Made by a program: the position numbers and the translations under genes | In this document: one piece after another, positions 1-64,000 of the stretch | Layout of the letters: each line of letters begins with the position of its first letter | How positions within the stretch are numbered: the first letter of the stretch is position 1 | Notes under the pieces: model-generated | Database searches by the model: none | What the model was told of the DNA's origin: nothing | The model's input: only the letters and a program-made list of their open reading frames with translations | NCBI GenBank assembly: GCA_021604805.1 | Contig: BQJR01000002.1 | Coordinates: forward strand, 133,078-197,077 | DNA length: 64,000 nt | DNA from: Planctomycetota bacterium | GTDB lineage: Bacteria > Planctomycetota > B15-G4 | Reading direction: 5' to 3'

Positions 1-1657
1 TCGGCCCGCCTGCGCCTGCGCGAAGAGCCAGCGACGCGCTCGCGGGATGCAGCGCGTGCAGCTTGTCACGACTCATGTCGACGCCGCCCCGGAACGACCC
101 GGCCAGCAAGCCGAGCACCACGAGCGCGACCACGCTCACCGGCACGATCCCCGTGAACACGCGCAAGCCACCGCGCGCGCGCCGCCCCCAGCGCGAGGCG
201 CCACGCAACAGCGGCAAGAGCAGCAACACCGGCAGTGCGCCGAGGCACAACAAGCGCCAAGCCACGCGTTGTTCCGACGGGAGCGGCGGCAAGGGCGGCG
301 GCGGCGCGAGCCCTGCGCCGCGTAACACGCGCCGTTCGGGACGCAGCTGTTCGTCGAGCAAGACTTGCAGCAGGCGTTCGTGCGCCATGCCGATCACTGG
401 CAAGAACGCGTCTTGGAAGGGGCTCGCCGCCGCGCTCGCCAGCAGCGTGCCGCGCCACGGATCGGCGTGACGCAACTGCACGAGCAGCGCCTGCTTCGCG
501 AGCGGCTCACCCTGCTCGTGCGTGAGCGCGATGAGCGGGATGCGGTCGCCTTGCAGCACTTGCGTCCAGCTGCGGTCGGAGGTCGTGGCGAGCACGTCGG
601 CCGACCAACCGCTCGCGGCCAGGCGCTGCTCGTCGGGACGCAGCGCCGTGGGCGTCATGAACAAGAGGTGCCCGTTGGGCTCGCCGGGCAGCGCGTGGAA
701 GTCTTGGTCGAGCGCGATGCTCGTGATGCGGAAGGGTGTGGGTACGAGCGTGTCGCCCACCGGCATCGGCGCCGAGTTCTCGTCGAGCAGCAGCGCTTCG
801 ACGGGCTGCAGACCGAAGGGTTCGTAGAGCGTGCGCGCGCCCATCTGTGCGTCGTCGATCACGAGGGAGCGCATCTCGCCGGAGCCGTCGAGCGAGGGCG
901 CCTGTTCGCTGCCGGCGACCAACACGCTGCCGCCCTCTTCGAGGAAGCGCTCCAGTTCGGCGACTCGTTCGGGAGTGACGTTGCGCGGCTCGAGCCACCA
1001 GAGCAGGTCGGCGTGGTCGAGCGGGGTGTCGCCGGGGAGCACGCTGCCACGTTCGGCGAGACGTTCGCGCAGCAGGTCGTAGCCGCGCTCGGGTGCGCGC
1101 AACACGATGCGCGCCGGGCGCGGCGACTCGAGCTCGTCGAGCTGCTCCACGATGAGCGACTGCAGGCGCGGTAGGTGTTCGGGACCCAGGCCGCGCAGCG
1201 AGCTCGGCGCGCGCGGGCCGTAAGCGATCGTGAGCGTGGACCAGACTTCGCGCTCGCTCCACGCGTCGTCGCGCAACTCACGCACACGCCGCGGCGAGAT
1301 GCGACGCTTGGCCGCGAAGCGCGCGAGCTCGGGATCGCTGCCGGGATCCAGCACGCGGTAGGTCACGCGCCCCTTCGAAGCCTCGGCCAGCGACGCGAGC
1401 AGGTCGCTCACGTCGCGCCGCAAATGGCGCAAAGCCGGCGGCATCTGCTCGGGCGCGCTCACGTAGTAGTTGAACTGCACCGGGTGCGTGAGCGTGTCGA
1501 GCCGTGCGCGCAACTCGGGCGACACGACCACGAGCTTGTTCGGCCCCAGCTCCACGCGCAGCCCGCGCGCGTGCTCCGAGAGCGCCACCAATCCGGCCAG
1601 CAGCGCCAGCCCGAAGACCAGCCGCAACGTGAGCTCGACGACGCCGGAGGCTCTCAT
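1..1657 (-). CDS. GldG-like ABC-transporter auxiliary protein, partial (C-terminal end beyond left window edge)
   Basis: Absent from the ORF track because it has no stop in the window. I checked every minus-strand codon from ATG 1655-1657 down to position 2 and found no stop. The ATG overlaps the upstream permease stop (ATGA). Translation begins MRASGVVELTLRLVFGLALLAGLVALSEHARGLRVELGPNKLVVVSPELRARLDTLTHPVQFNYYVS. It has an N-terminal TM helix, a GldG-type N-domain and late TM segments (ALPVLLLLPLL, IVPVSVVALVVLGLLAG). Confidence 0.75.
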   Translation of the reverse strand, partial: MRASGVVELTLRLVFGLALLAGLVALSEHARGLRVELGPNKLVVVSPELRARLDTLTHPVQFNYYVSAPEQMPPALRHLRRDVSDLLASLAEASKGRVTYRVLDPGSDPELARFAAKRRISPRRVRELRDDAWSEREVWSTLTIAYGPRAPSSLRGLGPEHLPRLQSLIVEQLDELESPRPARIVLRAPERGYDLLRERLAERGSVLPGDTPLDHADLLWWLEPRNVTPERVAELERFLEEGGSVLVAGSEQAPSLDGSGEMRSLVIDDAQMGARTLYEPFGLQPVEALLLDENSAPMPVGDTLVPTPFRITSIALDQDFHALPGEPNGHLLFMTPTALRPDEQRLAASGWSADVLATTSDRSWTQVLQGDRIPLIALTHEQGEPLAKQALLVQLRHADPWRGTLLASAAASPFQDAFLPVIGMAHERLLQVLLDEQLRPERRVLRGAGLAPPPPLPPLPSEQRVAWRLLCLGALPVLLLLPLLRGASRWGRRARGGLRVFTGIVPVSVVALVVLGLLAGSFRGGVDMSRDKLHALHPASASLALRAGAGGP

Positions 1658-2417
1658 CCCCGCTTGCGCTCGAGCACCCACGCGTTGAGCGCGAGGAACA
1701 ACACGCAGGCGCCGAGCACGTGCACGAGCGCCGGCACGCCGAGCAGTCCGCGCACGAAGGACTCGAAGGCCGGCAGCGCCGAGAGGTGTTCGCGCATCCA
1801 GGTGCCGGGCGCGCTCACGTCGGCCAAGCCATCGAGCACGGCCACGACGCGGTCGTCACCCAAGAGCACGAGCGTGAGACCGAGCACCGTGGTGGACACG
1901 AAGGCCACGATCTGATCGGCGCACAACGAGGACACGAGCATGCCCAGCGCGATGAGCTCGGCGCCGAGCAGCAAGGTGCCGAGCAGGCCGCTCAGGATCA
2001 GGCCGCCGTCGGGCGCACCGAGGCTCCACAACATCACGATCACGGGCAGTGCCGCCGCCACGAACAGGCCCAGCAGCAGCAGCGCCGCCAAGTACTTGCC
2101 GAGCACCGCCTGTCCCGCGCGGATCGGCATCGTGAGCAACATCTCGAGCGTGCGTTGTTTGCGCTCCTCGGCCCACAGCCGCATGGTCACGGCCGGCAGG
2201 AACACGGGCAGCAGCAGCGGCATGAGGTCGAACCACGGCCCCATGTCGACGCGCCCACTCAGGAAGAACTCGTTCATGAAGATCGAGTTCGCCAGCAGCG
2301 TGAAGGCGATGGCCGAGATCATCGCGATGCGGCCTTCGAACAAGCCACCGACTTCGCGACCGGCCACGGTGAACACGCCCGACCAGAAAGGCACGGCGCG
2401 CGAACGGGTGTGCGGCT

Positions 2418-2421
<4 letters not shown>
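1654..2421 (-). CDS. ABC-2 type transporter permease
   Basis: This is the C-terminal ~255 codons of ORF 1654..3045. It is multi-TM and ABC-2-like (FWSGVFTVAGREVGGLFEGRIAMISAIAFTLLANSIFMNEFF, TMPIRAGQAVLGKYLAAL). The upstream part of the ORF is Arg/Pro-rich read-through over the ATPase gene. Start placed at TTG 2421, overlapping the ATPase stop. An internal ATG (MISAIAF) is an alternative start. Confidence 0.8.
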
Positions 2422-3191
<770 letters not shown>

Positions 3192-3303
3192 GGGCGCCTG
3201 GGGTGTTTCGAGAGTGCGTGCGGTGCGCGCCGGGTAGCGCACGTTGCGCGACCGCGAGGCAGGCGACGAGTATAGGTCGCGGAGGGCGACGCCCGAAGAG
3301 GGC

Positions 3304-4665
3304 TCAGCCGTCGTCGCCCTCGGAACCGAGTTCGGCTGCAGGAGACGTGTCGGTGTCGGGCTCGGTGTCGGACTCGGTGTCGGGCTCGCCGTTGGCGTCG
3401 GGCTTGGTATCGGAGTCGGGCTCGGTGTCGGAGTCGGGCTCGCCATCGGTGTCGCCATCGGGCTCGGTGCCGGGAGCGGGCAACTCGCCGGCGGAGCTCT
3501 CTGCGGCCGGCGTTTCGGGCGCGAGTTCAACCGGCGGCTCGGGGTCTGGCAAGGGCTGCAGCAGATCGTCCCAGTTGGTGCGCAAGGCCTCGGCCGACGT
3601 GGCGCTCACCACGTAGGTCCACGCGCCGCGCTCCACGTGCAGGGCTTGGGCCTCCCCGTTCAGCGCGGCGGCGCTGCCCTCGAGCGCGGAGAAGGTGAGT
3701 TGGAGCCGGTGCTCGCTGCCGATGCGCGCGATCGCCGCCGCGATCACCAAACCGTCGTGGGTGGTGAAGCTTGCGTTCCAGCGCTCGTCGACTTGATCGA
3801 GTTCGGGCTCCAGCGCCACGCGTTGCATGCTCAGCGAAGCCAGCGCGTCGGCCAGACGCTCCAAGGGTGCGGCGTCGCGCAAGTTGCGATCCTCCGGCAC
3901 GTTCGCCACGCGCCACGCCGCGCTCGACGGCTCGGGCGGCACGGACGCGACGCTCGCGGCCTCGCCCGTCTCGGACTCCCCTGCTTCGGTCTCGGCATCG
4001 GGGTCGGCATCGGGCAACGCTTCGCGCTCCAGCAGCAACGGCTCGCCGTCGCGCGTGCTGATCTCCACGGCGGCCATGTCCTCCGCCGGGCGCGCGAGCA
4101 ACTGCAGGCTGACCCACTGCGCAGGATCCGAGGCAGGACGCCGCGCACCGTCGATCAACCAGGTTTGCGACGCGTCGCTCAGGCGCGCGTTCAATCGATG
4201 CGTGCGCGGCGGGCCACGCACGCTGCTGCCCAACACGACATCCGCGAGCGACGCGCCGGCCTCGTCGGACAAGCGCACGCGCAGGGCATCGCTGTCGGGG
4301 GCCGCCGGCTGCTCCACGCCGAGCAAGTGATGTCGTGCGGCGAGCGCCGTGCGCGCTTGCATGCGCGTGGCGTCGGCGAGCGACACGACCAACTCCTTCA
4401 CACTGTCGGCTTTGGCCGGGAACTCCTGCCAGGTCGCGAGCTGCCAGTCGTTGCCGTCGCGCTCGAGCACGAGCTCGCCCTCGGCACTGTTCAGCTCCAC
4501 GCGTGCCACGTCGTTGATCGACGCGGCGAGCGCGGGCAGCAATGCCTCGCCCAGCCCTTCAGGCGCAGCGCCGACGCTCGACTCCGAAGCCAGCGACGCG
4601 ATCGCAGCCGACGTCGCCAACACGGTGACCACCAACAACACGATGAACGCACGAGAGCTGTTCAT
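3304..4665 (-). CDS. DUF4340-like secreted/anchored protein with acidic Asp/Glu/Thr/Pro-rich C-terminal tail
   Basis: Starts at an internal ATG (MNSSRAFIVLLVVTVLATSAA) with an ATGA overlap to the gldG-like stop. It sits directly after a GldG-like gene, as is typical for DUF4340 (family call from memory). The C-terminus carries EPDSDTEPDSDTKPDANGEPDTESDTEPDTDT repeats. Confidence 0.7.
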   Translation of the reverse strand: MNSSRAFIVLLVVTVLATSAAIASLASESSVGAAPEGLGEALLPALAASINDVARVELNSAEGELVLERDGNDWQLATWQEFPAKADSVKELVVSLADATRMQARTALAARHHLLGVEQPAAPDSDALRVRLSDEAGASLADVVLGSSVRGPPRTHRLNARLSDASQTWLIDGARRPASDPAQWVSLQLLARPAEDMAAVEISTRDGEPLLLEREALPDADPDAETEAGESETGEAASVASVPPEPSSAAWRVANVPEDRNLRDAAPLERLADALASLSMQRVALEPELDQVDERWNASFTTHDGLVIAAAIARIGSEHRLQLTFSALEGSAAALNGEAQALHVERGAWTYVVSATSAEALRTNWDDLLQPLPDPEPPVELAPETPAAESSAGELPAPGTEPDGDTDGEPDSDTEPDSDTKPDANGEPDTESDTEPDTDTSPAAELGSEGDDG

Positions 4666-6656
4666 GACGCACGCACTCCACGACGACGCATGAGACCGAG
4701 CGCCCCCGCCACAGCGAGCAGCAACAAGGGCACACCCAAGATGTTCAGCGCTTTGAGCCAAGCTTGCAGGCCTTCGACATCGGCGCGCAGCTCGGCGCGC
4801 GTCTCGCGCAGCAACTTGCGCGTCTCGATCTGCTTCGCGCGGAAGCTCTCGATCTCCTCGGCCTGCTCGGGCGTGAGCAACAGGTTGCTGCCGTCCTCGC
4901 GCTGGGATTGCAGTTCGTTGAGCCTGCGTTCCGTGGACGACAGATCGGCCTGCAAGCGCTGTTCCTCTTGCAAGTGACGCTGCTCCGCGAGCTCACGCCG
5001 CCGCTCGAGTTCGGTGAAGCTGCGCGCCTGGCCGGTGCGCCCGCGGATGCCGAGCAGCGCCGGGTCGCCGCCCAGACTGTCGAGCTGGTTCAACACGAGT
5101 GAGCCGTTGTCGGCGGCCACCGTGAGGTAGCCGAAGGACTCGGCGGTCCAGTTCGCGTCGGCGAGCAGGTCGACGTCGGTGAACACGACCACGTGGCTCT
5201 CGCCGCGCGAACTCGTGAGCTGCGGGCCGCGCGGGTCGCTGGGTTCGGCGTCGGCGCTCTCGTGTTCGGTCTCGGCGTTGCTCGGCGGCGTGAAGCGGTC
5301 CTCGACCTCGGCTTCGCTGGGGGAGGCGTCGGCGTCGGGCAGCGGCGGCGGCCCGTCGGGGAAGGCCGTGTGGAAGGTGCCGTCGATGCGCGCGGCGAGC
5401 GTGAGTGCTTCGCCGCCGGGTTGGTAGTCGCGCAACAAGCCCTTGGGATCGGGGAAGAAGCGCAAGTGACCGGCTTGCAGTTCGCTCGCGTCGGCGCTGC
5501 TCGTCATGAGCGGGGTGACCGCGGCGCTGGCGTCGTCGCGCGGGCGCAGCAGGCCGGGCGACGAGAGGTTCAGGCGTTGCAGGCGCGACACGCTGGGTTC
5601 GTCGTCGGGCAATTGATCGGGACCCAACTCGAGCCAGACCACGTACTCGAGAACTTCCGGGCGTTGACGATCGCCCACGTTCACGCGCGCGGCGAGCGAG
5701 CGGTCGCCGACCACGGTTTCGGTGCTGAAGTCCACGCCCCAGGCGGAGAGCAACGGGCCGAGATCACTCGAGCGCGGCGCGCCCATCGAGGCCATCGGGT
5801 TGCTCGGGTCTTGCGGCGGTTGCTCCACCTCCGCGTGCGGGTCCACGAAGACCAGCGCGCGTCCGCCGCCGAGCACGAACTGGTCGATGGCGTAGAGCGT
5901 CACCTCGGACAGCAGCTTCGGGTGCACGAGCCAGAGCACGTCGACATCGTCGGGCACACTCTCGAACTCTTGACCGAGATCGCGCACCTCGAACCGTTCG
6001 CGCACGTACTCGACCACCGCCCAGCTCGGTTGCGCGGGCGGCGCGCCGGGCATCGGCAGCGCCTCGCGACCGAGCATCGGCAAGCTCGTGACCAAACCCA
6101 CCACCGGCTTCTCGAGCGCGTCGAGCTTGGCCAGGAAGCGCGAGACCTCGAACTCCACGAAGTCCGCGCGGAAGGGATCCAGGAAGGGGATCACTTCTTG
6201 TTCGCCCAGCGCGTTCGTGGCGACGAGCCCGAAGTAGAGCCGGTCGCCGATGGTGTTCGCGGGCAGGCCCACGAGCCCGGCGGCCACGGCTTCGTCTTCG
6301 ACTTCGCTGAAGGGTTCGGGGTCGAGCTCGACCACGCGCAGCTTGCCGCCGCTCTCGGCTTCGTACTCGCGCAGCATCTCTTGCACGCGGCTGGCGTGCG
6401 CGATGATCTTCTGCGCGACCTCACCGGCCACGGCCGGGATGTTGCGCGCCACGCTCGACGAGTAGTAGAGCTGCACGGTGATCGGCTCGGCGAGCTGCGC
6501 CGCGATGTGACGGCTGCCGTCGCTGAGCGTGTAGAGCTCGTCGGCGGTGAGGTCGAGGCGTGCGCCGGCGAGTTGATCGTCGGACAACACCGTGAGTGAG
6601 AGGTAGAGCAGGGCGGCGAGCAGCACGCCGGCTCCGGAGTAGACGCTGCGCTTCAT
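4662..6656 (-). CDS. GldG-like ABC-transporter auxiliary component
   Basis: 664 aa. N-terminal TM helix (VLLAALLYLSLTVL), then LDLTADELYTLSDGS...ITVQLYYSS as in GldG. A C-terminal coiled stretch and a TM anchor (LNILGVPLLLLAVAGALGL). It follows an ABC ATPase and permease. Confidence 0.85.
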   Translation of the reverse strand: MKRSVYSGAGVLLAALLYLSLTVLSDDQLAGARLDLTADELYTLSDGSRHIAAQLAEPITVQLYYSSSVARNIPAVAGEVAQKIIAHASRVQEMLREYEAESGGKLRVVELDPEPFSEVEDEAVAAGLVGLPANTIGDRLYFGLVATNALGEQEVIPFLDPFRADFVEFEVSRFLAKLDALEKPVVGLVTSLPMLGREALPMPGAPPAQPSWAVVEYVRERFEVRDLGQEFESVPDDVDVLWLVHPKLLSEVTLYAIDQFVLGGGRALVFVDPHAEVEQPPQDPSNPMASMGAPRSSDLGPLLSAWGVDFSTETVVGDRSLAARVNVGDRQRPEVLEYVVWLELGPDQLPDDEPSVSRLQRLNLSSPGLLRPRDDASAAVTPLMTSSADASELQAGHLRFFPDPKGLLRDYQPGGEALTLAARIDGTFHTAFPDGPPPLPDADASPSEAEVEDRFTPPSNAETEHESADAEPSDPRGPQLTSSRGESHVVVFTDVDLLADANWTAESFGYLTVAADNGSLVLNQLDSLGGDPALLGIRGRTGQARSFTELERRRELAEQRHLQEEQRLQADLSSTERRLNELQSQREDGSNLLLTPEQAEEIESFRAKQIETRKLLRETRAELRADVEGLQAWLKALNILGVPLLLLAVAGALGLMRRRGVRAS

Positions 6657-6657
6657 C

Positions 6658-7392
6658 TCAGTTGGCCTTGCGTCGTTGGAGGATGGCGGCGTTGAGGAAC
6701 AACCAGAACGCCATGCTGAGCAGGAAGAACACGAGGTCGCGCAGCTCGAACACGCCTTGGGCGATGGCCTCGAAGCGCGTCATGAAGCTGAGCGAGGCGA
6801 CGGTCTCCACGAGCGCGTCGGGCGCCCAACCGGAGAAGGCGTCGAGCACCACGGGCCAACCGGCGAGCGTGATCAACAAGCTGGCCATCAAGCTCAGCAC
6901 GAAGGCCACGACCTGGTTGCGCGTGAGTGCGGAAAACGCTGCGCCCACCGACAAATACGCGCCCGCCATGAGCGCGCTGCCCAGGTAACCGGCGAGGATC
7001 ACGCCGTGGTCGGGCTCGCCGAGGTAGCTGACGGTGAGCCACATCGGGAGCGTGCCGACCAGCGCCGCGAGCAGGAACAACCAGGCCGCGAGGAACTTGC
7101 CGAACACCGCTTGTTGCATGGTGACGGGCAGCGTCATGAGCAACTCGATCGTGCCGCTGCTGCGCTCTTCGGCCCACAGTCGCATGGAGATCGCGGGCAC
7201 GAGCAACATGTAGAGCCACGGGTGGTACTTGAAGAAGGCCGAGAGATCGGCGCTGTTCAGCTCGAAGAAGCCGCCTTGGTTGAAGGTGAGGATTCCCGCG
7301 AGCGCCAAGAAGATGACGAGGAACACCCAGGCGACCGGGGTGGCGAAGTAGCCGCGCAACTCGCGGCGCGCGATGTGCATCACGACGCTCAT
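6658..7392 (-). CDS. ABC-2 type transporter permease (GldF-like)
   Basis: Starts at an internal ATG of ORF 6658..7653 (MSVVMHIARRELRGYFATPVAWVFLVIFLALAG). ATGA overlap with the upstream ATPase stop. Multi-TM. Confidence 0.9.
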   Translation of the reverse strand: MSVVMHIARRELRGYFATPVAWVFLVIFLALAGILTFNQGGFFELNSADLSAFFKYHPWLYMLLVPAISMRLWAEERSSGTIELLMTLPVTMQQAVFGKFLAAWLFLLAALVGTLPMWLTVSYLGEPDHGVILAGYLGSALMAGAYLSVGAAFSALTRNQVVAFVLSLMASLLITLAGWPVVLDAFSGWAPDALVETVASLSFMTRFEAIAQGVFELRDLVFFLLSMAFWLFLNAAILQRRKAN

Positions 7393-8252
7393 GCGCGTTC
7401 CTCCGAGTCGGGTGCAGACCCATCGGCGGCGGCGGGCGGCGTGTCGCCAGGCTGCGCCGTGTCGACGGCCCGCGCGTCGCCGCGCCCTGAACCCGACGAC
7501 ATCATGAACGCGGCGGGCTTCTCGTCGCGCGGGGCTTGCACGGTGGTGAGCTTGCGGAACACGTCGTCGAGGCGGCGGGGATCGGGGGACAGACCCTCGG
7601 GCGTGTCGTCGACCACCATGCGCCCGTTGGCGATGATGATCACGCGCGTGCACACGGCGAAGACCTCTTCGAGGATGTGCGTGGACAGGATGATGGCTTT
7701 GTCTTTGCCCATCTCGCGGATCAGCGCGCGGACTTCGTGCTTCTGGTTCGGGTCGAGACCGTCGGTGGGCTCGTCGAGGATCAACACCTCGGGGTCGTGC
7801 AGGATCGCCTGCGCCAGGCCCACGCGACGTTTGAAGCCTTTGGAGAGCGTCTCGATGCGCTGGTGCAGCACGCCGTGCAGCTGGGTGCGCGCCACGGCGC
7901 GGTCGACCTGCTCCTGCACCTGGCTGCCCCGCGCGCCGCGCACACCGGCCACGAACTGCAGGAAGCTGAGCGGTGTCATCTCGGCGTAGCTGGGCGCGCC
8001 TTCGGGCAGGTAACCGAGCGCGCGTTTGAGTGCGAGCGGCTCGCGCAGCACGTCGTGGCCGGCCACGCGCGCGGTGCCCGAACTCGGCGGCAGGAAGCCC
8101 GTGAGCATCTTCATGGTCGTCGACTTGCCGGCGCCGTTCGGGCCCAGGAAGCCCAGCACTTCGCCGCGGTCGACGGAGAAAGTCAGATCGTTCACGACCG
8201 TCGTCGACCCGAAGGTCTTGCTCAGGTGATCGATCTCAACGAGTTGAGACAT
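7389..8252 (-). CDS. ABC transporter ATP-binding protein (GldA-like)
   Basis: MSQLVEIDHLSKTFG. Walker A GPNGAGKSTT, signature LSKGFKRRVGLA, Walker B LILDEPTDGLD. First gene of the ABC/GldG operon. Confidence 0.93.
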   Translation of the reverse strand: MSQLVEIDHLSKTFGSTTVVNDLTFSVDRGEVLGFLGPNGAGKSTTMKMLTGFLPPSSGTARVAGHDVLREPLALKRALGYLPEGAPSYAEMTPLSFLQFVAGVRGARGSQVQEQVDRAVARTQLHGVLHQRIETLSKGFKRRVGLAQAILHDPEVLILDEPTDGLDPNQKHEVRALIREMGKDKAIILSTHILEEVFAVCTRVIIIANGRMVVDDTPEGLSPDPRRLDDVFRKLTTVQAPRDEKPAAFMMSSGSGRGDARAVDTAQPGDTPPAAADGSAPDSEERA

Positions 8253-8601
8253 GGCCAGCTACCCGGTGTTGCGAGGGATGAGATGGACGCGTGTTGTTCG
8301 GGGTCGGTCGGTGCCCACGGCGGGCCTTGCCCACCTTGCCGCCGGGGACGGGAGTCCGTCGACCGGGCAGCCACCGAAAGCTTCGAGGTGTTCTGTCGCG
8401 CGGCCCTACGTACTGGGTCCGCGTGGTGTGGGATGGTACGAAACGAGACAGGGCGAGGTGAACGGCGTCGCCCCGTGAACTCACGTCGGGGGATCGAACT
8501 GCGCGCGGAGCTCGCTGGGACAGCGGCTGGGAATCAGCGTGCGCGTGCGGGCTTCTCAGCAGCGAAGAGCGTGACGGCGGGCCGCGTGGCGCGGGGACGC
8601 C

Positions 8602-10932
8602 TCAGTCCACGTCGATCGCGCCGGACTCCAGCGCGCCACTGCGCGCCTCACCGCTGAAGTCTTCGCTCACGGCGTGAGTCGCGGAACCGGCGCCGAGGAT
8701 CGGGCTGCCCGCGACCGGCGTGGCGTCTTGATCGCTGCCGTCCCAGGCCATGTCGACGAAATCGCTGAGGCCGCCGCCGGTGATCGCACCGCCGCCCGGT
8801 GCGCCCGAAGTGCTGCCGCGCAACACGTTGCCGGCCCAGGCCACGCCGCTGCTGCCGGAGCCGAAGGTCACCGACTGGTTGTCCTCGCTGTACACGACGT
8901 TGTTGGCGAAGACCATGCCGGCGCGCCCGCCCCAGTCGGCCAGGTGCGCCCCCTTGTCTTTCGTGACGATCGTGTTGTGCACGAACACGAGGTCGCGCGT
9001 GTTGCCTTGATGGTCGTGGCTCTGGAAGCCGGTGCTGCCGCCCATGATCAGGTTGTTGCGCACGATGGCTTCGCCCTGCACTTGCAGCACTTGGTTCGTG
9101 TCGCCGCGCAGACGGTTGCGCTCGATCAGGTTCACCGCGTTGCCGTCGGTGCCGTAGGCGATGATCGCGGGGAAGCGCGTGTCGTGCACGTCGTTCTCCA
9201 CGATCCAGTTGCCCCAGCTGCCTTGCTTGACCTCGATGCCGTCGCCCTGACTGCCCTCGGTGTCGTGCACGTGGTTCAGCGCGATCACCGACTCGCTCAT
9301 CACGTGCGCCGAGTTGTTCGCGCCGAGGTACATGCCCTCGCCGGTGCCGTTGGTGCCGACCGAGATGTGATGGATGTGGTTGCGCGTGATGTAGAGGTGG
9401 TCGGTGTCGGCGGTGTTCGCCGTGATCGCGTTCTCGGGCGTGTCGTGGATCTCGTTGTCGTCGATCCACAGGTTCGACGCCGCGCCGATGCGCATGCCGG
9501 CCGAGCCGCCGGTGATCTCGAAGCCGCGCCACACGCCGTAGTCGCCCGCGGGGTTCATCACGTTCTGGCTGGCGTCGGGACGCGTGAGGATCGGCTTGGC
9601 GCCCTCGGCCGCCACCACCCACACGGGCGCTTGCGCCGTGCCGTGGAACACCGGGCTGAACTTGCTCGGGATCGACCAGGTGCCCGCGCCGACCACGAGC
9701 ATGTCGCCGGCTTGCAGTGAGCCGACCGCGTTCTTGAGGGCCGTGCCGTTGGCGGTCGAGCTGGCGCCGGCGTCGTAGTTCAGCGTGATCGTGTTGAGCG
9801 GCGCGATGTCGGCCCAGGCGGGATCGTAGGGAGAGGCGGCAGGTTCGCCGCTGCCGCCACTGCTGCCGCCGTCGCCGGGTTCGCCATCGCCGGGTTCGTC
9901 GTCACCGGGATCGACTTGGCCGTCGCTGTCGCCTTCGGAAGTCGTCGTCACTTCGATCGGGTTGCTCGGCGCGCCGAGTTCGCCGCCCACCACGGCCGCC
10001 ACGATGGCGTGGAAGGTGAAGCCCTCGGGCAGACCGTTCACCACGTGCGGACTGCTCACGTCGTCGATCAAGTTGCCGGTTTCGGGCGACACCCCCGCTT
10101 GCGTGGACCAGAACAACTGGTAGCTCTGAGCGTCGTCGATCGCGGAGAAGGTGAGCACGACCTGGTGCGCATTCGAGAGCGCGGCGAGCTGCGGGCCCGA
10201 GCTCGATTGCGCGAAGTGACCGGGGTCGAGTTGCTCCAACTTCGAAGCCAGCGACGATTGCTTGGCCTCGTTCTTGTCGATCTTCTTGCCGAGCTTGGCG
10301 AGCAACTTGGCGGCCTTCTTGCTGGCTTTCTTAGCGGCCTTGAAACCCTTCTTGGCGGCCTTCAACTCGAGCTTGGCGGCCTTCACAGCGAGGTTGCGCG
10401 CGGCGATCTCCTGCGCGGTGCTCGCGGGCAGCGCGAGCGCGTCGGCCAACCCGACTTCGGCGTCGGCGAGCAGACTCTCGGCGAACGAGAGTGCGATCAC
10501 CGCGGTGGCTGCGGCGACTTCGGCGGCTTCGTGATCGGCTTCGAGCTCCACCAGCGCAGCCTGCTTCGCGAGCAACTTCGCGTCGAGCTTGTCGACTTTC
10601 TTCTGGAGCTTAGGAGTGAGCGCCGCGAACTCGGACACGCCGGCTTGCAAGCTCAGGTCAAGTGAACGCTCGAACGCGCGCGGCGTCTGCGCAAGCGGGC
10701 GCGGCGAGGACGACCCAACGAACACAGGCAAGGCTTCACCCGCTGACGACGCCCCGTTGCGTGCGGCGGAGCGCGCGGCCTCCCCGGCACCGAGAACCCG
10801 CGCCGTGTCGAGCGTGCGCGTGTCGAACTCGAGCGTGTCGAGGCCGGGACGCACCACCGCCAGCGTCGCCAGCAACACGGCAAGCACCGACGCGCTGCCC
10901 AGCAGCACGAGGAGGCGAGGTGATCGATTCAT
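8602..10932 (-). CDS. Secreted right-handed parallel beta-helix repeat protein with N-terminal coiled coil and FN3-like domain
   Basis: Starts at an internal ATG (MNRSPRLLVLLGSASVLAVLLA, signal-like) of ORF 8602..11265. It contains a Lys/Ala-rich coiled-coil segment, an FN3-like block (SYQLFWSTQAGVSPETG...VAAVVGGELGAPSNPIEV), a Gly/Asp/Glu/Pro-rich linker and repeated beta-helix turns (NHIHHI, NHVHDT, NDVHDT, NNLIMGG, NNVVYS). Confidence 0.75.
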   Translation of the reverse strand: MNRSPRLLVLLGSASVLAVLLATLAVVRPGLDTLEFDTRTLDTARVLGAGEAARSAARNGASSAGEALPVFVGSSSPRPLAQTPRAFERSLDLSLQAGVSEFAALTPKLQKKVDKLDAKLLAKQAALVELEADHEAAEVAAATAVIALSFAESLLADAEVGLADALALPASTAQEIAARNLAVKAAKLELKAAKKGFKAAKKASKKAAKLLAKLGKKIDKNEAKQSSLASKLEQLDPGHFAQSSSGPQLAALSNAHQVVLTFSAIDDAQSYQLFWSTQAGVSPETGNLIDDVSSPHVVNGLPEGFTFHAIVAAVVGGELGAPSNPIEVTTTSEGDSDGQVDPGDDEPGDGEPGDGGSSGGSGEPAASPYDPAWADIAPLNTITLNYDAGASSTANGTALKNAVGSLQAGDMLVVGAGTWSIPSKFSPVFHGTAQAPVWVVAAEGAKPILTRPDASQNVMNPAGDYGVWRGFEITGGSAGMRIGAASNLWIDDNEIHDTPENAITANTADTDHLYITRNHIHHISVGTNGTGEGMYLGANNSAHVMSESVIALNHVHDTEGSQGDGIEVKQGSWGNWIVENDVHDTRFPAIIAYGTDGNAVNLIERNRLRGDTNQVLQVQGEAIVRNNLIMGGSTGFQSHDHQGNTRDLVFVHNTIVTKDKGAHLADWGGRAGMVFANNVVYSEDNQSVTFGSGSSGVAWAGNVLRGSTSGAPGGGAITGGGLSDFVDMAWDGSDQDATPVAGSPILGAGSATHAVSEDFSGEARSGALESGAIDVD

Positions 10933-11288
10933 GAAGCATTCCCTGGTGTTCAGCGCGGCGCGACACCGCGAGGACCTGCGCTTGGCTCGTCTTTCACACA
11001 GGGTGACTTGAACCGAGGCGACCCGCTCAAGCGTCGCAGCGACTCTGCTTCTCGGCCCACATCGGGCGCGCGCGGCCACGTGAGCACGCGCGATCCGCCC
11101 CCTCCCCTGCCTCCCGCAAAACCACGCCGAAACACGCGGCAGCGCCTCGATGGCATCCCTCTCCGCCGCGGATACACTCCGCGCGCGATTTTCGCTGCGC
11201 CGCGCCCCCCGCTCCTCCCGCGAACACTCAGCCGCCTTTTTGAAGCGGCCGCGTGGCCCACACATGCTGCAGCATCCTGAGAGTTCCC

Positions 11289-12995
11289 ATGAAGCCCGCC
11301 CCGTTGTTCACCTCACTCGCGCTCGCCGGCAGCTTGCTGGCCGCGTCCGCCTCCGCCCAACAACCCGGCACCGTGAAGTCGTGGTCCAAGATCGGCTCGG
11401 GCATCGGTGGCTTCAAAGGCACGCTGCAGTTCAACGACTCCTTCGGCCTCGACCTCGCGGCTGTGGGTGACATCAATGGTGACGGCGTCAACGATCTCGC
11501 GGTGGGCAACTCGGGCGACGACGGCAGCTCGTCCACACTCACCGACGACTTCGGCGCCGTGTGGCTGCTGTTCCTGAACCCCGACGGCAGCGTGAAGGGT
11601 CACCAGAAAATCGGCCGCGACGAAGGCGGCTTCACGGCCCCGCTCAAGCGCAGCGATTGGTTCGGCTACGGCGTGGAGCCGGCCGGTGACCTCGATGGCG
11701 ACGGCACCTTCGACCTCTGGATCGGCGCCGGCGGCGACGACCAAGCCGGCTTCGGTCACGGCGCCCTCTACACGCTCTTCATGAACCCCGACGGCAGCGT
11801 GCGCGAACACGTGAAGCAGGTAGACGGCCTCGACTTCCCTGCCGAGGTCGACAACCTCGATCACCTGGGCTTCTCGGTGGCGCGTCTCGAAGACATGGAT
11901 GGCGACGGTGTCGCCGAGGCCGTGGTCGGCGCTGTGTTCGACGACGACGGCGGCTTCACCGCGGGCGCCTTCTACCTCCACTTCATGAACGCCGACGGCA
12001 CGATCAAGTCCACCACCAAGGTGTCGACGCTCACCGGCGGCGTGGTGCCCGAACTCGGCGCGCTCGACGAGTTCGGTCGCGCGCTCGCCAACGCAGGCGA
12101 CGTGGACGGCGACGGCCTCGACGACCTCATCGTGGGTGCCTTCGGCGACCCCACCGGCGGCCCGCTCGCCGGCGCCGCCTACCTCCTCTTCATGAACGCC
12201 GACGGCACGGTGCGCAACTTCGTGAAGTACGGCCCGGGCCTGGGCGGCTTCAGCGGCACGATCAACCCGCAAGACCGCTTCGGCGCGTCGGTGGCGGGCG
12301 TGGGCGATCTCAACGCCGATGGCACCGTGGACATCGCGGTCGGCGCGTCACGCGGGCCGTTCTTCGCGCTCGGCGAACAGTCGATCTACATCCTGTTCCT
12401 GCGCCCCGACGGCACGGTGAAGTCGCACACCAAGATCACCACGGGCCTGAGCGGTTTCGACGGCGAGCTCACCGACGGCGATCGCTTCGGCAGCTCGATC
12501 CACTCGATGGGCGACTTGGATGGCGACGGCGTGGTCGAGCTCGCCGTGGGCGCCAACGGCGACGACGAAGGCGGCCTCGAGCGCGGCGCCGTGTGGATGC
12601 TGCGCATGCACGGTGCCAAGACCGCCAACTGGAAGAGCCTGCACGGTGGCTTGCGCGGCAGCGCCGGCAAGCCCCTGCTCGTGGGCGAAGGCGCGCTGCA
12701 AGGTGGCGACGCGGGAACGCTGCGCGTGTCGGGCGCGCTGCCCGGCGGCACGCTCACGCTGGTGGGCGGCTTCGGACAGCTGAACGCGCCCTTCAAAGGC
12801 GGCGTGATGGTCCCCACCCCCGACGTGCTGCTCAGCGGCTTCTCGGTCGGACCCAGCGGCCGGCTCGTGGTGCCCTTCACGTGGCCCGCCGACTTCCCGC
12901 GCGGCTTCGAGCTCGTGCTGCAGTTCTGGGGCGCCGACCCCGGTGCCGAGCTGGGCTTCGCGGCGAGCAACGGGATGTTGCTCACGCAACCCTGA
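11289..12995 (+). CDS. Secreted FG-GAP repeat protein with shared C-terminal domain
   Basis: ATG at 11289 gives a signal peptide (MKPAPLFTSLALAGSLLAASASAQQ). There are seven or more FG-GAP-like repeats (GDINGDGVNDLAVG, GDLDGDGTFDLWIG, EDMDGDGVAEAVVG, GDVDGDGLDDLIVG, GDLNADGTVDIAVG, GDLDGDGVVELAVG). The last ~120 aa resemble the C-termini of four other exoproteins in the window. Confidence 0.85.
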   Translation: MKPAPLFTSLALAGSLLAASASAQQPGTVKSWSKIGSGIGGFKGTLQFNDSFGLDLAAVGDINGDGVNDLAVGNSGDDGSSSTLTDDFGAVWLLFLNPDGSVKGHQKIGRDEGGFTAPLKRSDWFGYGVEPAGDLDGDGTFDLWIGAGGDDQAGFGHGALYTLFMNPDGSVREHVKQVDGLDFPAEVDNLDHLGFSVARLEDMDGDGVAEAVVGAVFDDDGGFTAGAFYLHFMNADGTIKSTTKVSTLTGGVVPELGALDEFGRALANAGDVDGDGLDDLIVGAFGDPTGGPLAGAAYLLFMNADGTVRNFVKYGPGLGGFSGTINPQDRFGASVAGVGDLNADGTVDIAVGASRGPFFALGEQSIYILFLRPDGTVKSHTKITTGLSGFDGELTDGDRFGSSIHSMGDLDGDGVVELAVGANGDDEGGLERGAVWMLRMHGAKTANWKSLHGGLRGSAGKPLLVGEGALQGGDAGTLRVSGALPGGTLTLVGGFGQLNAPFKGGVMVPTPDVLLSGFSVGPSGRLVVPFTWPADFPRGFELVLQFWGADPGAELGFAASNGMLLTQP

Positions 12996-13055
12996 GAACG
13001 GCTGCGACGTACGCGGCCCTTGGGCATCGGCGCCGCGCGCGCATAGGATGAAGGC

Positions 13056-14495
13056 ATGTCCTCCTCGCGCCTTGAAGTCCTGAAGCAACCTGCCACCACG
13101 TCGCAGCGCTGGCGGCGCACGCTCGGAGGCGCGCTCTTCCGCCTGCGTGCGCGCGCTCGGCTCGGCGCTCGCCACGGAGCCGTCGCTCTGCTCACGCTGA
13201 GTCTCGGCGTGGCTTGTGGCGACGCGCCCGCGCGCAGCGAGTCCCCCACCCCGCGCGTGGTGCTCATCACGCTCGACACCCTGCGCGCCGACGCTCTGCT
13301 CGACGAGAACCCGAGCATGCCCAAGCTCGCCGCGCGCGCGCAGCAGGGCCTCAACTTCACCGACTTCTGGTCGGCCTGCACGACCACGCAGCCCGCACAC
13401 GCGAGCCTCTTCACCGGCCTGCATCCCTGGGAGCACGGCGTGCACGCCAACGGCTTGGTGCTGGCCGACGACGCGCTCACCGTGGCCGAGATCTTCCAAC
13501 TCGCGGGCTGGCGCACCGAGGCCGTGGTGGCCAGCTTCCCGCTCGAAAAGCGCTTCGGCTTCACACAGGGCTTCGACGCCTACGACGACGAGTTCCTCGT
13601 GACACTCAAAGGTGAGTGGGCCGGCGAAGACGTCGACAACGATCGCTTCTACACGCTCGCGCCCACGATCCTGGAGCGCGCGGGCGCCGTCGTCGAACGC
13701 ACAGCGGGCGAACCGCTCTTCCTGTGGACGCACGCCTTCGACCCGCACGCCCCCTACGGTGACCTGGCCGGCAAACCCGAGCTGCACCTGCGCGCGCTGT
13801 TCAAGGCGGCGCGCAACGCCCCGAGCGAGATGCCTGCCACGCTGGCGCGCGCGCGCGCGCTCTACAACGCCGACGCGCGCGCACTCGACGACGCGCTCGA
13901 CGTCTTCCTCGACACGCTGCTCGACGATCCCGACCACGAGACCCACGTGGTCATCACCGCCGACCACGGTGAGTCCTTCGGCGAAGACATGTCCTTCGGG
14001 CACGGTCGACGCGTGAGTCGCGTGCAGCTGCAAGTGCCCTGCATCGTGTTGTCGTCGAAGGTCTCAGCGGCCGTGCGTGACGACACGGCGGGCAGCGTCG
14101 ACATCCCGCACACCTTGCTCGAACTCGCGGAGCTCGCGAACCCCTTGCGCACGAACGGCCGCAGCTTGTTGTCGCGCGGGAGTGGCGGCGAGCTGCAAGC
14201 TGTCGGGATGCGTCAGACCTTCCCACCCGGTCATGGCGACCCGCAGATCGACGGCACGGAGCTGAGCATCGAGGGGCCGAACTTCTTCGTGGTGCGCGAG
14301 GGTCGTCTGCACGGAGGCGACGCGAACAGCGTGAAGTCGGAGGGCGAACCGCTGCCTGAAGCGGCGCAGGCCTCACTGCGCGAACGCTTCGCCACCTGGA
14401 CCAAGCTCGTGGAAGCAGGCGCCGCGCAAGGTCTCAACGATCCCGAGACCATGGAAGCGATGAAGCAGCTCGGTTACGTGGGCGAGGACGGGTAG
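13056..14495 (+). CDS. Sulfatase-like hydrolase/transferase (alkaline-phosphatase superfamily), probable lipoprotein
   Basis: Lipobox-like LTLSLGVAC. VVLITLDTLRADAL...NFTDFWSACTTTQPAHASLFTGLHPWEHGV matches the sulfatase-family N-terminal metal/nucleophile region. A TTTQPAH segment occupies the place of the canonical CxPxR motif. Also ADHGESFGE. Confidence 0.8.
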   Translation: MSSSRLEVLKQPATTSQRWRRTLGGALFRLRARARLGARHGAVALLTLSLGVACGDAPARSESPTPRVVLITLDTLRADALLDENPSMPKLAARAQQGLNFTDFWSACTTTQPAHASLFTGLHPWEHGVHANGLVLADDALTVAEIFQLAGWRTEAVVASFPLEKRFGFTQGFDAYDDEFLVTLKGEWAGEDVDNDRFYTLAPTILERAGAVVERTAGEPLFLWTHAFDPHAPYGDLAGKPELHLRALFKAARNAPSEMPATLARARALYNADARALDDALDVFLDTLLDDPDHETHVVITADHGESFGEDMSFGHGRRVSRVQLQVPCIVLSSKVSAAVRDDTAGSVDIPHTLLELAELANPLRTNGRSLLSRGSGGELQAVGMRQTFPPGHGDPQIDGTELSIEGPNFFVVREGRLHGGDANSVKSEGEPLPEAAQASLRERFATWTKLVEAGAAQGLNDPETMEAMKQLGYVGEDG

Positions 14496-14508
14496 CGCGG
14501 AGCGCGCC

Positions 14509-15702
14509 TCAAACGGCGACCTTCTCCGCGGCCTCCGTGCACACCTGCTCGAGGATCTCTTCCATCGCGTCGGCACGCGACGCCCAGGAGTAGTGCTCGA
14601 GTACCGTCTCCCGACCCGCCACGCCGAGCGCCACGCGACGCGCTTCGTCGCTGAGCAAGCTCACGACTTCGCGGGCGAACGCGGCGGGCTCCTCGGCGAC
14701 CACGATGTTCACGCCGTCTTTGAGTTTGAGGCCGCCGCAACTCACGGGCGTGGCCACCACCGGCCGCTGCATGGCCCAGGCCTGCAGGATCTTGTTCTTG
14801 ATGCCCGCGCCGCGGCGCAAGGGGCACACGAACACCGAAGCCTTGTCGACCCAAGGGCGCACGTCGTCCACGAACCCTGTGACAGTGACGCCCGGGAGTT
14901 CGCCCAGCGCCTGCACCTCGGGTGTGGGGTTCTTGCCCACGATGAAGACCTTGAGTTCGGGCAGCTCGGCTCGGATCAGCGGCAAGGTGTCGGCGCAGAA
15001 GGACACGATGCCTTCCACGTTGGGCTCGAAGTTCATCGCGCCTTCGAAGACCACGCTGGGATGTTCGGGGGGCGTGTCGAGCGGCTTGAACACGTCGGCG
15101 TCGACACCGTTGGGCACCACGCGCACGGCGAGGCGCGGGCAGTTACGGCCCAGCGTCGCCCGGTCGAACTCCGACACCACGGTGCACACGCCGGTGTGTC
15201 GCAGGTACTTGCGCTGGTAGCGCCAGGTGTTGAGCACGTTCTTCAATGCCCAGGCCAGGCGCACCGGGGAACGCGCGCGCTTGAGGTCGGCCACCGCTTC
15301 CTTCACCGCTTCGTCGGCGATGTCACCGAGCGTGGGCAACCCGAGGCGATGGCTGTGCACGAGCATCTTGGCGCCGGAGGTCCAGCACACGTCGATGCCT
15401 TCGCGCTGCACGACTTCGCTCGCGGCGGCGAAGACCGCGGGGTCGTTGTCGAAGACCTGGTCCACGTCGAGCAGGTGCACGATGCGTTGCGGGATCGAGC
15501 GCTGCTGTTTGGGCGGCGGCGGGATCACGCGCACGCTCTGGAACAACGCGGCGATCTCGTCGGGCAGGTCTTCGGCGTGCCCCACCGACACGAGATGGAA
15601 CTCGTGACGCTCGTGGAGCTCGCGCACGTAGTGGTAGTTGTGCAGGTTGTAGCCGTCGTGCAGCGGGAACGGCAGCTTGTGCGTGAGCAACAGGATCTTC
15701 AC
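14509..15702 (-). CDS. Glycosyltransferase, GT4/GT-B family
   Basis: 397 aa with a GTG start. MKILLLTHKLPFP at the N-terminus. C-terminal GT-B motifs (VFVCPLRRGAGIKNKILQAWAMQRPVVATP). Confidence 0.85.
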   Translation of the reverse strand: MKILLLTHKLPFPLHDGYNLHNYHYVRELHERHEFHLVSVGHAEDLPDEIAALFQSVRVIPPPPKQQRSIPQRIVHLLDVDQVFDNDPAVFAAASEVVQREGIDVCWTSGAKMLVHSHRLGLPTLGDIADEAVKEAVADLKRARSPVRLAWALKNVLNTWRYQRKYLRHTGVCTVVSEFDRATLGRNCPRLAVRVVPNGVDADVFKPLDTPPEHPSVVFEGAMNFEPNVEGIVSFCADTLPLIRAELPELKVFIVGKNPTPEVQALGELPGVTVTGFVDDVRPWVDKASVFVCPLRRGAGIKNKILQAWAMQRPVVATPVSCGGLKLKDGVNIVVAEEPAAFAREVVSLLSDEARRVALGVAGRETVLEHYSWASRADAMEEILEQVCTEAAEKVAV

Positions 15703-15954
15703 GACGAAGCCGAGCGTGCAGGAGCGGAACCTCGGACGAGCGATCGTCCAGTGGGAGGCATCGAGGCGAGTCTACAGCTCACGAGCGCCCGATTCGATGC
15801 GCGTGCCGCGTGACTCGCGTGACGCTGTGGTTAGGATTTCAGCCGTCGGGCGCCGCGGTCCGATGAGGACCCCTTTCGCCCGGCCGCTCGCCGCCTCTCC
15901 CGGCCTCGCGCCGCATCCCGTCCGCATCCGCCCCCGCTTCGCTCGAAGGTTCCC

Positions 15955-16821
15955 ATGGCCCGCCCCGACCGGCTCGTCTGCTACTTCGGCCACCACAAGA
16001 GCGCGTCCACCTGGATCCACACGATCCTGAGCACGCTCTGCGACGAGGCCGGCCTGCGCTGCGCCTACCTCGCCAACGAAGGTATGTTCGACGGCGACCT
16101 GCCCGGCTGGGTGCGCGCCAACGACCCCGACGTGCTCTGCTACGTGAACGCCGATTGGGAGCACGTGAAGCCGCTCGCCGCCGAGCGCGAGATCGTGGGT
16201 GTGCACGTGGTGCGCGACCCGCGCGACATCCTCACGAGCGCGTACTTCAGTCATCTTCATTCGCACAAGACCGGCGCCTGGCCCGCGCTCGTGGAGCACC
16301 GCAAGAAGTTGCAGTCGCTCGAGAAGGATGACGGCCTGCTCGCCGAGTTCGACTTCAACGCCGACGTGTTCGGCCACATGGCGGGTTGGAACTACGAGCA
16401 ACCGAACGTGCTCGAGTTGCGCATGGAAGACTTCACGCCGGACCCGCTCAACGGCTTCGTGGACTTCTTCCGTCACCTCGACCTGATCGACGAAACGCAC
16501 TGGGGCAAGCCGCGCCAACTCGGCTGGTTCCTACGCAGCTCGCTCAACATCTTGGGCGCCAAGACCGCCATGCCGCTGCGCTTCCCCACGCCGCGCGTGC
16601 CCGCCGAACGCCTGCTCGGCATGGTCCACGACAACCGCTTCGAGACCAAGACCAAGGGCCGCGCCGAAGGCCAGGAAGACGTGAAGTCGCACTACCGCAA
16701 GGGCCTCGCAGGCGACTGGCGCAACCACTTCAAGCAGCAACATGTCGACGCGTTCCACGCGCGGTACGACGAGCTGTTGCTGAAGCTGAAGTACGAGGAG
16801 AGCGCGCACTGGGGCCTGTGA
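15955..16821 (+). CDS. Sulfotransferase family protein
   Basis: PAPS-binding-like 5' motif FGHHKSASTW, then VVRDPRDILTSAYFS, and a C-terminal YRKGLAGDWRNHF typical of sulfotransferases. Confidence 0.8.
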   Translation: MARPDRLVCYFGHHKSASTWIHTILSTLCDEAGLRCAYLANEGMFDGDLPGWVRANDPDVLCYVNADWEHVKPLAAEREIVGVHVVRDPRDILTSAYFSHLHSHKTGAWPALVEHRKKLQSLEKDDGLLAEFDFNADVFGHMAGWNYEQPNVLELRMEDFTPDPLNGFVDFFRHLDLIDETHWGKPRQLGWFLRSSLNILGAKTAMPLRFPTPRVPAERLLGMVHDNRFETKTKGRAEGQEDVKSHYRKGLAGDWRNHFKQQHVDAFHARYDELLLKLKYEESAHWGL

Positions 16822-17372
16822 CTGACACGCCGACGAAGTTCAGCCCCGCGGCGCGCGCGTTGCTGATCGCGTTGGCTGTCGCCGGTGGACGAGCCGTGGT
16901 CTTCGTGGCGCTGGGCAATGAGGTCGACGACGCCGTCGGCGGCTCGCTCACCATCGGCTACGGCTTGGTCACGTCACTGATCACCATGGTGCTGCTGTTC
17001 TTCTTTGCGTGGCTCGCGCTACGTGGCAAGGAAAGCCGAGCCGTGCGCGGAGTGCTCTGGACCTTCGCCGCACTGATCAGCTTGTGGACGGCGCGAACCG
17101 TGGTGCTCATGGAGCTCGACCGCCGAGCCTACGCCGCGGCGCGCGACCCCGACGCCACGCCCGAGCGCCTGCACGAACTCGACTTGAACGATTCGATCGT
17201 GAGGTGGCGCGTGGCGTCCAACCCAGCGAGCCCACCGGACTTATTGCGCGAACTGAGCGAGCTGCGCTTCGTGTCACGCAGCGTGCGCGCAAAGCTCGAG
17301 CGCCACCCGAACACGCCCGCCGACCTGCGCGCCGAGCTGCGCGCCGAGCTCGCCGCACGCGAGGCGCGCTGA
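16818..17372 (+). CDS. Membrane protein with C-terminal leucine-rich-repeat-variant-like motifs
   Basis: Starts at a GTG that overlaps the sulfotransferase stop (GTGA), within ORF 16386..17372. Three or four TM helices, then ASNPASPPDLLRELS and ERHPNTPADLRAEL repeats. The upstream part of the ORF overlaps the sulfotransferase gene and is Arg-rich. Confidence 0.6.
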   Translation: MTDTPTKFSPAARALLIALAVAGGRAVVFVALGNEVDDAVGGSLTIGYGLVTSLITMVLLFFFAWLALRGKESRAVRGVLWTFAALISLWTARTVVLMELDRRAYAAARDPDATPERLHELDLNDSIVRWRVASNPASPPDLLRELSELRFVSRSVRAKLERHPNTPADLRAELRAELAAREAR

Positions 17373-17376
17373 CGGT

Positions 17377-17925
17377 TCAGTGGCTGCTGAACGAGCGCCA
17401 GGGCGCGCCCGGCGGCGGCGCGTGCACCACGGACTGCTCGTCGCCGAAAGTGACCCAACCGACAAGGCTCTCGTCGCCACGACTGGTGCTCACGCTGCCG
17501 TCGGGATGGACACGCACGCGCAAGTGGTCGCCCACGCGCAGCACCACCGGGAAGAGCATGCGTGTGTCGTCGGGCAAGCGCAGCAGGCAACCGATCTCGC
17601 CCGCGCCCGTGGGGCCGCCGCCGCCCAGCGCGCGCCCGTGCATCACCGGGATCACGCCGAACTCGCGCTGCGTTCCGGGCACGATGTTGTGCTTCGCGTT
17701 GCCCGCACCGCCTTCGAGATCGGCGACTCCGGGCGCCAGGTGCTGGAAGCCCACGGCGACGTCTGAGTCGTTCTGCACGTGCAGCGTGGCCCAGTGGTCG
17801 CCACGATCCGTCCACGGATAGGTGAGTTCGCGCCAGCTGGCGAGGAAGAGCGCGAGGTAGCCGAGCAGCGCCACCGTCGCGACCGCCGCAGCGGCGAACT
17901 TCAGCAGCTTGACCACGGCGGCCAT
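17377..17925 (-). CDS. Hypothetical membrane-anchored protein
   Basis: 182 aa with an ATG start and an N-terminal TM helix (AAAVATVALLGYLALFLA). Composition is not Arg-biased. I recognise no family. Confidence 0.6.
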   Translation of the reverse strand: MAAVVKLLKFAAAAVATVALLGYLALFLASWRELTYPWTDRGDHWATLHVQNDSDVAVGFQHLAPGVADLEGGAGNAKHNIVPGTQREFGVIPVMHGRALGGGGPTGAGEIGCLLRLPDDTRMLFPVVLRVGDHLRVRVHPDGSVSTSRGDESLVGWVTFGDEQSVVHAPPPGAPWRSFSSH

Positions 17926-17990
17926 GGACTCACTCCCGAGGGATTGGACGGCGCTGCGAGTCTACACGCGTTTCGAACTTCGGGTGCGCA

Positions 17991-18027
17991 GCGCCGCACG
18001 CCGCCGCACGCCGCCGCACGCCGCACG
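17991..18027. repeat. About 3.5 tandem copies of a 10-nt unit (CCGCCGCACG)
   Basis: Read directly: gcgccgcacg ccgccgcacg ccgccgcacg ccgcacg. Intergenic, between the genes at 17377-17925 and 18036-19247. Confidence 0.7.
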
Positions 18028-18035
18028 CCCCGCGC

Positions 18036-19247
18036 TCAGAACATCTCCATCATCCACGGCCCGTTGCCGGCGAAGAGCGCGCCGAGTCGATCCAAGCTCT
18101 CGGGCGGGCCGTGCAGCAAGCCCTGACGCGCCGCCGCGCGGGGCGTGCTGAAGCCGCCGAAGACGGCGGCGGCGCCGCGCTCGCTGAGTTCGATCTCGCC
18201 GTTGCCGCCGGGTTCGACCTGGGCGACGCCGTCGGCCACGCGCAGGATCCAGTTGCCGGTGTGCGCGTCGCAGAGATCGTCGTTGAGACGCAACGAGACT
18301 TCGGCCGACAGGCCCGGCGCGTAACCGCGCGCGCGCAACACGGCGGGCAAGTCGAGCACGCGATTCATCCACGGCATGAACAGGCGCGAGCTCGGACGCC
18401 ACTCGGACAGCAGGCCGAGCAACTCCGGGTGCGCCGCGCCGTGCAGCGTGACCTTGCCCGCGAGCGACGCGTGCGTGGAGAGAAACGCGAGCAGCCGCTG
18501 CCCGGCTTCGTGTTCGCGCACGACCAGATCGGTGAGCACGAGGTCGTAGCCGATGTGCCCGTCGGTGCGCTTGGGCTGACGCAGCGACAAGTACGCGCCG
18601 AGGCCGTCGCTGCCCTCCACGAGGTAATGCCGCGACGTGTCGCCGCGCGGTGAGCGCACGCGCTGCCAGATGTAGTCGCCGCGATCGAGCGTGCCGTCGT
18701 GTTCGCGGGCGGCGGCGCTCTGTGCGCGTTCCATCTCGGCGTAGTCGTCGGTCGTGCCTGGGCGCACGCTGAGTTCGCCCGAGCGCTGCGTCCAACTGTC
18801 GAGCGGGAGTTCGTGTTCGAAGCGCTGGCCCGCGAGCTCGTAGCCGCCCGAGCGATAGAGCGGGACGGTGGCCGGGTAGAGCGCCGAGAGCACCGCGCCG
18901 CGCGACGCCATGTAGGCCACGCTGCCGCGCACGAGCGCGCGACCGAAACCCTCGCCGCGACGTTCGGGCGCGATGCCCACCGCCGCCACGCCGCACATCG
19001 GCACGGAGCGTCCACCGAAGTGCTGCCCCATGTCGATCAGGATCAACCCGCCGACGACCTCGCCGCCGTGCCGCAGCACGACCAGCGGGTCCATGTCTTG
19101 CGCTTCGAGCAGCGCGCGCAGGTCGGCTTCGGGAATGCCGAAGCAGAGCCCCAGGATCGTGCCGAGCGTGTCGCGTTCGGCGGCGTTGGCGGGCTTGCCG
19201 AGCTCCACGTCGTTGCGGCCCATGGCGGCATTCAAGTCGGTCGTCAT
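18036..19247 (-). CDS. GNAT N-acetyltransferase, Eis-like (GNAT plus SCP2-like C-terminal domain)
   Basis: Starts at an internal ATG (MTTDLNAAMGRNDVELG) of ORF 18036..19934, with an ATGA overlap to the upstream aminotransferase stop. Acetyl-CoA loop GIAPERRGEGFGRALV. ~400 aa, the size typical of Eis-family proteins. Confidence 0.75.
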   Translation of the reverse strand: MTTDLNAAMGRNDVELGKPANAAERDTLGTILGLCFGIPEADLRALLEAQDMDPLVVLRHGGEVVGGLILIDMGQHFGGRSVPMCGVAAVGIAPERRGEGFGRALVRGSVAYMASRGAVLSALYPATVPLYRSGGYELAGQRFEHELPLDSWTQRSGELSVRPGTTDDYAEMERAQSAAAREHDGTLDRGDYIWQRVRSPRGDTSRHYLVEGSDGLGAYLSLRQPKRTDGHIGYDLVLTDLVVREHEAGQRLLAFLSTHASLAGKVTLHGAAHPELLGLLSEWRPSSRLFMPWMNRVLDLPAVLRARGYAPGLSAEVSLRLNDDLCDAHTGNWILRVADGVAQVEPGGNGEIELSERGAAAVFGGFSTPRAAARQGLLHGPPESLDRLGALFAGNGPWMMEMF

Positions 19248-20461
19248 GCGCGTTCCTCCGCGAGCAGTGTCGTGAGCGCGTCGGCCAGCGTGCGCGCGTC
19301 GTCGAGCGTGTTGTAGGCCTGGGCGGACACGCGGATCATGCGCGCGGGCGACGTCGGCCAACCCATCACAGGCACCTCCACGCGCGCGTGTTCCGAGAGG
19401 CGCTCCTGCAAGCCGTTGAGCTGCAAGGCGCCACTGGGTTCGGGCTTCGGATCGGGCGGCAAGGGCAGCGCGGCCATGCAACCGAGCAGTTCGTCGGGGG
19501 CGGGCGCTTCGATCTGCAAGGCCTCGCAGAGCACGTCGCGCATGGCGAGCGCGAGCTCGTGGTTGCGACGCATGTGCTCGTCGAGTCCACCGGGGTAGAG
19601 CGAGCTCAAGAACTCGATCGACGCCGGGATCGCGAGCACGTTCGTGGGATCGTGCGTGCCGGTCCAATCGAAAGACTCGAGGAAGCCCGAGCGATCGCGG
19701 CGCGAACTGTTCGCGTAGTGACTCACCACGCGCGGGCGGATGCGTTCGTGCCAGTCGGGGCGCACCCAGAGATACGCGGCCCCCTTCGGCGCGCACAACC
19801 ACTTGTGAGCGTTGCCGGTGACGAAGGTCGCGCCCGACTCGGCGAGCGACAACGGCAACTGCCCCGGCGCGTGCGCACCGTCCACGAGCAACTCGACCGT
19901 GCGCCCAGTGTCCTCCGCGCGCTCCGCGAGCCAAGCCGCGAAACGCTCCACCGGCAGCCGCAGCGCCGTCTCACTCGTGATGTGATCCACGAGCGCCAAG
20001 CGCGTGCGCTCGCTGACCGCAGCCCGCAAGCCCTCGAGCAGCGCGTCCTCGGAGGGGGCAGGGAACGGAAGCTGCGCCACGACGACCTTCGCCCCGCGCG
20101 CCTCGGCGAACTGACGCGCGGCGTTGTTGCACGCGTTGTAGCCGTGGTTCGTGATCAGCAGCTCGTCGCCCGCTTCGAAAGGGAAGCTGGCGAGCACCGC
20201 GTTCACGCCGGTGGTGGCGTTGGGCACGAAGGCGATCTCGTGCGCGGGCGCGCCGATCACAGGAGCCAGGGCGGCGCGGGCGACGTCGAGCGCAGGCTCC
20301 AAATCGCGTTGAAAGAACTGCACCGGGTTGCGCTCCATGCGCGCGCGCCACTCCTGTTGTGCGTCGAGCACCACGCGCGGGCACGCGCCGAACGAACCGT
20401 GGTTGAGGAAGACGATCTCGGGATCCAGGTCCCAATGCGTGCGCGAGTCGGCGGTGTTCAC
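19244..20461 (-). CDS. Aminotransferase class V (isopenicillin-N epimerase / cysteine desulfurase-like, PLP-dependent)
   Basis: GTG start. FLNHGSFGACP N-terminal motif. PLP-lysine context TGNAHKWLCAPKGAAYLW. Confidence 0.85.
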   Translation of the reverse strand: MNTADSRTHWDLDPEIVFLNHGSFGACPRVVLDAQQEWRARMERNPVQFFQRDLEPALDVARAALAPVIGAPAHEIAFVPNATTGVNAVLASFPFEAGDELLITNHGYNACNNAARQFAEARGAKVVVAQLPFPAPSEDALLEGLRAAVSERTRLALVDHITSETALRLPVERFAAWLAERAEDTGRTVELLVDGAHAPGQLPLSLAESGATFVTGNAHKWLCAPKGAAYLWVRPDWHERIRPRVVSHYANSSRRDRSGFLESFDWTGTHDPTNVLAIPASIEFLSSLYPGGLDEHMRRNHELALAMRDVLCEALQIEAPAPDELLGCMAALPLPPDPKPEPSGALQLNGLQERLSEHARVEVPVMGWPTSPARMIRVSAQAYNTLDDARTLADALTTLLAEERA

Positions 20462-20474
20462 AGGAGAGTTCTCG

Positions 20475-21035
20475 TCATCGGTAGGTGTTGCGGCCGGCGA
20501 GGGTGAGCTCGCGGTTGAGCAGCACGAGGGCGGGCGGGTGCAGCTTGAGCAGCTTGATCAGACGCGAGGTGCTCAAGCCCAAGTCGGTGGCGGCGAGCTC
20601 CACATCGAAGGCGCGCGCTGCCAGGCGGTCGAGCGCTTCGGCGATGAGCGGGGCCACGTCGCGGTGCGTGGCGGCGAGCGTGAGACGCGCGCCAGCGGTG
20701 CGTTGCGTGAAGCGTTCACTCGGCGCGCTCCACGCGGCGTCGGCGGGCTCGCGATGCTGCACGGCCAGCGCCAAGCGCAAGCGACTCAGCGCACGCTTGC
20801 GGTTGTCCTGCGTGCTGCGACGCTCGCTCGCATCGACCGTGATGCCGGTGGGTGTGTGCTCCCAGTGCACGCCGGTCGCCACCTTGTTTCTGCGCTGACC
20901 GCCCGGTCCACCTGCCTTGCGACGCACTTCACGCACTTGCGCGAGCAGCGTGTCGTCGTCGAGCGCGGCAGGGTGTGGCGACACGTGCGAGACCTCGGTG
21001 CGGACAGGAAACGGCGCGCCCTGAACGCGACGCAC
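20475..21035 (-). CDS. Class-I release-factor-like GGQ domain protein (ArfB / peptidyl-tRNA hydrolase domain family)
   Basis: RRKAGGPGGQRRNKVATGVHWEHTPTGI contains the GGQ motif. There is an extra ~90-aa C-terminal region. The start codon is uncertain: GTG 21035 or a downstream GTG. Confidence 0.7.
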   Translation of the reverse strand: MRRVQGAPFPVRTEVSHVSPHPAALDDDTLLAQVREVRRKAGGPGGQRRNKVATGVHWEHTPTGITVDASERRSTQDNRKRALSRLRLALAVQHREPADAAWSAPSERFTQRTAGARLTLAATHRDVAPLIAEALDRLAARAFDVELAATDLGLSTSRLIKLLKLHPPALVLLNRELTLAGRNTYR

Positions 21036-21247
21036 AAGATGAGAAGGAGACGCAACATCGCATCAGATCGCGGCACGTCGGCACACACTTCGACACGCTG
21101 TGTCTTGCGACGAGCCGCGAGCCGCTACACTGTCGCCCGCACTGCCGCGCACGACAACACTCGCTTCGCGAGGTCACGACAACGCGCGCGCCGCGTCTGG
21201 TCCCTTCCAGTACGCGCTCACAACTCCTCCACACTCAGGACCATTCG

Positions 21248-21727
21248 ATGAAAGCCAAGCCCGGCATCCTCAAGGCGCTGCAAGACGTGCTCACCAAGGA
21301 GCTCACCGGCATCAACCAGTACTTCCTGCACTCCAAGCTGTGCAGCAACTGGGGCTACGCTCGGCTCGCGAAGAAGAGCTGGGACGAATCGATGGACGAG
21401 ATGCGCCACGCCGACAAGGTGATGGACCGCATCCTGTTCCTCGAAGGCGAGCCGAACATGACTCGCTACGACAAGGTGAACGCCGGCAAGAACGTGCGCG
21501 GCATCATGGAGAACGATCTCGCACTCGAGATGGGCGCGCTGAAGGTCTTGCGCAGCGGCATCAGCACCTGCCTCGAGCAAGAAGACCACGCCACGCGTGA
21601 ACTCTTCGAGCACATCCTGGTCGACGAAGAAGAACACGTCGACTGGCTCGAAGCCCAGCTCGAGAAGATCGACACGATGGGCATCGAGAACTACCTCGCC
21701 TCGCACCAGTTCGCCGAGCAGGGGTGA
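21248..21727 (+). CDS. bfr: Bacterioferritin
   Basis: Starts at an internal ATG of ORF 20852..21727. MKAKPGILKALQDVLTKELTGINQYFLHSKLCSNWGY...ESMDEMRHADKVMDRILFLEG...EEEHVDWLEAQL aligns along its full length with E. coli Bfr, including the DEM(K/R)HAD heme-Met region. Confidence 0.95.
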   Translation: MKAKPGILKALQDVLTKELTGINQYFLHSKLCSNWGYARLAKKSWDESMDEMRHADKVMDRILFLEGEPNMTRYDKVNAGKNVRGIMENDLALEMGALKVLRSGISTCLEQEDHATRELFEHILVDEEEHVDWLEAQLEKIDTMGIENYLASHQFAEQG

Positions 21728-22377
21728 GCGCTGCCACGCGGGTACGCCTGGTGCGTCACGGTGAGGTCGCCGCGGCGCACCACGGCAAGTTCTACGGCGG
21801 TGCCGACGTACCGCTCTCCGAGGAAGGCGCGCGACTCAGCGTGGAACTCGCGGAGCGCCTCGCGCTCGATCGCCCGGACCTCGTTCTGAGCAGCCCGCTC
21901 GCTCGCGCGCGGGCGGTCGCCGATCCGCTGGCCGCGCGCTGCGAACTCTCGGTGCGGGTGGAGCCCGATCTGCGTGAACTCGATCGCGGAAGCTGGACCC
22001 ACCTCTCCACCGCCGAGGTCGAGGCGCGCAGCCCCGGTGCCGTGGCGGCCTATTGTGCGGACCCGGAAGCTGGCGCCGCCCCCGGGGGGGAACCCGAGAG
22101 CGCGCTGTGCGCACGCGTGTGGCCTGTCTTCGACACCCTCGCGGCGGAGTTCCCTGGTGCGAGCGTGGTCGCCGTGGCGCACGGCCATGTGATCCGCAGC
22201 GTGCTGCGTCGCCTCAAAGGATGGTCGGCGCCGCGCTCACTCGAACTCTTCGTGCCCTATCACGCGGTCGTCGAGCTGCTGCTGCGTCCCGACGGCAGCG
22301 GCGAGGTCGTGCACCTGCCTGCGGGCGAGTTGCCCGAGGCACTCGCCCGCGCCAACCCTTCGCCACCTGATCGCTGA
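21724..22377 (+). CDS. Histidine phosphatase family protein (phosphoglycerate-mutase-like)
   Basis: GTG start overlapping the bfr stop. RLVRHGE (RHG motif). Later VAVAHGHVIR (second catalytic His region). Confidence 0.8.
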   Translation: MSAATRVRLVRHGEVAAAHHGKFYGGADVPLSEEGARLSVELAERLALDRPDLVLSSPLARARAVADPLAARCELSVRVEPDLRELDRGSWTHLSTAEVEARSPGAVAAYCADPEAGAAPGGEPESALCARVWPVFDTLAAEFPGASVVAVAHGHVIRSVLRRLKGWSAPRSLELFVPYHAVVELLLRPDGSGEVVHLPAGELPEALARANPSPPDR

Positions 22378-22484
22378 GCGCGCGGCATCGCGCTGGCGGC
22401 GCGCGGCGCCCGGGTGTCACGAGACGTAACTCGGCGAGAGGCGTAGACTCAAGCGCCTACCAGCCATCCGCCCAGGAGCCCAGC

Positions 22485-24419
22485 GTGGTACTCAGCTCCC
22501 GCGAGGCGGTGGAGGCGCTCGAGCGCGCGCGCCTCTCCCCCCTCGCGGCCTTTGCCGACGCACACCGCGAGCGACCCGATCCGGAGTCGCCGGACGCGAT
22601 GCGTACCAGCTTCACGCGCGATCGCGACCGCGTGCTGCACAGCGGCGCCTTTCGTCGGCTGCAAGCCAAGACACAAGTGTTCGTCATCGACGAGGGCGAC
22701 TTCTACCGCACGCGCCTCACGCACACGCTCGAGGTCGTGCAGCTCGCGCGCTACCTGGCACGCTGCCTCGCGCTCAACGAAGACCTCGCCGAAGTGCTCG
22801 CGCTGGTGCACGACATCGGTCACCCGCCCTTCGGTCACGAAGGCGAACACGCGCTCAATGAGATCAGCGGCGTGGCCTTCGATCACAACCGGCAGGCACT
22901 GCGCATCGTGGACCTGTTGGAGAGCCCCTATCCCGATCGGCGTGGGCTCAATCTGTGCCAACTCGTGCGTCGCATGATCTTGAAGCACGGCGGCAACGCC
23001 GAGCGCGGCGCGGCGCCCACGCGCGGTCATGTGCTCGAAGCCCAGGTGGCCGACCTGGCCGACTCCACCGCCTATCAGCACCACGATCTGGAAGACGGCC
23101 TACGGGCAGGCTTGCTGCGTCCCGAGGAACTCGAAGAGCTCTCGATCTGGCGTCAAGCGCGCGAAGAAACCGGCGCCGAGGCCAGCAACCGCCTGGGCCG
23201 CAAGACGCTGCTCAACGCCATGCTCAAAGCCTCCCTCGGCGACATCCTCGAACACACCGGCGCGGCGCTGGCGAGCAGCCGGCACGACAACGCGCAAGCC
23301 GTGGAAGACTCGGCCGAAACGCTCGTGGGTCACGGCGCCGAGCGCGCAGCACAGCACCGCGAGTTGGCCGACTTCCTGCACGCACGCTTCTACCGTCATC
23401 CGCGGGTGAAACGCAGCGCGCGCCTGGCGCACGACGCGCTCGAAACGCTCGTGGAGCACTACGCGCGTCACCCCGAACAGATGCCCGCCGACTACCGCGA
23501 GCGCCTCGAACACGAAGGCAGCGGCCGCACGACCTGCGACTACGTGGCGGGCATGACCGACCGCTTCGCCATGGACGAAGGCCAGCGCCTCGCGCAGGAA
23601 CGCAGCACGCCCGTGCCACCCGCGCCCGAGTCGATGTTGCCGCGCGTGGAGGCGCTCGAGCAGCGGCTCGACTACCGCTTCACGCGGCGCGAGTTGGCCA
23701 CCACGGCGCTCACCCACGCGTCGGCGCGCACACAGGAGCTGGCGCCCAACGAACGCCTCGAGTTCCTGGGTGACGCGGTGCTCGGCCTCGTCATCGGGCA
23801 AGAACTCTACGAGCGCTTCCCCGACGAACCCGAGGGCGAACTCTCGCGCATGAAGAGCACCACCGTGTCGCGCCACGCGCTGCACCGCGTGTCGAGCCAA
23901 TGGGAGCTGCACGACTTGCTCGAACTCGGCCCCGGCTTCCGCGCGCCGGAAGAGGTGCCCGACTCGCTCGTGGCGAACGCCGTGGAAGCCGTGCTCGGCG
24001 CCGTCTTCCTCGACAGCGGACTGCAAGCCGCGCGACGCATCATCCTGCGCGACTTCGAAGCACTCCTGGTCGTCGCCGCCAGCGGACAGCGCAGCAGCAA
24101 CAGCAAGTCGGAGCTGCAAGCCTTCACGCAGGGCGAGCGCAGCCTCACACCGCACTATCGAGTGGTGGAAGAAGACGGCCCCGATCACAGCAAACAGTTC
24201 ACCGTGGCCGTGCTCGTAGGCGACGAAGAACTCGCCACCGCGCGCGGCCGCAACAAGCGTCAAGCCGAACAACGCGCCGCGCGCATCGCGCTCGCCGCGC
24301 TGCGCGGCGAAGACGCGCCCACGAGCAACGCAGACCTCGACGCGCCGCCTCCCGCCAGCGCCCGATCCGTCGCCCCTGACACGCCCGCCGAATCGGAGCA
24401 ACGTGAGCGCGACGGCTGA
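22485..24419 (+). CDS. rnc: Fusion ORF: dGTPase-like HD-domain triphosphohydrolase (N-terminal ~380 aa) fused to ribonuclease III (C-terminal ~260 aa)
   Basis: A single uninterrupted 644-codon frame. N-terminal part: FTRDRDRVLHSGAFRRLQAKTQVF, YRTRLTHTLEV, VHDIGHPPFGHEGE, CDYVAGMTDRFA. C-terminal part: RNase III signature ERLEFLGDAVLG, a second acidic region NAVEAVLGAVFLD, and a dsRBD (TPHYRVVEEDGPDHSKQFTVAVLVGDEELATARGRNKRQAEQRAA). The linker is QERSTPVPPAPES, followed by an in-frame ATG at 23634. Confidence 0.85.
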   Translation: MVLSSREAVEALERARLSPLAAFADAHRERPDPESPDAMRTSFTRDRDRVLHSGAFRRLQAKTQVFVIDEGDFYRTRLTHTLEVVQLARYLARCLALNEDLAEVLALVHDIGHPPFGHEGEHALNEISGVAFDHNRQALRIVDLLESPYPDRRGLNLCQLVRRMILKHGGNAERGAAPTRGHVLEAQVADLADSTAYQHHDLEDGLRAGLLRPEELEELSIWRQAREETGAEASNRLGRKTLLNAMLKASLGDILEHTGAALASSRHDNAQAVEDSAETLVGHGAERAAQHRELADFLHARFYRHPRVKRSARLAHDALETLVEHYARHPEQMPADYRERLEHEGSGRTTCDYVAGMTDRFAMDEGQRLAQERSTPVPPAPESMLPRVEALEQRLDYRFTRRELATTALTHASARTQELAPNERLEFLGDAVLGLVIGQELYERFPDEPEGELSRMKSTTVSRHALHRVSSQWELHDLLELGPGFRAPEEVPDSLVANAVEAVLGAVFLDSGLQAARRIILRDFEALLVVAASGQRSSNSKSELQAFTQGERSLTPHYRVVEEDGPDHSKQFTVAVLVGDEELATARGRNKRQAEQRAARIALAALRGEDAPTSNADLDAPPPASARSVAPDTPAESEQRERDG

Positions 24420-27400
24420 AGCCCTGCGCGTGGCGCGCTTCACGTTGGCGCGCAGCCCGGCGCTGCAACGCGCGCTCGACACCGGCCTGAGTCCGCGCCG
24501 CGGATTGGGCGGCGTGTGGACCGGCGCCACCGCGCTCGTGGTCGCCGAAGCGGCGCGCGGACGCGGGCGTTGCGTGGTGCTGGCGTCCACTCCGGAGAGC
24601 GCCGAGAGCTTGCTGCTCGACCTGCGCTCGGCCTGCCCCGAACTGCTCTCGATAATGTTGCCCGCCGACGAGACCGGCATGGTCGGCGCCCCCGAAGCGC
24701 GCGCGAACCACAGCGAACGTCTCGTGGCGCTGGCCAGCCTCGACGACCCGCGCGACGGCGTGCTCGTGGTCCCCGCCGCCTGCGTGCTCGAAGACCTGCC
24801 CGCCTCGCGCGGCGAAGAACTCGTGCTCGCCAAGGGCGAAGCGGTGGATCGCGAGCGACTGCTCGAGCAACTCGCCGACGCGGGTTTCGAACGCGTGCCG
24901 CTGGTGGCGGCGCCGGGCGAGTTCTCCTTGCGCGGCGACATCCTCGACGTGTACCCGTGGTCGGCCGAAGAACCCGTGCGCCTCGAACTCTTCGACGACG
25001 AGATCGAAGAGTTGCGCGCCTTCGAAGTCGAGAGCCAGCGCAGCAGCCGCCCCTTGCTCGAACTGCGCATCGCGCTCGACGACGGCCGCGGCGAGCTGCG
25101 CAAACTCGTCGACATGCTGAGCGAGGACACGGTCGTGTTCCGGCTCGAACCGCCGCGCCTGCGCGACCGCTTGGTGGAAGTCGCCTTCGAACGCGGCCAC
25201 GAACCCAAGTACCTCGACGCGCAACTCGAGCGCCTGGCCGCGCACCCCGGCCTCGACCTCTACGCACTCGACCTCGGCGAAGACGAGCACGATCTCGGCC
25301 TGCGCTCGGTCTTGCAAGACACGCACACACCCGCCGAGCGCCTGGCCGCGTGGCTCGCCGATGACCGCCAAGTGTGCGTGCTCTGCGACGCCGAAGGTGA
25401 ACGCGAACGCCTGCACGTCGACCTGCGCGGGCACGACCTGCCGAGTCGCTGCCCGGCCGACGGCGAGCCGGCCGAAGGCGAACTCGTGTTACTCGTCGGG
25501 CGGCTCAGCAGTGGCTTCGCGCTGCCCGCACCGGGGCCGGTGGTCGTGCACCATCACGAGTTGCTCGGGCGTCGCGCGGTGCGCCGGCGTCGAGCGCCGC
25601 GCAAGGTGGCGAGTCGCGCGCTCGAGTCGCTGGCCGAGCTCAAGCAGGGCGACTATGTCGTGCACCTCGCGCACGGCGTCGCGCGCTACCAAGGCATGCG
25701 CAGGCTCGAGCGCGAGCAGGGCGAAGAAGACTTCCTGGTGCTCGAGTTCGCCGAGGAGACCACGCTCTACGTCCCCGCGAGTCGCATCGACCTCGTGGAG
25801 CGCTTCATCGGCGGCGAGGCCAGCTCACCCAAGCTCGACAAGATCGGCGGCCGCACCTGGGCGCGCAAGAAAGACAAGGTCGCGCGCGCCGTGGAAGACC
25901 TGGCCGCCGAGTTGTTGCGCGTGCAAGCCGCGCGCGACGGCGGCGAAGGCATCGGCTTCCCCGGCGACGATCCGCTGCTCGCGCGCTTCGAACGCACCTT
26001 CCCGTACGAAGACACGCCCGACCAACACACGGTCTGGGGCGAAGTGCGCAAGGACATGGAGCGCGGCCACCCGATGGATCGCTTGGTGGTCGGCGACGTG
26101 GGCTTCGGCAAGACCGAGATCGCCGTGCGCGCCGCCTACCAAGCCGTGCTCGCCGGCAGACAAGTGGCCGTGCTCGTGCCCACCACGATCCTCGCCGAGC
26201 AGCACGACGAGACCTTCCGCGGCCGCATGACCGAAGAGCCCGTGCGCATCGAAACCCTCTCGCGCCTGCGCGGCAAGGGCAGCACCAAGGTGCTCGCCGA
26301 CGCCGCGGAGGCGCGCGTCGACATCCTGATCGGCACGCACAAGTTGCTCGGCAAGGGCGTGAAGCTGCCGCAACTCGGGCTCGTGATCGTGGACGAAGAA
26401 CAGCGCTTCGGCGTGGCGCACAAGGAACGTCTCAAACAGCTGCGCGCCTCGGTCGACGTGCTCACGCTCTCGGCCACGCCCATCCCGCGCACGCTGCACA
26501 TGGCGATGAGCGGGCTGCGCGACATCTCCACGATCCGCACGCCGCCGCCGGGACGTCAGCCGGTGATCACGAAGGTCACCTACGAGAGCGACGAGATCAT
26601 CCAGCGCGCCATCCGCCACGAACTCGATCGCGGCGGACAAGTGTTCGTGCTGCACAACCGCGTGGGCTCGATCGTGCGCACGCTGGAACACATCCGCGGC
26701 TTGGTGCCGCGCGCTCGCGCTTCGTTCGCGCACGGACAGATGGGCGCGCGCGAACTCTCGAACGTGATCGCCGATTTCTCGCGCGGCGACCTCGACGTGC
26801 TCGTGTGCACCACGATCGTGGAGTCGGGCGTGGACATCCCGCGCGCCAACACGATCATCGTGACCGACTCGCAGAACTACGGCCTCGCCGACATGCATCA
26901 GTTGCGCGGACGCGTCGGGCGCGAGAGTACACAGGCCTACGCGTTCTTCCTCGTGCCGCGCGGCGGCATCAAGCAGAAGGCCGAGGAACGTCTCAAAGCG
27001 ATCGAAGAGTTCAGCAGTCTCGACGCCGGCCTCACGATCGCGCTGCGCGACCTCGAGTTGCGCGGCGCGGGCAACCTGCTCGGCGCCGAACAGTCGGGGC
27101 ACATTCTTGCCGTCGGCTACGACATGTACTGCCGCTTGCTGCGCGCCGCCGTCGCGCGCGCGAAGGGCCAGGCGCCCGAGGAAGAACCCGGCGAACTCGA
27201 GGTCGATCTCGGCCTGGCCGCCTACCTGCCCACCGACTACGTGCCCGAAGAATCCGTGCGCATGAACCTGCTGCGTCGCATGGCCAAAGCCGGCCGACGC
27301 AAACTCGAAGCGCTGGCGGAGGAACTCGTGGACCGCTTCGGCCCGCTGCCCGATCCCGTGAGCGAGTTGCTCGACCTGTTCCGCTTGCGCCGCATGCTGC

Positions 27401-27651
27401 GCCTGGCCGGCGTGGGTTCGCTGATCAGTGACGGCATCGGCGGCATGGTCATCGAGGTGCGCGACGAAGAGGCCTTCGGCGACCGACACCCCTTCCGCAC
27501 GGCCGAGCTGTTCCCGATCACGCCCACGCGTTTGCGCGTGCCCTGGCCGACCGAGGTGGCCACACCCACCCGTCGTCTGCGATACCTGTTGGAGCGCTTC
27601 GGCAAGCCGAGATCGGCCAGCCGCCCGCGCGCCACTGCCCGCCGCCGCTGA
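24403..27651 (+). CDS. mfd: Transcription-repair coupling factor
   Basis: 1082 aa with a GTG start overlapping the upstream ORF by 17 nt. CarD-like YVVHLAHGVARYQG. Helicase motifs GDVGFGKTE, IVDEEQRFG, LSATPIPRT, QLRGRVGR. TRG region. Confidence 0.95.
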   Translation: MSATAEALRVARFTLARSPALQRALDTGLSPRRGLGGVWTGATALVVAEAARGRGRCVVLASTPESAESLLLDLRSACPELLSIMLPADETGMVGAPEARANHSERLVALASLDDPRDGVLVVPAACVLEDLPASRGEELVLAKGEAVDRERLLEQLADAGFERVPLVAAPGEFSLRGDILDVYPWSAEEPVRLELFDDEIEELRAFEVESQRSSRPLLELRIALDDGRGELRKLVDMLSEDTVVFRLEPPRLRDRLVEVAFERGHEPKYLDAQLERLAAHPGLDLYALDLGEDEHDLGLRSVLQDTHTPAERLAAWLADDRQVCVLCDAEGERERLHVDLRGHDLPSRCPADGEPAEGELVLLVGRLSSGFALPAPGPVVVHHHELLGRRAVRRRRAPRKVASRALESLAELKQGDYVVHLAHGVARYQGMRRLEREQGEEDFLVLEFAEETTLYVPASRIDLVERFIGGEASSPKLDKIGGRTWARKKDKVARAVEDLAAELLRVQAARDGGEGIGFPGDDPLLARFERTFPYEDTPDQHTVWGEVRKDMERGHPMDRLVVGDVGFGKTEIAVRAAYQAVLAGRQVAVLVPTTILAEQHDETFRGRMTEEPVRIETLSRLRGKGSTKVLADAAEARVDILIGTHKLLGKGVKLPQLGLVIVDEEQRFGVAHKERLKQLRASVDVLTLSATPIPRTLHMAMSGLRDISTIRTPPPGRQPVITKVTYESDEIIQRAIRHELDRGGQVFVLHNRVGSIVRTLEHIRGLVPRARASFAHGQMGARELSNVIADFSRGDLDVLVCTTIVESGVDIPRANTIIVTDSQNYGLADMHQLRGRVGRESTQAYAFFLVPRGGIKQKAEERLKAIEEFSSLDAGLTIALRDLELRGAGNLLGAEQSGHILAVGYDMYCRLLRAAVARAKGQAPEEEPGELEVDLGLAAYLPTDYVPEESVRMNLLRRMAKAGRRKLEALAEELVDRFGPLPDPVSELLDLFRLRRMLRLAGVGSLISDGIGGMVIEVRDEEAFGDRHPFRTAELFPITPTRLRVPWPTEVATPTRRLRYLLERFGKPRSASRPRATARRR

Positions 27652-27659
27652 GCCTCGCC

Positions 27660-28721
27660 ATGATTCCCAGCTTCTGCCTGCGCTTCGCGTTGCTCGCCGC
27701 CGTCGCTGCGCCGCTGAGCGCGCAATCGCCGAGCACCCCGCCCGCCACGCAGCCGCCCCCCGCGCTCGACGACTCCGCGGTGCAAGCCAAGAGCAACGCG
27801 CCGGGCATGCGCGCCACGATCAACGGTCACGCGATCACAGCGCACGACGTGCTGGTGGAGGCTCGCGCCAAGATGCTCATGGAAGGCGCGTCCACGGTGG
27901 ACGTGGAATCGCCGCCGGCCGAGCAGCTGCAGGAGGCGCTGGCCAACAGCGCGCGCGAGATCCTGCTCACGGCCGAGGCCAAGCGCCTGGGTCTGGAGAT
28001 CTCCGAGTACGAGCTCGACGAGCTGATGCGCCAGTTCTACGGGCAGGTGCCCGACCTCGACCTCCTGGCCACGCTCACGGGCACCAGCGCCGAGTTCCAG
28101 CGCGACCGCATGCGGCGTCAGATCACGGCGGCGCTCTACACACGTCATCGATTGGGGCTCGACTTCCGCTACTCGCACCTGATCCCGGCCGACCCGCGGC
28201 TCAAGCGGCTCGTGGAGGTGCGGCCGGAGGAGTTGAAGGTCGAGTTCGAGCGTCGGCGGGAGCAGCTCGCACTGCCCGCGCGCGCCCACTACCTGATCTA
28301 CGCCTTCGATGATCGCGACGCCGCCGCGCGCGGCATCGAGGCGCTGGAGCACGGGCGCGAGGCGCTGAGCACGCGTCAGCCCCTCGATGAAACCCTGTCG
28401 ATCGACGTGATCCCCGAGCGCTTCGCCGGCCTGGCGCTGGCTGAGTGGACGCTCGAGGCCCCCGCCGGCGCCGTGAGCGACGCCGTGGTGATCTCGCAGA
28501 CGGCGCCGTCCGCAGATGGGGCGAATGGCCCGCCCGTCGAGAAACCGCTGTTCCTGGTGGTGCACATGCTCGAACGCCTGCCTGGGCGGGCTGCCGACTT
28601 CGCGCTCGACCAAGCGCTGCTGATGCGCACTTTGCGCGACGAGAACACCGAACGCGCACGCCGAGCCCTCGTGCTGGAAGAGGCGCGCAAGGCCGTCGTC
28701 TGGCCGCCGGACCTGTTCTAG
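27660..28721 (+). CDS. Secreted protein, weak SurA-N-terminal-like chaperone similarity
   Basis: Signal peptide MIPSFCLRFALLAAVAAPLSAQS. ATINGHAITAHDVLVEARAKML resembles the SurA_N / PpiD-type start. It sits after mfd, as is common for such chaperones. The function is tentative. Confidence 0.6.
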   Translation: MIPSFCLRFALLAAVAAPLSAQSPSTPPATQPPPALDDSAVQAKSNAPGMRATINGHAITAHDVLVEARAKMLMEGASTVDVESPPAEQLQEALANSAREILLTAEAKRLGLEISEYELDELMRQFYGQVPDLDLLATLTGTSAEFQRDRMRRQITAALYTRHRLGLDFRYSHLIPADPRLKRLVEVRPEELKVEFERRREQLALPARAHYLIYAFDDRDAAARGIEALEHGREALSTRQPLDETLSIDVIPERFAGLALAEWTLEAPAGAVSDAVVISQTAPSADGANGPPVEKPLFLVVHMLERLPGRAADFALDQALLMRTLRDENTERARRALVLEEARKAVVWPPDLF

Positions 28722-28795
28722 GCACCGCCAGCTGTTGCTCAACCCCGCCGACCCTATAGAATCGCCCGAGGTCCCTCGGTTCGCGGTGGCAGGAG

Positions 28796-30406
28796 ATGCC
28801 TGACGCCGCGCGCACCCCTTTGCCCGGAGAGCACAGCGTGGCCGATCACGAGCACTATCCCGACCTGGTGACGCAGCAGAGTCACGGCCCGGGAATGGCC
28901 CCCGAGCGCACCTTCGAGGACGCCCTGCGCGACCTCGTGCGCAACTCGCCGTATCTCGTGATCTCACTGGCGCTGCACGCCGTGGTGTTCGGCGTGATGT
29001 ACCTGTCGAAGGAACCGCCGATCGTGGCGGACGAGACCAAGGCGATTCAGGCCACGGCCGAGAAACCGCCGGAGATCGTGGAACCGCCGCCCCCGGAACC
29101 GCCGCCGCCGGATGAGGTCATCGAGCCCATCGACGACCCGGTCGTGAGCGACGATCCGCAAACCGAAACCACCGACGACGTCACGAACTCGGTGGATTCC
29201 TTCGACAGCAGCCCCTCGTCCACCTTGGGCTTGGGTGCAGGCTCAGGCAGCTTCGGGCGTGGCGGCGGCGGCAAGCTCGGTCGCCGCGGCACGGGCGTGG
29301 GCCCCTACCAAGAGGGTGTCGACGCGGCCCTGCGCTGGCTCATGTTCCACCAGAACTCCGAGGGCTACTGGTCCGCCAACGCCTTCGACGACGAGTGCTT
29401 CAAGCAGAGCGACGAGCCGGGCGAGATTGCCTGCACCGGCCGCGGCAAGCCCACCCACGACGTGGGCGTGACCGGCCTCGCGCTGCTCGCCTACCTCGGC
29501 GCCGGCAACACGGCCAAGTCGGGTCGCTACGCCGACACCGTGGCCGCCGGCCTCAAGTGGCTCACGAAGCAGCAGGACCGCAGCACGGGCAACTTCGGTG
29601 ACCCCAACAGCAACCTGCACACCTACGACCACTCGATCGCCACGCTGGCCATGGTCGAGGCCTACGCGCTCTCGAACAAAGACCACCGCCTCAAGAAGTC
29701 AGCGCAGAAGGCCATCGACTACCTGATGACCTTGCAGAACCCCGGCGCCGCCTGGCGCTACGCCGACCCCGCCAGCGACGAGATGCTGCTCCACCCGAAC
29801 GACGTGTCGGTCACCGGGTGGGTCGTGATGGTGCTCACGCTCGCCAAGGAGCAGGACTTCAAGTTCGAACGCGGTGCCCTCGAAGACGCGATGCTCTTCA
29901 TCGAGGAGATGACCGACCCGACCACGGGTCGCACGGGTTACATCCAGCGCGGCGGCCAGTCGGCGCGTCCGCTGGGCGTCACGGAGATCTGGCCCAACGA
30001 GCAGACCGAGGCGATGACCGCCGTGGCCGTGCTCTGCCGCATCTTCCTCGACCCCGACCTCGAGCGCCCCGGCAACGAACAGATGGTCGAGCGCGGCGTC
30101 GACATCATGAGCAAGATGCCGATCGTGTGGAATGACGACCCCGACAAGATCGGCTACCGCGACTTCTACTACTGGTACTACGGCAGCTACGCGCTCTACC
30201 AGATGGGCGGTAAAGACTGGGAACGGTGGCAGAAGGGCATCGAAGTCATCGGTGAGATGCAGTCGAAGGAAGGCGAGCAGAAGGGCTCGTGGGATCCCTC
30301 CACGGATCCTTGGGGCGGCGACGGCGGTCGCGTGTACAGCACCGCGATCCTGGCGCTCACGCTCGAAGTCTTCTACCGCTACGACACGGTGATCGGCTCG
30401 CACTGA
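28796..30406 (+). CDS. Membrane-anchored prenyltransferase / squalene-oxidase-repeat (alpha/alpha-toroid) protein
   Basis: TM helix YLVISLALHAVVFGVMYL, a Pro-rich linker, then repeats typical of terpenoid-cyclase-like toroids (ALRWLMFHQNSEGYWS, GLKWLTKQQDRSTGNFG, AIDYLMTLQNPGAAWRY). Start is ATG 28796 or ATG 28895. Confidence 0.75.
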   Translation: MPDAARTPLPGEHSVADHEHYPDLVTQQSHGPGMAPERTFEDALRDLVRNSPYLVISLALHAVVFGVMYLSKEPPIVADETKAIQATAEKPPEIVEPPPPEPPPPDEVIEPIDDPVVSDDPQTETTDDVTNSVDSFDSSPSSTLGLGAGSGSFGRGGGGKLGRRGTGVGPYQEGVDAALRWLMFHQNSEGYWSANAFDDECFKQSDEPGEIACTGRGKPTHDVGVTGLALLAYLGAGNTAKSGRYADTVAAGLKWLTKQQDRSTGNFGDPNSNLHTYDHSIATLAMVEAYALSNKDHRLKKSAQKAIDYLMTLQNPGAAWRYADPASDEMLLHPNDVSVTGWVVMVLTLAKEQDFKFERGALEDAMLFIEEMTDPTTGRTGYIQRGGQSARPLGVTEIWPNEQTEAMTAVAVLCRIFLDPDLERPGNEQMVERGVDIMSKMPIVWNDDPDKIGYRDFYYWYYGSYALYQMGGKDWERWQKGIEVIGEMQSKEGEQKGSWDPSTDPWGGDGGRVYSTAILALTLEVFYRYDTVIGSH

Positions 30407-30440
30407 GCCAGCGAACTCACGCCCCCCCTCGCGTGCGTTG

Positions 30441-30486
30441 AACCGCCGCGGTCAGCCTTCGGGTCGGCCGCGGCGGTTTCATTTAC
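30441..30486 (+). terminator. Probable intrinsic terminator (11-bp perfect stem followed by TCATTT)
   Basis: aaccgccgcgg (30441-30451) pairs with ccgcggcggtt (30468-30478). A T-rich tail follows. It lies 35 nt after the stop at 30406, between convergent genes. Confidence 0.65.
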
Positions 30487-30514
30487 GGAGCGACCACCCA
30501 GCGCGAGCGGGCAA

Positions 30515-30631
30515 CGCGAACACTCGGCGTGAGCACGTGGCGCGAACACTTGGCGCGAGCACTTGGCGCGAACACGCAACGCGAACACGCGGCGCAAACA
30601 CTCGGCGCGAACACTCGGCGCGATCACGGAG
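30515..30631. repeat. Tandem array of about nine copies of a 13-nt unit (CGCGAACACTYGG)
   Basis: Read directly: cgcgaacactcgg cgtgagcacgtgg cgcgaacacttgg cgcgagcacttgg cgcgaacacgcaa cgcgaacacgcgg cgcaaacactcgg cgcgaacactcgg cgcgatcacggag. Intergenic, between two convergent 3' ends. Confidence 0.85.
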
Positions 30632-30750
30632 CGCCATCCGCGGTACGGCGCGCGGAGTCCTGTCGCGCAAGACGATCCGCGGGGTACGGACCTCTCCCAC
30701 GAATGATGCGTGTGGGAGGGTGACCGCCCGCAGAACGCGGGCGGTGCGGC

Positions 30751-31020
30751 TCAGCTCGCCTTGACGGCGGCGGCCTTGCGCTTCACGAGCGACTTGCGAC
30801 GCGCCGCCGTGTTGCGGTGGATCACGTTGGTCTTGGCGGCCTTGTCGATCTTCTTGTAGGCGTGGTTGACCGCCTCGGTGATCACGGCGCTGTCGCCACC
30901 CGCCACGGCCTCGTCGACACGACGGATAGCAGTTTTCATCGCGGAGGCCTTACCACGGTTGGTAAGCCGACGCTTCTCATCCTGACGCATGCGCTTCGAG
31001 GCTTGACGAGAGTTGGGCAT
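30751..31020 (-). CDS. rpsT: 30S ribosomal protein S20
   Basis: Starts at an internal ATG of ORF 30751..31179. MPNSRQASKRMRQDEKRRLTNRGKASAMKTAIRRV...HRNTAARRKS is canonical S20. Confidence 0.95.
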   Translation of the reverse strand: MPNSRQASKRMRQDEKRRLTNRGKASAMKTAIRRVDEAVAGGDSAVITEAVNHAYKKIDKAAKTNVIHRNTAARRKSLVKRKAAAVKAS

Positions 31021-31177
31021 GGGGTGAATCCGGGGACAGCGTGGGGTTGCTTGGGGCTCCGGAAGACTTCCCTCCGGGCCCGTGATCGAGCCGCGCATCC
31101 TAGCGCTTCCCCCGGCAGCCGCGCCAGCCCCCAGCTGGGCGTGCGCCGCGCGGGCCGCCATGCCATCATGCGCCCCC

Positions 31178-31708
31178 ATGGATCCCGCTGAGTTTCGTCT
31201 ACGTCATTGGCCCGACCCGGTGCTGCTGCAGGCCACCGCCCCCGTGGAGCGTTTCGACGCCGAGCTGGAGGCCCAGATCGCCCGCATGTGGGAGATCATG
31301 TACGCCGAGAAGGGCGTGGGCCTGGCCGCCCCGCAGGTCGGCTGGCCGGTGCGGCTGCTGCTCCAGAACCCCAGCGGATCGGCCGACGACACCAGCGAGG
31401 CGCAGGTGATCATCAACCCGCGCGTGCTCAAGAAGTGGGGCAAGCACGTCCACCAGGAGGGCTGCCTGTCCTTCCCGGACATCTTCGTCGACATCCAGCG
31501 CCCGGCCGGCATCCGCCTCGCCTGGCAGGATGAGACCGGCGCCGAGCACGAGCAAGACCTCAACGAGTTCCCGGCGCGCATCTTGCAGCACGAGATGGAT
31601 CACCTCGAAGGCGTGTTGCTCGTGCACCGCATGAGCCCCGTGGACCGCATCCGCTACCGCTTCGAGCTCGAAGAGCTGCGCGCGGAAGCCGAAGAAGCCA
31701 CGAGCTGA
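31178..31708 (+). CDS. def: Peptide deformylase
   Basis: Starts at an internal ATG (MDPAEFRLRHWPDPVL). Motifs GVGLAAPQVG, EGCLSFP, QHEMDHLEG. Confidence 0.95.
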   Translation: MDPAEFRLRHWPDPVLLQATAPVERFDAELEAQIARMWEIMYAEKGVGLAAPQVGWPVRLLLQNPSGSADDTSEAQVIINPRVLKKWGKHVHQEGCLSFPDIFVDIQRPAGIRLAWQDETGAEHEQDLNEFPARILQHEMDHLEGVLLVHRMSPVDRIRYRFELEELRAEAEEATS

Positions 31709-31721
31709 GCGGCGCAGCAGC

Positions 31722-32684
31722 GTGCAGCGTCACCATGTTTCCGAGCTCGCGGAGCTGCCGCTGACCCTGCCCGGTTCGGTGGTCACCGTGGGTGTCTTCG
31801 ACGGCGTGCATCTCGGTCACCAGTCGATCCTGGATCACTTGCTGGCGAGCGCGCGGCAACGCGGCCTGCCTTCGGTGTGTGTGACCTTCTCGATCCACCC
31901 GCGCGCGGTCATCGGCAGCGAAGGCCCGCGTCAGATCCTCTCGCTCGAACACCGGCTCGAGCTGCTCGAGGCGGCCGGCGTGGAGCACGTGGTCGTGCTC
32001 GAGTTCTCGCCGGAGTTGGCCGCCACCGAGGCCGAAGACTTCGTGGAGCGTCTGTTGGTGCGCGCTCTCGGCACGCGCGAACTCGTGATCGGCCACGACA
32101 CGGCTGTGGGTCGCGGGCGACGCGGCGACGGCGCCTTCCTGGTGGAGGCCGGCCTGCGCTACGGCTTCAAGGTCGTGGCGCTGGGCGAGGTGCTCGTCGA
32201 CGGGCAAGTGGCGAGCTCCACGGCTCTGCGACGCGCCATCGCCGCCGGGGAACTCGTCACCGCGCGCCGCCTGCTCGGACGCCCCGTGTCGCTGCTCGGC
32301 AAGGTCGTGCACGGCGACGGCCGCGGCGCCACGATCGGCTTCCCCACCGCCAACCTGGAAGTGCTCAGCGAGGCCTTCCCCCCGCTGGGTGTCTACGCCG
32401 TGAGCGCGCGCTGCGCCGAGGGCGACCTGCGCGCCGTGATGAACTACGGCCTGCGCCCCACCTTCGAGCAAGGCGCCGCGCGCGCGGTCTTCGAGATCCA
32501 CGTGCTCGACCGCGAGGGCCTCGAACTCTACGGCCAGCCGATGGAGGTGTTCCTGCTGCGCTACCTGCGTCGCGAACAACGCTTCGCCGGGGTCGACGAG
32601 CTCGTCGCGCAGATCCACCGCGACGTAGCCGCCGCACGCGAAGTCCCCGAGCAAGCGCTGCCCGCCCGCCACGGCGCACGCTGA
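31722..32684 (+). CDS. ribF: Bifunctional riboflavin kinase / FMN adenylyltransferase
   Basis: VVTVGVFDGVHLGHQSIL (FAD synthetase nucleotidyltransferase motif). GKVVHGDGRGATIGFPTANL (riboflavin kinase). Confidence 0.93.
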   Translation: MQRHHVSELAELPLTLPGSVVTVGVFDGVHLGHQSILDHLLASARQRGLPSVCVTFSIHPRAVIGSEGPRQILSLEHRLELLEAAGVEHVVVLEFSPELAATEAEDFVERLLVRALGTRELVIGHDTAVGRGRRGDGAFLVEAGLRYGFKVVALGEVLVDGQVASSTALRRAIAAGELVTARRLLGRPVSLLGKVVHGDGRGATIGFPTANLEVLSEAFPPLGVYAVSARCAEGDLRAVMNYGLRPTFEQGAARAVFEIHVLDREGLELYGQPMEVFLLRYLRREQRFAGVDELVAQIHRDVAAAREVPEQALPARHGAR

Positions 32685-32689
32685 CACAG

Positions 32690-32760
32690 TCTCGCACGCG
32701 CCAACGCGGTCGAGCGCACGCCGACGCGGGTGAGTGCACGCCGACGCGGTCTCGCTCACG
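32690..32760. repeat. About three tandem copies of a ~20-nt unit (TCGAGCGCACGCCGACGCGG-like)
   Basis: tctcgcacgcgccaacgcgg / tcgagcgcacgccgacgcgg / gtgagtgcacgccgacgcgg, read directly. It lies between the ribF stop and tRNA-Phe. Confidence 0.55.
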
Positions 32761-32856
32761 TTGCCTGGAGCACGTTGCTCTGCGCACCCGCGACGCGCGT
32801 CGTGGTGATCAACAAAGAAGGCCGCTCGCGCCGGGCGCGAACGGCCTTCAAGAATG

Positions 32857-32932
32857 TGGTGGGCAGACCCGGATTCGAACCGGGGACACCTGCATTTTCA
32901 ATGCAGTGCTCTACCAACTGAGCTATCCGCCC
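32857..32932 (-). tRNA. tRNA-Phe (anticodon GAA), CCA encoded
   Basis: The reverse complement reads GGGCGGATAGCTCAGTTGGTAGAGCACTGCATTGAAAATGCAGGTGTCCCCGGTTCGAATCCGGGTCTGCCCACCA. The 7-bp acceptor stem contains one G-U pair. D-stem GCTC/GAGC. Anticodon stem CTGCA/TGCAG with loop TTGAAAA. T-arm CCCGG-TTCGAAT-CCGGG. 76 nt. Confidence 0.93.
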
Positions 32933-33072
32933 CGCGCCTCGGGCACTGCCCGAAGCGAGCGCGCAGTGTGGAGTTTTCCCCCGAATCGATCAAGCGGCCG
33001 CCCGCTCCTGTTGCTCCCGCCCCGCGCGCCGGCGAGCGCATGCGTGGCCCGGATCGGAACTGGGGCGCCGCC

Positions 33073-33157
33073 CAACGCGAGACCTGGCGCGAGGCTCGGC
33101 GCGAGGCCTGAAGCAAGGCCCGATGCGAGGCCTCCCAAGCGGCCTCCGACGAGCCCC
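33073..33157. repeat. Degenerate 12-nt periodic tandem repeat (GGCGCGAGGCCT-like, ~6-7 units)
   Basis: ggcgcgaggctc ggcgcgaggcct gaagcaaggccc gatgcgaggcct cccaagcggcct ccgacgagcccc. Intergenic, next to tRNA-Phe. It generates the spurious GLAS/GLAP-repeat ORF 32923..33162. Confidence 0.55.
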
Positions 33158-33214
33158 GGCACGAAGCTGGGCAGAACGCCGTGAGCACCGACAGCTGCGA
33201 AGCAGCCCGGCGGC

Positions 33215-35632
33215 TCAGCTCTCGCCGAACTCCATGCCCTCGTTGAGCGCGCGGCCGGCGTCGCGTTGCGCGCGGGCGGCGGCCGTCATCGCGTCGCTGG
33301 CTTGACGCGCGTGCTTGGCGGCCGCGTCGCGCGCGAGTTCCTGACGCTCCACGATGCGCGCGTGGGCCGCGCGCACCTGTCCCAGGCCTTCGCGAGCGCC
33401 CGTGAGCTTGTCCTCGAGTGCGCGCACTTCGGTGCTCAGTTGGCGGCGTCGCTCGACGAGTTCCTGCAAGCCGACCTGGGCCGCGTGGGATTCCCGCTCG
33501 GCGAGCTCCCGCGCCGTCACGCGCTGGGCCTCCACCGCGGCCGCCTCCTCGCGCAACGTCTCCAACTGACGCTGCGCGCGCAGCACTGCCTGCGTCTGCT
33601 CCTCGGAATCGCGGCGCGCTTGCTCCTCACGCCCGGCCCACGCCTCCACGGTCTCGCGGGCGGTCGTGGCGCGCTCTTCCAGCTCAGCGAGCTCAGCACG
33701 GCGTCGCGCATCGTGTTCGGCGTGCTTCGCGCGACGACTCTCCTCGGCTCCACGGTCGCGTTCGAGGCGCGCTGAGAGCTCGTCGAGCCGCTGCTGGGCC
33801 TCGTTCACCTCCGTGCGACGCTGCTCCAGTGTGCTCTCGAGCTCCAACAACTCGCCGCGCATGCGTTCGGTGCGCTCTTCGGCGATGCGCGTGGCGCGGC
33901 GCGCCGCGCTCTCGGCCTGCTCCTGTTCGGCCAACGCGGCCTCGCGCGCGCTCTGCTGTTCCTGCACCAAGAGCCGCATCTGCTCGACCTCGGTCACGAG
34001 CGCCGAGCTACGACCATCGAGGTCGGCGAGGTGCGCTTCGGCGGCACTGCGTCGCTCGGCCCAGAGCGTCTCGGCCTGCGCGTGCTGACGTTCCTGCTCG
34101 GCGTGCCGCTCGCGCGCTTCGCTCTCGGCCTGCTCGCGATCGCCTCGCAACGCGAAGAGTCGCTTGCTCTCGCGATCGGCTTCGTCGCGGAGACCGCGCA
34201 GTTCACTGGCGCGGGCTTCGCACTCGGCGGCGAGCTCCGCGCTCTCCTTGGAGGCCTTCAAGCTGCGCGCTTCGGCTTCCCGCGCTGCGTTCTCGAGCTC
34301 TTCGAGACGCTGCTCGCCCGCGCGCACCGCGGTCTCCACGTCGATGCGAGCGGCTGCGGCTTGAGCGCGTTCGGCCTCAGCCTCCGCCAACTCGCGACGC
34401 ACCGCCTGCTCGCGAGCGCCCGCCGCGCGCGCTTCTTCCTCGGCGCGCTCGTGGCGGCTCTCGGTCTCGCTCACGCGCGCGCTGAGTTGCGCGGCGCGCT
34501 GCTCGAGCGTGCGGATCGCCTCGCGCACTTCGGCGTGGTGCGTCTCCGAGACGATGATCTCCTCTTCGATCTCGCTGAGCGTGCGTTCGTGATCGGCCAA
34601 GGACGCTGCAGCGGCGGCGCGCGCGTGCTCGGCGTCGCGGGCTTGGTTCGCGGCCGAGTCGGCGAGATGACGTGCGCGCGCGAGCTCGTCGCGCGCCTCG
34701 ATGAGTTCGGGATCCTGACGCGGGCGCTCAGGCGTGGGCGTGGCGTAGCGCGCTTCGGCCGCGAGCGTTGCGGCCTCGGCGGCCTTGACGGCCTCGATCG
34801 CCTCGACGGCCTCGGCCGGCTTCGGCGCGCTCGTGGACTCCGCGCCCTGCAGCTCGAGCAGCTCGCGTTTGCGCGCATCGAGACGTTCGTCGGCTTCGCG
34901 GATGCGCTCGACGACCAGCTTGTAGCGCTGTTCAGCGTCGCGATGCCGAGCCACGGTGGAGCGCACCGATTCCTCAGCGTTCGTGACCCGCGCCAGGGCC
35001 TGCTCCAAGCGCGTCTCGGCACCTTTGAGTTGGAGCCGTGCCTCACGTTGACGGCGATCACTGCTCGAGAGCGCCCGAGCGGCGTCGTTGGCGGCGTCTT
35101 CGGTGGCGGCGCGCTGCAACTCGGCGCGTTCGAAGGACTGCCGCGCCTGGATCAAGCGCTGCTCCTCGGCCTCGCACTCGCTGCGCGCCCGCGCGAGACG
35201 CTCGCTCAACTCTTCGAGCTCGGCCACGCCTTCGATCTCGAGGAGTGTGGGGTCGAGAGGATGCGCCTCAGTCGACGGCGCGTTGGGAGCGACCGCGTCG
35301 GAGGCGTGCGTGTCGGAGGCGTGCGTGTCGGAGGCGTGCGTGTCTGAAGCGTGCGTGTCTGAAGCGTGCGTGTCTGAGGCGTGCGTGTCGTGCTCAGCGC
35401 GCACTCCGGGCGCGGGGTCGTCGGCGTCAGCCTCAGCGAGCGACGACGCGACATCCGGGAGCGGCGGCAAGTCGGCCGTGAGGTCTTCGAGCGACGCCTG
35501 CGCGCGCTCCTCTTCGAACTCGATCACGAAGCTGGTGTCGCAGGTCTTGCAGCGTGCGCGGCGGCCTCGGAGCGCGGGCGCGAGACGAAAGCTTCGTCCG
35601 CACGAAGGACACAGGCTCACTCGCAACGCCAT
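33215..35632 (-). CDS. Large coiled-coil protein with N-terminal zinc-ribbon and HASDT pentapeptide repeat
   Basis: 805 aa with an ATG start. The N-terminus CPSCGRSF...RCKTCDTSF is a 2xCxxC zinc ribbon. It is followed by the (DTHAS)x6 repeat and ~650 aa of Glu/Arg/Ala/Leu-rich heptad-like sequence. Confidence 0.8.
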   Translation of the reverse strand: MALRVSLCPSCGRSFRLAPALRGRRARCKTCDTSFVIEFEEERAQASLEDLTADLPPLPDVASSLAEADADDPAPGVRAEHDTHASDTHASDTHASDTHASDTHASDTHASDAVAPNAPSTEAHPLDPTLLEIEGVAELEELSERLARARSECEAEEQRLIQARQSFERAELQRAATEDAANDAARALSSSDRRQREARLQLKGAETRLEQALARVTNAEESVRSTVARHRDAEQRYKLVVERIREADERLDARKRELLELQGAESTSAPKPAEAVEAIEAVKAAEAATLAAEARYATPTPERPRQDPELIEARDELARARHLADSAANQARDAEHARAAAAASLADHERTLSEIEEEIIVSETHHAEVREAIRTLEQRAAQLSARVSETESRHERAEEEARAAGAREQAVRRELAEAEAERAQAAAARIDVETAVRAGEQRLEELENAAREAEARSLKASKESAELAAECEARASELRGLRDEADRESKRLFALRGDREQAESEARERHAEQERQHAQAETLWAERRSAAEAHLADLDGRSSALVTEVEQMRLLVQEQQSAREAALAEQEQAESAARRATRIAEERTERMRGELLELESTLEQRRTEVNEAQQRLDELSARLERDRGAEESRRAKHAEHDARRRAELAELEERATTARETVEAWAGREEQARRDSEEQTQAVLRAQRQLETLREEAAAVEAQRVTARELAERESHAAQVGLQELVERRRQLSTEVRALEDKLTGAREGLGQVRAAHARIVERQELARDAAAKHARQASDAMTAAARAQRDAGRALNEGMEFGES
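35297..35386 (-). repeat. Six tandem copies of a 15-nt unit inside the coiled-coil CDS (encode the HASDT repeat)
   Basis: gtcggaggcgtgcgt x3, then gtctgaagcgtgcgt x2, then gtctgaggcgtgcgt, read directly on the plus strand. Confidence 0.9.
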
Positions 35633-35952
35633 GCACAGACCTCCCTTCGCCGATCACGAATCCGCGGCCACACAAGCACTTTTCCGAAGCGCCGAGCCCG
35701 CACGAGCACTTGCCAGCACGCGTGTTCGCGCACCATACACCACACCACGGGGGGCTTGGGAAGAGCGCAGCGTGACGCAAAGCGTGCGTTGCGAAAACGT
35801 GTCGTCACGTCTTGACAGCGCGCGCAGTGAGCATGTGTCAGACGCCCCACATCGCGGACCGCGCGGTACAGAACTTTGCGCGCACTTTGCGCGCACTTCT
35901 GCACCTCGTCACACAAGCGACGTGCGCGCGACGGCAGCTCGGAACACCGCGT

Positions 35953-37149
35953 TCAGAGCGTGGGCGGTGTGCGCTGTTGTGCGCGTCGCATGGCTTCGGG
36001 ATCCATCACCGTTCCCGTGACCGCTGCCACTGCAGCCACAGCGGCGCCGCAAAGCACATCGCCTGCACCCGTGGGTCGTGTGACCACGCGCAACTCACCA
36101 CGCCGCGCGGGCGCGGGGAGCTGCCCCGGTGGCAGGAGCTGCGCGCCGCAACGCAACAGCGTGCCGAGCAAGCCCTGTTCGAGCGCGTGCAGCAGGCTGC
36201 GACGATCGCTCGGCACCACGGAGAGCAACAAACCCGCATGCAACGGGCGTTCGCGCAGCACTTCCACGGCGAGCGACAGCTCCTCGACATCGCCCACGAG
36301 CACCACGTCGCTCACGGTGAGTTCCGACTCCGTGCGACTCAGCACATGCCGCGTGCCCGGGTAGGGCTCTTGCAGGATCGACAGCGGCGCGTCCTGAGCC
36401 TCCAACTCGAGATCGGGTGCCGGCGTGGGATCGGGAGCCGCCACGGGCAGCGACGCTCCCGCGCCGCGGTGCCGCGCCGCGAGGAACACCCTGGTGGCCG
36501 CGTCGGGCGGAACCACTGCCGGGTGACCCAAGCGCGCCAAGTGCGCGCACAAGGACATGCGCGCGGGCAGGCTGCGTCCCGCGATCCAGTCACCGGAGAG
36601 TTCGAGCACGGTGCCGGGCGCCAGGCTGCGATCGGCCAAGCGCGCGTGGATCTCGAGCGCGATGTCGAAGGGGCCGCACCAGCGGCGTTCGCGTCCGCGC
36701 ACCGACACCTGCAGCACTTCGGGCACGCCGATCGTGAGCTTGCGTTGCCGCAGCAGCTGCTGCGACTCTTGTGGCGTGACGCGCAGAGCGAGGCTGCCGA
36801 GCCCGCCCAGCGCCCCCGCCGACGGCTCCATCGCCGCCACGAGTTCGCCGCCCCCCACGAAGCCTTCCTGCACCGCCACGGCCTCGGGGAAGCCGCCGCG
36901 CTGTGGGTCGAGCGGCAACGGTGACCCCATCGCCGCGGCATCCCTCATCATGCGGCGACGTTGCTTGCGCGGCACGCGCGCCCCGTCGGCGATCAGCAAG
37001 CGACGACCTTGCGAGCACTCCGAGGTGTCGCCGACCAGCACGAGATCCGCGGCCGGCCCGTCGAGCAACAAGTGATCCACGGGCGCCGACACCTTCTGGC
37101 CGGGCTCGACACTCGCGCGCCCGCAACGGGCCGCGAGCAAAGCGTGCAC
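35953..37149 (-). CDS. Degenerate aconitase/LeuC-fold protein lacking canonical Fe-S ligand motifs
   Basis: 398 aa with a GTG start 8 nt after the LeuB-like stop. It is collinear with LeuC at several blocks: N-terminal LLAARCG..VEPGQKV.APVDHLLLD; LSGDWIAGRSLPARMSLCAHLARLGHPAVVPPD versus the RMTLCNMAIE..GAKAG region; and C-terminal AAVAAVTGTVMDP. However, GDSHT, GSCTN, CxxC and NRNFEGR equivalents read AMEPS, LVGDVEE, PPGQLP and TRPTGAG. Confidence 0.65.
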   Translation of the reverse strand: MHALLAARCGRASVEPGQKVSAPVDHLLLDGPAADLVLVGDTSECSQGRRLLIADGARVPRKQRRRMMRDAAAMGSPLPLDPQRGGFPEAVAVQEGFVGGGELVAAMEPSAGALGGLGSLALRVTPQESQQLLRQRKLTIGVPEVLQVSVRGRERRWCGPFDIALEIHARLADRSLAPGTVLELSGDWIAGRSLPARMSLCAHLARLGHPAVVPPDAATRVFLAARHRGAGASLPVAAPDPTPAPDLELEAQDAPLSILQEPYPGTRHVLSRTESELTVSDVVLVGDVEELSLAVEVLRERPLHAGLLLSVVPSDRRSLLHALEQGLLGTLLRCGAQLLPPGQLPAPARRGELRVVTRPTGAGDVLCGAAVAAVAAVTGTVMDPEAMRRAQQRTPPTL

Positions 37150-37157
37150 GTAGTTCT

Positions 37158-38234
37158 TCAGGAGCTCAGCGCCTCGGCGACCAGGCGACCGATTTCGTCG
37201 GTGCCCTGCACGCCGGCAGAGAGGCTCTTGATCGTGTCGTTCTGGATCAGCTCGGCCACGGTGGTTTCGATCTCAGCGCTCGCCTCGGGGTGACCGAGGT
37301 GTTGCAGCATCATCGAGATCGCCATCACGGTGGCGACCGGGTTGGCCTTGTTCTGACCCTTGTACTTGGGCGCGCTGCCGTGGATCGGCTCGAAGAGCGA
37401 CACCTGGCCGGGGTGGATGTTGCCGCTGGCCGCGACACCGAGGCCGCCCTGAATCATGGCGCCCACGTCGGTGATGATGTCGCCGAACAAGTTGGTGGTC
37501 ACGGCCACGTCGAACCACTCGGGGTTCTTCACCATCCACATGCAGGCAGCGTCGATGTAGGCGTGCTCCTGCTCGATGCTCGGGAACTCTTCGCCGACCT
37601 CGGCGAAGGTGCGCGTCCACAGGTCTTGCGCGCGCACGGCGTTGGCCTTGTCGATCATGAGCAGCTTCTTGCTGCGGTTGCGCTGCACGGCGAGCTCGTA
37701 GGCGTAGCGGATCACGCGCTCGGTGCCCTTGCGCGTGTAGCGCATGGGTTGCTCGGCGATCTCGTCGGGCGTGCCCTTGTTCTGGAAGGTGGCCTGGGCG
37801 GTGTACGCGTCTTCGGTGTTCTCGCGCACGATGACCATGTCGACATCGGCGGGCGTCTTGTCTTTGAGCGGGCACAGACGCGCGTCGTAGAGCTTCACGG
37901 GCCGCAGGTTGACGAACAGATCGAGGCCCACGCGCAGGCGCATGATCACGCCGTGCTCCACCTTGCCGACGGGCGCGCGCGGATCGCCGATGGCGCCCAG
38001 CAACACGGCGTCGCACTTGTTCTGGATCTCGGCGAAGGCGCTGTCGGGCAGCAGCTCGCCACCGTTCTCGCCGCCGGTCGCGAGCCAGTGATCCGTGCCG
38101 AAGGGGTAGTCGACGGTCTCGTAGGCGATCTTGTGCTTGGCGGCGATCACCTCGAGCACGTTCAGGCCCGCGGCGACCACCTCGGGGCCGATGCCGTCGC
38201 CGCCGATCACGGCGATCTTGTGGGTCTTGCTCAT
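37158..38234 (-). CDS. Isopropylmalate/tartrate/isocitrate dehydrogenase family (beta-decarboxylating dehydrogenase)
   Basis: Starts at an internal ATG ([19 protein letters not shown]). [21 protein letters not shown] and [12 protein letters not shown] are family signatures. Confidence 0.9.
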
Positions 38235-38328
38235 GCTGACGAGGACTCCTGGCAACGGGAAGCGAATCGCGCATCTTCGCGGTGCAGGTCACGGGTGTCC
38301 AGGGCCAGGGCGGCGTGGGCGCGACCGC

Positions 38329-39531
38329 TCAGTCGTCTCCGGTCTCGTTCAGCAGCAGCCGCACTTGGCCGTCGATGTAGCTGCTGGTCACGATGTCCGG
38401 GCGGCCGTCGCCGTTGAAATCGCCCACGGCCACGCTGCAGCGCGATCCGCCGGCCTCGAGAAGCTGGGAGGCGCCGAAGCGACCGTCGCCCCGCCCCAGG
38501 GCCACGCAGACCCCCTCGCGCTCCTGCTCGAACCACGTGGAACCGGTGATCAGGTCGAGCTGGCCGTCGCCATCGAGATCGGCGAGACGCAACGAGTTGG
38601 CGGGCAGCGCCGCGAGATGGGGCGACGAGGGCAGCGCGTCGAGCCGTCCGCCGCCGAGGTTGCGCAGCACGAGCACCCGTTCGCTCTCGTCAGTGGTGGC
38701 GACGACGTCGGGTTCGCCGTCGCCATCCAGATCCCCCACGCTCAGCGCGGCCGGACGCTCGGCACCGATCACGGGAGTGTGCGCGCCGAGTCGGAAGCTC
38801 GTGGACGCGAACATGCCGGTGCCCGAGCCCGCCATGAGCGTGATCCCGTTGCCACTCATGTCGGTGAACAGCGCGTCGGGGTGCGCGTCGCCGGTCAGCT
38901 CGAGGACCTGCAGTTGCTCGTAAGGGTGCAAGTGCGCGAAGTAGGGCTGCGCGAGGGCGGGACGGAAGCCGCCGCTGCCGTCGCCGAGGTGGACGGAGAG
39001 CGCGTGCGCGTCGGGCAGCGTGGCGAGCAGGTCGAGGTGCGCGTCGTGGTTGACGTCCTCGAGCACCACGGAGTGAACGTGCGCGCGCGCCCCTGCGTGC
39101 AGCGGCACGCGGCGAGGCTCCGACTGGAAGCCGCCAGCGCCGTCCCCCAAGAGCACCGACGCGTTCCAATCGTCGTGCTGGATCACGGCCACGTCGAGAT
39201 GACCGTCTTCGTCCACGTCGCCGAGCGCCACGCGCAAGGCCGAGGGCCCCACGCGTGCAGGCTCGGGCACGAGCCGCAAGCCGCCGCGACCATCGCCGAG
39301 CAACACGCGCACGACACCGGCTTCGGGGCGCGGCTCATCACCGCAACACGGCCCGCAGGCGAGCACGACATCGAGGTGTCCGTCTCCGTTGAGATCGCCG
39401 ACTTCCGGCAGGCCAGCCTGCGGTCCGACGGCCACCGGTAAGTGCGTGGCGCTGAACGACACGCGCGCGGCGTCGTCGTCCGCACTGATGAGGGTGGTAG
39501 CCAGCAAACAGGCCGTGAGCGTCTGCCACAT
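38329..39531 (-). CDS. Secreted FG-GAP/VCBS repeat protein
   Basis: Starts at an internal ATG (MWQTLTACLLATTLISA) of ORF 38329..39867. Repeats include GDLNGDGHLDVVLA, GDVDEDGHLDVAV, GDLDGDGEPDVVA, ADLDGDGQLDLIT and GDFNGDGRPDIVT. Confidence 0.85.
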   Translation of the reverse strand: MWQTLTACLLATTLISADDDAARVSFSATHLPVAVGPQAGLPEVGDLNGDGHLDVVLACGPCCGDEPRPEAGVVRVLLGDGRGGLRLVPEPARVGPSALRVALGDVDEDGHLDVAVIQHDDWNASVLLGDGAGGFQSEPRRVPLHAGARAHVHSVVLEDVNHDAHLDLLATLPDAHALSVHLGDGSGGFRPALAQPYFAHLHPYEQLQVLELTGDAHPDALFTDMSGNGITLMAGSGTGMFASTSFRLGAHTPVIGAERPAALSVGDLDGDGEPDVVATTDESERVLVLRNLGGGRLDALPSSPHLAALPANSLRLADLDGDGQLDLITGSTWFEQEREGVCVALGRGDGRFGASQLLEAGGSRCSVAVGDFNGDGRPDIVTSSYIDGQVRLLLNETGDD

Positions 39532-39917
39532 CGTGGGGCTCCGTGAGTGAGGGATCCGGTTCGCGGAGCAAGAGCGCCGAAGACCTCGGAGTGTTAGCGA
39601 CGGATTCCCCGCCGGCGTGTGCGGGGACCGCGCGCTCCTGTCGCGCTCGACTGCAAAGGCCCTCGTGCTTGGGTGATTCAACCCACGCATCGCGGGTGGT
39701 GGCGAACCGCGCTCGTGATCCGCACGTAGCGCGCCGCCACGGGTGATCGACGCCTGGGCGGATCGGCCGAGACGGTGTAGTTTGAATCCTGCGATCTCGC
39801 GCCGCGCGGGATGGCAGGTCGATCCATCGCGCGACCGCGTCCCCGAAGGCGTGGTCCCTCTCCCCAAGTGGTCCGTCGGCTCGCGGCGTCGGCAGGCACC
39901 AAGCTGGAGTTCCCCCC

Positions 39918-42386
39918 TTGACGAAGACTCGTACGCCCACGCTCCGACACGCGCTGCAAGCGGCTGGCCTCGCGTTGTTCGGCGGCGCGCTCGCTGCCCC
40001 CGACTTGCAGGCCCAGCTCGACATCATCCCTGAGCAACCGATCCTGATTCAGGCGCTCCAAACCGGGAGCACGGAGATCTTCGCGGGGCGCTCCACCTTT
40101 GTGCGCGTGCCCGTCACGCTGGTGAACGCGGTGTCGACCCCGGTGCATGTCGACGGTCTGCTGCACGTCATCGTCGACGGCGTGGAACTGCCCGACTCCC
40201 CTTACTTCTCCGACAACGGCCCGTTCCCCGCCGGCAGCTTCGGCTCGCTCGGCGCCGAGGACTTCACGCTCAACTTCATCATCGTCCCGCCCGAGTCGGA
40301 CGACGTGGTGTTGCAAGTGGAGATCAACCCGCCGGGCCCGAGCTTCGTGGCCGAGGCGAACACGGCGAACAACGTCGTGACCACGCCCTCCTTCGAAATC
40401 GGGCGCCTCAACACAGTCACCATGGCCTACGCGCCGATCGACTACCGCCCGAGCGGCGGCCCCACGCCGAACCCGCCCGACAGCGATCTGATCAAGCCGG
40501 GCGTGGGCGACAACTTCGTGCAAGGCGTGTACCCCGGTGGCCGCATCGAGTACCGCCGCATCGACACGCCCACCAAGCTGTGGACGCAATCGGTGGCGGG
40601 CACGGGCAGCACGCTCAACAACTCGCTCGCCGGCGACCTGGCGCTCATGTCGCCGCAACCGAACTTCATCTACGGCTGGATCCCCGGGAGCATCCCCTAC
40701 AACGGGCAGGCGCTGCTCCCCGGCGTGGCGTCGATGGGCAACACGCAGCCGATCCGTCACCAACGCACCTACGCGCACGAGCTCGGCCACAACACGAACT
40801 TGTTCCACAACGGTTCACAAGCCGGCGAGGTCGGCGTGGACGTGGAACGGCACCTCAACATCACCGAGTCCTTGCCGCGCATCAAAGCTCCCACGCTCAA
40901 CGACATCATGGTGGCGGGGCAGCTCACGAACACCGCGTGGATCACGAACAGCAGCTACCAGAACTCGATCAACCACTTCGCGTGGGACCCGGGCACTGAC
41001 ACCGACACCGACGCCGCTCCCGAAGGCGAAGGCGCACGCTTGATCGTGTCGGGCATGTGGAACCGTGAGACGGGTGAGATCAGCATGGATCCGATCGTGG
41101 AGGTCAACAGCGGTCGTCTCACGCCGGCGGGGCTGGCTGGCAGCCGCGACCTCGTGCTGAGTGGTTCCGTGCGCGGCGAGACGGCGCGCGAGTTGCCACT
41201 CACCGTGCGCACCAGCCTCGACGAGTGCGAAGCCTGCCGCAACACAGCGGGCCTCGAAGCTGACACCGACTCGAACGGTTTCGCGCATCCGCTGGTGGGT
41301 TTCGTGGCCGTCATCCCGGCCACCAACGCCGCTGGCGAACGCCTCGACCAGCTCTCGATCGCGGGCCTGGGCACGCACCCGGCGCAGTCGCTCACGATCA
41401 CGCGCAGCGAGTCGGTGCCCACTGTGGCCTTCCGCACGCAAGCCAGCGAGATGCTCGTGGGCGACAATCTGCACCTCGCTTGGCAAGGCAGCGATGACGA
41501 CGGCGACGAGCTCAGCTACGTGCTGCGCTACGTGCCCGACGGCGACGCCCACATGGTGCCGCTGCTCAACAACAGCAGCGCCACCAGCTTCGACGTCGAC
41601 TTCTCACGCCTGCCGCAGTTCGTGGCCGGCAAGGGTTACTTCGAGTTGCTCGCCACCGACGGCCTCAACACCACGCGCACGCGCACCGAGCCGCTGCAAG
41701 GCAACGGCGCCTACGCGGGAGGCGGCGGCAACGCGCCCTTCGTGGAGATCTACCACCCCGACAACGGCTTCCGCTTCAAGCAAGGCGCGAACATCGTGCT
41801 GCACAGTTCGGGCTGGGACCTCGAGGACTTCGCGCTCGAAGGCGAGAGCATTCAATGGACGTCCGACGTGGACGGCGCGCTCGGCAGCGGGCGTCGCTTC
41901 ACGATCAACAGCCTCACGCCGGGCGTGCACCAGATCACGGTCACGGCCACCGACTCCGGCGGCCTGATGAGTTCGCGCACGCATGCGGTCGTGGTCAGCG
42001 CGCGCGACTTGCCCGACGTGGACCGCGTGGTCTGCTCGTCGGACATCGGCTTCGGCGGACCGGGCAACGCGCAACTCAGCCTGTGTGGCGGCGACCTCAC
42101 GGCCGGCGGCTCGGCCGAGCTGCTGCTCAGCGGCGCGGCGCCCAACTCGATGGCCTTCCTGGCGATCGGGCTGACCGCCAACCCCACGCCGCTCAAGGGT
42201 GGCACCTTCGTGCCGCTGCCCTACGCCACGCTCATGCCGGGCCTCACCGACGTGAACGGTGAGATCTCCACGCCGAACGTGATGAGCGTGGGTGGCCCGC
42301 TCGCCTTCTACGTGCAGTACGTCATCGCAGACGGCAGTCAGGCGGCCGGCTACGACTTCTCGAACGCTGTGTTCGTGGAGTTCTGA
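39918..42386 (+). CDS. Secreted metzincin-like zinc metalloprotease, paralog 1, with shared C-terminal domain
   Basis: TTG start and signal-like N-terminus (LQAAGLALFGGALAAPDLQAQ). HELGHNTNLFH (HExxHxxxxxH) at 40776-40808, followed by LNDIMVAG (a possible Met-turn). It is collinear with the downstream paralog along its whole length. Confidence 0.8.
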   Translation: MTKTRTPTLRHALQAAGLALFGGALAAPDLQAQLDIIPEQPILIQALQTGSTEIFAGRSTFVRVPVTLVNAVSTPVHVDGLLHVIVDGVELPDSPYFSDNGPFPAGSFGSLGAEDFTLNFIIVPPESDDVVLQVEINPPGPSFVAEANTANNVVTTPSFEIGRLNTVTMAYAPIDYRPSGGPTPNPPDSDLIKPGVGDNFVQGVYPGGRIEYRRIDTPTKLWTQSVAGTGSTLNNSLAGDLALMSPQPNFIYGWIPGSIPYNGQALLPGVASMGNTQPIRHQRTYAHELGHNTNLFHNGSQAGEVGVDVERHLNITESLPRIKAPTLNDIMVAGQLTNTAWITNSSYQNSINHFAWDPGTDTDTDAAPEGEGARLIVSGMWNRETGEISMDPIVEVNSGRLTPAGLAGSRDLVLSGSVRGETARELPLTVRTSLDECEACRNTAGLEADTDSNGFAHPLVGFVAVIPATNAAGERLDQLSIAGLGTHPAQSLTITRSESVPTVAFRTQASEMLVGDNLHLAWQGSDDDGDELSYVLRYVPDGDAHMVPLLNNSSATSFDVDFSRLPQFVAGKGYFELLATDGLNTTRTRTEPLQGNGAYAGGGGNAPFVEIYHPDNGFRFKQGANIVLHSSGWDLEDFALEGESIQWTSDVDGALGSGRRFTINSLTPGVHQITVTATDSGGLMSSRTHAVVVSARDLPDVDRVVCSSDIGFGGPGNAQLSLCGGDLTAGGSAELLLSGAAPNSMAFLAIGLTANPTPLKGGTFVPLPYATLMPGLTDVNGEISTPNVMSVGGPLAFYVQYVIADGSQAAGYDFSNAVFVEF

Positions 42387-42499
42387 GCCTCGCCCGTTGA
42401 ACCCGGCGCGGAGTCGGGACGCCCCCGACTCCGCGCCGCAGTCCCGCCGTCCCGATGTGCACGCTCCCTGCCGTTCCCGCCGCTGACCCCGAGGCTCTC

Positions 42500-44929
42500 A
42501 TGCGCTCCTTCACCGCTTCCCTGTTCGGCCTCGCGCTGACCTCCCTGATCGCCGCGCCGCTGAGCGCTCAGAGCATCGACTTCACCGTGTCCGACGTGGT
42601 GCTCGTGCAAGTGTTCCAGAACGGCAACACCGAACTCATCGCCGAGCGCCCGATGCAGCTGCGCGTGGGCGTGGACGTGCAGAACCAGACCAACCCCGTG
42701 AAGAAGATCGACGCCTTCGTGCGCGTGTTCGTGGACGGCGTGGAAGCCGCCGACTCGCCGATCTTCTCGAACAACGGCCCCTTCAACGCCACCGGCAACT
42801 TCCAGCCGAACCTCGGCGCCAGCTCGCTCAACTTCACCTACATCCCGCCGCTGTCGAACGACGTGGTCTTCCAAGTGGAGATCAACCCGCCGGGACCGAA
42901 CTTCGTGCCCGAAGCCGACACCGGGAACAACAGCTTCAGCACCGCGCCGCAACAGTTCCGCAACCAGGATCGACTCGAGTTGGCCTACGCGCCGATCGAC
43001 CTGCGTCCGGGCGGCGGCGGCACGCCGAACCTGCCGAACAACAACCTGATCAAACCGGGCGTGGGCGACAACTTCGTCCAAGGCATCTTGCCCACGGGCT
43101 CGATCGAGTACCGCCGCATCGACGCACCCTCGAAGCTCTGGACCGGCTCCGTGCAGGGCACAGGTTCCTCGCTGAACAGCTCACTCACGAACGACCTGTT
43201 CCTGATGAGCCCGCAGCCCGACTTCATCTACGGCTGGGTGCCCGGCTCGCTGCCCTACAACGGGCAAGCCTTCCTCAACGGCAAGGCGTCGATGGGCAAC
43301 ACCGAATCGATCCGTCATCAGCGCACCTACGCGCATGAGCTGGGTCACAACTTCGGGCTCGGGCACAACGGTGAGAACAACGGCAACTTCGGCCTCGACG
43401 TCGAGCAACACCTGTGGCTCACCGAAGGTCTCGGCAAGCAGAAGGCCGACTCGCTCAACGACATCATGGTGGCCGGGCAGCTGACCAACACCGCGTGGGT
43501 CTCGCCGAACACGTTCAACTTCATCAAGGGGCAGCCCGAGTTCACGCCCTCGCCGGCGCCGACTCCCGGTGACGAGGATCCGCCCGTCGACCGCGTGCTG
43601 ATCGGCGGCATCTGGAACCAGGAGACGGGCACGATCGCGCTCAACCCCGTGCTCGAAGTGCCGCGCACGACGCGCGGCAGCGAGCCGGCCGCGCTGGGCA
43701 CGCGCGACTTGCTCGTGCGCGCCTACGCCGGCGAACGGCTGGTGCGCGAGTTTCCGCTGAGCGCGCGCAGCACCGGCGATGCCTGCGTCGACGAGACGCA
43801 GCACTCCGACAACGACGCGCACATCGAAGCCGACCCGAACGTGGGCTTCGCGGCGCTGATCCCGGCGCGTGGCCTCGACGGCGCGCGCTACGAGCGCCTC
43901 GAACTCGTGAGCCTGGGTGCGCAGGCGCAGCCCGTCACGCTCACGCGCAGTGCCCACGCGCCGGAAGTGCGCTTCCTCACGCCGCGCGCGAAGGAGCCGC
44001 TCGGTGCGCAGGTGGAGGTCAGCTGGGAAGCCAGTGATGCCGACGGCGACGAGCTCTTCAGCACGCTGCGCTTCATCCCCGACGGCGACGACCACATCGT
44101 GCCGCTCGTCGTGCACAGCACCGAGACCTCGCACCACGTCGACCTGTCGCGCTTGCCGGACTTTCGCGCGGGCGCCGGCTACTTCGAGTTGCTCGTCACC
44201 GACGGGTTGCGCACCACGCGCGCGCGCAGCGCCCCGCTCGAGGGCAGCGGCGCCTTCGCGGGCGCCGGCGGCAACCCGCCCTTCGTGGAGATCTACCATC
44301 CCGACGACGGCTTCCAGTTCCGCAAGGGCATGAACGTGATCCTGCACAGCTCGGGCTGGGACCTCGAAGACCACCGTCTCGACGGCATGAGCATCGAGTG
44401 GAATTCGGATGTCGACGGCGTGCTCGGTCACGGACGCCGCTTCACGTACACCGACTTGAGCGTGGGTCCGCACGTGATCACCGTCACCGCCACCGACTCC
44501 GGCGGACAGATGACCTCGCGCAGCAACGCGATCATGATCAACGACCGCGACCTCCCCGAAACCGAGCCCGTGTTCTGCGCCACCGACCTCGGCTTCGGCG
44601 GACCGGGCAGCGCGCAACTGAGCTTGTGCGGCGGCGATCTCACCTCGGGCGGCACCGCCGAACTGCTGCTCACCGACGCGCCGGCGCTCACGCCCGCCTT
44701 CTTCGTGGTGGGCCTCAACAACAGCCCGGTCTTCGTGAAGGGCGGCACCGTGGTGCCCTTCCCGTACACCTCGCTGCTCACGCGCATGACGGACGCCGCA
44801 GGTGAGATCTCGAACTCCGGGATCACGAGCCCCGGCATCCCACTCACGATCTACGTGCAGTACGCCATCGTGGATGGAAGCCAGCCCGCGGGCTTCGGCT
44901 TCTCGAACGCGCTCGAAGTGGAGTTCTGA
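42500..44929 (+). CDS. Secreted metzincin-like zinc metalloprotease, paralog 2, with shared C-terminal domain
   Basis: ATG 42500 (MRSFTASLFGLALTSLIAAPLSAQS). HELGHNFGLGH at 43334-43366 is a perfect HExxHxxGxxH motif, followed by LNDIMVAG. Many blocks are identical to paralog 1 (LIKPGVGDNFVQG, IEYRRID, PYNGQA, HQRTYAHELGHN, YFELL.TDGL.TTR, PFVEIYHPD.GF). Confidence 0.85.
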   Translation: MRSFTASLFGLALTSLIAAPLSAQSIDFTVSDVVLVQVFQNGNTELIAERPMQLRVGVDVQNQTNPVKKIDAFVRVFVDGVEAADSPIFSNNGPFNATGNFQPNLGASSLNFTYIPPLSNDVVFQVEINPPGPNFVPEADTGNNSFSTAPQQFRNQDRLELAYAPIDLRPGGGGTPNLPNNNLIKPGVGDNFVQGILPTGSIEYRRIDAPSKLWTGSVQGTGSSLNSSLTNDLFLMSPQPDFIYGWVPGSLPYNGQAFLNGKASMGNTESIRHQRTYAHELGHNFGLGHNGENNGNFGLDVEQHLWLTEGLGKQKADSLNDIMVAGQLTNTAWVSPNTFNFIKGQPEFTPSPAPTPGDEDPPVDRVLIGGIWNQETGTIALNPVLEVPRTTRGSEPAALGTRDLLVRAYAGERLVREFPLSARSTGDACVDETQHSDNDAHIEADPNVGFAALIPARGLDGARYERLELVSLGAQAQPVTLTRSAHAPEVRFLTPRAKEPLGAQVEVSWEASDADGDELFSTLRFIPDGDDHIVPLVVHSTETSHHVDLSRLPDFRAGAGYFELLVTDGLRTTRARSAPLEGSGAFAGAGGNPPFVEIYHPDDGFQFRKGMNVILHSSGWDLEDHRLDGMSIEWNSDVDGVLGHGRRFTYTDLSVGPHVITVTATDSGGQMTSRSNAIMINDRDLPETEPVFCATDLGFGGPGSAQLSLCGGDLTSGGTAELLLTDAPALTPAFFVVGLNNSPVFVKGGTVVPFPYTSLLTRMTDAAGEISNSGITSPGIPLTIYVQYAIVDGSQPAGFGFSNALEVEF

Positions 44930-45030
44930 GCACGCAGCTCAGCGCGCGGGGCCGGCCTGAGCGTCACAGCGCGGAGAGCGGGGTATAGTCACCGGGAGCG
45001 CCCCCTTGCGCTGTCGACCCACCACCCGCC

Positions 45031-45639
45031 GTGCCACGCCGTGTCCGCGCCTCTCCTCACGCCACCGTTGCAGCCTTGAGTCCCTCGTCCGAACCTGTGA
45101 ACGGGAACGGCTCGAGCGATTCGCAGCCGTCGCAAACCGAGCTCCAAGAGCTCGTGCCGCAGCTGTATGAGGCGTTGCACGAGATCGCGGCGGCGCAGCT
45201 CTCGCGCGAGCGCGCGGGCCACACCTTGCAGGCCACGGCCTTGGCCCACGAGGCTTACCTGCGCTTGAGCACGCAGCATCAACCGCCCACCCACAGTCGC
45301 GAGCACTTGCTGGCGGCGGCTTCGGTGGTGATGCGTCGCGTGCTCGTGGATCACGCACGCGGCCGCGGCGCCAAGAAGCGCGGCGGCGACCGTTTGCGGG
45401 TGGAGTTCCACGAACCGTCGGCCGGCCTCAACCATGATGTCGACGTGTTGGATCTGCACGAGGCGCTCGAGAACCTCGAGAGCCTGAACCATCGCCAGGC
45501 GCGCGTGGTCGAGCTGCGGTACTACGGTGGCTTGAGTGGCGACGAGGTCGCGCGCGTGCTGGGCGTGTCGCCGCGCACCGTCGACAACGACTGGCGCGTG
45601 GCCCGCGCCTGGCTCGCCGCACGGCTCGACGGCGGATGA
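45031..45639 (+). CDS. ECF-type RNA polymerase sigma factor (kinase-associated type)
   Basis: LVPQLYEALHEIAAAQLSRERAGHTLQATALAHEAYLRL and a C-terminal HTH (RQARVVELRYYGGLSGDEVARVLGVSPRTVDNDWRVARAWL). The exact start is uncertain (GTG 45031). Confidence 0.8.
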   Translation: MPRRVRASPHATVAALSPSSEPVNGNGSSDSQPSQTELQELVPQLYEALHEIAAAQLSRERAGHTLQATALAHEAYLRLSTQHQPPTHSREHLLAAASVVMRRVLVDHARGRGAKKRGGDRLRVEFHEPSAGLNHDVDVLDLHEALENLESLNHRQARVVELRYYGGLSGDEVARVLGVSPRTVDNDWRVARAWLAARLDGG

Positions 45640-45640
45640 G

Positions 45641-48172
45641 ATGAGCTCCGGCGGCCTCAGCGCGCGTCACGAGCGAGTCGGCCAGATCTTCCTCGGCGCC
45701 GCGGAGCTCGAGGGCGAGGCGCGCGAGCGCTTCTTGCAAGAAGCCTGTGCCGACGACGCCACCCTGCGCGCCGACGTCGAGCTCATGCTGCGCCACGACG
45801 ACCCCACCGCCCTAGAGGGCGCGCGTCACCGGCGCGGCGTGCCGTCGGCGGCCTCGCTGCTCACCCCCCCCGACGACAGCACACCCAACGAACACGTGGA
45901 CGGCTTCGAGCTGCTGGAAGTGCTCGGCCACGGCAGCATGGGTGTGGTGTACCTCGCGCGTCAGCAGCATCCCGAGCGCGAGGTCGCGCTGAAGCTCTTG
46001 CACCCGAGCTTGCTGGGCAGCAGCGCGGCGAAACGCTTCACGCGCGAGGTCCAGTTCCTCGCGAAGCTGTCGCACCCGGGCATCGCGCAGATCTACGGCT
46101 CGGGCATGCACGCGAGCGAAACCGGCGAACGCCCGTACCTCGTGATGGAACACATCCGTGGGCTGCCGCTCACCGACTACGCGCGCGAAGCGCGGCTCGA
46201 CACCGTGGAACGCCTGCAGCTCGTGCGACGCGTGTGTGCAGCGGTGCAACACGCGCACGAACGCGGCGTGGTGCATCGCGACCTCAAGCCCGCGAACATC
46301 TTGGTCACCGAGTCGGGTCAACCCAAGTTGGTGGACTTCGGTGCGGCCGGCGCCATGGACATCTCGCGCCAGACACGCACGATGCTCACCGCCACCGGCG
46401 AGTGGATCGGCACGGTGGCGTACATGAGTCCGGAGCAGTGGGACGCGTCGCGGCACGGTGTCGACGAACGCGCCGACGTGTACGCGTTGGGCGTGATGCT
46501 CTACGAGCTGCTCTCGGGCAAGCAGCCGCACGACCTGGGCACGCGTTCGCTGCCCGAGGCGCTCAAACTGCTGCAGGAGAAGGAGCCCGAGCCGCTCTCG
46601 CGCATCGACCGACGCCTGGCCGGCGACATCGAGACCCTGGTGAACACCGCCATGGCCCGCGACCGGCGCAAGCGGTACGCGTCGGCGCGCGAACTCGCGC
46701 TCGACCTGCAGCGCTATCTCGAGGCCAAGCCACTCTCTGCGCGCCCGCCCGGCTTCGCGCAGGTGCTCGGTCAACGCATCCGTCGTCATCCGGTGTTCAG
46801 CGCGGTGCTCGCCAGCATGTTGATCGGCATCACGGCGTTCGCCTTCGTGCAGCGCGCCCACAGTGACGAGATCGCCAAAGAGCTGCAGCACACACGCCAG
46901 GTGTCGGAGTTCGTGGCGCGCTTCATCAAGTCGCAGCCCGACCAATACTTCGCCAGCGAGGAAACGGTGCAGCAGATGCTCGAGCGCGCCGAGGAGTTCG
47001 TCACGGAAGCGGCGGTGTCGCCGGTGGTCGAGGGCGGCTTCCGCGTGCTCGTGGGGAACGCCTACCGCATGCACGCGCCGACCAAGCTCGACGACGCGGA
47101 GCAGCACATCGCGCGCGGCGTGGAGCTGCTGGTGCAGGCGCACGGCGAACGCGACCGACGCAGCCTGCAGGCGCTGCTCGACCTGGTCACCTTGCAGATC
47201 GAACGCATGCGCTTCGAAGAAGCCGAGCAGCAACTCGCGCTGCTGGAGGCACGGCTCGTGGGCGCACCCGACGCTGCGGGCCTGCGCCTGCGTGCGGTGC
47301 ATCGGCGCGGCATGCTCGCTGAACGTCGCGGAGACACGGTGGCCATGCGCGCGGCCTACGAACGCGTGGCTCGGATCGGGCCGAGTGTCCTGCCGCTCGA
47401 CGACCGGGCTTTGCGCGACGCCATCCTGCGACTCGCAGAGCTCGACCTCGATCAGGACGGCCTGCAACGGGCCACAGAGTACGTGGCGCGTTGCGAAGCC
47501 GAGCTCGGCGAGGCACACCCCGTCACCCTGGGCACGCGCCTGGCTTGGGCCAACGTGCTGCGCGGACGCGGCCAACGCACCGGCGACACCAGCCTGCTCC
47601 ACGAGTCGCTGGCCCTGATCGAAGAGAACGCGCGCATGACGGACGCCCAGCTCGGCGCCTGCGCGCCGCGCGCCATCGAAGCCTGGATCGAAGTCGTGTC
47701 GCTGCACGCCGACCTGGGCGCCCTCGACCTGGCCGAGAGCGTGATGCGCGACCAGTTCGAGCGCTGCCCGAGCACGCCCGAGCGCACGCGCATCAGCGCC
47801 ATGCGGCACTGGACCCTCGGCAACTTGCTGCTGAGGCAGATGCTCGTGACCGAGGCGCACGAGGAGCTCGCTGCGGCCTACGCGCACTTGCCCGAGAACC
47901 CGGCCGACGACCCGCGCCTGCACGTGATCATCATCCTCGACATGGCACAGACCCTGCGCTCCACCGACCGCATCGACGCCGCCATCGAGCACCTGCGCGA
48001 GGCCCACGAGCTCACCACGCGCCTCATGGGCGAGGGACATCGCTACACGCAGCGCGTGTCTCGCCGACTCGAACGCTACGAAGCCGTGCTGGCCGGAGCC
48101 GTCGTCGAACCCAGCGACGCGACCTTGGAAGACCCCGAGCAGCTGAGCGCGAACGCGGACTCCGACAGCTGA
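45641..48172 (+). CDS. Ser/Thr protein kinase with C-terminal TPR-like repeats
   Basis: Starts at ATG 45641, 2 nt after the sigma stop (MSSGGLSARHERVGQIF). Kinase motifs GHGSMGVVY, VALKLL, HRDLKPANIL, DFG and YMSPEQ. A TM helix (VFSAVLASMLIGITAFAFV), then ~400 aa of helical repeats. Confidence 0.9.
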   Translation: MSSGGLSARHERVGQIFLGAAELEGEARERFLQEACADDATLRADVELMLRHDDPTALEGARHRRGVPSAASLLTPPDDSTPNEHVDGFELLEVLGHGSMGVVYLARQQHPEREVALKLLHPSLLGSSAAKRFTREVQFLAKLSHPGIAQIYGSGMHASETGERPYLVMEHIRGLPLTDYAREARLDTVERLQLVRRVCAAVQHAHERGVVHRDLKPANILVTESGQPKLVDFGAAGAMDISRQTRTMLTATGEWIGTVAYMSPEQWDASRHGVDERADVYALGVMLYELLSGKQPHDLGTRSLPEALKLLQEKEPEPLSRIDRRLAGDIETLVNTAMARDRRKRYASARELALDLQRYLEAKPLSARPPGFAQVLGQRIRRHPVFSAVLASMLIGITAFAFVQRAHSDEIAKELQHTRQVSEFVARFIKSQPDQYFASEETVQQMLERAEEFVTEAAVSPVVEGGFRVLVGNAYRMHAPTKLDDAEQHIARGVELLVQAHGERDRRSLQALLDLVTLQIERMRFEEAEQQLALLEARLVGAPDAAGLRLRAVHRRGMLAERRGDTVAMRAAYERVARIGPSVLPLDDRALRDAILRLAELDLDQDGLQRATEYVARCEAELGEAHPVTLGTRLAWANVLRGRGQRTGDTSLLHESLALIEENARMTDAQLGACAPRAIEAWIEVVSLHADLGALDLAESVMRDQFERCPSTPERTRISAMRHWTLGNLLLRQMLVTEAHEELAAAYAHLPENPADDPRLHVIIILDMAQTLRSTDRIDAAIEHLREAHELTTRLMGEGHRYTQRVSRRLERYEAVLAGAVVEPSDATLEDPEQLSANADSDS

Positions 48173-48256
48173 GCGCGCGCTCGCCGCGCCTGCGCACGCC
48201 CACGAAGTGCCCCCGCAGCTCTCGATCTTCCCCCCGGGCTTGCTAGCCTTGGGCGC

Positions 48257-49003
48257 ATGATGGCCAGCGCCTTCTCCGCCACCGCTCTGCTCGCCGCGGT
48301 GTGGGCTTTCCTCGCCGACGTCGACACCGGCTTGATGAGCACGCTGCGCAAGCTCTGCGTGTCGCCCGGAGCGCTGGTGCAACGCCAACTCGCCAAACGC
48401 GAGCACGTGTTCCGCGAACCCTTGCGACTGTTCGTGTTCGCGAACTTGGTGTTCTTCCTGATCGCGCCGAACGTGGGCCTGTTCACCTTCTCGCTCGACT
48501 CGCTCGAGGCGTCCAACAACGCCTACCCGGAGTTCACCACGCAGCAGCAGATCCAGCTCGAGATCAACCGCGAGATCTACGAAGAGCGCTTCAACAACCA
48601 CCTCACCTTCCGGCAACCGACCTTCGCCTTGCTGCTCGTGCCGATGCTGGCGCTACTGGCGAAGCTGCTCGACTGGCGCAGGCCCTACGGCGTGCACGTG
48701 ATGTTCGCGCTCTACGCCGTGAGTTGGATCCTGTTGAGTTGGCCGCTGATGTTGTGGTGCGTCGACACACTCACGCGCGTGTTCGAGTGGCACGACCCGG
48801 AGGTCGCTGGCCTGTCGAAACTCGTGCTGCTCGTCGGCGGCACGCTGCAGTGGTTCGTGCGCGCACAGTCCGGCGGCTACGCCAGAAAGCTCGGCCCCGC
48901 GCTGCTGCAAGGCGTGTTGCTCACGGCGAGCTGGGTGGCTGTGATGACCGCCTTCGCGCAGGTGATTTTTTGGCTGACGTACCTTCTGCTGCCCGGCAAC
49001 TGA
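48257..49003 (+). CDS. Hypothetical multi-pass membrane protein (DUF3667-like, tentative)
   Basis: 248 aa with four to five hydrophobic helices (LFVFANLVFFLIAP, FALLLVPMLALLA, MFALYAVSWILLSWPLMLW, LLTASWVAVMTAFAQVIFWL). Amino-acid composition looks normal. Confidence 0.65.
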   Translation: MMASAFSATALLAAVWAFLADVDTGLMSTLRKLCVSPGALVQRQLAKREHVFREPLRLFVFANLVFFLIAPNVGLFTFSLDSLEASNNAYPEFTTQQQIQLEINREIYEERFNNHLTFRQPTFALLLVPMLALLAKLLDWRRPYGVHVMFALYAVSWILLSWPLMLWCVDTLTRVFEWHDPEVAGLSKLVLLVGGTLQWFVRAQSGGYARKLGPALLQGVLLTASWVAVMTAFAQVIFWLTYLLLPGN

Positions 49004-49030
49004 ACGCCGCCGCACAACACCACGCCGTGC

Positions 49031-51811
49031 TCAGGGGATGTGCGCTCGCAGCGCGTTGCTGAGCGAGACGTTCTGCGCAGCGGCGAAGTCCTGGATCGCG
49101 AACTGCATGTCGAAGATCAGTCCCGCGAGGCCACTCGGGAAGCTGGCGAAGGCCAAGCTCCGGCTGCCCGACGCGTTGGTCGTGAAGGCTTTGATCAACG
49201 TCGCGGGGAACGGCACGAGCGTGCCGCCCTTGAAGGCGATCGGGTCGCTCGCGAGGGACGCGAACAGCAACGTCGGCGCGGATGCCGCCGCCAAGCTGAG
49301 CTCCACCGCGCCCGCCGACGCCGGTTGCAAGCTGCCCGTGCCCTGCAGCAGCGGCGCCTGGTCGGTGCCGTTCCAGAGCCCATGGCCGAGGTGCTCCCAA
49401 GGAGACGGCGGCACCGCGCAGCCGGCCCAGCGCGCGACGTAACTGTCGCCACTGCCAGGCACGCTGAGGAACGCGCCGCCGGCGTAGAGCGCGGCGTCTG
49501 CGCCGGTCGCGTCGTCGCTGGCGAGCAGCGCGTGCACGTCGTCGGAGGCGCCGTCGCCGAGGCTCGACCAGAGGCCGTCCCAGCGCGCCACGTGCGGCGC
49601 GGACTGCATGCCCGCCATGTTGAACGTGCCGCCGACGAAGAGCGCCGGTCCGCTCCCGTCGTCGTGAACGGCGAGCGCGGTGCCCGACGCGTGGAATCCC
49701 GGTCCGAAGGTGAGGCCGTCACCGAGCGCGGCCCAACGCACGCCGTTCCACTTGGCAATGCCGACGGCCTCTGCACCGTCGATCTCATCGAAGCTTCCCG
49801 CGAGATAGAGCTCGGGCCCGAAACCCTCGCCGTCGTCGAAGACCGCCAACGCGAAGCCTGACTGCGAGATGAGCGAGCCGACTTCTCCGACCTCGCCCAC
49901 CGCCGACCACCCCCCCACACCGTTCCAGCGCGCGATGCGCTGAGCTGGGACGCCGAGGCCGGCCTTCAGGAACTGACCTGTGACGTACAGCACCGGTCCG
50001 TCGCCGCGCCCGTCGTCGTAGGCTGCCATGTCGAGCACGCTGGGGACGGCGCCGTTGTTGTCGAACACGCCGCCGCCGACATCGCGCCATGAGTTTCCGG
50101 TCCAGCGTGCGACATGCCGCGCCGGCGCTTTGAAGTAGCCGCCCGCGAACAGCTCCGGCCCGTTGCCGAGGTCGAGCACACGCAAGCAGTGCACCTCGTC
50201 GTCGAGGGGTGCGCCGGGCAATGCTGCCCACTGCGAGCCGTCCCAGCGCGCGATGTGTGCAGCGGGCATCCCGTCGGCGAGCGTGAAGCGGCCGCCGGCG
50301 TAGAGCGCGCTGCCGCTGCCATCGTCGAACACCGCGAGGGCGCGCACGGTGCCCGGGAATCCGAAGTAGGCAAGACCGGTGCCCAGCGGCTGCCACACGC
50401 CGTCGACGAAACGCGCGATGCCGCGCAGCGAGGTGTCGCCGTACTGGTTGAACTCGCCGCCGGCGAAGAGCACGGGACCACCGCCGTCGTCGAACTCGGC
50501 GAGCGCGCGCACGCGGTCGTCGAGGTTGAGCGGACCGAGTCGCTCGTAACCGTCGGGGCCCCACGCCGTGACGTGAAAGGCGTCCACGCCGCCGGCCACC
50601 TCGAAGTCGCCAGCGAGGAACAACTTCTCGCCGGAGCCGTCGTCATGCGGGAGCAGCGCGAAGCCCTTGGGGCTGCCGGCGTACAGTCCGCCGCCGAGGC
50701 TGGCCGCGGGCGAGGCCCAACTCGAGCCGTCCCAGTTCGCGAGTCGACCCGCGGCGCTGCCGCCGGCGCTGGTGAGCGAACCGGTGACCCACAGTCGGCC
50801 CTGGTACACGGCGAAGTCGGCGGCCACGAGGTTGTCGAGCGTCTGCAGACCGCCGAGGGAGAGTCCGGTGCCGAGCTTCGAGTAGCCTCCGCCGCCGAAA
50901 CCGTTCCACTTGGCGACGCTGCGCACTTCGCCGGCGCCTTGGATCTCTCTGAAGTTGCCGCCCACGTAGAGCGCGTCGCCGCCGCCGTCGTCGTAGATCT
51001 CGAGACACGCTCCGACGCCGAGTGACGACGCGGCGCCGAGGCCCGGGCCGAGGTTCGACCAAGCGCTGCCGTCCCACCGCGCGATGCTGCGCGCCGACGA
51101 CCCGCCCGCGACCGTGAAGTGCCCGGTGGCGTAGAGCTTCGAGCCCGAGCCGTCGTCGAAGCCACGCAGGGCGCGCACTTGCGGCTGAGCGCTGGTGGCG
51201 AAGTCGAAGTCGACGCCGCCAGCGAGGCTCGACCACGTGCTGCCGTCCCAGCGCGCGATGCCCGACGCGGCCTGGCCGCCGGCGGTCACGAGCACGCCGC
51301 CCGCGAAGAGCGCGGGGCCGCTGCCGTCGTCGAAGACCTCGAGCGCGTAGACCGATCCGAGGATGCCGGTGCCGAGCGCGCTCCAGTTCGCGCCGTCCCA
51401 GCGCGCGAGTCCGCCGGTGGACAGGCCATCCGCGGTCTGGAACTCGCCGCCCACATAGAGGGCGTCGCCGCCGCCGTCATCGAACACGGCGAGCGCGTGC
51501 ACTTGCACGTCGAAGCTCGAGTCGAGTGCACCGCCGACGTTGTCCCACGCCGCGCCGTCCCAGCGCGCGAGCCCGCCCGCGTCGCTCAGTCCCGACGTGG
51601 ATTCGAATCTGCCGCCCACGTAGAGCTGCTCGCCGCTGCCGAGACCATCGTCGAAGGTGGCAAAGGCGAAGCCAGGTCGGTCGAGACCTGCGATGCCGCC
51701 GAAGGTGGGTTGCCACTCGGGATCACAAAGCTGCGCGGCCGCGGCGCTCGTGAGCACAAGCCCCGCGAGCAAAACGCACATCGTCAGCCCAACTCGTCGG
51801 AGGTTGCGCAC
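49031..51811 (-). CDS. Secreted 14-repeat beta-propeller-like protein with shared C-terminal domain
   Basis: Start at GTG 51811 (VRNLRRVGLTMCVLLAGLVLTSAAAAQ) or ATG 51781. There are 14 copies of a ~50-55-aa unit marked by (I/L/V)A(R/K)W(D/N)G..W..LG and F(D)DG.G..LY.GG.F. The C-terminal ~120 aa resemble the other exoprotein C-termini. Confidence 0.8.
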   Translation of the reverse strand: MRNLRRVGLTMCVLLAGLVLTSAAAAQLCDPEWQPTFGGIAGLDRPGFAFATFDDGLGSGEQLYVGGRFESTSGLSDAGGLARWDGAAWDNVGGALDSSFDVQVHALAVFDDGGGDALYVGGEFQTADGLSTGGLARWDGANWSALGTGILGSVYALEVFDDGSGPALFAGGVLVTAGGQAASGIARWDGSTWSSLAGGVDFDFATSAQPQVRALRGFDDGSGSKLYATGHFTVAGGSSARSIARWDGSAWSNLGPGLGAASSLGVGACLEIYDDGGGDALYVGGNFREIQGAGEVRSVAKWNGFGGGGYSKLGTGLSLGGLQTLDNLVAADFAVYQGRLWVTGSLTSAGGSAAGRLANWDGSSWASPAASLGGGLYAGSPKGFALLPHDDGSGEKLFLAGDFEVAGGVDAFHVTAWGPDGYERLGPLNLDDRVRALAEFDDGGGPVLFAGGEFNQYGDTSLRGIARFVDGVWQPLGTGLAYFGFPGTVRALAVFDDGSGSALYAGGRFTLADGMPAAHIARWDGSQWAALPGAPLDDEVHCLRVLDLGNGPELFAGGYFKAPARHVARWTGNSWRDVGGGVFDNNGAVPSVLDMAAYDDGRGDGPVLYVTGQFLKAGLGVPAQRIARWNGVGGWSAVGEVGEVGSLISQSGFALAVFDDGEGFGPELYLAGSFDEIDGAEAVGIAKWNGVRWAALGDGLTFGPGFHASGTALAVHDDGSGPALFVGGTFNMAGMQSAPHVARWDGLWSSLGDGASDDVHALLASDDATGADAALYAGGAFLSVPGSGDSYVARWAGCAVPPSPWEHLGHGLWNGTDQAPLLQGTGSLQPASAGAVELSLAAASAPTLLFASLASDPIAFKGGTLVPFPATLIKAFTTNASGSRSLAFASFPSGLAGLIFDMQFAIQDFAAAQNVSLSNALRAHIP

Positions 51812-52462
51812 GACGCTCTCCCGCGCGCCCGCTCCCCAGCAACCGCGCGGCGCACGCTCGCGCCCTCCGCTCAATCGCAACGGGCGCGCGGCACCTCGAA
51901 ACACGGTGAGTGTCCAGACGACGCCCTCGCGAGGATACAGCGACCCTGTGAACTCGCAAGCTCGCGCGACTGCGAAGCTGAACCTCCGGCCGACGTTGCG
52001 ATTGTTGCCGAGGAGCTGAGCCCTTGCCCAGCGATGTCGGACAGCGCGAGCGCTGAGGCTTCGTGCGACATCATGAGGTTTGCATCACGCGAGGCTCCAC
52101 CATCCGACGAGCATGATGACGGCGGTCAGGTCGTTGAGAAACGGCACACCGGGCTGCATTCAGAGCCCTTGGAGCACGCATTCCCCGTTCGTGTGCTCGC
52201 GACGCGACGACTCGACAACGAGCATCTGGCTCCACATCGCCGCCCTTCAGCTCGCAATCGTACTCTGGTAGGCCAGTGCCGCCACTCCACGCGAAGGCCC
52301 GAGCGTGAGCACCCTCTCCTCGGCCGTCCCCACCAACCGCACCCGGAGGGCGCGCCGTGAGCGAAGGCTGCCGGAATCGAAGCAGGGTTCGCCGCCGCGT
52401 GGCATGCTCGGAACAGCGCGGGCCAAGGCTCGCGCGGGATCTTCCCCACGTGGAGCAGTGCG

Positions 52463-55129
52463 ATGCATCGCCCTCGATCTCTCGATCTGTGTCTCACCCT
52501 GTTCGCACTCACTTGGCTTGTTGCCCCTGCACGTTCGCAGGAGAGCGCCGCACTCTTCGACGCGCCGGTTGTGGTGACCGACCCCTTGAGTCGCTTCGAC
52601 CTGGTGCTCGACCTCGATGCCGACGGCTACGCCGATGCTGTCGAGTGGTGGTGGAGCTCCGCCGACAGCTCCGAGAGCGTGCGAGTGAGCGGCTGGCTCA
52701 ACGATCAGTCGGGCAAGTTGACCAAGACGTGGACGAGCATGCTCGCCATGCCCGAACCCGACCTCGCGTTCGTGGGCGGCTCCGGTGTCGGCAACTTCGA
52801 CGGCGATGCGCGCGACGACTTCGCACTGACCTTCGGCAAGCACGTGTTCGTGTTCTCGTCGAACGGATCGGCGCCACCGACGCAGCTCCTCGGGCTCACG
52901 AGACCTGACACGATCCAATCCACGCTCGTGGCCGACTTCGATCTCGACGGGCTCAGCGACATCGCGATCAACACGCACAAGACCGTTGAGCTGCACTTCA
53001 ACCCAAGCGGCGGCTCGGGTTTCGCCCTGGCCGGAAGCTTCGGCATCGACGGCGAGAACAAGCTCTGGCTCAGTGAAGTGAATGGCGACGACGCGCCCGA
53101 CCTGATGAACGTGGACGGCCCGCAAGTTGTCTTCCACGAGATCGTCAACGGGCAACGCGTGAGCCAGTTCGCGCTCGACCACGAGCTCGGCGGCGACTCG
53201 AACCTCGCGCCGCTCCTGGGCGACATCGATGGCGACGGTGACGACGACGTCGTCGCCTTCCGCGAAGGCTTGTACCGTGTGTTCCGGCGCAGCGGGCCCA
53301 CGACCTTCAACTCCGAACTCGTGCGCGCGGGCGGCCCCGCCACGATGCTCGCCGACGTGGACGGCGACGGCGACCTCGACGGCGCCTGCTGTGCCGGCGG
53401 CGGAGGGGGTGATCCCGGCGCCTTGAAGCAGTCGGCGATGTTCGAGATCTCACTCAACGACGGCACGGGGAACTTCGCCCCGGGCTACGGCATCGTCTCG
53501 CTGGGCACCACCTCCCTGGGCATCGCGGGTGTCGCCGACCTCGATCACGACGGCGACACGGATCTCATCGCCGGCCGCACCGTGTACTACGCCTCCGAGA
53601 ACGGGCTCGGCACACCGCGCCACGTCGAACTCAATCACCAACTGTTCTATGCGCACGACGTGGTCGACCCGGATGGCGACGGCGACACCGACCTGAACTT
53701 CGGCGAAGTGACGTACCTCGCGAACCAGGGTGAAGGCGCTTTCACTTCGAGGTCGACCGACATCGCGACCCCGCCCGTAGGCGTCAAGTGGCGCGGCCCC
53801 GGCTACCCCGGCGACTTCGATGGCGATGGCGACGTCGACCTGTTGCTCAGCAAGTGGACCGGCCAGTTCACGTTCCCGGTGTTCCTCGGCATGCGCCTGC
53901 TGGTCAACAACGGCGCGGGCATGCTCTTCGACGCGGGGGACGCAGCCGCGCCCGAGGTCTTCATGAACGTGAGCGGGCTCACCGACTGGGACGACAACCC
54001 CGACGACTCGGTGATCGCGGATGTCGACGGTGACGGCGACGTCGACCTGATCTGTCGCTCGCTCGAACTCATGACGAGCCGCGTCTTCCTCAACGACGGC
54101 GCCGGCTTCTTCGTCGAAGGCGTGGAGTTCCCGCTGGCTGCCGTGCGTCACGTGGCCGACCTGAACGGTGATGCGCACCCCGACCTCGTGGTGTCTTCCA
54201 CGCAACTCGGTGTGCGCTTCGGCCGCGGCGGCGGGGAGTTCAGCGCCGTGACCTGGCTGCCCGCCAGCCAAACAGAGTTCGAAGACCTCACCGACTGCGG
54301 TGACCTCGACAGTGACGGCGATGTCGACATCGCGCTCGTCGACTCCGCCTCGAACACGATCACGCTGCACCACAACAACGGCGCGGGCAACTTCACCACC
54401 GACACAACCAGCCTCGCCGCGTACACCACGGACGACACGTCCCCCTCGCTGCGCCGCGCCTTGATCTTGGATGTGGATCTCGACGGCCGCAACGACCTGC
54501 TGGTCACGTCGCCGACCGACGCGAGCCCGGCCAGCTACATCTTCCGCCAGCTCCCCGACGGAACGCTCGACGCGCCGCTGATCCAAGTCGTGCGGCCGAC
54601 GGCCTTCGGCGATGTCGACGGAGACGGCGACCTCGACCTGCTCTCCGATCGATTCAGCTTCAACGAACTGTTGCCGACGCTCCCCTCGCGCGTGATCGAC
54701 AACCGCGCGTTCGAGAACCCCGACTCGGGTCGCGTGCTGCAGTTCGGCAGCTCGAAGCCCGGCACCGCAGGGCAAGCGCCGTTGCTCGGCGCCAGCGGGC
54801 CGCTTCGCGTGGGTGACGTCGTGACGATTCACCTCACGGGAGTGCAGGCGGGCCAGCTCGGCGTCGTGAGTGTCGGCCTCAACCAGACCGACTTGCCCAA
54901 CACGCCCTGGTTCAACGTGACCGCTTACACCTGGCCGTGGCTCGCCTTCAAGCTGCTGCCAGCGCCGGGTTCAGGCCAGCTCCCCGGTGACGCGGGGCTG
55001 CAGCTCTCCTACGTGGTCGATCCGAGCTTCCCCGCCGTGGGACCGATCTACCTTCAAGCGATCTTCGACGACCCCGAAGCGATCGCAGGACGCACGTACT
55101 CGAACGGACTCATGCTCGAGCACGAGTGA
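52463..55129 (+). CDS. Secreted FG-GAP/VCBS repeat protein with shared C-terminal domain
   Basis: Signal-like MHRPRSLDLCLTLFALTWLVAPARSQ. More than 12 repeats of the D.DGDGD.D type (LDLDADGYADAV, GDIDGDGDDDVV, ADVDGDGDLDGA, ADLDHDGDTDLI, DPDGDGDTDLN, GDFDGDGDVDLL, ADVDGDGDVDLI, GDLDSDGDVDIA, GDVDGDGDLDLL). Confidence 0.88.
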   Translation: MHRPRSLDLCLTLFALTWLVAPARSQESAALFDAPVVVTDPLSRFDLVLDLDADGYADAVEWWWSSADSSESVRVSGWLNDQSGKLTKTWTSMLAMPEPDLAFVGGSGVGNFDGDARDDFALTFGKHVFVFSSNGSAPPTQLLGLTRPDTIQSTLVADFDLDGLSDIAINTHKTVELHFNPSGGSGFALAGSFGIDGENKLWLSEVNGDDAPDLMNVDGPQVVFHEIVNGQRVSQFALDHELGGDSNLAPLLGDIDGDGDDDVVAFREGLYRVFRRSGPTTFNSELVRAGGPATMLADVDGDGDLDGACCAGGGGGDPGALKQSAMFEISLNDGTGNFAPGYGIVSLGTTSLGIAGVADLDHDGDTDLIAGRTVYYASENGLGTPRHVELNHQLFYAHDVVDPDGDGDTDLNFGEVTYLANQGEGAFTSRSTDIATPPVGVKWRGPGYPGDFDGDGDVDLLLSKWTGQFTFPVFLGMRLLVNNGAGMLFDAGDAAAPEVFMNVSGLTDWDDNPDDSVIADVDGDGDVDLICRSLELMTSRVFLNDGAGFFVEGVEFPLAAVRHVADLNGDAHPDLVVSSTQLGVRFGRGGGEFSAVTWLPASQTEFEDLTDCGDLDSDGDVDIALVDSASNTITLHHNNGAGNFTTDTTSLAAYTTDDTSPSLRRALILDVDLDGRNDLLVTSPTDASPASYIFRQLPDGTLDAPLIQVVRPTAFGDVDGDGDLDLLSDRFSFNELLPTLPSRVIDNRAFENPDSGRVLQFGSSKPGTAGQAPLLGASGPLRVGDVVTIHLTGVQAGQLGVVSVGLNQTDLPNTPWFNVTAYTWPWLAFKLLPAPGSGQLPGDAGLQLSYVVDPSFPAVGPIYLQAIFDDPEAIAGRTYSNGLMLEHE

Positions 55130-55164
55130 GCGCGCGCGGAGCAACGTGCTCGCCCGACGCTACA

Positions 55165-55232
55165 CCCCGACTGCCGCCGCGCTCCACGCCGACTGCCGCC
55201 GCGTTACGCCCCGACCGCCGCCGCGCTCCACA
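55165..55232. repeat. Three tandem ~20-24-nt copies of the terminal coding sequence of the aconitase-family gene (CCGAC[TC]GCCGCCGCG[CT]T[CA]C[AG])
   Basis: ccgactgccgccgcgctccacg / ccgactgccgccgcgttacg / ccccgaccgccgccgcgctccaca, read directly. The third copy is the start of the left direct repeat. The intact gene has a single copy at 58951-58970. Confidence 0.75.
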
Positions 55233-55637
55233 TCCCCGCCGTGTAGCTCGCGATCTTTCCTTCGATCGCCGACACGCTGACTTGCTCGGTGGTTTCCGAC
55301 ACGCCGGGGCCGCAGCCGATGCACGCGCCGCAGCCCGGGTTGATGATCGTGACGCCGGCGGCCTTGAAGGTGTCGAGCCAGCCGCGCTCTTCGGCGACGC
55401 GTTGCGTGGCCTCGCTGCCGAACTGGATGAAGAACTCCACGCCGTCGGCGACTTTCTTGCCCGCGGCGACGGCTTCGCTCATCACGCGCGCGTACATCTC
55501 GAAGTCGTCGACCTTGCTGGCGGTGCACGAACCGCCGTAGGCGATGTCGATGAACACATCGCCGAGATCGTCGACGATGGCTGCGTTCGTCGGGTCGCTC
55601 GGGATGCCCTTGTTGGGGTCACCGGGGTGCGCCACCA
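55204..55637 (-). pseudogene. Displaced 3'-terminal fragment of an aconitase-family gene (duplicate of 58942-59453) with a 78-nt internal deletion
   Basis: The translation VAHPGDPNKGIPSDPTN...YGGSCTASKVDDFEMYARVMSEAVAAGKKVADGVEFFIQFGSEATQRVAEERGWLDTFKAAGVTIINPGCGACIGCGPGVSETTEQVSVSAIEGKIASYTAGMWSAAAV matches the last ~170 aa of the 58942-60933 product. It lacks the first ~500 aa and the 26 aa NRNFQGRSGPGKLYLASPLTVAASAI. The N-terminal 20 aa of ORF 55204..55707 are unrelated junction sequence. Confidence 0.85.
55213..55637. repeat. Left direct repeat (DR-L) flanking the low-GC island
   Basis: 425 nt. By-eye alignment to 58951-59453 gives roughly 90% identity. Identity is highest near the gene's stop and decays toward the island. 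A 78-nt gap lies between two gatcgc microhomologies. Confidence 0.85.
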
Positions 55638-55750
55638 GCGGCCACTGCGTGGCCAGGCAGAGGACTCGACGGCTGCGGTTGCTTGCTCGTCGAGCAACAC
55701 TCACCATTCAAGACTCGATGCAACCAGCAATCCAACAAGCAAAGGGTCAT

Positions 55751-57157
55751 TCAATCAAAGAGGAGCAGCTGGTTCTCGTGGCTGCCGGAGCGAACAGAAA
55801 TCCACTGCGCCAACTCCGCAGCACGAAATCCGGATCGACTAAGGCGCTTTCCACGCCCGGGATTAGCAATCCCGACACAAACCCCAGCCAGCATTAGAGC
55901 TCGAGTGCATTCGATTACGTTCTTGTCTATGTGCTCGATGTCACCATTAAAGTTTACCGGATGACCACGAGACATCAGTGTAAAGCGATGCCCATCATCG
56001 TCTTTGCAGATATAGTCACCGAAAACTTTTGCATAGCGCGAACTCGGCGAGTCCACAGCACGCCACGCGGGCGAGAGCTCCAACTCGGGCATCTCCAAGA
56101 GCCCCCGATACTCGACGTCGGAGGACGACACACTTGCGAGGAATAGCGGCTTTGAATACCCCCACTTATGGAGCATCGCGACACCAGCCGAACCACCTGA
56201 CACCTTCCCCGTCGCACCGATTACTACCCAGTAATCCACTGACCGATGAGCTAGTGGCTGAATGAGATGTGAGCGTTGCAATAGCTGCACGCGAGATGCA
56301 TCACGATCGAGCCCTACAACCGAAGCAGCTCTATCAGCCAAACCCTCGCAGGTGGCCGCACCAATTGCTCCAAGCCCAACAACAACTACACCAGCCTGAG
56401 CCAATCGACAATCATATATTGCAAGTCGGTTTTCGATCTCACGCAGGCTCGCCTCGGCGATTGCTCGAGCTTCATACCTCCGCTTCCATCGAGTTCTCGC
56501 TGGAGCGAGGAAAGAGGAATCTTTGGAGATACCCCCTTCGGCGCGCATTCGCCTGAATGAATCAAGCATCTCTACACCGCTAGTCGTTTGCTCAATCACA
56601 ACAACCCTAGCGCGAATGCCAGCATTCTTGACCGACTGCCCCAGGATCCCTCCATCATCAAGCACAATCAAGCAATCGACATCAGATCCCTCATGCACCC
56701 GTACAGCACCTTCATCAACCACATCTCGAGCTACGGACTGTAAGGCATCGCCTGTCGGCATTCTCGCCATGGACGCAGCATAGTCATCCGGTTGATCAAT
56801 AACTGTGCAGCCCCAGCGCCGCAGGACCTGAACCACAAAGGGGTGCGCCGAGTACGGTTTTGTTCCGAGCACACAACGACTTGGCTCCAATCCCAGTTTC
56901 AGCAATGCTGCGACAAGCGGAAGCTGCGACGCGAGACAGTGCTGCATCCCCACGAGCACGCAACGCTTTAATGAGACTTTTGAATAGGTCGCTAGCACCT
57001 GCCCCAGCATGGGCATGCGGTAGGCATCTAGAAGTGCGCGTTCGGCAACCTCGGCAAGAGCAGGATTCGCGAGCGTTCGCTGAGCCCAGCACTCTCGCTG
57101 CAAGACGACTGACGGGTAGTCAGGCTTCATTGACAGACTTTTCATCAGCATCCTCAC
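55751..57157 (-). CDS. Divergent S-adenosyl-L-homocysteine-hydrolase-fold NAD-binding protein (island gene 3)
   Basis: 468 aa. Block-wise collinear with SAH hydrolase: RMPMLGQVLATYSKVSLKRCVLVGMQHCLASQLPLVAALLKLG versus EMPGLM..Y...[37 protein letters not shown] versus LDDGGDL; EQTTSGV versus EETTTGV; VVVVGLGAIGAATCEGL...VVGLDRD versus VAVVAGYGDVGKGCAQAL...VIITEIDP; SSSDVEY versus GHFDVEI; SRGHPVNF versus AEGRLVNL. The start is ambiguous: GTG 57157, or ATG at 57151, 57145 or 57130. Confidence 0.75.
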   Translation of the reverse strand: MRMLMKSLSMKPDYPSVVLQRECWAQRTLANPALAEVAERALLDAYRMPMLGQVLATYSKVSLKRCVLVGMQHCLASQLPLVAALLKLGLEPSRCVLGTKPYSAHPFVVQVLRRWGCTVIDQPDDYAASMARMPTGDALQSVARDVVDEGAVRVHEGSDVDCLIVLDDGGILGQSVKNAGIRARVVVIEQTTSGVEMLDSFRRMRAEGGISKDSSFLAPARTRWKRRYEARAIAEASLREIENRLAIYDCRLAQAGVVVVGLGAIGAATCEGLADRAASVVGLDRDASRVQLLQRSHLIQPLAHRSVDYWVVIGATGKVSGGSAGVAMLHKWGYSKPLFLASVSSSDVEYRGLLEMPELELSPAWRAVDSPSSRYAKVFGDYICKDDDGHRFTLMSRGHPVNFNGDIEHIDKNVIECTRALMLAGVCVGIANPGRGKRLSRSGFRAAELAQWISVRSGSHENQLLLFD

Positions 57158-58523
57158 TCGGAGAAATGCCTATCCCGTAATTCTTGCCGAGCTCGCAGTA
57201 AAGGGAAGCCAACTCAGCCAAATACTCCTGCAGCTTGCGAGCGTCTCCAACAATCGATTCAATTGGAAGCGCAGGCTCACTCGCGAAGTCAATCGTCAAG
57301 CACACTGGGCAACCACGGCGCGAGCTGCGTGAAGTCCAGTTCTTGTCCGGCACACCAAGAATGGCGACGATGCCGATCATGCGCTCCTCGAACCATCTAG
57401 CTACCTTTTCATCACCTTCAAGTCGGTAGTATAGAATCTCCTCACCCGCTTTTCCAAGACAGCGTACAGCAACGGGCTCCTGAGGATCGTCAAAAGGATC
57501 CTCATCATCTGCACCCTGAAAAACGAACCAACGCCGGGTAGGAAGCGGAAACGCTGGCTGCAGAAACTGCCTAAGTCGAAAGTCTCCCTCGCGCTCTAGA
57601 GGCTCAATGTAGGTTCGAGCATTCAGTGATTTAGAAACACCCCAAACCGTTGCACTACAGGCGTACCTATCGATTGAAACGGCGGCGTACGCGATTTTCT
57701 GCAGCAAAGCCCGCCAGTACATTCCAAATACGTTTGATGCTTCGGAGGAATCTTCTGAACCTGAAGCATCTTGGAGGTACGCCCGAAACCCTTTCAAGAA
57801 TGCGCTTGAAGGTGATAGCTCGCCCGCAATCTCTTCAAACAGCGTTTCAACCGAGCGCCTTGCAATGGGCGACCGGCGAATCCCAGCGAACAGGACTTCA
57901 CCCGCTCGGGTAGAGCGGCTCGCTGCGAGATGCGCCTCGGCCTGAACGGCAATCACGCAGTTACGCTTGAGATCTATCAGAGGCACGCCACTGAATGACC
58001 TCTCAGCGAGGACCTTGTCAGTGACGACCACAGCGTCGTACTCAGAAGTCACCTGACTGACGGGGCGGAGTTGAGGTTTCGACTCATCACTAAAGGCAAG
58101 AAGCGCAAAGTCGCCCGCGACACATGCCTTCACTCTCTCAGTTGAGAGCCTCTCAATCGAAAGCGCCTGGCGCTCGCCCGGGGATGCCGCTGAGTCACCC
58201 CCCTTCACATTCGGAGGGTGAGAGTCAAGCTTAAGCACTGCAAAATCTACATAGTGAGGTCCGAACTTGCGATAACAGACCTCCTCGACAGTGAACCCGA
58301 TCAAATCATCTGCTTGATCGGGGAATCGCACTTTGAGGTCGCGGTTAATTGCGTTTCCAAGTGCAAACAGGTGACCTGGTGCAACAACCCGATGAGCTCC
58401 CTGATCACGCCCACCTCCCAACCGAGCGAGCCAGCAGTGACAAATTCGCCGCCCACCATCAACAACAGTGCCCTCTGCTGTGACTTCAACTAACTCGGCA
58501 AGCGAATAGGAAATATTATCCAC
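57120..58523 (-). CDS. Trypsin-fold (S1/Trypsin_2-like) serine protease with an unassigned ~250-aa C-terminal domain (island gene 2)
   Basis: 467 aa. Candidate catalytic triad in canonical order and context: His in VVAPGHLFALGN, Asp in VDFAVLKLD, Ser in ERSFSGVPLIDLKRNCVIAV (the GxSGxP position). I recognise no family for the region from about aa 215 to the end. Confidence 0.75.
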   Translation of the reverse strand: MDNISYSLAELVEVTAEGTVVDGGRRICHCWLARLGGGRDQGAHRVVAPGHLFALGNAINRDLKVRFPDQADDLIGFTVEEVCYRKFGPHYVDFAVLKLDSHPPNVKGGDSAASPGERQALSIERLSTERVKACVAGDFALLAFSDESKPQLRPVSQVTSEYDAVVVTDKVLAERSFSGVPLIDLKRNCVIAVQAEAHLAASRSTRAGEVLFAGIRRSPIARRSVETLFEEIAGELSPSSAFLKGFRAYLQDASGSEDSSEASNVFGMYWRALLQKIAYAAVSIDRYACSATVWGVSKSLNARTYIEPLEREGDFRLRQFLQPAFPLPTRRWFVFQGADDEDPFDDPQEPVAVRCLGKAGEEILYYRLEGDEKVARWFEERMIGIVAILGVPDKNWTSRSSRRGCPVCLTIDFASEPALPIESIVGDARKLQEYLAELASLYCELGKNYGIGISPSEDADEKSVNEA

Positions 58524-58836
58524 CGGTAACCTGCCACTGTGCTCGAATCCTCACTGCCCCCGTTCCTCCGCACTTAATGATCCACTTCATTCCGGTTTCA
58601 CACGAAAGCTCCGCACCGAGTTCAACTTCAAGTGAAGTCGGACGAATGCCACTTGCATGCCCCACTGCGGCCGAACCGATTCTATGCACCAAACCCGCCA
58701 AGACTTGACCGATCTCTCCAAGTCGTTCGGGATTAAGTGAAGCCGCTCCGCTTTCAGCAGTTGCAACCCGCCCATCGGGGCTGGCTTGCTCGATCAGAAC
58801 GTCGACACCGTCGATGCACATTGACACGTACTGCAT
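58516..58836 (-). CDS. Small trypsin-co-occurring (Trypco / CU044_2847-like) protein (island gene 1)
   Basis: 106 aa with a GGAGGA RBS 5 nt upstream of the ATG. The pattern VDVLIEQAS...(~45 aa)...RPTSLEVELGAELSCETGMKWIIKCGGTGAVRIRAQW resembles, from memory, small proteins encoded next to trypsin-like proteases. It overlaps the protease start by 8 nt. Confidence 0.6.
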   Translation of the reverse strand: MQYVSMCIDGVDVLIEQASPDGRVATAESGAASLNPERLGEIGQVLAGLVHRIGSAAVGHASGIRPTSLEVELGAELSCETGMKWIIKCGGTGAVRIRAQWQVTGG

Positions 58837-58941
58837 CCCATCCTCCGTTAAACGTCCCCGTCCTTGCCCCTCCAGGTTTGAGCCAGCGCAGGATAGCAGA
58901 CCATTTGAGGAGGGGACCTAAAGCCACTCAGCGCCCCTCGA

Positions 58942-60933
58942 TTACCTGACGACCGCCGCCGCGCTCCACATCCCCGCCGTGTAGCTCGCGATCTTTCCCT
59001 CGATCGCTGACGCCGCCACCGTGAGCGGCGACGCGAGATACAGCTTGCCCGGCCCCGAACGCCCTTGGAAGTTGCGGTTGATCGCCGACACGCTGACTTG
59101 CTCAGTGGTCTCCGACACGCCCGGCCCGCAGCCGATGCACGCGCCGCAGCCCGGGTTGATGATCGTGACGCCGGCGGCCTTGAAGGTGTCGAGCCAGCCG
59201 CGCTCTTCGGCCACGGCTTGCGTGGCCTTGCTGCCGAACTGGATGAAGAACTCCACGCCGTCGGCGACCTTCTTGCCCGCGGCGACGGCTTCGCTCATCA
59301 CGCGCGCGTACATCTCGAAGTCGTCGACCTTGCCGGCGGTGCAGGAGCCGCCGTAGGCGATGTCGATGGCCACGTCGCCGAGCTCGTGCACGAAGGCGCC
59401 GTTGGTCGGGTCGCTGGGGATGCCGGCGTTCGGGTCACCGGGGTGCGCCACCATCGGGCGCAGCGTGGACAAGTCGATCGTGTGGACGCCGCCGTCGTAG
59501 ACCGCGCCTTCGTCGGGGGCGACGAGCGCGGCCATGAGCTCGGCCTTGCTGCGCGCGTCGCTACGGTTGGCGAGGATCCAGTCGACGAGCGCTTCGTCGC
59601 CCTCGCAGATGCCCGACTTGGCCGTGCACTCGGTGGCCATGTTGGCGAGCGTGGCGCGTTCGTCGAGCGACAGCTTCGCGAGGCCGGGGCCGCCGAACTC
59701 CATCATGCGATCGAGCGTGACCTCGTGCTTCGCGTACTTCTCGAGGATGTGCAGCATCACGTCTTTCGCCGAACAGTCGGCGGGCAACTCGCCCACCAGC
59801 TCGAAGCGCACGCTCTCGGCCACTTGCACGAAGGTGCTGCCCGACGCGATCAAGGACGCGTACTCGGTGGCCCCCACGCCGTAGGTCAGCGCGTTGTTGC
59901 CGCCGCCCATGCAGGTGTGACTGTCGGTGGCTTGGATGAAGTCGCCCGGATCCACGAAGTCGCGGCGCGCGACCTCGTGACAGATGCCGGGGCTGATGCC
60001 GTCGCGGCTCTGGTAGTCGCGCACCCCAGTGTGCTGCATGAACTCGGTCTGCAGCTCGCGCAGCGTGCCGATCTTGTCGGCGAAGGGCATGAAGCGCTTC
60101 ACGCCGTCGGCATACAGCAGGTGGTCTTCGAAGACGGCGAACTTGCTCGCGTCGGGCAACGTGTAGTCGTTCCCGTACTCGCGACGTAGGAACTCGTGCA
60201 CTTGCGCGGTCGTGAACTCGTGGCTGTAGCCGCCGTCGACCTTGGCCATGAGCGCGTCGCCGGGCTTCACGTAGTCGCCCTCGCCGATCATGTGCGCGGC
60301 GATCATCTTCTCGCCCATCGTCATCGGGCGCTTCGGCGTGCCGGGCGCGGGCACACTGATCTCGCCGGCCTTGAGCGCCTTCGCGAACGGGAACAAGCCG
60401 CCCATCTCCAACATGATCTTGGTGACGGGGTCGTAGCGCCCGGTGAACTCGTCGATCTCGATCGACTCACCGGCCTGCAAGCGCGCGAGCTGCGCGTGGT
60501 CGCCCATGAGCTGCCCGAGGTTGATGTTGTTGCGCTCGTGGATCGGCGCGAAGGACGCCGCGAACACGTATTTGATGCCGCTGAACTTCTCGCACTGCGG
60601 CGCCGTCTCGCGCGAGCTGCCGGTGCCTTTGCGGTAACCGCTCACGATGGCTTCGAAGTTGCCGTCCATGAGGCCGCGCTCGGGGATCACGCGTTCGCCG
60701 TCTTTGAGCAAGCCGGCGTAGGCGTTGAGCGCGATGTCTTCGGGGCGGTGACTGAAGCACACCCAGGCCGGGGTCATCACGTCGGTGTTGATGTCGTCGA
60801 GCAGGTCGTCGACCGAGAGGTCTTCCATGCGCAGGTTCAGCTCGCCGCGCACTTGCTTGGCGATCAGGTCGAGGTCCTTGGTGAGGAACAAGACGCGCTT
60901 GGTCGGGTCGAGCTGGATCGTGCGAGCGGCCAT
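58942..60933 (-). CDS. Aconitase/3-isopropylmalate-dehydratase family protein, swivel (LeuD-like) domain N-terminal to catalytic domains
   Basis: Starts at an internal ATG (MAARTIQLDPTKRV) of ORF 58942..60996. Swivel-domain motif GTGSSRE...ASFAPIHERNNINLG. Catalytic motifs ATDSHTCMGG, YGGSCTAGK, NPGCGACIGCG and SAINRNFQGRSG are intact. Confidence 0.88.
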   Translation of the reverse strand: MAARTIQLDPTKRVLFLTKDLDLIAKQVRGELNLRMEDLSVDDLLDDINTDVMTPAWVCFSHRPEDIALNAYAGLLKDGERVIPERGLMDGNFEAIVSGYRKGTGSSRETAPQCEKFSGIKYVFAASFAPIHERNNINLGQLMGDHAQLARLQAGESIEIDEFTGRYDPVTKIMLEMGGLFPFAKALKAGEISVPAPGTPKRPMTMGEKMIAAHMIGEGDYVKPGDALMAKVDGGYSHEFTTAQVHEFLRREYGNDYTLPDASKFAVFEDHLLYADGVKRFMPFADKIGTLRELQTEFMQHTGVRDYQSRDGISPGICHEVARRDFVDPGDFIQATDSHTCMGGGNNALTYGVGATEYASLIASGSTFVQVAESVRFELVGELPADCSAKDVMLHILEKYAKHEVTLDRMMEFGGPGLAKLSLDERATLANMATECTAKSGICEGDEALVDWILANRSDARSKAELMAALVAPDEGAVYDGGVHTIDLSTLRPMVAHPGDPNAGIPSDPTNGAFVHELGDVAIDIAYGGSCTAGKVDDFEMYARVMSEAVAAGKKVADGVEFFIQFGSKATQAVAEERGWLDTFKAAGVTIINPGCGACIGCGPGVSETTEQVSVSAINRNFQGRSGPGKLYLASPLTVAASAIEGKIASYTAGMWSAAAVVR
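58951..59453. repeat. Right direct repeat (DR-R), part of the intact aconitase-family gene
   Basis: 503 nt, equal to DR-L plus the 78-nt segment missing in DR-L. Confidence 0.85.
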
Positions 60934-61034
60934 GGTGAACTCCCGGGTCGTGTGCAGGTGCGCGCCTCGATGCTCGGCGGCGCGTGCCGTGGTCACGCGC
61001 GGTGAACACGCGCGAGGTGCTGCCCTGACATGCC

Positions 61035-61072
61035 AGCGGGCCGCGCCCTCTTCGCAGAGAGCGCGGCCCGCT
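61035..61072 (-). terminator. Strong hairpin (12-bp perfect stem) after the thiolase gene, possible terminator without a U-tract
   Basis: agcgggccgcgc (61035-61046) pairs with gcgcggcccgct (61061-61072) around a 14-nt loop. It lies between the thiolase stop (61088) and the aconitase-family start (60933). Confidence 0.5.
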
Positions 61073-61087
61073 GTGAAGCGAGCGCGC

Positions 61088-62293
61088 TCAGAGGCGCTCG
61101 ATGATCATCGCGATGCCTTGCCCGCCGCCGATGCAGGCGGAGGCGACACCGAACTGGCCGTCGCGCTTCTCGAGCGAGTGCGCCAGCGTGAGCAGCAAGC
61201 GCGTGCCCGTGGCACCCAGCGGGTGACCCAAGGCGATGGCGCCGCCATTCACGTTGCACTTGTCGCGGTCGAGTTCGAGCTCGCGCTCCACCGCCAGGTA
61301 CTGCGCGCTGAAGGCTTCGTTGATCTCGAACAGGTCGATGTCGTCGATGGACATGCCGGCCTTGGCGAGCGCGTTGCGGATCGCCGGCGCCGGGCCGATG
61401 CCCATCTCGCTCGGGTCCACGCCCACCGTGTCCCAGGACACGATGCGCGCCTTGGGCTTCCAGCCGTTGATCTCGGCGGCGCCCGCGGTGGTGAGCATGA
61501 TGGCGGCCGCGCCGTCCACGATGCCCGACGCGTTGCCGGCCGTGACCGTGCCGTCCTTGCCGAAGGCCGCGCGCAGCTTGCCGAGACCTTCGAGCGTGGT
61601 GTCGGGCTTGATGTGATCGTCGGTGTCGACGACGCCCACGACCTTCTCGCGCTTCACGATCTCGACCGGCGCGATCTCGTCGGCGAAGGTGCCGTTCTTC
61701 ACGGCCTCGGCGCCGAGCTGGTGACTGCGCAACGCGTACTCATCCTGCGCCTCACGCGAGATCTCGTAGCGCTTGCCGAGCTTCTCGGCCGTCTGCGCCA
61801 TGAACAGTCCGCAGATCGGATCGCGCAGCGAGCTCATCAACTGGTCTTCGAGCTTCCACTCCTGACCGAAGCGGTAGCCGGCGCGCGCGTTCCAAAGGAT
61901 GTGCGGGCTCTGACTCATCGACTCGGTGCCGCCGGCCAACACGGTCTTGGCTTCGTCGCACTTGATGAGGTGCGCCGCGGAAATCACCGACTGGATGCCC
62001 GAGCCGCACAAGCGGTTCACGGTGAGCGCGGGCTTCTCGATCGGGATGCCAGCCTTGAGCTGGATGTTGCGCGCGCCGTAGAGCGCGTCGGGCGAACTGT
62101 AGAGCACGTTGCCGAAGACCGTGTGGTCGACGAGTTCCACCGGCACACCGGTGCGCTCCATGGCGGCCTTGGCAGCGTGCGCGCCGAGGTCGAGAGCCGA
62201 GAAGCCGGCGAGCTTCCCGTAGCCGGGCGTGCCGTTGTACTCGGCCATGGGCGTACGCGCCCCGCCGAGGATGACGAGATCGTGCTCACTCAT
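61088..62293 (-). CDS. Acetyl-CoA C-acetyltransferase (thiolase II)
   Basis: VILGGARTPM, active-site NRLCGSGIQS, C-terminal NVNGGAIALGHPLGATG and ACIGGGQG. Confidence 0.93.
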   Translation of the reverse strand: MSEHDLVILGGARTPMAEYNGTPGYGKLAGFSALDLGAHAAKAAMERTGVPVELVDHTVFGNVLYSSPDALYGARNIQLKAGIPIEKPALTVNRLCGSGIQSVISAAHLIKCDEAKTVLAGGTESMSQSPHILWNARAGYRFGQEWKLEDQLMSSLRDPICGLFMAQTAEKLGKRYEISREAQDEYALRSHQLGAEAVKNGTFADEIAPVEIVKREKVVGVVDTDDHIKPDTTLEGLGKLRAAFGKDGTVTAGNASGIVDGAAAIMLTTAGAAEINGWKPKARIVSWDTVGVDPSEMGIGPAPAIRNALAKAGMSIDDIDLFEINEAFSAQYLAVERELELDRDKCNVNGGAIALGHPLGATGTRLLLTLAHSLEKRDGQFGVASACIGGGQGIAMIIERL

Positions 62294-62369
62294 CGCTTGG
62301 TTCCTGAACTGGGTGGTGGAGAGTCGTTGCGCCGCAGCGTTGCGGGGCGGCGCGTGTGATTAGCGTGGA

Positions 62370-63152
62370 TTACTTGCCGCTGAACTCGGCGCGACGCTTC
62401 TCGAGGAAGGCGTTCATGCCTTCCTTCACGTCGTCGGTGGAGGTGAGGAGTCCGAAGAACGTGGCCTCGTAGTTGAGGCCGTCGCTCAGCGGCATCTCCA
62501 TGCCGTGGTTCACCGCGTCGAGCGCGAAGCGGAGGGCCACCGGGCCGTGACGCGTCATGCCGATCACGGCCTTGCGCGTGGCTTCGATGAGCTCCGACTG
62601 CGGGAAGACCTTGTTGAGCAGACCGATGCGGTAGGCCTCTTCGGCGTTCACCGGCTTGGCGCTCAGGATCAGTTCCATGGCGCGGCCTTTGCCCACGATG
62701 CGCGGCAAGCGTTGCGTGCCGCCGTAACCGGGGATGATGCCGAGCGTGACTTCGGGCAGGCCGAGCACAGCGGTTTCGCTGCCGTAACGCAGGTGGCAAG
62801 CGAGCGCGAGTTCGCAGCCGCCGCCCAGCGCGTAGCCGTTCACCGCGGCGACCACCGGCTTCGGGCAGGCCTCGATGGTGTCCATCAAGCGCTGACCCTT
62901 CATGGCGAGCGGACGCGCGCTCAGCGGGCTCTGGCTGGCGAGCTCACCGATGTCGGCGCCAGCCACGAAGGCCTTCTCACCCGTACCGGTGACGATCACG
63001 GCCTTCACCGCGTCGTCGTGCGTGAGCGCGTCGAAGCAGTGCTGCAGCTCGGTGATCGTGAGATCGTTGAGCGCGTTCAGCTTGTCCGGACGGTTCACCG
63101 ACACGGTGGCGATGCCGTCGGCGTCCTCGCGCAGGATGTTCTGGTAGGTCAC
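62370..63152 (-). CDS. Enoyl-CoA hydratase/isomerase (crotonase) family protein
   Basis: GTG start. VNRPDKLNALN, VIVTGTGEKAFVAGADI and GYALGGGCELALACH are crotonase signatures. Confidence 0.9.
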   Translation of the reverse strand: MTYQNILREDADGIATVSVNRPDKLNALNDLTITELQHCFDALTHDDAVKAVIVTGTGEKAFVAGADIGELASQSPLSARPLAMKGQRLMDTIEACPKPVVAAVNGYALGGGCELALACHLRYGSETAVLGLPEVTLGIIPGYGGTQRLPRIVGKGRAMELILSAKPVNAEEAYRIGLLNKVFPQSELIEATRKAVIGMTRHGPVALRFALDAVNHGMEMPLSDGLNYEATFFGLLTSTDDVKEGMNAFLEKRRAEFSGK

Positions 63153-63155
63153 GGT

Positions 63156-64000
63156 TCAGTCCTCGTTCTTGTCGTCGGCCTTGCTCTTGGCGGCCTTCGT
63201 CTTGGGGCTCGAGCGACGCGCGGCTTTCTTGCGCGGGGCGCGCTTGGTCTTGGGCTTCTCGTCGGCGGCGTCACCGTCGTCGGACTTGTCGCTGTCCGCC
63301 TTGGCGGAGTCCTTGGCGTCGGCATCCTTGGACTTGCTGCGCGAACCGCGACCCTTGGGTGCGGGCTTCGACTCGGCCTTGTCCTTGTCGGCCTTGTCGC
63401 TCTTGTCGGCGCTCTCGTCGGCGCCGTCGTTGTCGCTCGACTCGTTGCGCGCGCCACGGCTGCGGCCGCGACCACCCTTGCTCTTGCCGTCGCCACCGTC
63501 GGAGCCACCGGACTTGCCGCCCGACTTGTTCCCGGAGCTGGCTTGCGCGTCGGGCTTGCCCTCGGCGCCTTCGTCTTCGTCGAACTCCACATCCGTGAGG
63601 TCGATGCCGTTGATGTAGATCGGGTCGCGCGGCACGGAGGTCTCGTTGAAGCGCATCTCCATGTTGGTCGGCACGTCGGCGATCTTGTCGAGCACGGCGT
63701 CGCCGTCTTCCACCTTGGCGAAAGCGGTGTAGCGCGAGTCGAGGTAGCGAGCCTCACCGTGCATGATGAAGAACTGGCAGCCGGCGCTGTGCGGGTCGTT
63801 GCTGCGCGCCATCGACACCACGCCCTTCACGTGCGGCGTGTCGTTGAACTCGGGGCGGATCGTGTAGCCGGGACCGCCGCTGCCGTCGCCCTTGGGGCAA
63901 CCGCCTTGGATCATGAAGTCTTTGAGCACGCGGTGGAACGTGAGCCCGTCGTAGAAGCCCTTGTGTGCGAGCTTGACGAAGTTCTCCACCGTGCGGGGCG
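63156..64000 (-). CDS. Cyclophilin-type peptidyl-prolyl isomerase with long Lys/Asp/Ser-rich C-terminal tail, N-terminus beyond right window edge
   Basis: (APRT)VENFVKLAHKGFYDGLTFHRVLKDFMIQGGCP...GVVSMARS...SAGCQFFI is canonical cyclophilin. The frame stays open to the window edge. The last ~140 aa are low-complexity (GGKSGGSDGGDGKSKGG...KADKDKAESKP...KSKADDKNED). Confidence 0.88.
   Translation of the reverse strand, partial: PRTVENFVKLAHKGFYDGLTFHRVLKDFMIQGGCPKGDGSGGPGYTIRPEFNDTPHVKGVVSMARSNDPHSAGCQFFIMHGEARYLDSRYTAFAKVEDGDAVLDKIADVPTNMEMRFNETSVPRDPIYINGIDLTDVEFDEDEGAEGKPDAQASSGNKSGGKSGGSDGGDGKSKGGRGRSRGARNESSDNDGADESADKSDKADKDKAESKPAPKGRGSRSKSKDADAKDSAKADSDKSDDGDAADEKPKTKRAPRKKAARRSSPKTKAAKSKADDKNED

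Follow-up and report, generated by a model that had tools for sequence, protein, structure and literature searches.

A low-GC cassette beside a displaced aconitase-gene end in a Planctomycetota genome: a candidate case of insertion by homologous recombination without a recombinase gene

Integrase-driven elements such as e14 and phage 21 insert in the 3' end of a coding gene, icd of E. coli, and supply a substitute end. The core defence hotspots of P. aeruginosa are reportedly flanked by core genes and devoid of the hallmarks of mobile elements. Many defence cassettes lie between core genes without an integrase or transposase, and their route of arrival has mostly been inferred from population patterns. 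By our comparison, the closest known parallels to the locus described here appear to be the unconventional circularizable structures and the displacement of toxin-gene ends. Unconventional circularizable structures (UCS; Palmieri et al. 2013), as summarised in PMC7843796, have no recombinase and are flanked by direct repeats. In Campylobacter coli, the pcp-cfr(C) circle is mediated by an ordinary gene, pcp, and integrates by homologous recombination (PMC10770853). The ends of genes can also be displaced by homology-facilitated illegitimate recombination (PMC5361080).

The locus lies in a 64-kb stretch of DNA, called the window below, from an uncultured member of the Planctomycetota. The order of its parts is the target gene acn, the 3' end of this gene (DR-R), a low-GC island, a second copy of the gene end (DR-L), and the native flank. 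The acn gene (58942–60996, reverse strand, with the ATG at 60933 as the likely true start) codes for an aconitase-family protein with fused small and large subunits (Pfam Aconitase, 1.8e-85, and Aconitase_C, 1.7e-9; NCBIfam aconitase/IPM dehydratase family). Planctomycetota orthologues of about 665 aa match this protein at 80% identity over 96% of its length. In this full-length gene, the functional 3' end, DR-R (58950–59473, reverse strand), has its last codons and stop codon directly adjoining the low-GC DNA, indicating that the target gene is reconstituted by an element-borne end. The architecture outlined in the earlier note was upheld: the 3' end of the intact gene runs directly into foreign DNA, and beyond the island lies a second copy of that end, displaced and dead. 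The ancestral immediate downstream neighbour of acn, an isocitrate/isopropylmalate dehydrogenase gene (Iso_dh; 37161–38288, reverse strand), is now 20.6 kb distant, as the ancestral acn–Iso_dh operon is split by a 20.6-kb block. The displaced gene end is followed by a host-GC gene for an FG-GAP repeat protein (52463–55129, forward strand), which is convergent with acn.

The island (55661–58941, reverse strand) is the only stretch of the window with less than 62% GC (0.549 compared with 0.67–0.68 in the flanks), and its GC3 is 0.51–0.54 compared with 0.94 in acn. It is a single 3.3-kb operon of three overlapping genes, all on the reverse strand, with spacers of ~100 nt at both ends. The gene at 58516–58836 codes for a 106-aa protein of the Trypco1 (Pepco) family (PF19493, 35.4 bits against a cut-off of 24.6); the Pepco role of this family is taken from bioRxiv 10.1101/2025.11.14.688446 and PMC7159879. 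The other two genes code for near-orphan proteins of 467 aa (57120–58523) and 468 aa (55751–57157), for which the PDB sequence searches gave no matches. The C-terminal domain of the 467-aa protein is common to an alpha/beta-hydrolase fusion. Its N-terminal half has His49, Asp93, and Ser177 spaced as in the trypsin fold; this motif reading is the one indication of a trypsin-like protease beside Trypco1, for which neither the HMM nor the PDB searches gave a match. The 468-aa protein contains a Rossmann-type GxGxxG segment at residues of about 253–297, and its single-sequence AlphaFold model had a pLDDT of 32. The weak homologue P0122 sits in a ribosomal-protein operon, with no common context. 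We refer to the cargo as a putative defence module.

The BLAST comparison confirmed the repeat pair reported in the earlier note. DR-L (55212–55637) was aligned with DR-R (58950–59453) over 392 nt at 91.8% identity (E 7e-161) and over a further 62 nt at 96.8%, and the two copies form the sole strong, high-identity repeat in the window. The match stood, but the copies had been described as aligning end to end with a limit at 55637, and this limit did not: homology persists to about 55660 at 15 of 23 positions (P = 2e-4), in a stretch that still codes for L-A-T-x-x-P-L, matching the orthologues. The repeats measure about 450/520 nt, contain identical runs of 86, 64, 49, and 39 nt, and are both host-like in GC3 (0.91–0.94). 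The edge opposite the island-proximal one is abrupt and has the 49-nt perfect run. A segment present in DR-R only (59002–59085, reverse strand), comprising 78 nt between two copies of GATCGC (59002–59007 and 59080–59085), encodes NRNFQGRSG and the residues that follow. The corresponding gap, at about 55267–55273 in DR-L, deletes NRNFQGRSGPGKLYLASPLTVAASAI in frame, in agreement with the gap bounded by GATCGC microhomology described earlier. Despite a dS of 0.18, DR-L contains neither a frameshift nor a stop codon.

The divergence between the copies is uneven. The loss of identity toward the island-proximal edge, claimed from inspection of the letters, proved to be real: there are 13 mismatches in the 338 nt of region A (55212–55549) and 15 in the 88 nt of 55550–55637 (Fisher P = 7e-5), a 4.5-fold rise in density at about 55550. 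Along regions A, B, and C of DR-L (B and C together, 55550–55660; all on the reverse strand), the mismatch goes from 3.8% to 17% and then 35% as the homology fades. A crossover inside the gene end, to which the gradient had been ascribed, fits these data, with the break near 55550. A similar gradient was absent in five orthologue pairs of like divergence, the only usable ones, and protein constraint alone was rejected as its source. Gene conversion that seldom reaches the repeat edge could be another source.

Between DR-L and DR-R, dS is 0.18, dN is 0.051, and dN/dS is 0.28. Synonymous changes account for 17 of 33, compared with 8.6 ± 2.4 expected if neutral (P = 0.0006); the overall share of 52% compares with an expectation of roughly 39% when one copy is constrained and the other neutral (binomial P = 0.10). 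In region A, where the differing sites are mostly synonymous, 8 of the 11 changes are of this kind (P = 0.025 against the same one-constrained, one-neutral model). Where the amino acids differ, the position is mostly one at which the orthologues vary too. The changes were then polarised with 12 orthologues; it should be noted that the counts are small, as they are for the regional dN/dS, and that the outgroups are only about 70–80% identical. Derived changes in region A occur on both copies, 4 on DR-L (3 of them synonymous) and 7 on DR-R, and are mostly synonymous, while those in region B lie mainly on DR-L (5, against 2 on DR-R). The excess is confined to the island-proximal ~110 nt of DR-L and includes two changes at otherwise invariant Gly codons, one to Ala and one to Ser. 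Region B of DR-L is also more distant from every orthologue than region B of DR-R. Judged by these substitutions, the two copies appear to differ like alleles of a working gene.

The absence of an integrase stated in the earlier note was borne out by the searches. No recombinase, integrase, or transposase was found in the three island proteins with four HMM libraries (Pfam, NCBIfam, PADLOC, and PHROGs) and no recombinase among the main ORFs of 38289–55129 with Pfam; for the 467-aa protein, a HMMER search against 1.8 billion representatives gave no recombinase match. The island and the 20.6-kb block contain no tRNA or Rfam matches. A transposon or insertion sequence was rejected, as there is no transposase, there are no terminal inverted repeats at the island ends, and these ends have only chance 6–8-mers in common.

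Two further features had been offered as signs of an attachment site. The terminal 22-mer of the gene is indeed repeated, in a tandem array (55158–55231, unstranded; 3.4 copies, 80% matches) that overlaps the last part of DR-L, stop codon included, and is situated between DR-L and the convergent FG-GAP gene. It was rejected as an att-like core, because the array is local and about 430 nt from the island edge, and its 21-mer occurs nowhere else in the 64-kb window. The junction hairpins did not withstand the analysis. The two short inverted repeats (55640–55699, unstranded; one at 55640–55654 with a 6-bp stem and one at 55678–55699 with a stem of about 7 bp) lie downstream of the last stop codon of the island operon and are not statistically distinctive. 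The supposed perfect palindrome ggccactgcgtggcc is a 6-bp inverted repeat with a 3-nt spacer, of a kind that occurs ~4 times per kb in the window, and the two sites fold no better than shuffled sequence (z = -0.72 and +0.47), so both were rejected as recombinase sites or terminators. A scan for terminator-like sites found them at a frequency not above that of shuffles, and none at a junction.

Related genomes were searched for the empty site. Exact-protein look-ups for acn with two alternative start codons returned nothing on record, and the best acn homologues among 5.8 billion clusters were only 80% identical. All 80 related loci lacked island genes and a further fragment of the acn 3' end. 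The degenerate DNA pattern for the C-terminal peptide of acn, EGKIASYTAGMW, had no match in the JGI metagenomes, and the two large island proteins had no tblastn match among plasmids. The acn/Iso_dh junction is repeatedly disrupted in relatives. In one of them (L003; JBQTIY010000009.1), a different low-GC, restriction–modification-like cassette without an integrase starts 12 nt past the acn stop codon and stops at a 49–63-nt fragment of the flanking Iso_dh gene. The inserts in four others (L009, L021, L034, and L040) are uninformative on mechanism, because they have host-like GC and no flank-gene fragments.

When set beside the e14 and phage 21 elements, the island is similar in that a 3' end brought by the element, with differences at synonymous sites, reconstitutes the gene, and the native end is left beyond the element. 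Those elements have an integrase next to the att site and a short identical core with a sharp boundary, whereas the island has no integrase and its homology fades. The core defence hotspots are likewise said to hold defence-type cargo between conserved core genes without an integrase, as does the acn/Iso_dh junction, at which the cargo differs in relatives. They are reportedly defined from many genomes of one species, with flank-gene duplication outside the definition, whereas only distant relatives are available for the acn locus.

The resemblance to UCS and pcp circles is that of recombinase-free cargo between long direct repeats, hundreds of bp in length and far above att sites, which can hold genes or gene parts; the island has direct repeats of ~450/520 nt (92%, E 7e-161) and no recombinase gene. 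These circles move by recombination between or through the repeats and integrate by homology, and the island may have moved in the same way. The island repeats are diverged (92%, with a 78-nt gap) rather than near-identical. Unlike those of the circles, they correspond to a housekeeping gene's 3' end, with the gene kept intact, the cargo is a putative defence module instead of antibiotic resistance, and the host is an uncultured member of the Planctomycetota. As far as the account in PMC5361080 extends, T6SS effector–immunity arrays and the C-terminal displacement in Rhs loci (Jackson et al. 2009, cited there) resemble the acn locus in that the upstream coding sequence is shared, a new 3' end arrives with cargo, and the old 3' fragment is shifted downstream as an orphan with no integrase. 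At acn, the same layout was found, with an upstream anchor, a new end with cargo, and the old end downstream. In the T6SS and Rhs loci, within the same account, the replaced end is a variable toxin domain and displacement diversifies the protein, while at acn the enzyme sequence is the same, the cargo has no relation to the anchor gene, and a single displaced fragment is clear.

In our judgement, the chance is about even that the island owes its insertion to general, RecA-type homologous recombination, with the end of acn as the anchor and no site-specific recombinase. Since there is one genome, and neither a conspecific empty site nor a second occurrence of the island was found in any searched collection, this mechanism is one that we infer, and donor and recipient alleles are not directly assignable. 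The incoming DNA would have consisted of the cassette of three foreign genes and, immediately adjoining it, ~0.5 kb from the 3' end of a related lineage's acn, stop codon included. With host-like GC3 in both repeats but a value of only about 0.52 in the foreign cargo, the arm would have come from a relative of the host. Recombination with the resident acn would have let the incoming end complete the gene, so that the part of DR-R between the crossover and the stop codon would be of incoming origin and run on into the island. The end of the resident gene would have been pushed downstream as region A of DR-L with its own tail and the 22-nt array, and would afterwards have lost 78 nt via slippage between the GATCGC repeats.

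In the preferred variant, the incoming molecule would have been circular and was probably integrated by a single Campbell-type crossover near 55550/59366; regions B and C of DR-L would then represent the 5' stub of the homology arm, which the element had carried for long and which was never expressed. Recombination between the repeats could excise the structure again, although most excisions would now give an acn that lacks the 78 nt, and this would tend to fix the island at its site. The repeats of ~0.45–0.5 kb have the size of homologous-recombination arms, far above att cores, and the identical runs are ample for RecA. Of the alternatives that the earlier note had left standing, homologous recombination from a related donor is the better supported; decay of a larger element is less well supported but may have occurred. 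The spacers, at ~100 nt, are too short to hold integrase remnants. A tandem duplication with later loss is unparsimonious, as it would require the exact deletion of another island copy, and was rejected.

The analogy with tyrosine-recombinase islands was not sustained. Integration by a tyrosine or serine recombinase, later deleted or acting in trans, would have required an attP with a replacement acn 3' end and a crossover at the upstream repeat edge, in the 22-nt identical block 55616–55637 = 59432–59453, leaving all of DR-L native. We consider this unlikely, even though the gene is reconstituted and its old end displaced, as with integrase elements that target gene 3' ends, and the perfectly identical block lies close to the edge with two inverted repeats adjoining it. 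Neither an integrase nor a remnant was found in the island, with spacers of only about 100 nt. The block is not the boundary, because homology continues ~23 nt beyond it, and identity is lowest at the island-proximal boundary, so that a short identical core with an abrupt end of homology at both junctions was rejected. The identity of the block is unremarkable, because it codes for the invariant VAHPGDP motif in a gene with a GC3 of 0.94, and the hairpins are at chance level. The 4.5-fold jump in divergence would also not be expected from a native DR-L that decays uniformly. Similarly improbable is a one-ended, homology-facilitated illegitimate recombination of linear DNA. The acn part of the donor would pair with the resident gene, the far end of the cassette would join illegitimately in acn at the equivalent of about 55660, duplicating the resident end, and gene conversion would later homogenise the distal 340 nt. 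The resulting topology is identical to that of the RecA-type insertion, the mechanism has been proposed for the displaced 3' fragments in T6SS and Rhs loci, and L003 carries a flanking-gene scar at the same locus. However, it requires two steps for the divergence break, it is rare and usually deletes rather than duplicates recipient DNA (PMC5361080), and the changes on DR-L in region A after conversion should be mostly non-synonymous, whereas 3 of 4, a small number, are synonymous.

An old structure that evolved in place, whatever its origin, would have a neutrally decaying displaced copy whose interior is kept similar by occasional conversion from the functional copy, seldom reaching the island-proximal edge. 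The overall synonymous share, not significantly above the roughly 39% of that model, agrees with this, as do the in-frame deletion and the tandem expansion, which would be slippage in a remnant. We nevertheless regard it as quite improbable in view of the synonymous excess in region A, the several changes derived on the functional copy, the abrupt other edge of the repeat with its 49-nt perfect run, the lack of a frameshift or stop codon in DR-L at this dS, and the cargo GC3, which is still about 0.52 in a genome of GC3 0.94. An assembly artefact is very unlikely. In that case, a separate 3.8-kb circular or variant molecule, consisting of the island and one acn fragment, would have been threaded together, through shared sequence, with a chromosome that has one acn end only (tail L). 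The sites that distinguish DR-L from DR-R are separated by identical runs of up to 86 nt, across which phasing rests on the MAG assembly. In a separate assembly, the Logan contig DRR328265_113845 (k=31) matches 55488–58979 of the window exactly and reproduces both island junctions, but it stops inside both repeats and does not phase them. The recurrence of both junctions in two assemblies, the distance of at most 86 nt between distinguishing sites, which is within read length, and the position of the region inside a 1.16-Mb contig all speak against an artefact. Even then, the island and a partial acn copy would form one physical molecule, itself the Campbell-type intermediate.

The locus, one plausible example from an uncultured Planctomycetota genome, keeps a readable scar in the form of an allele-like displaced end and a sharp divergence break, both of which point to host homologous recombination. 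Its anatomy suggests insertion by the homologous recombination of the host, a route for such cassettes that is known but has seldom been documented, and the copy of a housekeeping-gene end would serve as the attachment site. If this signature recurs elsewhere, such insertions could be recognised from sequence only, and direct-repeat-mediated, recombinase-free mobility would extend past antibiotic-resistance contexts. A broader and rather doubtful generalisation is that there is a class of recombinase-free "homology-arm" cassettes, in which a foreign defence operon is permanently welded to the ~0.5-kb 3' end of a conserved host gene and cycles among related hosts as a circle via a single RecA crossover, always restoring the gene and leaving the resident end behind. 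If so, the signature of the class would be a decaying, never-expressed arm stub, such as regions B and C here, beside an allele-like distal part, and later damage to the displaced copy would make the loss of the cassette costly to the host.

The window derives from the Planctomycetota MAG DHS20C15, in which it lies on a 1.16-Mb contig; a GenBank protein of this MAG is 100% identical to the 467-aa protein encoded by the island. The acn gene (58942-60996, minus strand) belongs to the aconitase family and encodes a protein of 663-684 aa with a small-subunit-like domain followed by a large-subunit domain; its best homologues are Planctomycetota proteins that are ~80% identical. The 3' end of acn (DR-R, 58950-59453) and its displaced second copy (DR-L, 55212-55637) were aligned without gaps except for one 78-nt gap in DR-L. 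The self-comparison of the whole window indicated that this pair is its sole high-identity repeat (392 nt at 91.8%, E 7e-161, and 62 nt at 96.8%), confirming the claim of the earlier note that direct copies of the target gene's 3' end bracket the island. The same pair brackets the only stretch of the window below 62% GC, the island itself (55661-58941; GC 0.549), which has a GC3 of 0.51-0.54; that of acn is 0.94 and that of DR-L 0.91. The gap in DR-L is flanked by two copies of GATCGC and removes 26 codons in frame, NRNFQGRSG among them, as had been noticed before. A Logan assembly contig from run DRR328265 is an exact match to window 55488-58979 and therefore reproduces both island junctions; it was built at k=31, the phasing of the repeats being beyond its reach and resting on the assembly.

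The two repeats differ in 26 codons, 14 of them synonymously (dS 0.18, dN 0.051, Nei-Gojobori). Synonymous changes made up 17 of 33, compared with the 8.6 ± 2.4 expected under random mutation (P = 0.0006). With two tail codons excluded, eight of the ten amino-acid differences fall at positions that vary among orthologues and show states seen there; the remaining two, Gly to Ala and Gly to Ser, affect invariant glycines on the island-proximal side of DR-L (alignment codons 19 and 41). The mismatch density rises from 3.8% in region A (55212-55549) to 17% in region B (55550-55637; A versus B, P = 7e-5) and 35% in region C (55638-55660), which bears out the proposed fall of identity toward the island. 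A comparable profile was seen in none of five orthologue pairs of similar divergence. When the changes were polarised with 12 orthologues, which are distant outgroups, region B showed five derived changes on DR-L and two on DR-R, these being small counts, and region A showed four on DR-L (three synonymous) and seven on DR-R. In region B, DR-L is further than DR-R from every orthologue (77.7% versus 82.8% to the related locus L001), while in region A the two copies are equidistant from the orthologues. It should be noted that the displaced gene end forms an open 167-aa frame (55204-55707, minus strand) starting inside the island's end, with no frameshifts or stop codons despite its dS, and was predicted by the gene caller on the Logan contig.

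From this one genome, we infer that a circular molecule consisting of the island and a 0.5-kb acn arm would have met the resident acn, and that one homologous crossover near 55550/59366 would have joined them. Such a single crossover predicts the observed mosaic. The DR-R tail runs directly into island DNA, and the functional gene end therefore came with the island; the DR-L tail runs into host-GC DNA, so the distal part of DR-L is the resident end. Upstream of the crossover, DR-L would be the 5' stub of the arm, which would never have been in a working gene and would have decayed. Downstream, a recently functional resident allele would face a functional element-borne one, hence moderate, mostly synonymous differences on both sides.

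If the event had been site-specific, or if the edge of the repeat had been joined illegitimately, all of DR-L would be resident and uniform decay would be expected, which the regional mismatch profile contradicts. The tyrosine-recombinase-style integration put forward earlier finds neither an integrase gene nor a sharp core at the locus. The main alternative is an old structure in which gene conversion has been edge-limited, and a model with one decaying copy is tolerable overall (P = 0.10) but fits region A poorly (P = 0.025), both values coming from small counts. Recombination between the repeats is feasible, since they still share uninterrupted identical stretches of 86, 64, 49 and 39 nt. 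Where such a crossover fell upstream of the 78-nt gap, it would produce a defective acn, and loss of the island would thereby probably be disfavoured.

The terminal 22-mer described as triplicated is indeed a tandem unit (55158-55231, 3.4 copies), but its copies match at 80% (Tandem Repeats Finder). Within the window, a 21-mer of the array recurs nowhere except at the DR-R end, and slippage is the most likely origin of the array. The "perfect palindrome" of the junction turned out to be an inverted repeat of 6 bp whose arms are separated by 3 nt, and the window contains about four perfect inverted repeats of this stem length with short loops per kb. For neither junction did the RNA fold exceed shuffles in stability (z = -0.72 and +0.47), so the junction palindromes do not stand out as distinctive features. 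Terminator-like sites from the scan were no commoner than in shuffles, with none at the junctions, and the two island ends have no inverted repeats in common. The identical 22-nt block at 55616-55637, which encodes the invariant VAHPGDP motif, was rejected as a homology boundary: beyond it, 15 of a further 23 positions match (P = 2e-4), and this stretch encodes L-A-T-x-x-P-L, the same as in orthologues.

Among 80 related loci, the isocitrate/isopropylmalate dehydrogenase gene starts 3-220 nt after acn in about 16, and in L001 and L013 the acn stop and dehydrogenase start overlap (ATGA). In the window this gene lies at 37161-38288, and therefore an insertion of 20.6 kb now separates it from acn. 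Thiolase, acn, the dehydrogenase and a second aconitase-family gene form a conserved operon in relatives (L001, L002, L013 and others), parts of which lie 20.6 kb apart in the window (35956-38288 and 58942-62293), separated by 17 kb of host-GC surface/secreted-protein genes, DR-L and the island. Inserts of 3.4-7.4 kb are found at this acn/dehydrogenase junction in other relatives. No relative has a second acn 3' fragment, and therefore the duplicate without an island, named earlier as contrary evidence, was not found. A low-GC cassette at this junction was seen in only one relative, L003 (12077-14240 of JBQTIY010000009.1, Planctomycetota MAG SAW251; GC ~57%), where 12 nt separate it from the acn stop. 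With genes for a D12 adenine methyltransferase and a 278-aa ORF, it is likely a restriction-modification cassette, and it contains no integrase. At the far edge of the cassette lies a fragment of 49-63 nt from the flanking dehydrogenase gene, with 88% nucleotide identity (E 3e-12) to the intact copy 2.1 kb away.

The host-GC genes at 38.3-55.1 kb encode FG-GAP, PKD, metallopeptidase, Ser/Thr kinase-TPR and beta-propeller proteins. Two adjacent plus-strand genes (40162-42388 and 42720-44931; 822 and 824 aa, with weak matches of PKD and reprolysin-like type) are tandem paralogues with ~70% nucleotide identity across 2.2 kb. FG-GAP genes in opposite orientation lie one at each end of the block (38329-39867, minus; 52463-55129, plus), and no nucleotide repeat joins its two ends. 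As the earlier note held, no recombinase is present among the three island genes, and Pfam scans of the main ORFs at 38.3-55.1 kb gave no match to one. The only tRNA of the window lies at 32.9 kb, and the window has no Rfam matches.

The island genes overlap head-to-tail, with a spacer of ~100 nt at either end. The first encodes a Trypco1 protein (PF19493, above threshold), of the family also called Pepco, which has been described in antiviral modules as a death effector activated by a protease (bioRxiv 10.1101/2025.11.14.688446; PMC7159879). The 467-aa protein had no family match; the spacing of its H49, D93 and S177 motifs, without HMM support, suggests a trypsin fold as a lead, and its C-terminal domain is also found in an alpha/beta-hydrolase fusion. 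In the 468-aa protein, a Rossmann-type segment and nothing else was recognised. Searches of the island proteins with PADLOC, PHROGs and PDB added nothing further. Against databases with billions of sequences, the 467-aa and 468-aa proteins both remain near-orphans. Judged by its sequence, the cargo (55751-58836) looks like a putative protease-effector defence module comprising Trypco1/Pepco, the 467-aa protein and the Rossmann-type 468-aa protein.

The locus shares long flanking direct repeats and the lack of a recombinase with unconventional circularizable structures (PMC7843796). In Campylobacter, an ordinary gene, pcp, has been shown experimentally to serve as the basis of a circle that re-integrates by homology (PMC10770853), and for T6SS and Rhs loci it has been proposed that homology-anchored insertions displace the 3' ends of genes (PMC5361080). 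In contrast, the locus has neither the integrase gene nor the sharp core that define integrase-driven islands, and it shows none of the features of transposons. We rate the locus as a candidate case of recombinase-free, direct-repeat-mediated mobility, a kind already known. Here, the end of a housekeeping gene, left intact, serves as the repeat, and a putative defence module is carried as cargo.

Follow-up and report, generated by a model that had tools for sequence, protein, structure and literature searches.

A low-GC cassette of a Trypco1-type protein, a trypsin-like protease and an SAH-hydrolase-fold protein resembles protease-gated immune systems of bacteria and may be an undescribed variant of them

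The locus described here is a low-GC island with three overlapping minus-strand genes, which lies next to an intact gene of the aconitase family in a 64-kb stretch of DNA (the window, i.e., the whole stretch that was analysed). The island, its genes and its borders are as follows, with the evidence for each feature in brackets:

55158..55231, unstranded: final ~30 nt of the aconitase gene in three tandem copies, at 22-nt spacing (repeat search)
55204..55665, minus strand: displaced 3' remnant of the aconitase gene, the downstream repeat copy (repeat alignment; Pfam Aconitase, 80 bits)
55666..58941, unstranded: low-GC island of 3.28 kb with the three-gene cassette (GC, GC3, aconitase-gene borders)
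55751..57157, minus strand: gene 3, predicted divergent NAD-binding protein of the SAH-hydrolase superfamily, 468 aa (AF2, Foldseek, profile)
57120..57731, minus strand, stop codon included: X domain, the C-terminal ~200 aa of gene 2 (BLASTP, hhalign)
57924..58523, minus strand: predicted divergent trypsin-like serine protease domain, the N-terminal ~200 aa of gene 2 (homologue alignment)
58523->57120, minus strand: gene 2, whole ORF, 467 aa (ORF list)
58516..58836, minus strand: gene 1, small protein of the Trypco1 / Pepco type, 106 aa (Pfam PF19493)
58837..58941, minus strand: leader of gene 1, 105 nt, with GGAGGA 6 nt before the ATG (read from the sequence)
58942..60996, minus strand: intact gene of the aconitase / isopropylmalate-dehydratase family, 684 aa (Pfam Aconitase, 288 bits)

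The three ORFs match the coordinates given in the original prediction exactly (58836->58516, 58523->57120 and 57157->55751), and the overlaps reported there were reproduced as well, with 8 nt shared by genes 1 and 2 and 11-38 nt shared by genes 2 and 3, depending on which start codon is chosen for gene 3. Most likely, gene 3 starts with the ATG at 57145, which has a GAGGA 5 nt upstream and leads to a 464-aa product and a 26-nt overlap with gene 2; a product of this length agrees with an independent gene call on a Logan contig. The promoter is presumably located in the 105-nt leader of gene 1, where a scan for a sigma-70 consensus site found none.

The island had been proposed to differ from its surroundings in base composition. 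The direction of this contrast was right, whereas the figures of 45-53% versus 70-75% GC were overstated: the island (55666-58941) has a GC content of 54.9%, with 51-59% across 400-nt windows, compared to a mean of 68.9% +/- 1.1% in the rest of the 64 kb, divided into equally large non-overlapping windows (z = -12.7). Codon third positions separate the island genes from the flanks most clearly, with a GC3 of 0.50-0.54 in the three island genes versus 0.87-0.93 in six flanking genes. On its edges, the island is bordered by the stop codon of the aconitase gene and by the displaced 3' copy of the same gene. The two direct copies of a gene end that had been noted around the island turned out to belong to an aconitase-family gene: ~460 nt of its 3' end (58950-59481) occur again at 55212-55665, where the sequence is ~92-97% identical. 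This downstream copy lacks a start codon and has an in-frame deletion of 78 nt. The tandem copies of the gene's final ~30 nt may be scars left when DNA was inserted here repeatedly. Neither an integrase nor a transposase gene was found in the island, as had been noted before, or within ~10 kb around it. The genes on one flank encode a thiolase, an enoyl-CoA hydratase and a cyclophilin, and those on the other an FG-GAP protein and a Ser/Thr kinase; the neighbours of the cassette are metabolic, and the window does not represent a defence island. Since the genes overlap and share a GC3 of 0.50-0.54 in a host with a GC3 of ~0.9, the island is a foreign, horizontally acquired unit that is inherited together.

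The assignment of gene 1 as Trypco-like was borne out by a match of residues 9-102 to Pfam PF19493 (Trypco1) with 35.4 bits, above the gathering cutoff of 24.6. The Trypco1/Trypco2 families were named by Kaur et al. 2020 (PMC7159879). In the original prediction the Trypco protein was treated as a mere marker. This view has to be revised, as a 2025 preprint describes Pepco (Trypco1/2) itself as a protease-activated pore-forming effector (PMC12642450). By analogy to SsPepco from that study, the product of gene 1 would be the precursor of a pore-forming toxin.

Gene 2 had been predicted to encode a trypsin-fold protease, and as judged by its homologues rather than by a direct match it is a member of the trypsin-like protease family. 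The N-terminal domain gave no direct match in Pfam or the PDB, and the single-sequence AF2 model of the protein was unusable (pLDDT 35.9). In a three-way alignment of gene 2 with its homologues from two metagenomic contigs, L060 and L059, the residues H51, D93 and S178-G179-x-P181 are invariant, and the L060 homologue matches Pfam Trypsin_2 with 49.1 bits. Among 2,568 ORFs, a single further distinct protein, a genuine HtrA, contains the composite triad motif, which was seen in 0 of 20,000 shuffles. Profile searches detected no NTPase or other known sensor domain in gene 2, gene 3 or the rest of the island.

The two contigs are short and unrelated, and both carry the same trio in the same order, so that the neighbourhood does recur elsewhere, as would be expected from the original prediction, and three trios were found in total. 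In L060, the trio consists of a Trypco1 protein (51.5 bits), the Trypsin_2 protein and the SAHH-like protein P0009, with a 23-nt overlap between the last two genes, and it also forms a low-GC islet (53-61% versus 67-72% in the flanks). The L059 trio is made up of a Trypco1 protein (25.0 bits), the protease homologue and the SAHH-like protein P0007, and here the protease and SAHH-like genes abut. The Trypco1 proteins of both L060 (E = 6e-6) and L059 are homologues of gene 1. The three SAHH-like proteins are only 28-31% identical in pairwise comparison, which suggests that the arrangement is old.

For gene 3, the AF2 model (pLDDT 87.4, pTM 0.89), Foldseek and the family profile agree in predicting an SAH-hydrolase fold with an NAD-binding Rossmann domain, in accordance with the earlier assignment. 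The best 50 Foldseek matches in the PDB are all SAHH, with TM-scores up to 0.74 (target-length normalised). The family profile finds PDB adenosylhomocysteinases with E = 5.7e-31, and the best PDB sequence matches are the human SAHH-like proteins 3mtg and 3gvp. An exhaustive phmmer search yielded 1,003 cluster representatives of this unnamed family, in which H73, D167, E189-Q190-T191, K225, E229, G261xG263xxG266 and D284 are invariant. Most residues of the ribose and NAD sites of SAHH are kept: like SAHH, gene 3 has a GxGxxG NAD site and equivalents of His55, Asp131, Glu155, Thr157 and Lys186, whereas it has Glu in place of Asp190 and Gln in place of Glu156. The strict conservation of residues of catalytic type would suit an enzyme effector as well as a sensor. 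The two-Rossmann-domain fold is shared with AhcY/SAHH and with AHCYL1/2 (IRBIT), which are non-catalytic paralogues of SAHH. In contrast to SAHH, gene 3 has an N-terminal helical extension, shows an identity of only 13-20% and is partnered with X-domain proteins.

As anticipated, the relatives of gene 3 are not ordinary AhcY enzymes. Gene 3 itself gave no match to the AhcY equivalog models, and its relatives scored 31-113 bits, below the cutoffs of 275 (NF004005) and 497.6 bits (TIGR00936). No recurrent genes of the SAM cycle were found among the neighbours of 46 relatives, and the family is without a methionine-cycle context. The full catalytic set of SAHH is likewise not present in the family: the set includes His301 and His353 (human numbering), and neither has a conserved equivalent. 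In a profile alignment to AHCYL1, the His column of 'GHSNTEI' is Ser, and no His is conserved around the position of the second one. Taken as a whole, the family is not specific to defence: about 40 of its 51 genome loci lack a neighbouring X-domain or Trypco gene, and some members lie in housekeeping contexts, e.g., between secY and adk. In L008, the gene adjoins an unrelated trypsin-like lipoprotein, apparently by chance. Other relatives have mobile or defence-like surroundings: the L004 locus contains a serine recombinase together with HTH/M78 genes, P0006 has Gabija-like neighbours, some are located in toxin-antitoxin-rich regions of Legionella conjugative plasmids, and 15 of 49 family genes are at least 3 GC points below their flanks.

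What had been overlooked in gene 2 is its conserved C-terminal domain, which links it to the SAHH-like partner. We termed it the X domain; it has no Pfam or PDB match. By BLASTP, the C-terminus of gene 2 is related to those of the L059 (E = 2e-23) and L060 proteases (E = 4e-9). In hhalign, it matches the profile of a group of membrane-anchored proteins with a probability of 77% and a score of 41.5, compared to 24.2 for the best of 249 control proteins and 20.9 for the best of 150 shuffles. The L060 protease bridges the groups through two further matches, one with L061_312 (4e-21) and one with the TM protein of L014 (2e-6). In the window, L059 and L060, protease and X domain form a single protein, whereas in L004, L006, L014, L020, L026 and L061 the domain is part of a membrane-anchored protein beside the SAHH-like gene, and in L011 it is fused to the SAHH-like protein itself. 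Altogether, ten loci including the window have an X-domain protein that is either encoded directly upstream of an SAHH-like gene or fused to the SAHH-like protein. In ~1 Mb of fetched loci the domain occurs only beside SAHH-like genes, and when 5,480 stop-to-stop ORFs were searched with an X-domain HMM, no others matched at E <= 1e-3. The X domain is a separate, conserved and previously unnamed domain. We define the X-domain protein and the SAHH-like protein, provided that the latter has the N-terminal extension, as a two-component core.

The closest known systems include the Pepco-trypsin protease-effector modules such as SsPepco-SsAvs4 of Streptomyces subrutilus (Evans et al. 2025, PMC12642450). 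As in these modules, a small Trypco gene directly precedes, and is translationally coupled to, the gene for a trypsin-like serine protease, which has an extra domain on the input side. Unlike in these modules, whose inputs are STAND ATPase, FGE, peptidoglycan-binding or vWA-MoxR proteins, the input of the cassette would consist of the X domain and a separate SAHH-fold enzyme; in addition, the protease domain is too divergent for a Trypsin_2 match, and there is no NTPase in the whole cassette. The Avs2/Avs-type pairs of trypsin and MBL nuclease (Tuck et al. 2025, PMC12799240; PMC12642450) would share the order of sensor, trypsin-like protease and latent death effector that is licensed by it, and there, too, protease and effector travel as a mobile pair and become combined with different sensors. 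In contrast to these pairs, the cassette has no ATPase as its sensor, and its effector would be a pore-toxin precursor instead of an MBL nuclease. PMC12799240 and PMC12642450 make no mention of partners of the SAHH, Rossmann-fold or dehydrogenase type. In PADLOC-DB v2.0.0, genes 1-3 had no significant match (one Rossmann-loop match, E = 0.026), and for the gene 3 relatives and the membrane-anchored X-domain proteins all matches were weak ones to E1-like Rossmann loops. A search of PADLOC-DB v2, NCBIfam and the searchable literature yielded no named defence system that includes an SAHH-like component, in line with the original prediction, which named none with an SAHH-fold protein as the third component. 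Since PMC12642450 shows Pepco as a protease-activated effector, the killing module of Pepco and protease is of an already known kind; what is new is the module of the X domain and the SAHH-like protein.

In the CBASS, Pycsar and Avs families, transmembrane and enzymatic or protease effectors are interchangeable on a constant sensing core. The loci compared here have a similar layout, with a constant core of X domain and SAHH-like protein and a variable N-terminal part. The exchange of a membrane anchor for a protease and pore toxin is the pattern to be expected if the core is the input and the N-terminal part the output. Unlike those families, the cassette has no cyclase, STAND ATPase or recognisable nucleotide-signal receptor domain, and its core is undescribed. 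We lean towards a conflict cassette, most likely an abortive-infection anti-phage system, in which Pepco and the protease form the output module and the X domain and the SAHH-like protein the input module. From the parts and the genomic context we infer a defence role; the direction of signalling and the ligand are proposed as follows. The SAHH-like protein, as a putative sensor or regulator, would bind and perhaps turn over an adenosine-containing metabolite or signal that changes with infection. Either the ligand-driven movement of the SAHH fold from the open to the closed state or a reaction product would be relayed to the X domain, which would release or oligomerise the gene 2 protease (His51, Asp93, Ser178). 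The protease would then clip the C-terminus of the gene 1 Pepco, which by analogy to SsPepco would be pre-assembled as a beta-barrel and might thereby form a membrane pore and permeabilise the cell.

Two directions had been put forward originally, one with the protease as activator and the SAHH-fold protein on the sensing side, and one with the SAHH-fold protein as effector. By analogy to Pepco as a protease-activated pore-forming effector (PMC12642450), the first one is favoured. For the second one, which we regard as unlikely but worth weighing, the SAHH-like protein would be a pro-enzyme licensed by the protease or the X domain that destroys or converts an essential adenosyl metabolite (SAM/SAH, NAD, ATP or adenosine). 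Under this reading, the cassette would kill by two arms, and the TM-X protein would act as the sensor of the membrane-anchored pairs. The invariance of the ribose-oxidation and NAD-site equivalents points to catalysis rather than mere binding, many members of the family stand alone as single-gene effectors could, and protease-licensed zymogens are established for an MBL nuclease and an alpha/beta hydrolase (PMC12642450). However, Pepco and the protease already make up a complete output, so that a second effector is not needed, and the part that varies, as outputs usually do, is the N-terminus of the X-domain protein. Moreover, the chemistry of SAHH is reversible and uses a tightly bound NAD catalytically, which would make it a poor device for metabolite depletion, and His301 and His353 have no conserved equivalents.

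Rather improbable is a regulated cell-death or addiction module without a phage target, i.e., a suicide switch responding to stress or a metabolite, or a means to stabilise mobile DNA. It would fit with the metabolic neighbours in the window, with relatives that lie among toxin-antitoxin genes on conjugative plasmids or beside recombinases, and with the stress-response roles raised for protease-effector modules (PMC12642450). Against it, the island carries no mobility genes that it could stabilise, and all characterised pairings of Pepco/Trypco and a protease are tied to phage-sensing or conflict systems (PMC12642450). It is very improbable that gene 3 is an unrelated metabolic passenger of a unit of Trypco1 and a protease with its own C-terminal sensor: although most SAHH-like genes lack Trypco, protease or X-domain neighbours and the one in L008 has its protease neighbour apparently by chance, the genes overlap or abut in all three trios, the trio is conserved at 28-31% identity, and X-domain proteins were found only beside SAHH-like genes, with a fusion in one locus.

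If the gene 1 product is clipped as proposed for the anti-phage cassette, the details may differ from SsPepco, from which a 20-residue C-terminal tail is removed after Ile97 (PMC12642450). Compared to this published description, the last conserved strand is followed by only 5 residues in gene 1 and by 9-10 in its L059 and L060 homologues, and the candidate Ile/Val cleavage positions fall within that strand; therefore, the cleavage logic may not be the same. SsPepco may also be a member of the sister family PF24393 instead of Trypco1, and the Trypco1 protein of L060 has a weak match to PF24393 (21.9 bits).

The three open reading frames of the low-GC segment were recovered where they had been predicted. 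Gene 1 and gene 2 overlap by 8 nt, and gene 3 has four in-frame starts, giving overlaps with gene 2 of 38, 32, 26 or 11 nt; of these, the ATG at 57145 lies 5 nt downstream of a GAGGA and yields the 464-aa product that was called independently on a Logan contig carrying this DNA. Gene 2 carries the locus tag DHS20C15_12890 (Planctomycetota MAG). The genes and their borders are:

58942-60996, intact aconitase-family gene (684 aa)
58836-58516, minus strand, gene 1, Trypco1/Pepco-type protein (106 aa)
58523-57120, minus strand, gene 2, protease with a C-terminal X domain (467 aa)
57157-55751, minus strand, gene 3, SAH hydrolase (SAHH)-like protein (468 aa)
55204-55665, 3' copy of the aconitase-family gene, a dead remnant that has lost 78 nt in frame relative to 58950-59481

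The original prediction had also described a composition anomaly, the direction of which holds, whereas its size was overstated: the island (55666-58941) has 54.9% GC compared to 68.9% +/- 1.1% in same-size windows elsewhere in the 64 kb (z = -12.7). GC3 is 0.50-0.54 in the three island genes and 0.87-0.93 in six flanking genes. This contrast in GC and GC3 points to a horizontal and recent acquisition of the island, which lies among genes for a thiolase, an enoyl-CoA hydratase, a cyclophilin, an FG-GAP protein, and a Ser/Thr kinase.

The direct repeat at the island borders is real: the aconitase-family gene ends in ~460 nt (58950-59481) that are found again at 55212-55665 with 92-97% identity. 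The remnant shows a host-like GC3 of 0.91, so the two repeat copies, in contrast to the cargo, come from high-GC DNA. The repeats are more consistent with a homology-assisted insertion from a related donor than with a classical att site. We rejected both an integrative element that encodes its integrase and a tRNA target close by; in line with the prediction, there is no recombinase or transposase within 10 kb of the island, and the sole tRNA lies at 32.9 kb. The 78-nt deletion in the remnant is bounded by two short 'GCGATCGA' repeats (SAI...SAI in the protein). The final ~30 nt of the aconitase-family gene are present in three copies with 22-nt spacing just 3' of the remnant (55158-55231), and a fourth copy is located at the terminus of the intact gene (58940-58969), which suggests traces of repeated insertion or excision at this gene end. 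In the aconitase-family protein itself, whose gene adjoins the thiolase and enoyl-CoA hydratase genes, the swivel (Aconitase_C/LeuD-like) domain (residues 118-163) precedes the catalytic Aconitase domain (residues 245-667), and the protein is a permuted, fused hydratase.

When genomes were scanned for relatives of gene 3, with a 14-member alignment because the 78-member family profile was too diverse, 51 loci from highly diverse phyla were retrieved, and at these loci there was neither a shared neighbourhood nor a Trypco gene. One conserved neighbourhood for the whole SAHH-like family was likewise rejected, as no recurrent family was found among the neighbours at 46 loci. The contigs on which the nearest relatives of gene 3 are encoded revealed the trio of Trypco1, protease-X, and SAHH-like genes at two further loci:

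L060 (context of the gene 3 relative P0009), Trypco1 (51.5 bits), 444-aa Trypsin_2 protease, 520-aa SAHH-like protein
L059 (context of the relative P0007), Trypco1 (25.0 bits), protease homologue open at 1065-2402, abutting 598-aa SAHH-like protein

The gene order at L060 is that of the window, with a 1-nt junction followed by a 23-nt overlap, and the cassette forms a 3.4-kb islet of 53-61% GC within DNA of 67-72% GC. Gene 2 shares 28.5% identity over 284 aa with the L059 protease (E = 2e-23) and 28% over 203 aa with the L060 protease (E = 4e-9), while gene 3 and P0009 are 30% identical (E = 2e-30). Given such low pairwise identity together with the same arrangement in the window, L059, and L060, the trio is conserved across deep divergence. 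We are highly confident of the domain identities and of this recurrence. In L059 the protease frame shows 134 open codons (1065-1467) before any ATG, GTG or TTG, and this stretch contains the catalytic His and Asp motifs; either an unusual start, some coupling to the Trypco1 gene, or an error in the Logan contig would account for it. At the Longimicrobium locus L008, a Trypsin_2 lipoprotein encoded next to the SAHH-like gene was discarded as a fourth trio: its GC resembles that of the host, it carries a lipobox signal peptide, and the sister genome (L010) lacks it.

The Trypco-like nature of gene 1 stands, as it scores 35.4 bits against Pfam Trypco1 (gathering cutoff 24.6) and matches the L060 Trypco1 protein with E = 6e-6; a word-indexed homologue search returned only the protein itself. 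The same search with gene 2 also retrieved only the query, and gene 2 had no match in Pfam, NCBIfam, PADLOC or the PDB sequences, neither whole nor by halves. PDB profile searches with the alignment of the three proteases and with the X-domain alignment gave nothing useful, and tblastn of plasmids and scans of metagenome contigs were empty for both gene 2 and gene 3. AlphaFold (AF2) on the gene 2 sequence alone gave no usable model (pLDDT 35.9), and single-sequence hhalign against two real Trypsin_2 proteins was powerless, as this real pair missed each other too. The identity of gene 2 was obtained via the two homologues in the contexts of gene 3 relatives. In the three-way alignment with the L059 and L060 proteases, His51, Asp93, and Ser178-Gly-x-Pro181 are invariant, and the L060 protease matches Pfam Trypsin_2 with 49.1 bits over exactly the triad region, which supports the prediction of a trypsin-like protease. 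A composite His...Asp...Ser motif with trypsin-like spacing was found among 2,568 six-frame ORFs only in gene 2, its duplicate contig, and one genuine HtrA, and in none of 20,000 shuffles. Because the motif was written after viewing the gene 2 sequence, this control is only supporting evidence.

Gene 3 alone gave only sub-threshold Rossmann-loop matches in Pfam and NCBIfam and one distant match in the word-indexed search. An exhaustive phmmer search returned 1,003 cluster representatives at E <= 1e-3 (250 of them at E <= 1e-10) with an identity of ~30%, and several of these relatives pass the AdoHcyase_NAD cutoff. A 78-sequence family profile matched PDB adenosylhomocysteinases over the full length (E = 5.7e-31), and the AlphaFold model built from the same alignment (pLDDT 87.4, pTM 0.89) had SAH hydrolases for all of its best 50 Foldseek matches in the PDB, with a target-length normalised TM-score of at most 0.74. 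Thus, family profile and model agree on the SAHH fold that had been proposed. Family-invariant residues are H73, D167 ('LDDGG'), E189-Q190-T191 ('VEQTT'), K225, E229, G261xG263xxG266, and D284, and in the HMM alignment the invariant residues fall on the SAHH motifs HxT, LDDGGD, EETTTG, and TKSKFDN. We take their equivalents in human SAHH to be His55, Asp131, Glu155/Glu156 (replaced by Gln)/Thr157, Lys186, and Asp190 (replaced by Glu), which hold and oxidise the ribose. In contrast, the columns of SAHH His301 and His353 are unconserved. The family is not AhcY, since its members reach 31-113 bits compared to equivalog cutoffs of 275-498. No viral relatives were detected in a viral-contig scan, a BFVD fold search, and phage tblastn.

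The closest gene 3 relatives whose N-terminal extension is long are directly preceded by a gene whose ~300-aa product, here called TM-X, has a membrane helix at its N-terminus. TM-X lies upstream of the SAHH-like gene at L004, L006, L014, L020 (as two ORFs), L026, and L061, and in an Acidimicrobiales MAG (L011, 8711-11251) the two are naturally fused into one protein of 846 aa. The C-terminal ~200 residues of all three proteases are homologous to the soluble part of the TM-X proteins (L061_312 vs. the L060 protease, E = 4e-21; L060 protease vs. the L014 TM protein, E = 2e-6). An early HMM from six TM-X sequences gave gene 2 just 5.3 bits. With hhalign, the TM-protein profile matched the gene 2 C-terminus with a probability of 77% and a score of 41.5, compared to 24.2 for the best of 249 control proteins and 20.9 for the best of 150 shuffles. 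The link between gene 2 and TM-X is solid because of this controlled comparison and the intermediates from L059, L060, and L061. Common motifs are W..Q..l.aA..i.P...sANlw.vs, ErEG.F...Q, E...G.tHIlGvP, and lTIDl. This X domain has no counterpart in Pfam, NCBIfam, PADLOC or the PDB, and among 5,480 stop-to-stop ORFs (~1 Mb) its HMM matched only partners of SAHH-like genes. X and SAHH-like proteins are associated at no fewer than 10 loci, window included, and from this partner pattern it follows that the constant core is the X domain plus the SAHH-like enzyme. N-terminally, the X protein has a membrane anchor in one form and, in the other, a trypsin-like protease that comes with Trypco1. At L020 (8572-9513) the TM-X gene is broken into ORFs of 138 and 171 aa, which reflects a frameshift or a pseudogene unless the assembly is at fault. 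At L061, genes for 112 and 454 aa (2525-4220) with an 8-nt overlap and no database matches are located upstream of the TM-X/SAHH-like pair, and the opposite strand (710-1732, minus) encodes a protein of 340 aa in which serine-protease motifs occur (SNNHV ... GGDSGS).

Kaur et al. (PMC7159879) introduced the names Trypco1 and Trypco2 for families that, in conflict systems, are obligate neighbours of trypsin-like peptidases, and Evans et al. (preprint, PMC12642450) call them Pepco. In that work, SsPepco forms stable 9-10-mer beta-barrels, which become lethal membrane pores once the C-terminal tail is cut off after Ile97 by the neighbouring protease, which is part of a fusion with an Avs4 sensor, and protease-effector pairs are shown to recombine with many sensors (PMC12642450). 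SsPepco may be a member not of Trypco1 but of its sister family in Pfam, PF24393, and the Trypco1 proteins of the three trios differ from it in their short tails of 5-10 residues past the last conserved Trp. By this precedent, gene 1 and the protease domain would make a complete output module with the Trypco protein as the probable effector, and X plus the SAHH-like protein would make the input module; in the TM-X pairs the membrane anchor would be the output. The original prediction, in which the protease was activator or executioner and the SAHH-fold protein sensor or effector, is supported overall, save for this role of the Trypco protein.

We assign the SAHH-like protein to sensing mainly because the N-terminus of the X protein swaps between an anchor and a protease with Trypco1. 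The conserved catalytic residues of the SAHH-like protein are as compatible with an enzymatic effector as with a sensor. With the SAHH-like protein as sensor, it would bind, and possibly oxidise or turn over, an adenosyl compound, and ligand-induced closure or a reaction product might act via X to activate the protease. The ligand could, speculatively, be among the SAM-cycle products that are changed by phage SAM-degrading enzymes. By analogy with the known modules, we lean towards reading the trio as a conflict system with the SAHH-like protein on its input side. A more tentative, wider proposal is that the X and SAHH-like pair constitutes a widespread, so far undescribed conflict-system family in which an NAD-bound enzyme senses a phage-perturbed adenosyl metabolite or a phage-made nucleoside. 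X would then activate a killer anchored in the membrane or else a protease arming a Pepco pore, and the trio of the window would be the protease-gated branch.

It has lately emerged that protease-gated death effectors are a dominant logic in bacterial immunity, and to our knowledge nearly all of their inputs known so far are ATPase-type pattern receptors. The cassette joins a Pepco-protease output to a metabolic-enzyme fold. Its input half, and with it the trio, is not in PADLOC-DB v2 or NCBIfam, and we found no paper whose main text ties SAHH/AdoHcyase-like proteins to Trypco/Pepco or phage defence. We classify the output half as already known and the input half, hence the trio, as new, that is, a protease-effector module joined to a new type of sensor, and there is a substantial chance that the X and SAHH-like core is a new conflict-system family in its own right. 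If the SAHH-like protein is the input, a classical nucleoside-processing scaffold would have been co-opted for infection sensing, in parallel to animal AHCYL1/IRBIT turned regulator, and the three genes would offer a tractable system in order to find the adenosyl metabolite that reports infection. For annotation, two uncharacterised families can be named, the X domain and the SAHH-like clade (at least 1,000 cluster representatives), which is at present labelled 'NAD(P)-dependent oxidoreductase' or 'hypothetical protein', as are its plasmid copies at NCBI.

X or Trypco is missing from most occurrences of the SAHH-like family. Some relatives have mobile or defence-like surroundings. The element that holds P0004 also encodes a serine recombinase, an HTH/M78 pair, a relaxase, and RadC, and P0006 adjoins HNH, OLD-TOPRIM/AAA_15, and UvrD genes in an arrangement resembling Gabija. 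Five conjugative plasmids of Legionella pneumophila carry an SAHH-like copy amid YafQ, MazG, WGR, recombinase, HicAB, and P-loop NTPase genes, and further copies are present on the Simkania plasmid pSn and one Streptomyces plasmid. GC of the family genes is at least 3 points below that of the flanks in 15 of 49 cases and above it in 4. A gene for a MazG-type nucleotide pyrophosphohydrolase is located a few kb off the SAHH-like gene both in the L. pneumophila plasmid NZ_CP015948.1 (L066, 58056-59420) and in pSn (L067). WGR-domain genes are adjacent to the SAHH-like gene in Legionella and occur within ~1 kb of P0144 (L058), which also has ligase-like genes nearby. P0144 (8001-12089) is, like P0061, P0065, P0117, P0135, and P0151, a large protein (1,182-1,362 aa) with a C-terminal SAHH-like domain, preceded by 700-950 residues without a Pfam, NCBIfam or PADLOC match; when 152 relatives were searched with gene 2 by phmmer, none of the large proteins proved to be a fusion of gene 2 and gene 3. 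In Longimicrobium, the SAHH-like gene is a single-gene islet of 58-59% GC within 68-69% GC at different positions (L008, 9986-11281; L010, 504-1751), which suggests that it moves by itself. The family member P0001 (336 aa) interrupts a ribosomal-protein operon on a 57-kb metagenomic contig (L001, 10001-11011): its gene separates secY from adk, and the operon is canonical in other respects.

What the first reader, a model, noticed from the sequence alone, without database searches (positions are those of the whole stretch)
55751..57157. SAH-hydrolase fold retained, catalytic set apparently remodelled
The 468-aa protein is collinear with S-adenosylhomocysteine hydrolase through both the substrate and NAD domains. 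Retained blocks are ..MP.L....YS...LK......G..H......L...L..LG, LDDGG, E.TT.GV, the Rossmann V.V.G.G..G......L......V...D, and .G..VN.

By my manual alignment, several positions that are catalytic in canonical SAHH differ. EETTTG becomes EQTTSG. The His of GHFDVEI is Ser (SSSDVEY). The KSKFDN Lys/Asp segment has no clear equivalent (RWKRRYEARA).

This suggests a binding module or an altered chemistry on an adenosine-containing ligand rather than housekeeping AhcY. Its presence in a foreign low-GC operon with a protease supports a non-metabolic role.
Basis: partly seen in the sequence, partly recalled or inferred. Interest (0 to 1): 0.8.

Follow-up and report, generated by a model that had tools for sequence, protein, structure and literature searches.

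The report
Remodelled SAH-hydrolase-like protein in defence operon
This gene encodes a true structural relative of S-adenosylhomocysteine hydrolase with a conserved but altered active site; it is the third gene of a horizontally acquired operon that also encodes a pore-forming "Pepco" protein and its presumed activating protease, so it probably belongs to a cell-suicide or immune module rather than to housekeeping metabolism.

Summary
The ORF is real: 55751-57157 (-), 468 aa at most, with a likely start at ATG 57145 giving 464 aa. It is a genuine SAHH-fold homologue (profile-profile 99.6%, E=7e-24; AF2 pLDDT 87; the top 50 Foldseek PDB hits are all SAHH or AHCYL).

The protein is not a lone decayed enzyme. 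It belongs to a large unnamed family (1,573 clusters at E<=1e-10) with its own invariant set: H73, Y102, D167, E189, Q190, T191, K225, E229, S345, E349, plus an NAD-type Rossmann motif.

It sits in a 3.3-kb island (GC3 0.50-0.54 versus 0.87-0.93 in the flanks) behind Pepco/Trypco1 and a 467-aa protein. That protein's C-terminal domain belongs to a previously undescribed domain family found immediately upstream of SAHH-like genes in 11 loci (leave-one-out E=1.7e-9).

The same Trypco1 -> Trypsin_2 -> SAHH-like triad recurs on an unrelated contig (L152). Other family members are fused to NACHT-ankyrin or lie next to a DUF4062(NADase)-NACHT gene.

Best reading (about 0.45): an NAD-linked ligand-handling subunit that gates protease release of the Pepco pore. 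Ligand and chemistry are unknown.

The parts
55751..57157 (-). SAHH-like gene ('SAHL'). Longest ORF is 468 aa (GTG 57157). Probable start is ATG 57145 (464 aa), overlapping the end of the upstream gene by 26 nt. Key residues, in 468-aa numbering with the human SAHH equivalent: H73 (=H55), K100 (<-N80), Y102 (<-F82), S103 (=S83), D167/D168 (=D130/D131), E189 (=E155), Q190 (<-E156), T191 (=T157), K225 (=K186), E229 (<-D190), G261-x-G263-x-x-G266 with D284 (<-E243), T316 (=T276), S345 (<-H301), D347, E349, N402 (=N346).
   Evidence: ORF. Start choice. Homology and residue map. Structure. Conservation.
57879..58523 (-). N-terminal ~215 aa of the 467-aa middle gene: putative trypsin-like serine protease domain. 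Candidate triad is H45 (GAHRVV) or H51, D93 (VDFAVLKLD) and S178 (FSGVPL). Inferred, not demonstrated.
   Evidence: No Pfam, NCBIfam or PDB hit. Smith-Waterman against the L152 protease is not above shuffles. hhalign against a 4-sequence Trypsin_2 alignment matches only the Asp-motif region, probability 22%. Support comes from position next to Trypco1 and from the syntenic, Trypsin_2-positive 444-aa gene in L152.
57135..57716 (-). C-terminal domain (about aa 270-463) of the middle gene. It is a member of a previously undescribed 'SAHL-partner' domain family that is always encoded immediately upstream of, and usually overlapping, an SAHH-like gene.
   Evidence: BLASTP against the L152 protease C-terminus: E=4e-9. 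Partner profile against the L152 protease: hhalign 94.4%, E=8.9e-8. Leave-one-out HMM of 9 partner domains hits the window protein at E=1.7e-9 among 10,417 ORFs. No Pfam or PDB relative.
58516..58836 (-). Pepco / Trypco1 small protein (106 aa), overlapping the start of the middle gene by 8 nt. It carries I97-R98 near the C-terminus.
   Evidence: Pfam PF19493 Trypco1, E=1.7e-8, 35.4 bits against a cut-off of 24.6. Homologous to the Trypco1 ORF of L152, E=6e-6. I97-R98. Function of Pepco: bioRxiv 10.1101/2025.11.14.688446.
55640..58941 (.). Horizontally acquired low-GC island carrying the three co-directional, overlapping genes.
   Evidence: GC is 0.54-0.56 and GC3 0.50-0.54, against GC 0.66-0.68 and GC3 0.87-0.93 in the flanking genes. 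The island assembles as its own 3,492-nt contig in an independent assembly.
55204..55707 (-). Remnant copy of the 3' end of the aconitase-family gene. It forms a direct repeat (95-97% identical, with 78 nt missing) with the 3' end of the intact gene at 58942-59379, so the two copies bracket the island.
   Evidence: the repeat finder families D1 and D6. Pfam Aconitase on both copies.

Best explanation
The gene encodes the NAD-linked, ligand-handling subunit of a three-gene conflict (abortive-infection type) module: Pepco (Trypco1) -> trypsin-like protease fused to a 'partner' domain -> SAHH-like protein (SAHL).

Shown:
- SAHL has the two-domain SAHH fold.
- It keeps the NAD Rossmann site and the residues that in SAHH carry out 3'-oxidation of the ribose (K186=K225, D190->E229, H55=H73, D131=D168, T157=T191).
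- It replaces the residues that handle the 5'-substituent, water and adenine (E156->Q190, H301->S345, N80->K100, T57->L75, E59->S77, no H353). These replacements are conserved family-wide.
- SAHL genes of this branch are always preceded by a partner-domain gene. That partner is either membrane-anchored or, as here and in L152, fused to a protease that follows Pepco.

Inferred mechanism:
- SAHL docks on the partner domain.
- When a ribose-containing ligand binds, or is partly turned over, SAHL undergoes SAHH-type domain closure, possibly trapped in the NADH state because the second half-reaction residues are absent. The ligand would appear or disappear during infection. The basic pocket suggests it may carry an anionic 5'-group, such as an NAD- or ADP-ribose-derived or SAM/SAH-related molecule.
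- That switch licenses the protease, which removes the short C-terminal tail of Pepco after I97.
- Trimmed Pepco forms a membrane pore and kills or arrests the cell.
For: - Fold and homology.
- A conserved alternative active site rather than decay. There are 19 invariant columns in 65 diverse members. H73, Y102, D167, E189, T191, K225, E229, S345 and E349 are present in at least 124 of 129 further sequences, and Q190 in 120 of 129. All of these are present in every partner-linked member.
- The family is large: 2,284 clusters at E<=1e-3 and 1,573 at E<=1e-10.
- Operon: three overlapping co-directional genes share a foreign composition.
- Pepco is identified above the Pfam threshold. It is experimentally a protease-activated pore whose proteases are fused to varied sensors.
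- The triad recurs in L152 as Trypco1 / Trypsin_2 / SAHL with overlapping ends. The L152 SAHL is 30% identical to the window's.
- The partner domain is shared between the window protease, the L152 protease and eight stand-alone partners. All eight stand-alone partners carry an N-terminal hydrophobic segment and the two protease fusions carry none. The membrane-acting part therefore varies while partner plus SAHL stay constant, which leaves SAHL as the constant input side.
- Immune-type neighbourhoods and fusions. SAHL is fused to NACHT-ankyrin in L050. In L143 the order is SAHL, DUF4062-NACHT, HIT, and DUF4062 is a TIR-like NADase of antiphage systems. Partner-SAHL pairs lie beside serine recombinases, integrases, ImmA/IrrE plus HTH, Patatin, RHS and transposases.
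Against: - There is no experiment, and the ligand is unknown.
- PADLOC recognises none of the three proteins.
- The protease domain of the window protein is not statistically recognisable.
- Only two complete triads were found. Most of the roughly 135 SAHL loci examined have no protease, Pepco or partner and sit in mixed contexts such as two-component regulators and DUF4440.
- In the NACHT fusion, SAHL occupies the N-terminal position that is normally the effector, not the sensor.
- Fully conserved catalytic-type residues fit a true enzyme at least as well as a pure sensor.
- Methyltransferase fusions in the short branch point to ordinary SAM/SAH chemistry for at least part of the family.
- The window member deviates at several otherwise conserved positions: V219P, P231R, N396S, F399H.
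Confidence: 0.45

Rival explanations
1. SAHL is a second, enzymatic death effector rather than the sensor. It would be a latent NAD-dependent enzyme switched on by proteolysis (for example removal of its N-terminal helices) or by induced oligomerisation. It would destroy an essential ribose-containing metabolite by oxidation followed by elimination of the 5'-group, for example a nucleotide, NAD-derived compound or SAM.
For: - In L050 the full SAHL domain (residues 18-417, E=2.2e-52) sits at the N-terminus of a NACHT-ankyrin protein, which is the usual effector position.
- The invariant catalytic-type residues argue for turnover.
- Protease-linked modules are known to unleash enzymatic effectors such as MBL-fold and alpha/beta hydrolases.
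- SAHH enzymes need oligomerisation to complete the NAD site (established knowledge), which suits activation by proximity.
- Basic residues K100, R221, R223, R226 and R227 around the pocket could bind phosphates.
Against: - The operon already has an effector (Pepco), yet it would then have no recognisable sensor.
- In the stand-alone pairs the partner carries the membrane segment.
- No precedent or assay exists for such chemistry in the SAHH fold.
Confidence: 0.25
2. SAHL is a catalytically silent scaffold or pseudoenzyme, comparable to the eukaryotic SAHH-like proteins AHCYL1/2 (IRBIT). It would keep NAD only as a structural cofactor and merely regulate or stabilise the protease-partner protein.
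For: - The best sequence-profile hits in PDB are the SAHH-like domains of AHCYL (3gvp, 3mtg; E about 3e-28).
- Two residues regarded as catalytic in SAHH are replaced.
- There is tight genetic coupling to a partner domain.
Against: Pseudoenzymes usually show relaxed conservation in the former active site. Here both the retained and the replaced active-site positions are almost invariant across more than a thousand divergent clusters and several architectures.
Confidence: 0.15
3. SAHL is a working SAH (or close analogue) hydrolase of a divergent type. It would be carried in the island as a metabolic passenger or to support a methyltransferase, with no functional link to Pepco and the protease.
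For: - Short-branch members are fused to SAM-dependent methyltransferase domains, N- or C-terminally (P0081, P0093).
- One short member lies between secY and adk in a ribosomal-protein operon.
- One source names a member 'S-adenosylhomocysteine hydrolase'.
- The oxidation core is retained.
Against: - The genes overlap and share a foreign composition.
- The triad recurs, and the partner domain is obligatorily adjacent.
- E156, H301, H353, T57 and E59 are lost.
- The protein fails all curated SAHH models.
Confidence: 0.1

Closest known systems
S-adenosyl-L-homocysteine hydrolase (AhcY/SAHH; Pfam PF05221 + PF00670)
   Same: - Two-domain fold with the NAD domain inserted.
- Collinear motifs: H55, DDGG, E-x-TT-x-G, the SVTK-type Lys plus an acid four residues later, GxGxxG plus an acidic residue, TG, and G..VN.
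- Profile-profile probability 99.6%.
- All top Foldseek hits are SAHH.
   Different: - About 15% identity, and no hit to the curated models.
- Replacements: E156->Q, H301->S, D190->E, N191->A/S, N80->K, T57->L, E59->S, and no H353.
- The C-terminal tail cannot be aligned.
- Different genomic role: a foreign operon, partner domain, Pepco-protease, and NACHT links.
AHCYL1/AHCYL2 (IRBIT family), eukaryotic SAHH-like regulatory proteins
   Same: An SAHH-like domain used outside the methyl cycle as a regulator. These are the top PDB sequence-profile hits (3gvp, 3mtg).
   Different: They are eukaryotic. Their role as regulators of the IP3 receptor and ion transporters is from my own knowledge. The prokaryotic family here has its own invariant residue set and different partners. 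No specific relationship beyond the shared SAHH ancestry was shown.
Pepco (Trypco1/Trypco2)-protease modules, e.g. Streptomyces subrutilus SsPepco-SsAvs4 (bioRxiv 10.1101/2025.11.14.688446)
   Same: - A small Pepco gene lies immediately upstream of a (presumed) trypsin-like protease that carries an extra C-terminal region.
- Pepco has an Ile-Arg pair at 97-98, as at the mapped SsPepco cleavage site.
- The module is horizontally mobile.
   Different: The described sensors are STAND ATPases, FGE domains and peptidoglycan-binding domains. Here the protease is fused to a novel partner domain and is followed by an SAHH-like gene. The protease domain itself is too divergent to be recognised.
STAND/NLR-type bacterial immune proteins with enzymatic N-terminal domains, including DUF4062 (TIR-like NADase)-NACHT proteins (bioRxiv 10.64898/2026.05.01.722283)
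   Same: Relatives of the window protein are fused N-terminally to NACHT-ankyrin (L050) or encoded directly upstream of DUF4062-NACHT plus a HIT hydrolase (L143).
   Different: The window locus has no NTPase. The link is by family membership only.
S-inosyl-L-homocysteine hydrolase (archaeal SAHH variant; PDB 7r3a)
   Same: A precedent that the SAHH fold can shift substrate specificity. It is also hit by the family profile (E=2.9e-17).
   Different: By my own knowledge it keeps the canonical catalytic set. It is a methyl-cycle enzyme, not part of a conflict operon.

Membership tests
SAHH / AhcY (EC 3.13.2.1) | Two-domain SAHH fold (substrate domain plus inserted NAD domain) | tested here: met
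   AF2 pLDDT 87.1, pTM 0.89. Foldseek top 50 are all SAHH/AHCYL, E about 1e-12. hhalign 99.6%, 352 columns.
SAHH / AhcY (EC 3.13.2.1) | Scores above the curated thresholds of Pfam AdoHcyase / AdoHcyase_NAD or the NCBIfam SAHH models | tested here: not met
   No SAHH model is reported even at E<=1; only generic Rossmann hits at residues 257-297. Among 65 family members, 15 touch AdoHcyase_NAD and 5 touch AdoHcyase at E<=0.01.
SAHH / AhcY (EC 3.13.2.1) | NAD site: GxGxxG and an acidic residue at the end of beta-2 (E243), T276, N346 | tested here: met
   G261/G263/G266, D284, T316 and N402 align with them. They are conserved in at least 122 of 129 sequences, with T/S at position 316.
SAHH / AhcY (EC 3.13.2.1) | Catalytic Lys186 with Asp190 four residues later | tested here: met
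   K225 aligns with K186. E229 aligns with D190, a conservative Asp->Glu change. Both are present in 128 of 129 sequences.
SAHH / AhcY (EC 3.13.2.1) | His55 and Asp131 | tested here: met
   H73 and D168 align, with D167 = D130. H is present in 125 of 129, and D/E at position 168 in 124 of 129.
SAHH / AhcY (EC 3.13.2.1) | Glu156 (second Glu of EETTTG) | tested here: not met
   It is Q190, and Gln is present in 120 of 129 family sequences.
SAHH / AhcY (EC 3.13.2.1) | His301 (GHFD.E) | tested here: not met
   It is S345, present in 128 of 129.
SAHH / AhcY (EC 3.13.2.1) | Adenine and 5'-pocket residues Thr57, Glu/Gln59, Asn80, His353 | tested here: not met
   They correspond to L75, S77 and K100. 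No conserved His lies opposite H353, though the alignment there has low confidence.
SAHH / AhcY (EC 3.13.2.1) | C-terminal tail (Lys426/Tyr430) completing the neighbouring subunit's NAD site; tetramer | tested here: inconclusive
   The C-terminal 35 residues are not aligned and have low pLDDT. Oligomeric state is not testable here.
SAHH / AhcY (EC 3.13.2.1) | Reversible hydrolysis of SAH | not testable with these tools
   Needs an enzyme assay or complementation.
Pepco (Trypco1/2)-protease antiviral module | Small Pepco/Trypco protein | tested here: met
   PF19493 Trypco1, 35.4 bits against a cut-off of 24.6, E=1.7e-8.
Pepco (Trypco1/2)-protease antiviral module | Adjacent trypsin-like (or caspase-like) protease | tested here: inconclusive
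   The window protein has no Pfam, NCBIfam or PDB hit, and pairwise and profile tests of its N-terminus are not significant. However, the syntenic gene in L152 is Trypsin_2-positive and shares the C-terminal domain (E=4e-9). H/D/S motifs occur in the right order.
Pepco (Trypco1/2)-protease antiviral module | Conserved Ile just before the cleavage site near the Pepco C-terminus | tested here: inconclusive
   I97-R98 are present. They align with V-R in the L152 Pepco. No alignment with SsPepco itself was possible.
Pepco (Trypco1/2)-protease antiviral module | Protease-dependent Pepco cleavage and toxicity; phage protection | not testable with these tools
   Experimental. PADLOC models (2023) do not recognise the locus.
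Uncharacterised prokaryotic SAHH-like family (defined here) | Invariant set H73, Y102, D167, G169, E189, Q190, T191, G194, K225, E229, GxGxxG, G317, S345, E349, G398 | tested here: met
   All are present in the window protein.
Partner-linked branch of that family | A partner-domain gene immediately upstream, usually overlapping | tested here: met
   A leave-one-out HMM hits the window's upstream protein at E=1.7e-9. The same arrangement is seen in L064, L066, L070, L145, L146, L148, L149, L150, L151 and L152.

The most novel reading that the evidence does not exclude
Partner domain plus SAHH-like protein is a previously unrecognised two-gene immune or conflict core. In it, an NAD-containing SAHH-fold protein acts as a nucleoside- or nucleotide-triggered redox and conformational switch: it performs only the first (oxidative) half-reaction and locks shut. 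The output is membrane attack, delivered either by the partner's own transmembrane segment or, after domain swapping, by a protease that matures the Pepco pore. The same switch would have been recruited into NACHT-type and NADase-linked systems.
Probability: 0.25. Interest if true: 0.85.

Novelty: new variant of a known kind. Interest (0 to 1): 0.7.

Why it matters
SAHH is regarded as one of the most conserved, single-purpose enzymes of the methyl cycle. This analysis shows a very large prokaryotic sister family with a conserved, different active site. It has no name, no curated model and no literature.

One branch of that family is hard-wired to a new partner domain and plugs into recognised immune hardware: the Pepco pore plus protease, NACHT NTPases, and a TIR-like NADase neighbour.

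If the proposed role is right, three things follow:
- A new sensor or enzyme class is added to protease-effector defence modules, whose inputs are mostly unknown.
- A ribose-containing metabolite is implicated as an infection signal or target.
- A new chemistry, or a ligand-trapping use, is defined for the SAHH fold.

The work also provides concrete constructs: the three window genes, the L152 triad, and homologues in cultured strains such as Legionella yabuuchiae, Solirubrobacter phytolaccae, Promicromonospora sp. AC04 and Streptomyces sp. NPDC051546.

Tried and rejected
- Single-sequence searches of the target gave only a GxGxxG match (Pfam, NCBIfam, PADLOC, PDB phmmer).
- The word-index homology search found one relative for the target, almost only true SAHHs for the family profile, and only the query itself for the protease.
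- The search for related loci with the broad alignments A2 and A3 failed for lack of a conserved stretch. It worked with the 6-sequence alignment A4.
- There are no close relatives of the target in JGI metagenomes. There are no family members in viral contigs and no tblastn hits in plasmids for the target or the protease.
- AF2 of the protease without an alignment was useless (pLDDT 36), so no fold search was run on it.
- Pfam at E<=10 on the two halves of the protease found nothing.
- A regex and HMM screen for trypsin-like neighbours across 135 loci found only L005. That protein carries a lipoprotein signal and is probably coincidental.
- I first read GHPVNF as the equivalent of SAHH GHPSF (H353). 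hhalign instead aligns it with GRLVNL (N346), so I dropped that idea.
- I first took H51 as the catalytic His of the protease. The local alignment with L152 favours H45.
- I tested whether the N-terminal extensions of long SAHLs match the protease or Pepco. They do not. They also have no Pfam domain.
- The promoter and terminator scan gave nothing above chance.
- Literature searches for SAHH-like proteins in defence or NACHT contexts found nothing relevant.
Full report
**1. The object**

The finding's coordinates hold an intact ORF on the minus strand, 55751-57157, 468 aa from a GTG. Three in-frame ATGs follow within ten codons. The one at 57145 has a GAGGA five bases upstream and is the start called in an independent assembly (464 aa). 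The public annotation of the source genome is a Planctomycetota MAG, DHS20C15. It lists only a 162-aa C-terminal fragment of this gene (GJM21372.1).

**2. Is it SAHH-like?**

On its own the protein matches only generic Rossmann models around residues 257-297. It matches no SAHH model in Pfam or NCBIfam, even at E<=1. PDB phmmer gives only a GxGxxG match. The word-index search of 5.8 billion proteins found a single relative, P0001 (27% identity).

Profiles settle the question:
- A two-sequence profile already returns SAHH entries almost exclusively from PDB (E=1.3e-6, collinear over residues 47-330).
- The exhaustive HMMER search found 2,284 cluster representatives at E<=1e-3, 1,573 at E<=1e-10 and 243 at E<=1e-30.
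- A 65-sequence family profile hits SAHH and the SAHH-like domains of AHCYL2/3 at E about 3e-28 over nearly the full length.
- hhalign of the family against 20 genuine SAHHs gives 99.6% probability, E=7e-24 and 352 aligned columns.
- With the family alignment, AlphaFold2 gives pLDDT 87.1 and pTM 0.89. The 50 best Foldseek matches in PDB are all SAHH or AHCYL (E about 1e-12, TM 0.6-0.73).

**3. Residue map**

Human SAHH residue numbers and roles come from my own knowledge of the SAHH literature. The motifs themselves are visible in the SAHH consensus. From:
- Retained: H73=H55, S103=S83, D167/D168=D130/D131, E189=E155, T191=T157, K225=K186, G261/263/266=G220/222/225, T316=T276, D347=D303, E349=E305, N402=N346.
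- Conservative changes: E229<-D190, D284<-E243.
- Replaced: L75<-T57, S77<-E59, K100<-N80, Y102<-F82, Q190<-E156, A230<-N191, S345<-H301.
- H353 has no His counterpart, though the alignment is of low confidence there.

The third claim, that there is no Lys/Asp equivalent, is wrong.

These are not private changes of a decaying gene. Nineteen columns are invariant in the 65 diverse members. In 129 further sequences, H73, Y102, D167, E189, T191, K225, E229, S345 and E349 are present in at least 124, and Q190 in 120. K100 marks a sub-group (GK-YS in about 50 sequences, DI-Y[ST] in about 80).

The pattern is that the ribose 3'-oxidation and NAD machinery is kept, while the 5'-group, water and adenine residues are exchanged for a different invariant set. 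That argues for a conserved alternative function at the same site.

**4. The family**

No source gives a meaningful name: the entries read 'hypothetical protein', with one 'S-adenosylhomocysteine hydrolase' and one generic NAD-binding label. Pfam and NCBIfam have no dedicated model, and literature searches found nothing.

Members occur in many bacterial phyla and some archaea. Three forms are seen:
- A short form of about 370 aa is seen, for example, in Patescibacteria and Woesearchaeota. One copy lies between secY and adk, and some are fused to SAM-methyltransferase domains.
- A solitary form of about 430-460 aa has variable neighbours. Two-component regulators are adjacent in several loci, DUF4440 in a few, and an unknown protein of about 420 aa in some.
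- A longer form of 520-600 aa has an N-terminal extension. The window protein resembles this form most closely (27-30% identity, E 1e-26 to 1e-35, and a shared insertion after SSSD.E).

**5. The operon in the window**

Three co-directional, overlapping genes lie in a 3.3-kb island:
- Pepco/Trypco1, 58516-58836 (Pfam 35.4 bits against a cut-off of 24.6).
- A 467-aa protein, 57120-58523.
- SAHL.

Their GC3 is 0.50-0.54, against 0.87-0.93 in the flanking genes. The island is bracketed by a direct duplication of the 3' end of an aconitase-family gene. It assembles as a separate 3.5-kb contig in another assembly.

Pepco is, according to a 2025 preprint, a beta-barrel pore protein. It is activated when an adjacent trypsin-like protease removes its C-terminal tail after a conserved Ile (I97|R98 in SsPepco). 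[quoted passage not shown] The window Pepco has I97-R98.

**6. The middle protein**

It is an orphan by sequence: only itself is found, with no Pfam, NCBIfam, PADLOC or PDB hit. AF2 without an alignment failed.

Its N-terminal ~215 residues show a trypsin-like order of motifs: GAH at position 45 (or GH at 51), VDFAVLKLD at 93 and FSGVPL at 178. This is not statistically significant, so the protease assignment is an inference.

Its C-terminal half could be placed:
- Several long SAHL genes are preceded by an overlapping gene of 260-385 aa with no Pfam domain.
- These upstream proteins are homologous to one another (E 1e-20 to 1e-28). They share the motifs SQGKANLF, LGTTHILGIP and ITVDLR.
- All eight start with a hydrophobic membrane-type segment.
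- A profile of nine such domains, built without the window sequence, hits the window protein (about residues 270-422) at E=1.7e-9 among 10,417 ORFs.

**7. Recurrence**

The locus of P0043 (L152, an unrelated contig) encodes Trypco1, then a 444-aa Trypsin_2-positive protein, then a 520-aa SAHL. The gene ends overlap.
- Its protease C-terminus matches the window's at E=4e-9 and matches the partner profile at 94% probability, E=9e-8.
- Its Pepco matches the window's at E=6e-6.

The triad is therefore a conserved arrangement, and partner domain plus SAHL is its constant core. That core is seen in 11 distinct loci: the window, L152, L064, L066, L070, L145, L146, L148, L149, L150 and L151. Only the N-terminus of the partner varies: a membrane segment, or a protease preceded by Pepco.

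The neighbourhoods of these pairs are typical of mobile and defence regions. They include serine recombinases, an integrase, ImmA/IrrE-HTH pairs, Patatin, RHS and transposases.

Two further links to immune hardware were found:
- A 2,452-aa protein has a complete SAHL domain (residues 18-417, E=2e-52) followed by NACHT and ankyrin repeats (L050).
- An operon encodes SAHL, then DUF4062-NACHT, then a HIT hydrolase (L143). DUF4062 has recently been described as a TIR-like NADase of antiphage systems.

**8. Interpretation**

Shown:
- SAHH fold.
- A conserved, remodelled active site with the NAD and oxidation core retained.
- Foreign origin of the operon.
- Pepco identity.
- Partner-domain membership of the upstream protein.
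- Recurrence of the triad.
- Immune-type fusions and neighbours in the family.

Inferred:
- The middle protein is an active protease.
- SAHL binds the partner domain.
- SAHL's ligand state controls the protease.

I favour a sensor or switch role (about 0.45) for three reasons. The operon already has an effector (Pepco) and otherwise lacks a sensor. Partner plus SAHL stay constant while the membrane-acting output varies. SAHH-type domain closure on ligand binding is a ready-made switch.

The retained first-half-reaction residues and the missing second-half residues suggest ligand trapping in the NADH state. The more basic pocket (K100, and loss of E156) hints at an anionic 5'-group.

The main rival (about 0.25) is that SAHL is itself an enzymatic effector, as its N-terminal position in the NACHT fusion suggests. 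An inert scaffold (0.15) fits poorly with the conservation. A passenger SAH hydrolase (0.10) fits poorly with the synteny.

**9. Verdict**

The interpretation, not housekeeping AhcY but altered function in a non-metabolic operon, is supported in outline. The site is conserved rather than degenerate, and the ligand is unknown.

The case is a new variant of known kinds: an SAHH-superfamily protein, and a Pepco-protease module with a new input. It comes with an unreported partner domain and an unreported, very large family.

Noticed in passing
window 55204-55707 versus 58942-59460; also 55158-55231: The low-GC island is bracketed by a direct duplication of the 3' end of the aconitase-family gene, 95-97% identical, with 78 nt missing in the downstream remnant. 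Next to the remnant, a 22-nt unit resembling the gene's extreme 3' end (58940-58969) is repeated three times in tandem. This looks like the scar of one or more site-specific insertions at the gene's 3' end, but no integrase lies in the island.
   Followed up: partly
window 55751-57157: The public annotation of the source MAG (Planctomycetota bacterium DHS20C15) lists only a 162-aa C-terminal fragment of this gene (GJM21372.1). The ORF is intact in the window and was called as 464 aa in an independent Logan assembly. This is probably a gene-calling artefact in foreign-composition DNA.
   Followed up: partly
L145 6111-7004; L146 6190-7023; L148 5918-6694; L151 5148-6011; L149 about 5230-5849; L150 4850-6004; L064; L066: A previously undescribed protein family of 260-385 aa has an N-terminal membrane segment and invariant SQGKANLF, LGTTHILGIP and T.DL motifs. 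It has no Pfam or PDB relative and is always encoded directly upstream of a long SAHH-like gene. The protease-fused versions (window, L152) have lost the SQGK and GTTH motifs.
   Followed up: partly
L050 6419-13774: A 2,452-aa alphaproteobacterial protein contains a full SAHH-like domain (residues 18-417), a NACHT domain (566-750) and a long ankyrin-repeat array.
   Followed up: partly
L143 6001-11371: An operon encodes an SAHH-like protein (683 aa, with an unknown 260-aa N-terminal region), then a DUF4062 (TIR-like NADase)-NACHT protein (849 aa), then a HIT-family hydrolase (241 aa). This is an NAD- or nucleotide-centred arrangement.
   Followed up: no
L001 10001-11011; P0081; P0093; L141 6001-7104: Short-form family members appear in quite different settings. 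One lies between secY and adk in a ribosomal-protein operon of a small-genome organism. Two are fused to SAM-dependent methyltransferase domains. One lies beside a ParE toxin, RadC and an Eco57I-type methyltransferase. The short form may have a different role, possibly truly SAH-related.
   Followed up: no
L019, L024, L025, L027, L047, L049: In several Gammaproteobacteria and Legionellales-type loci, the solitary SAHH-like gene is adjacent to, or overlaps, two-component genes (a LuxR-type response regulator or a histidine kinase). In L024, L027, L031, L033 and L055 it is also adjacent to a conserved unknown protein of about 420 aa.
   Followed up: partly
L005 6088-6903: In a Longimicrobium MAG, the gene upstream of the SAHH-like gene is a Trypsin_2 protein with a lipoprotein-type signal (LSGC). 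It lacks the partner domain and has no Pepco, so the adjacency may be coincidental.
   Followed up: partly
window 49031-51904 (-) and 52463-55129 (+): Two very large repeat proteins (957 and 888 aa), rich in D-G-D/GDGD and 'ARWDG'-type repeats, flank the island on its low-coordinate side. By eye they look like FG-GAP/VCBS-like or beta-propeller-type secreted proteins. No domain search was run on them.
   Followed up: no
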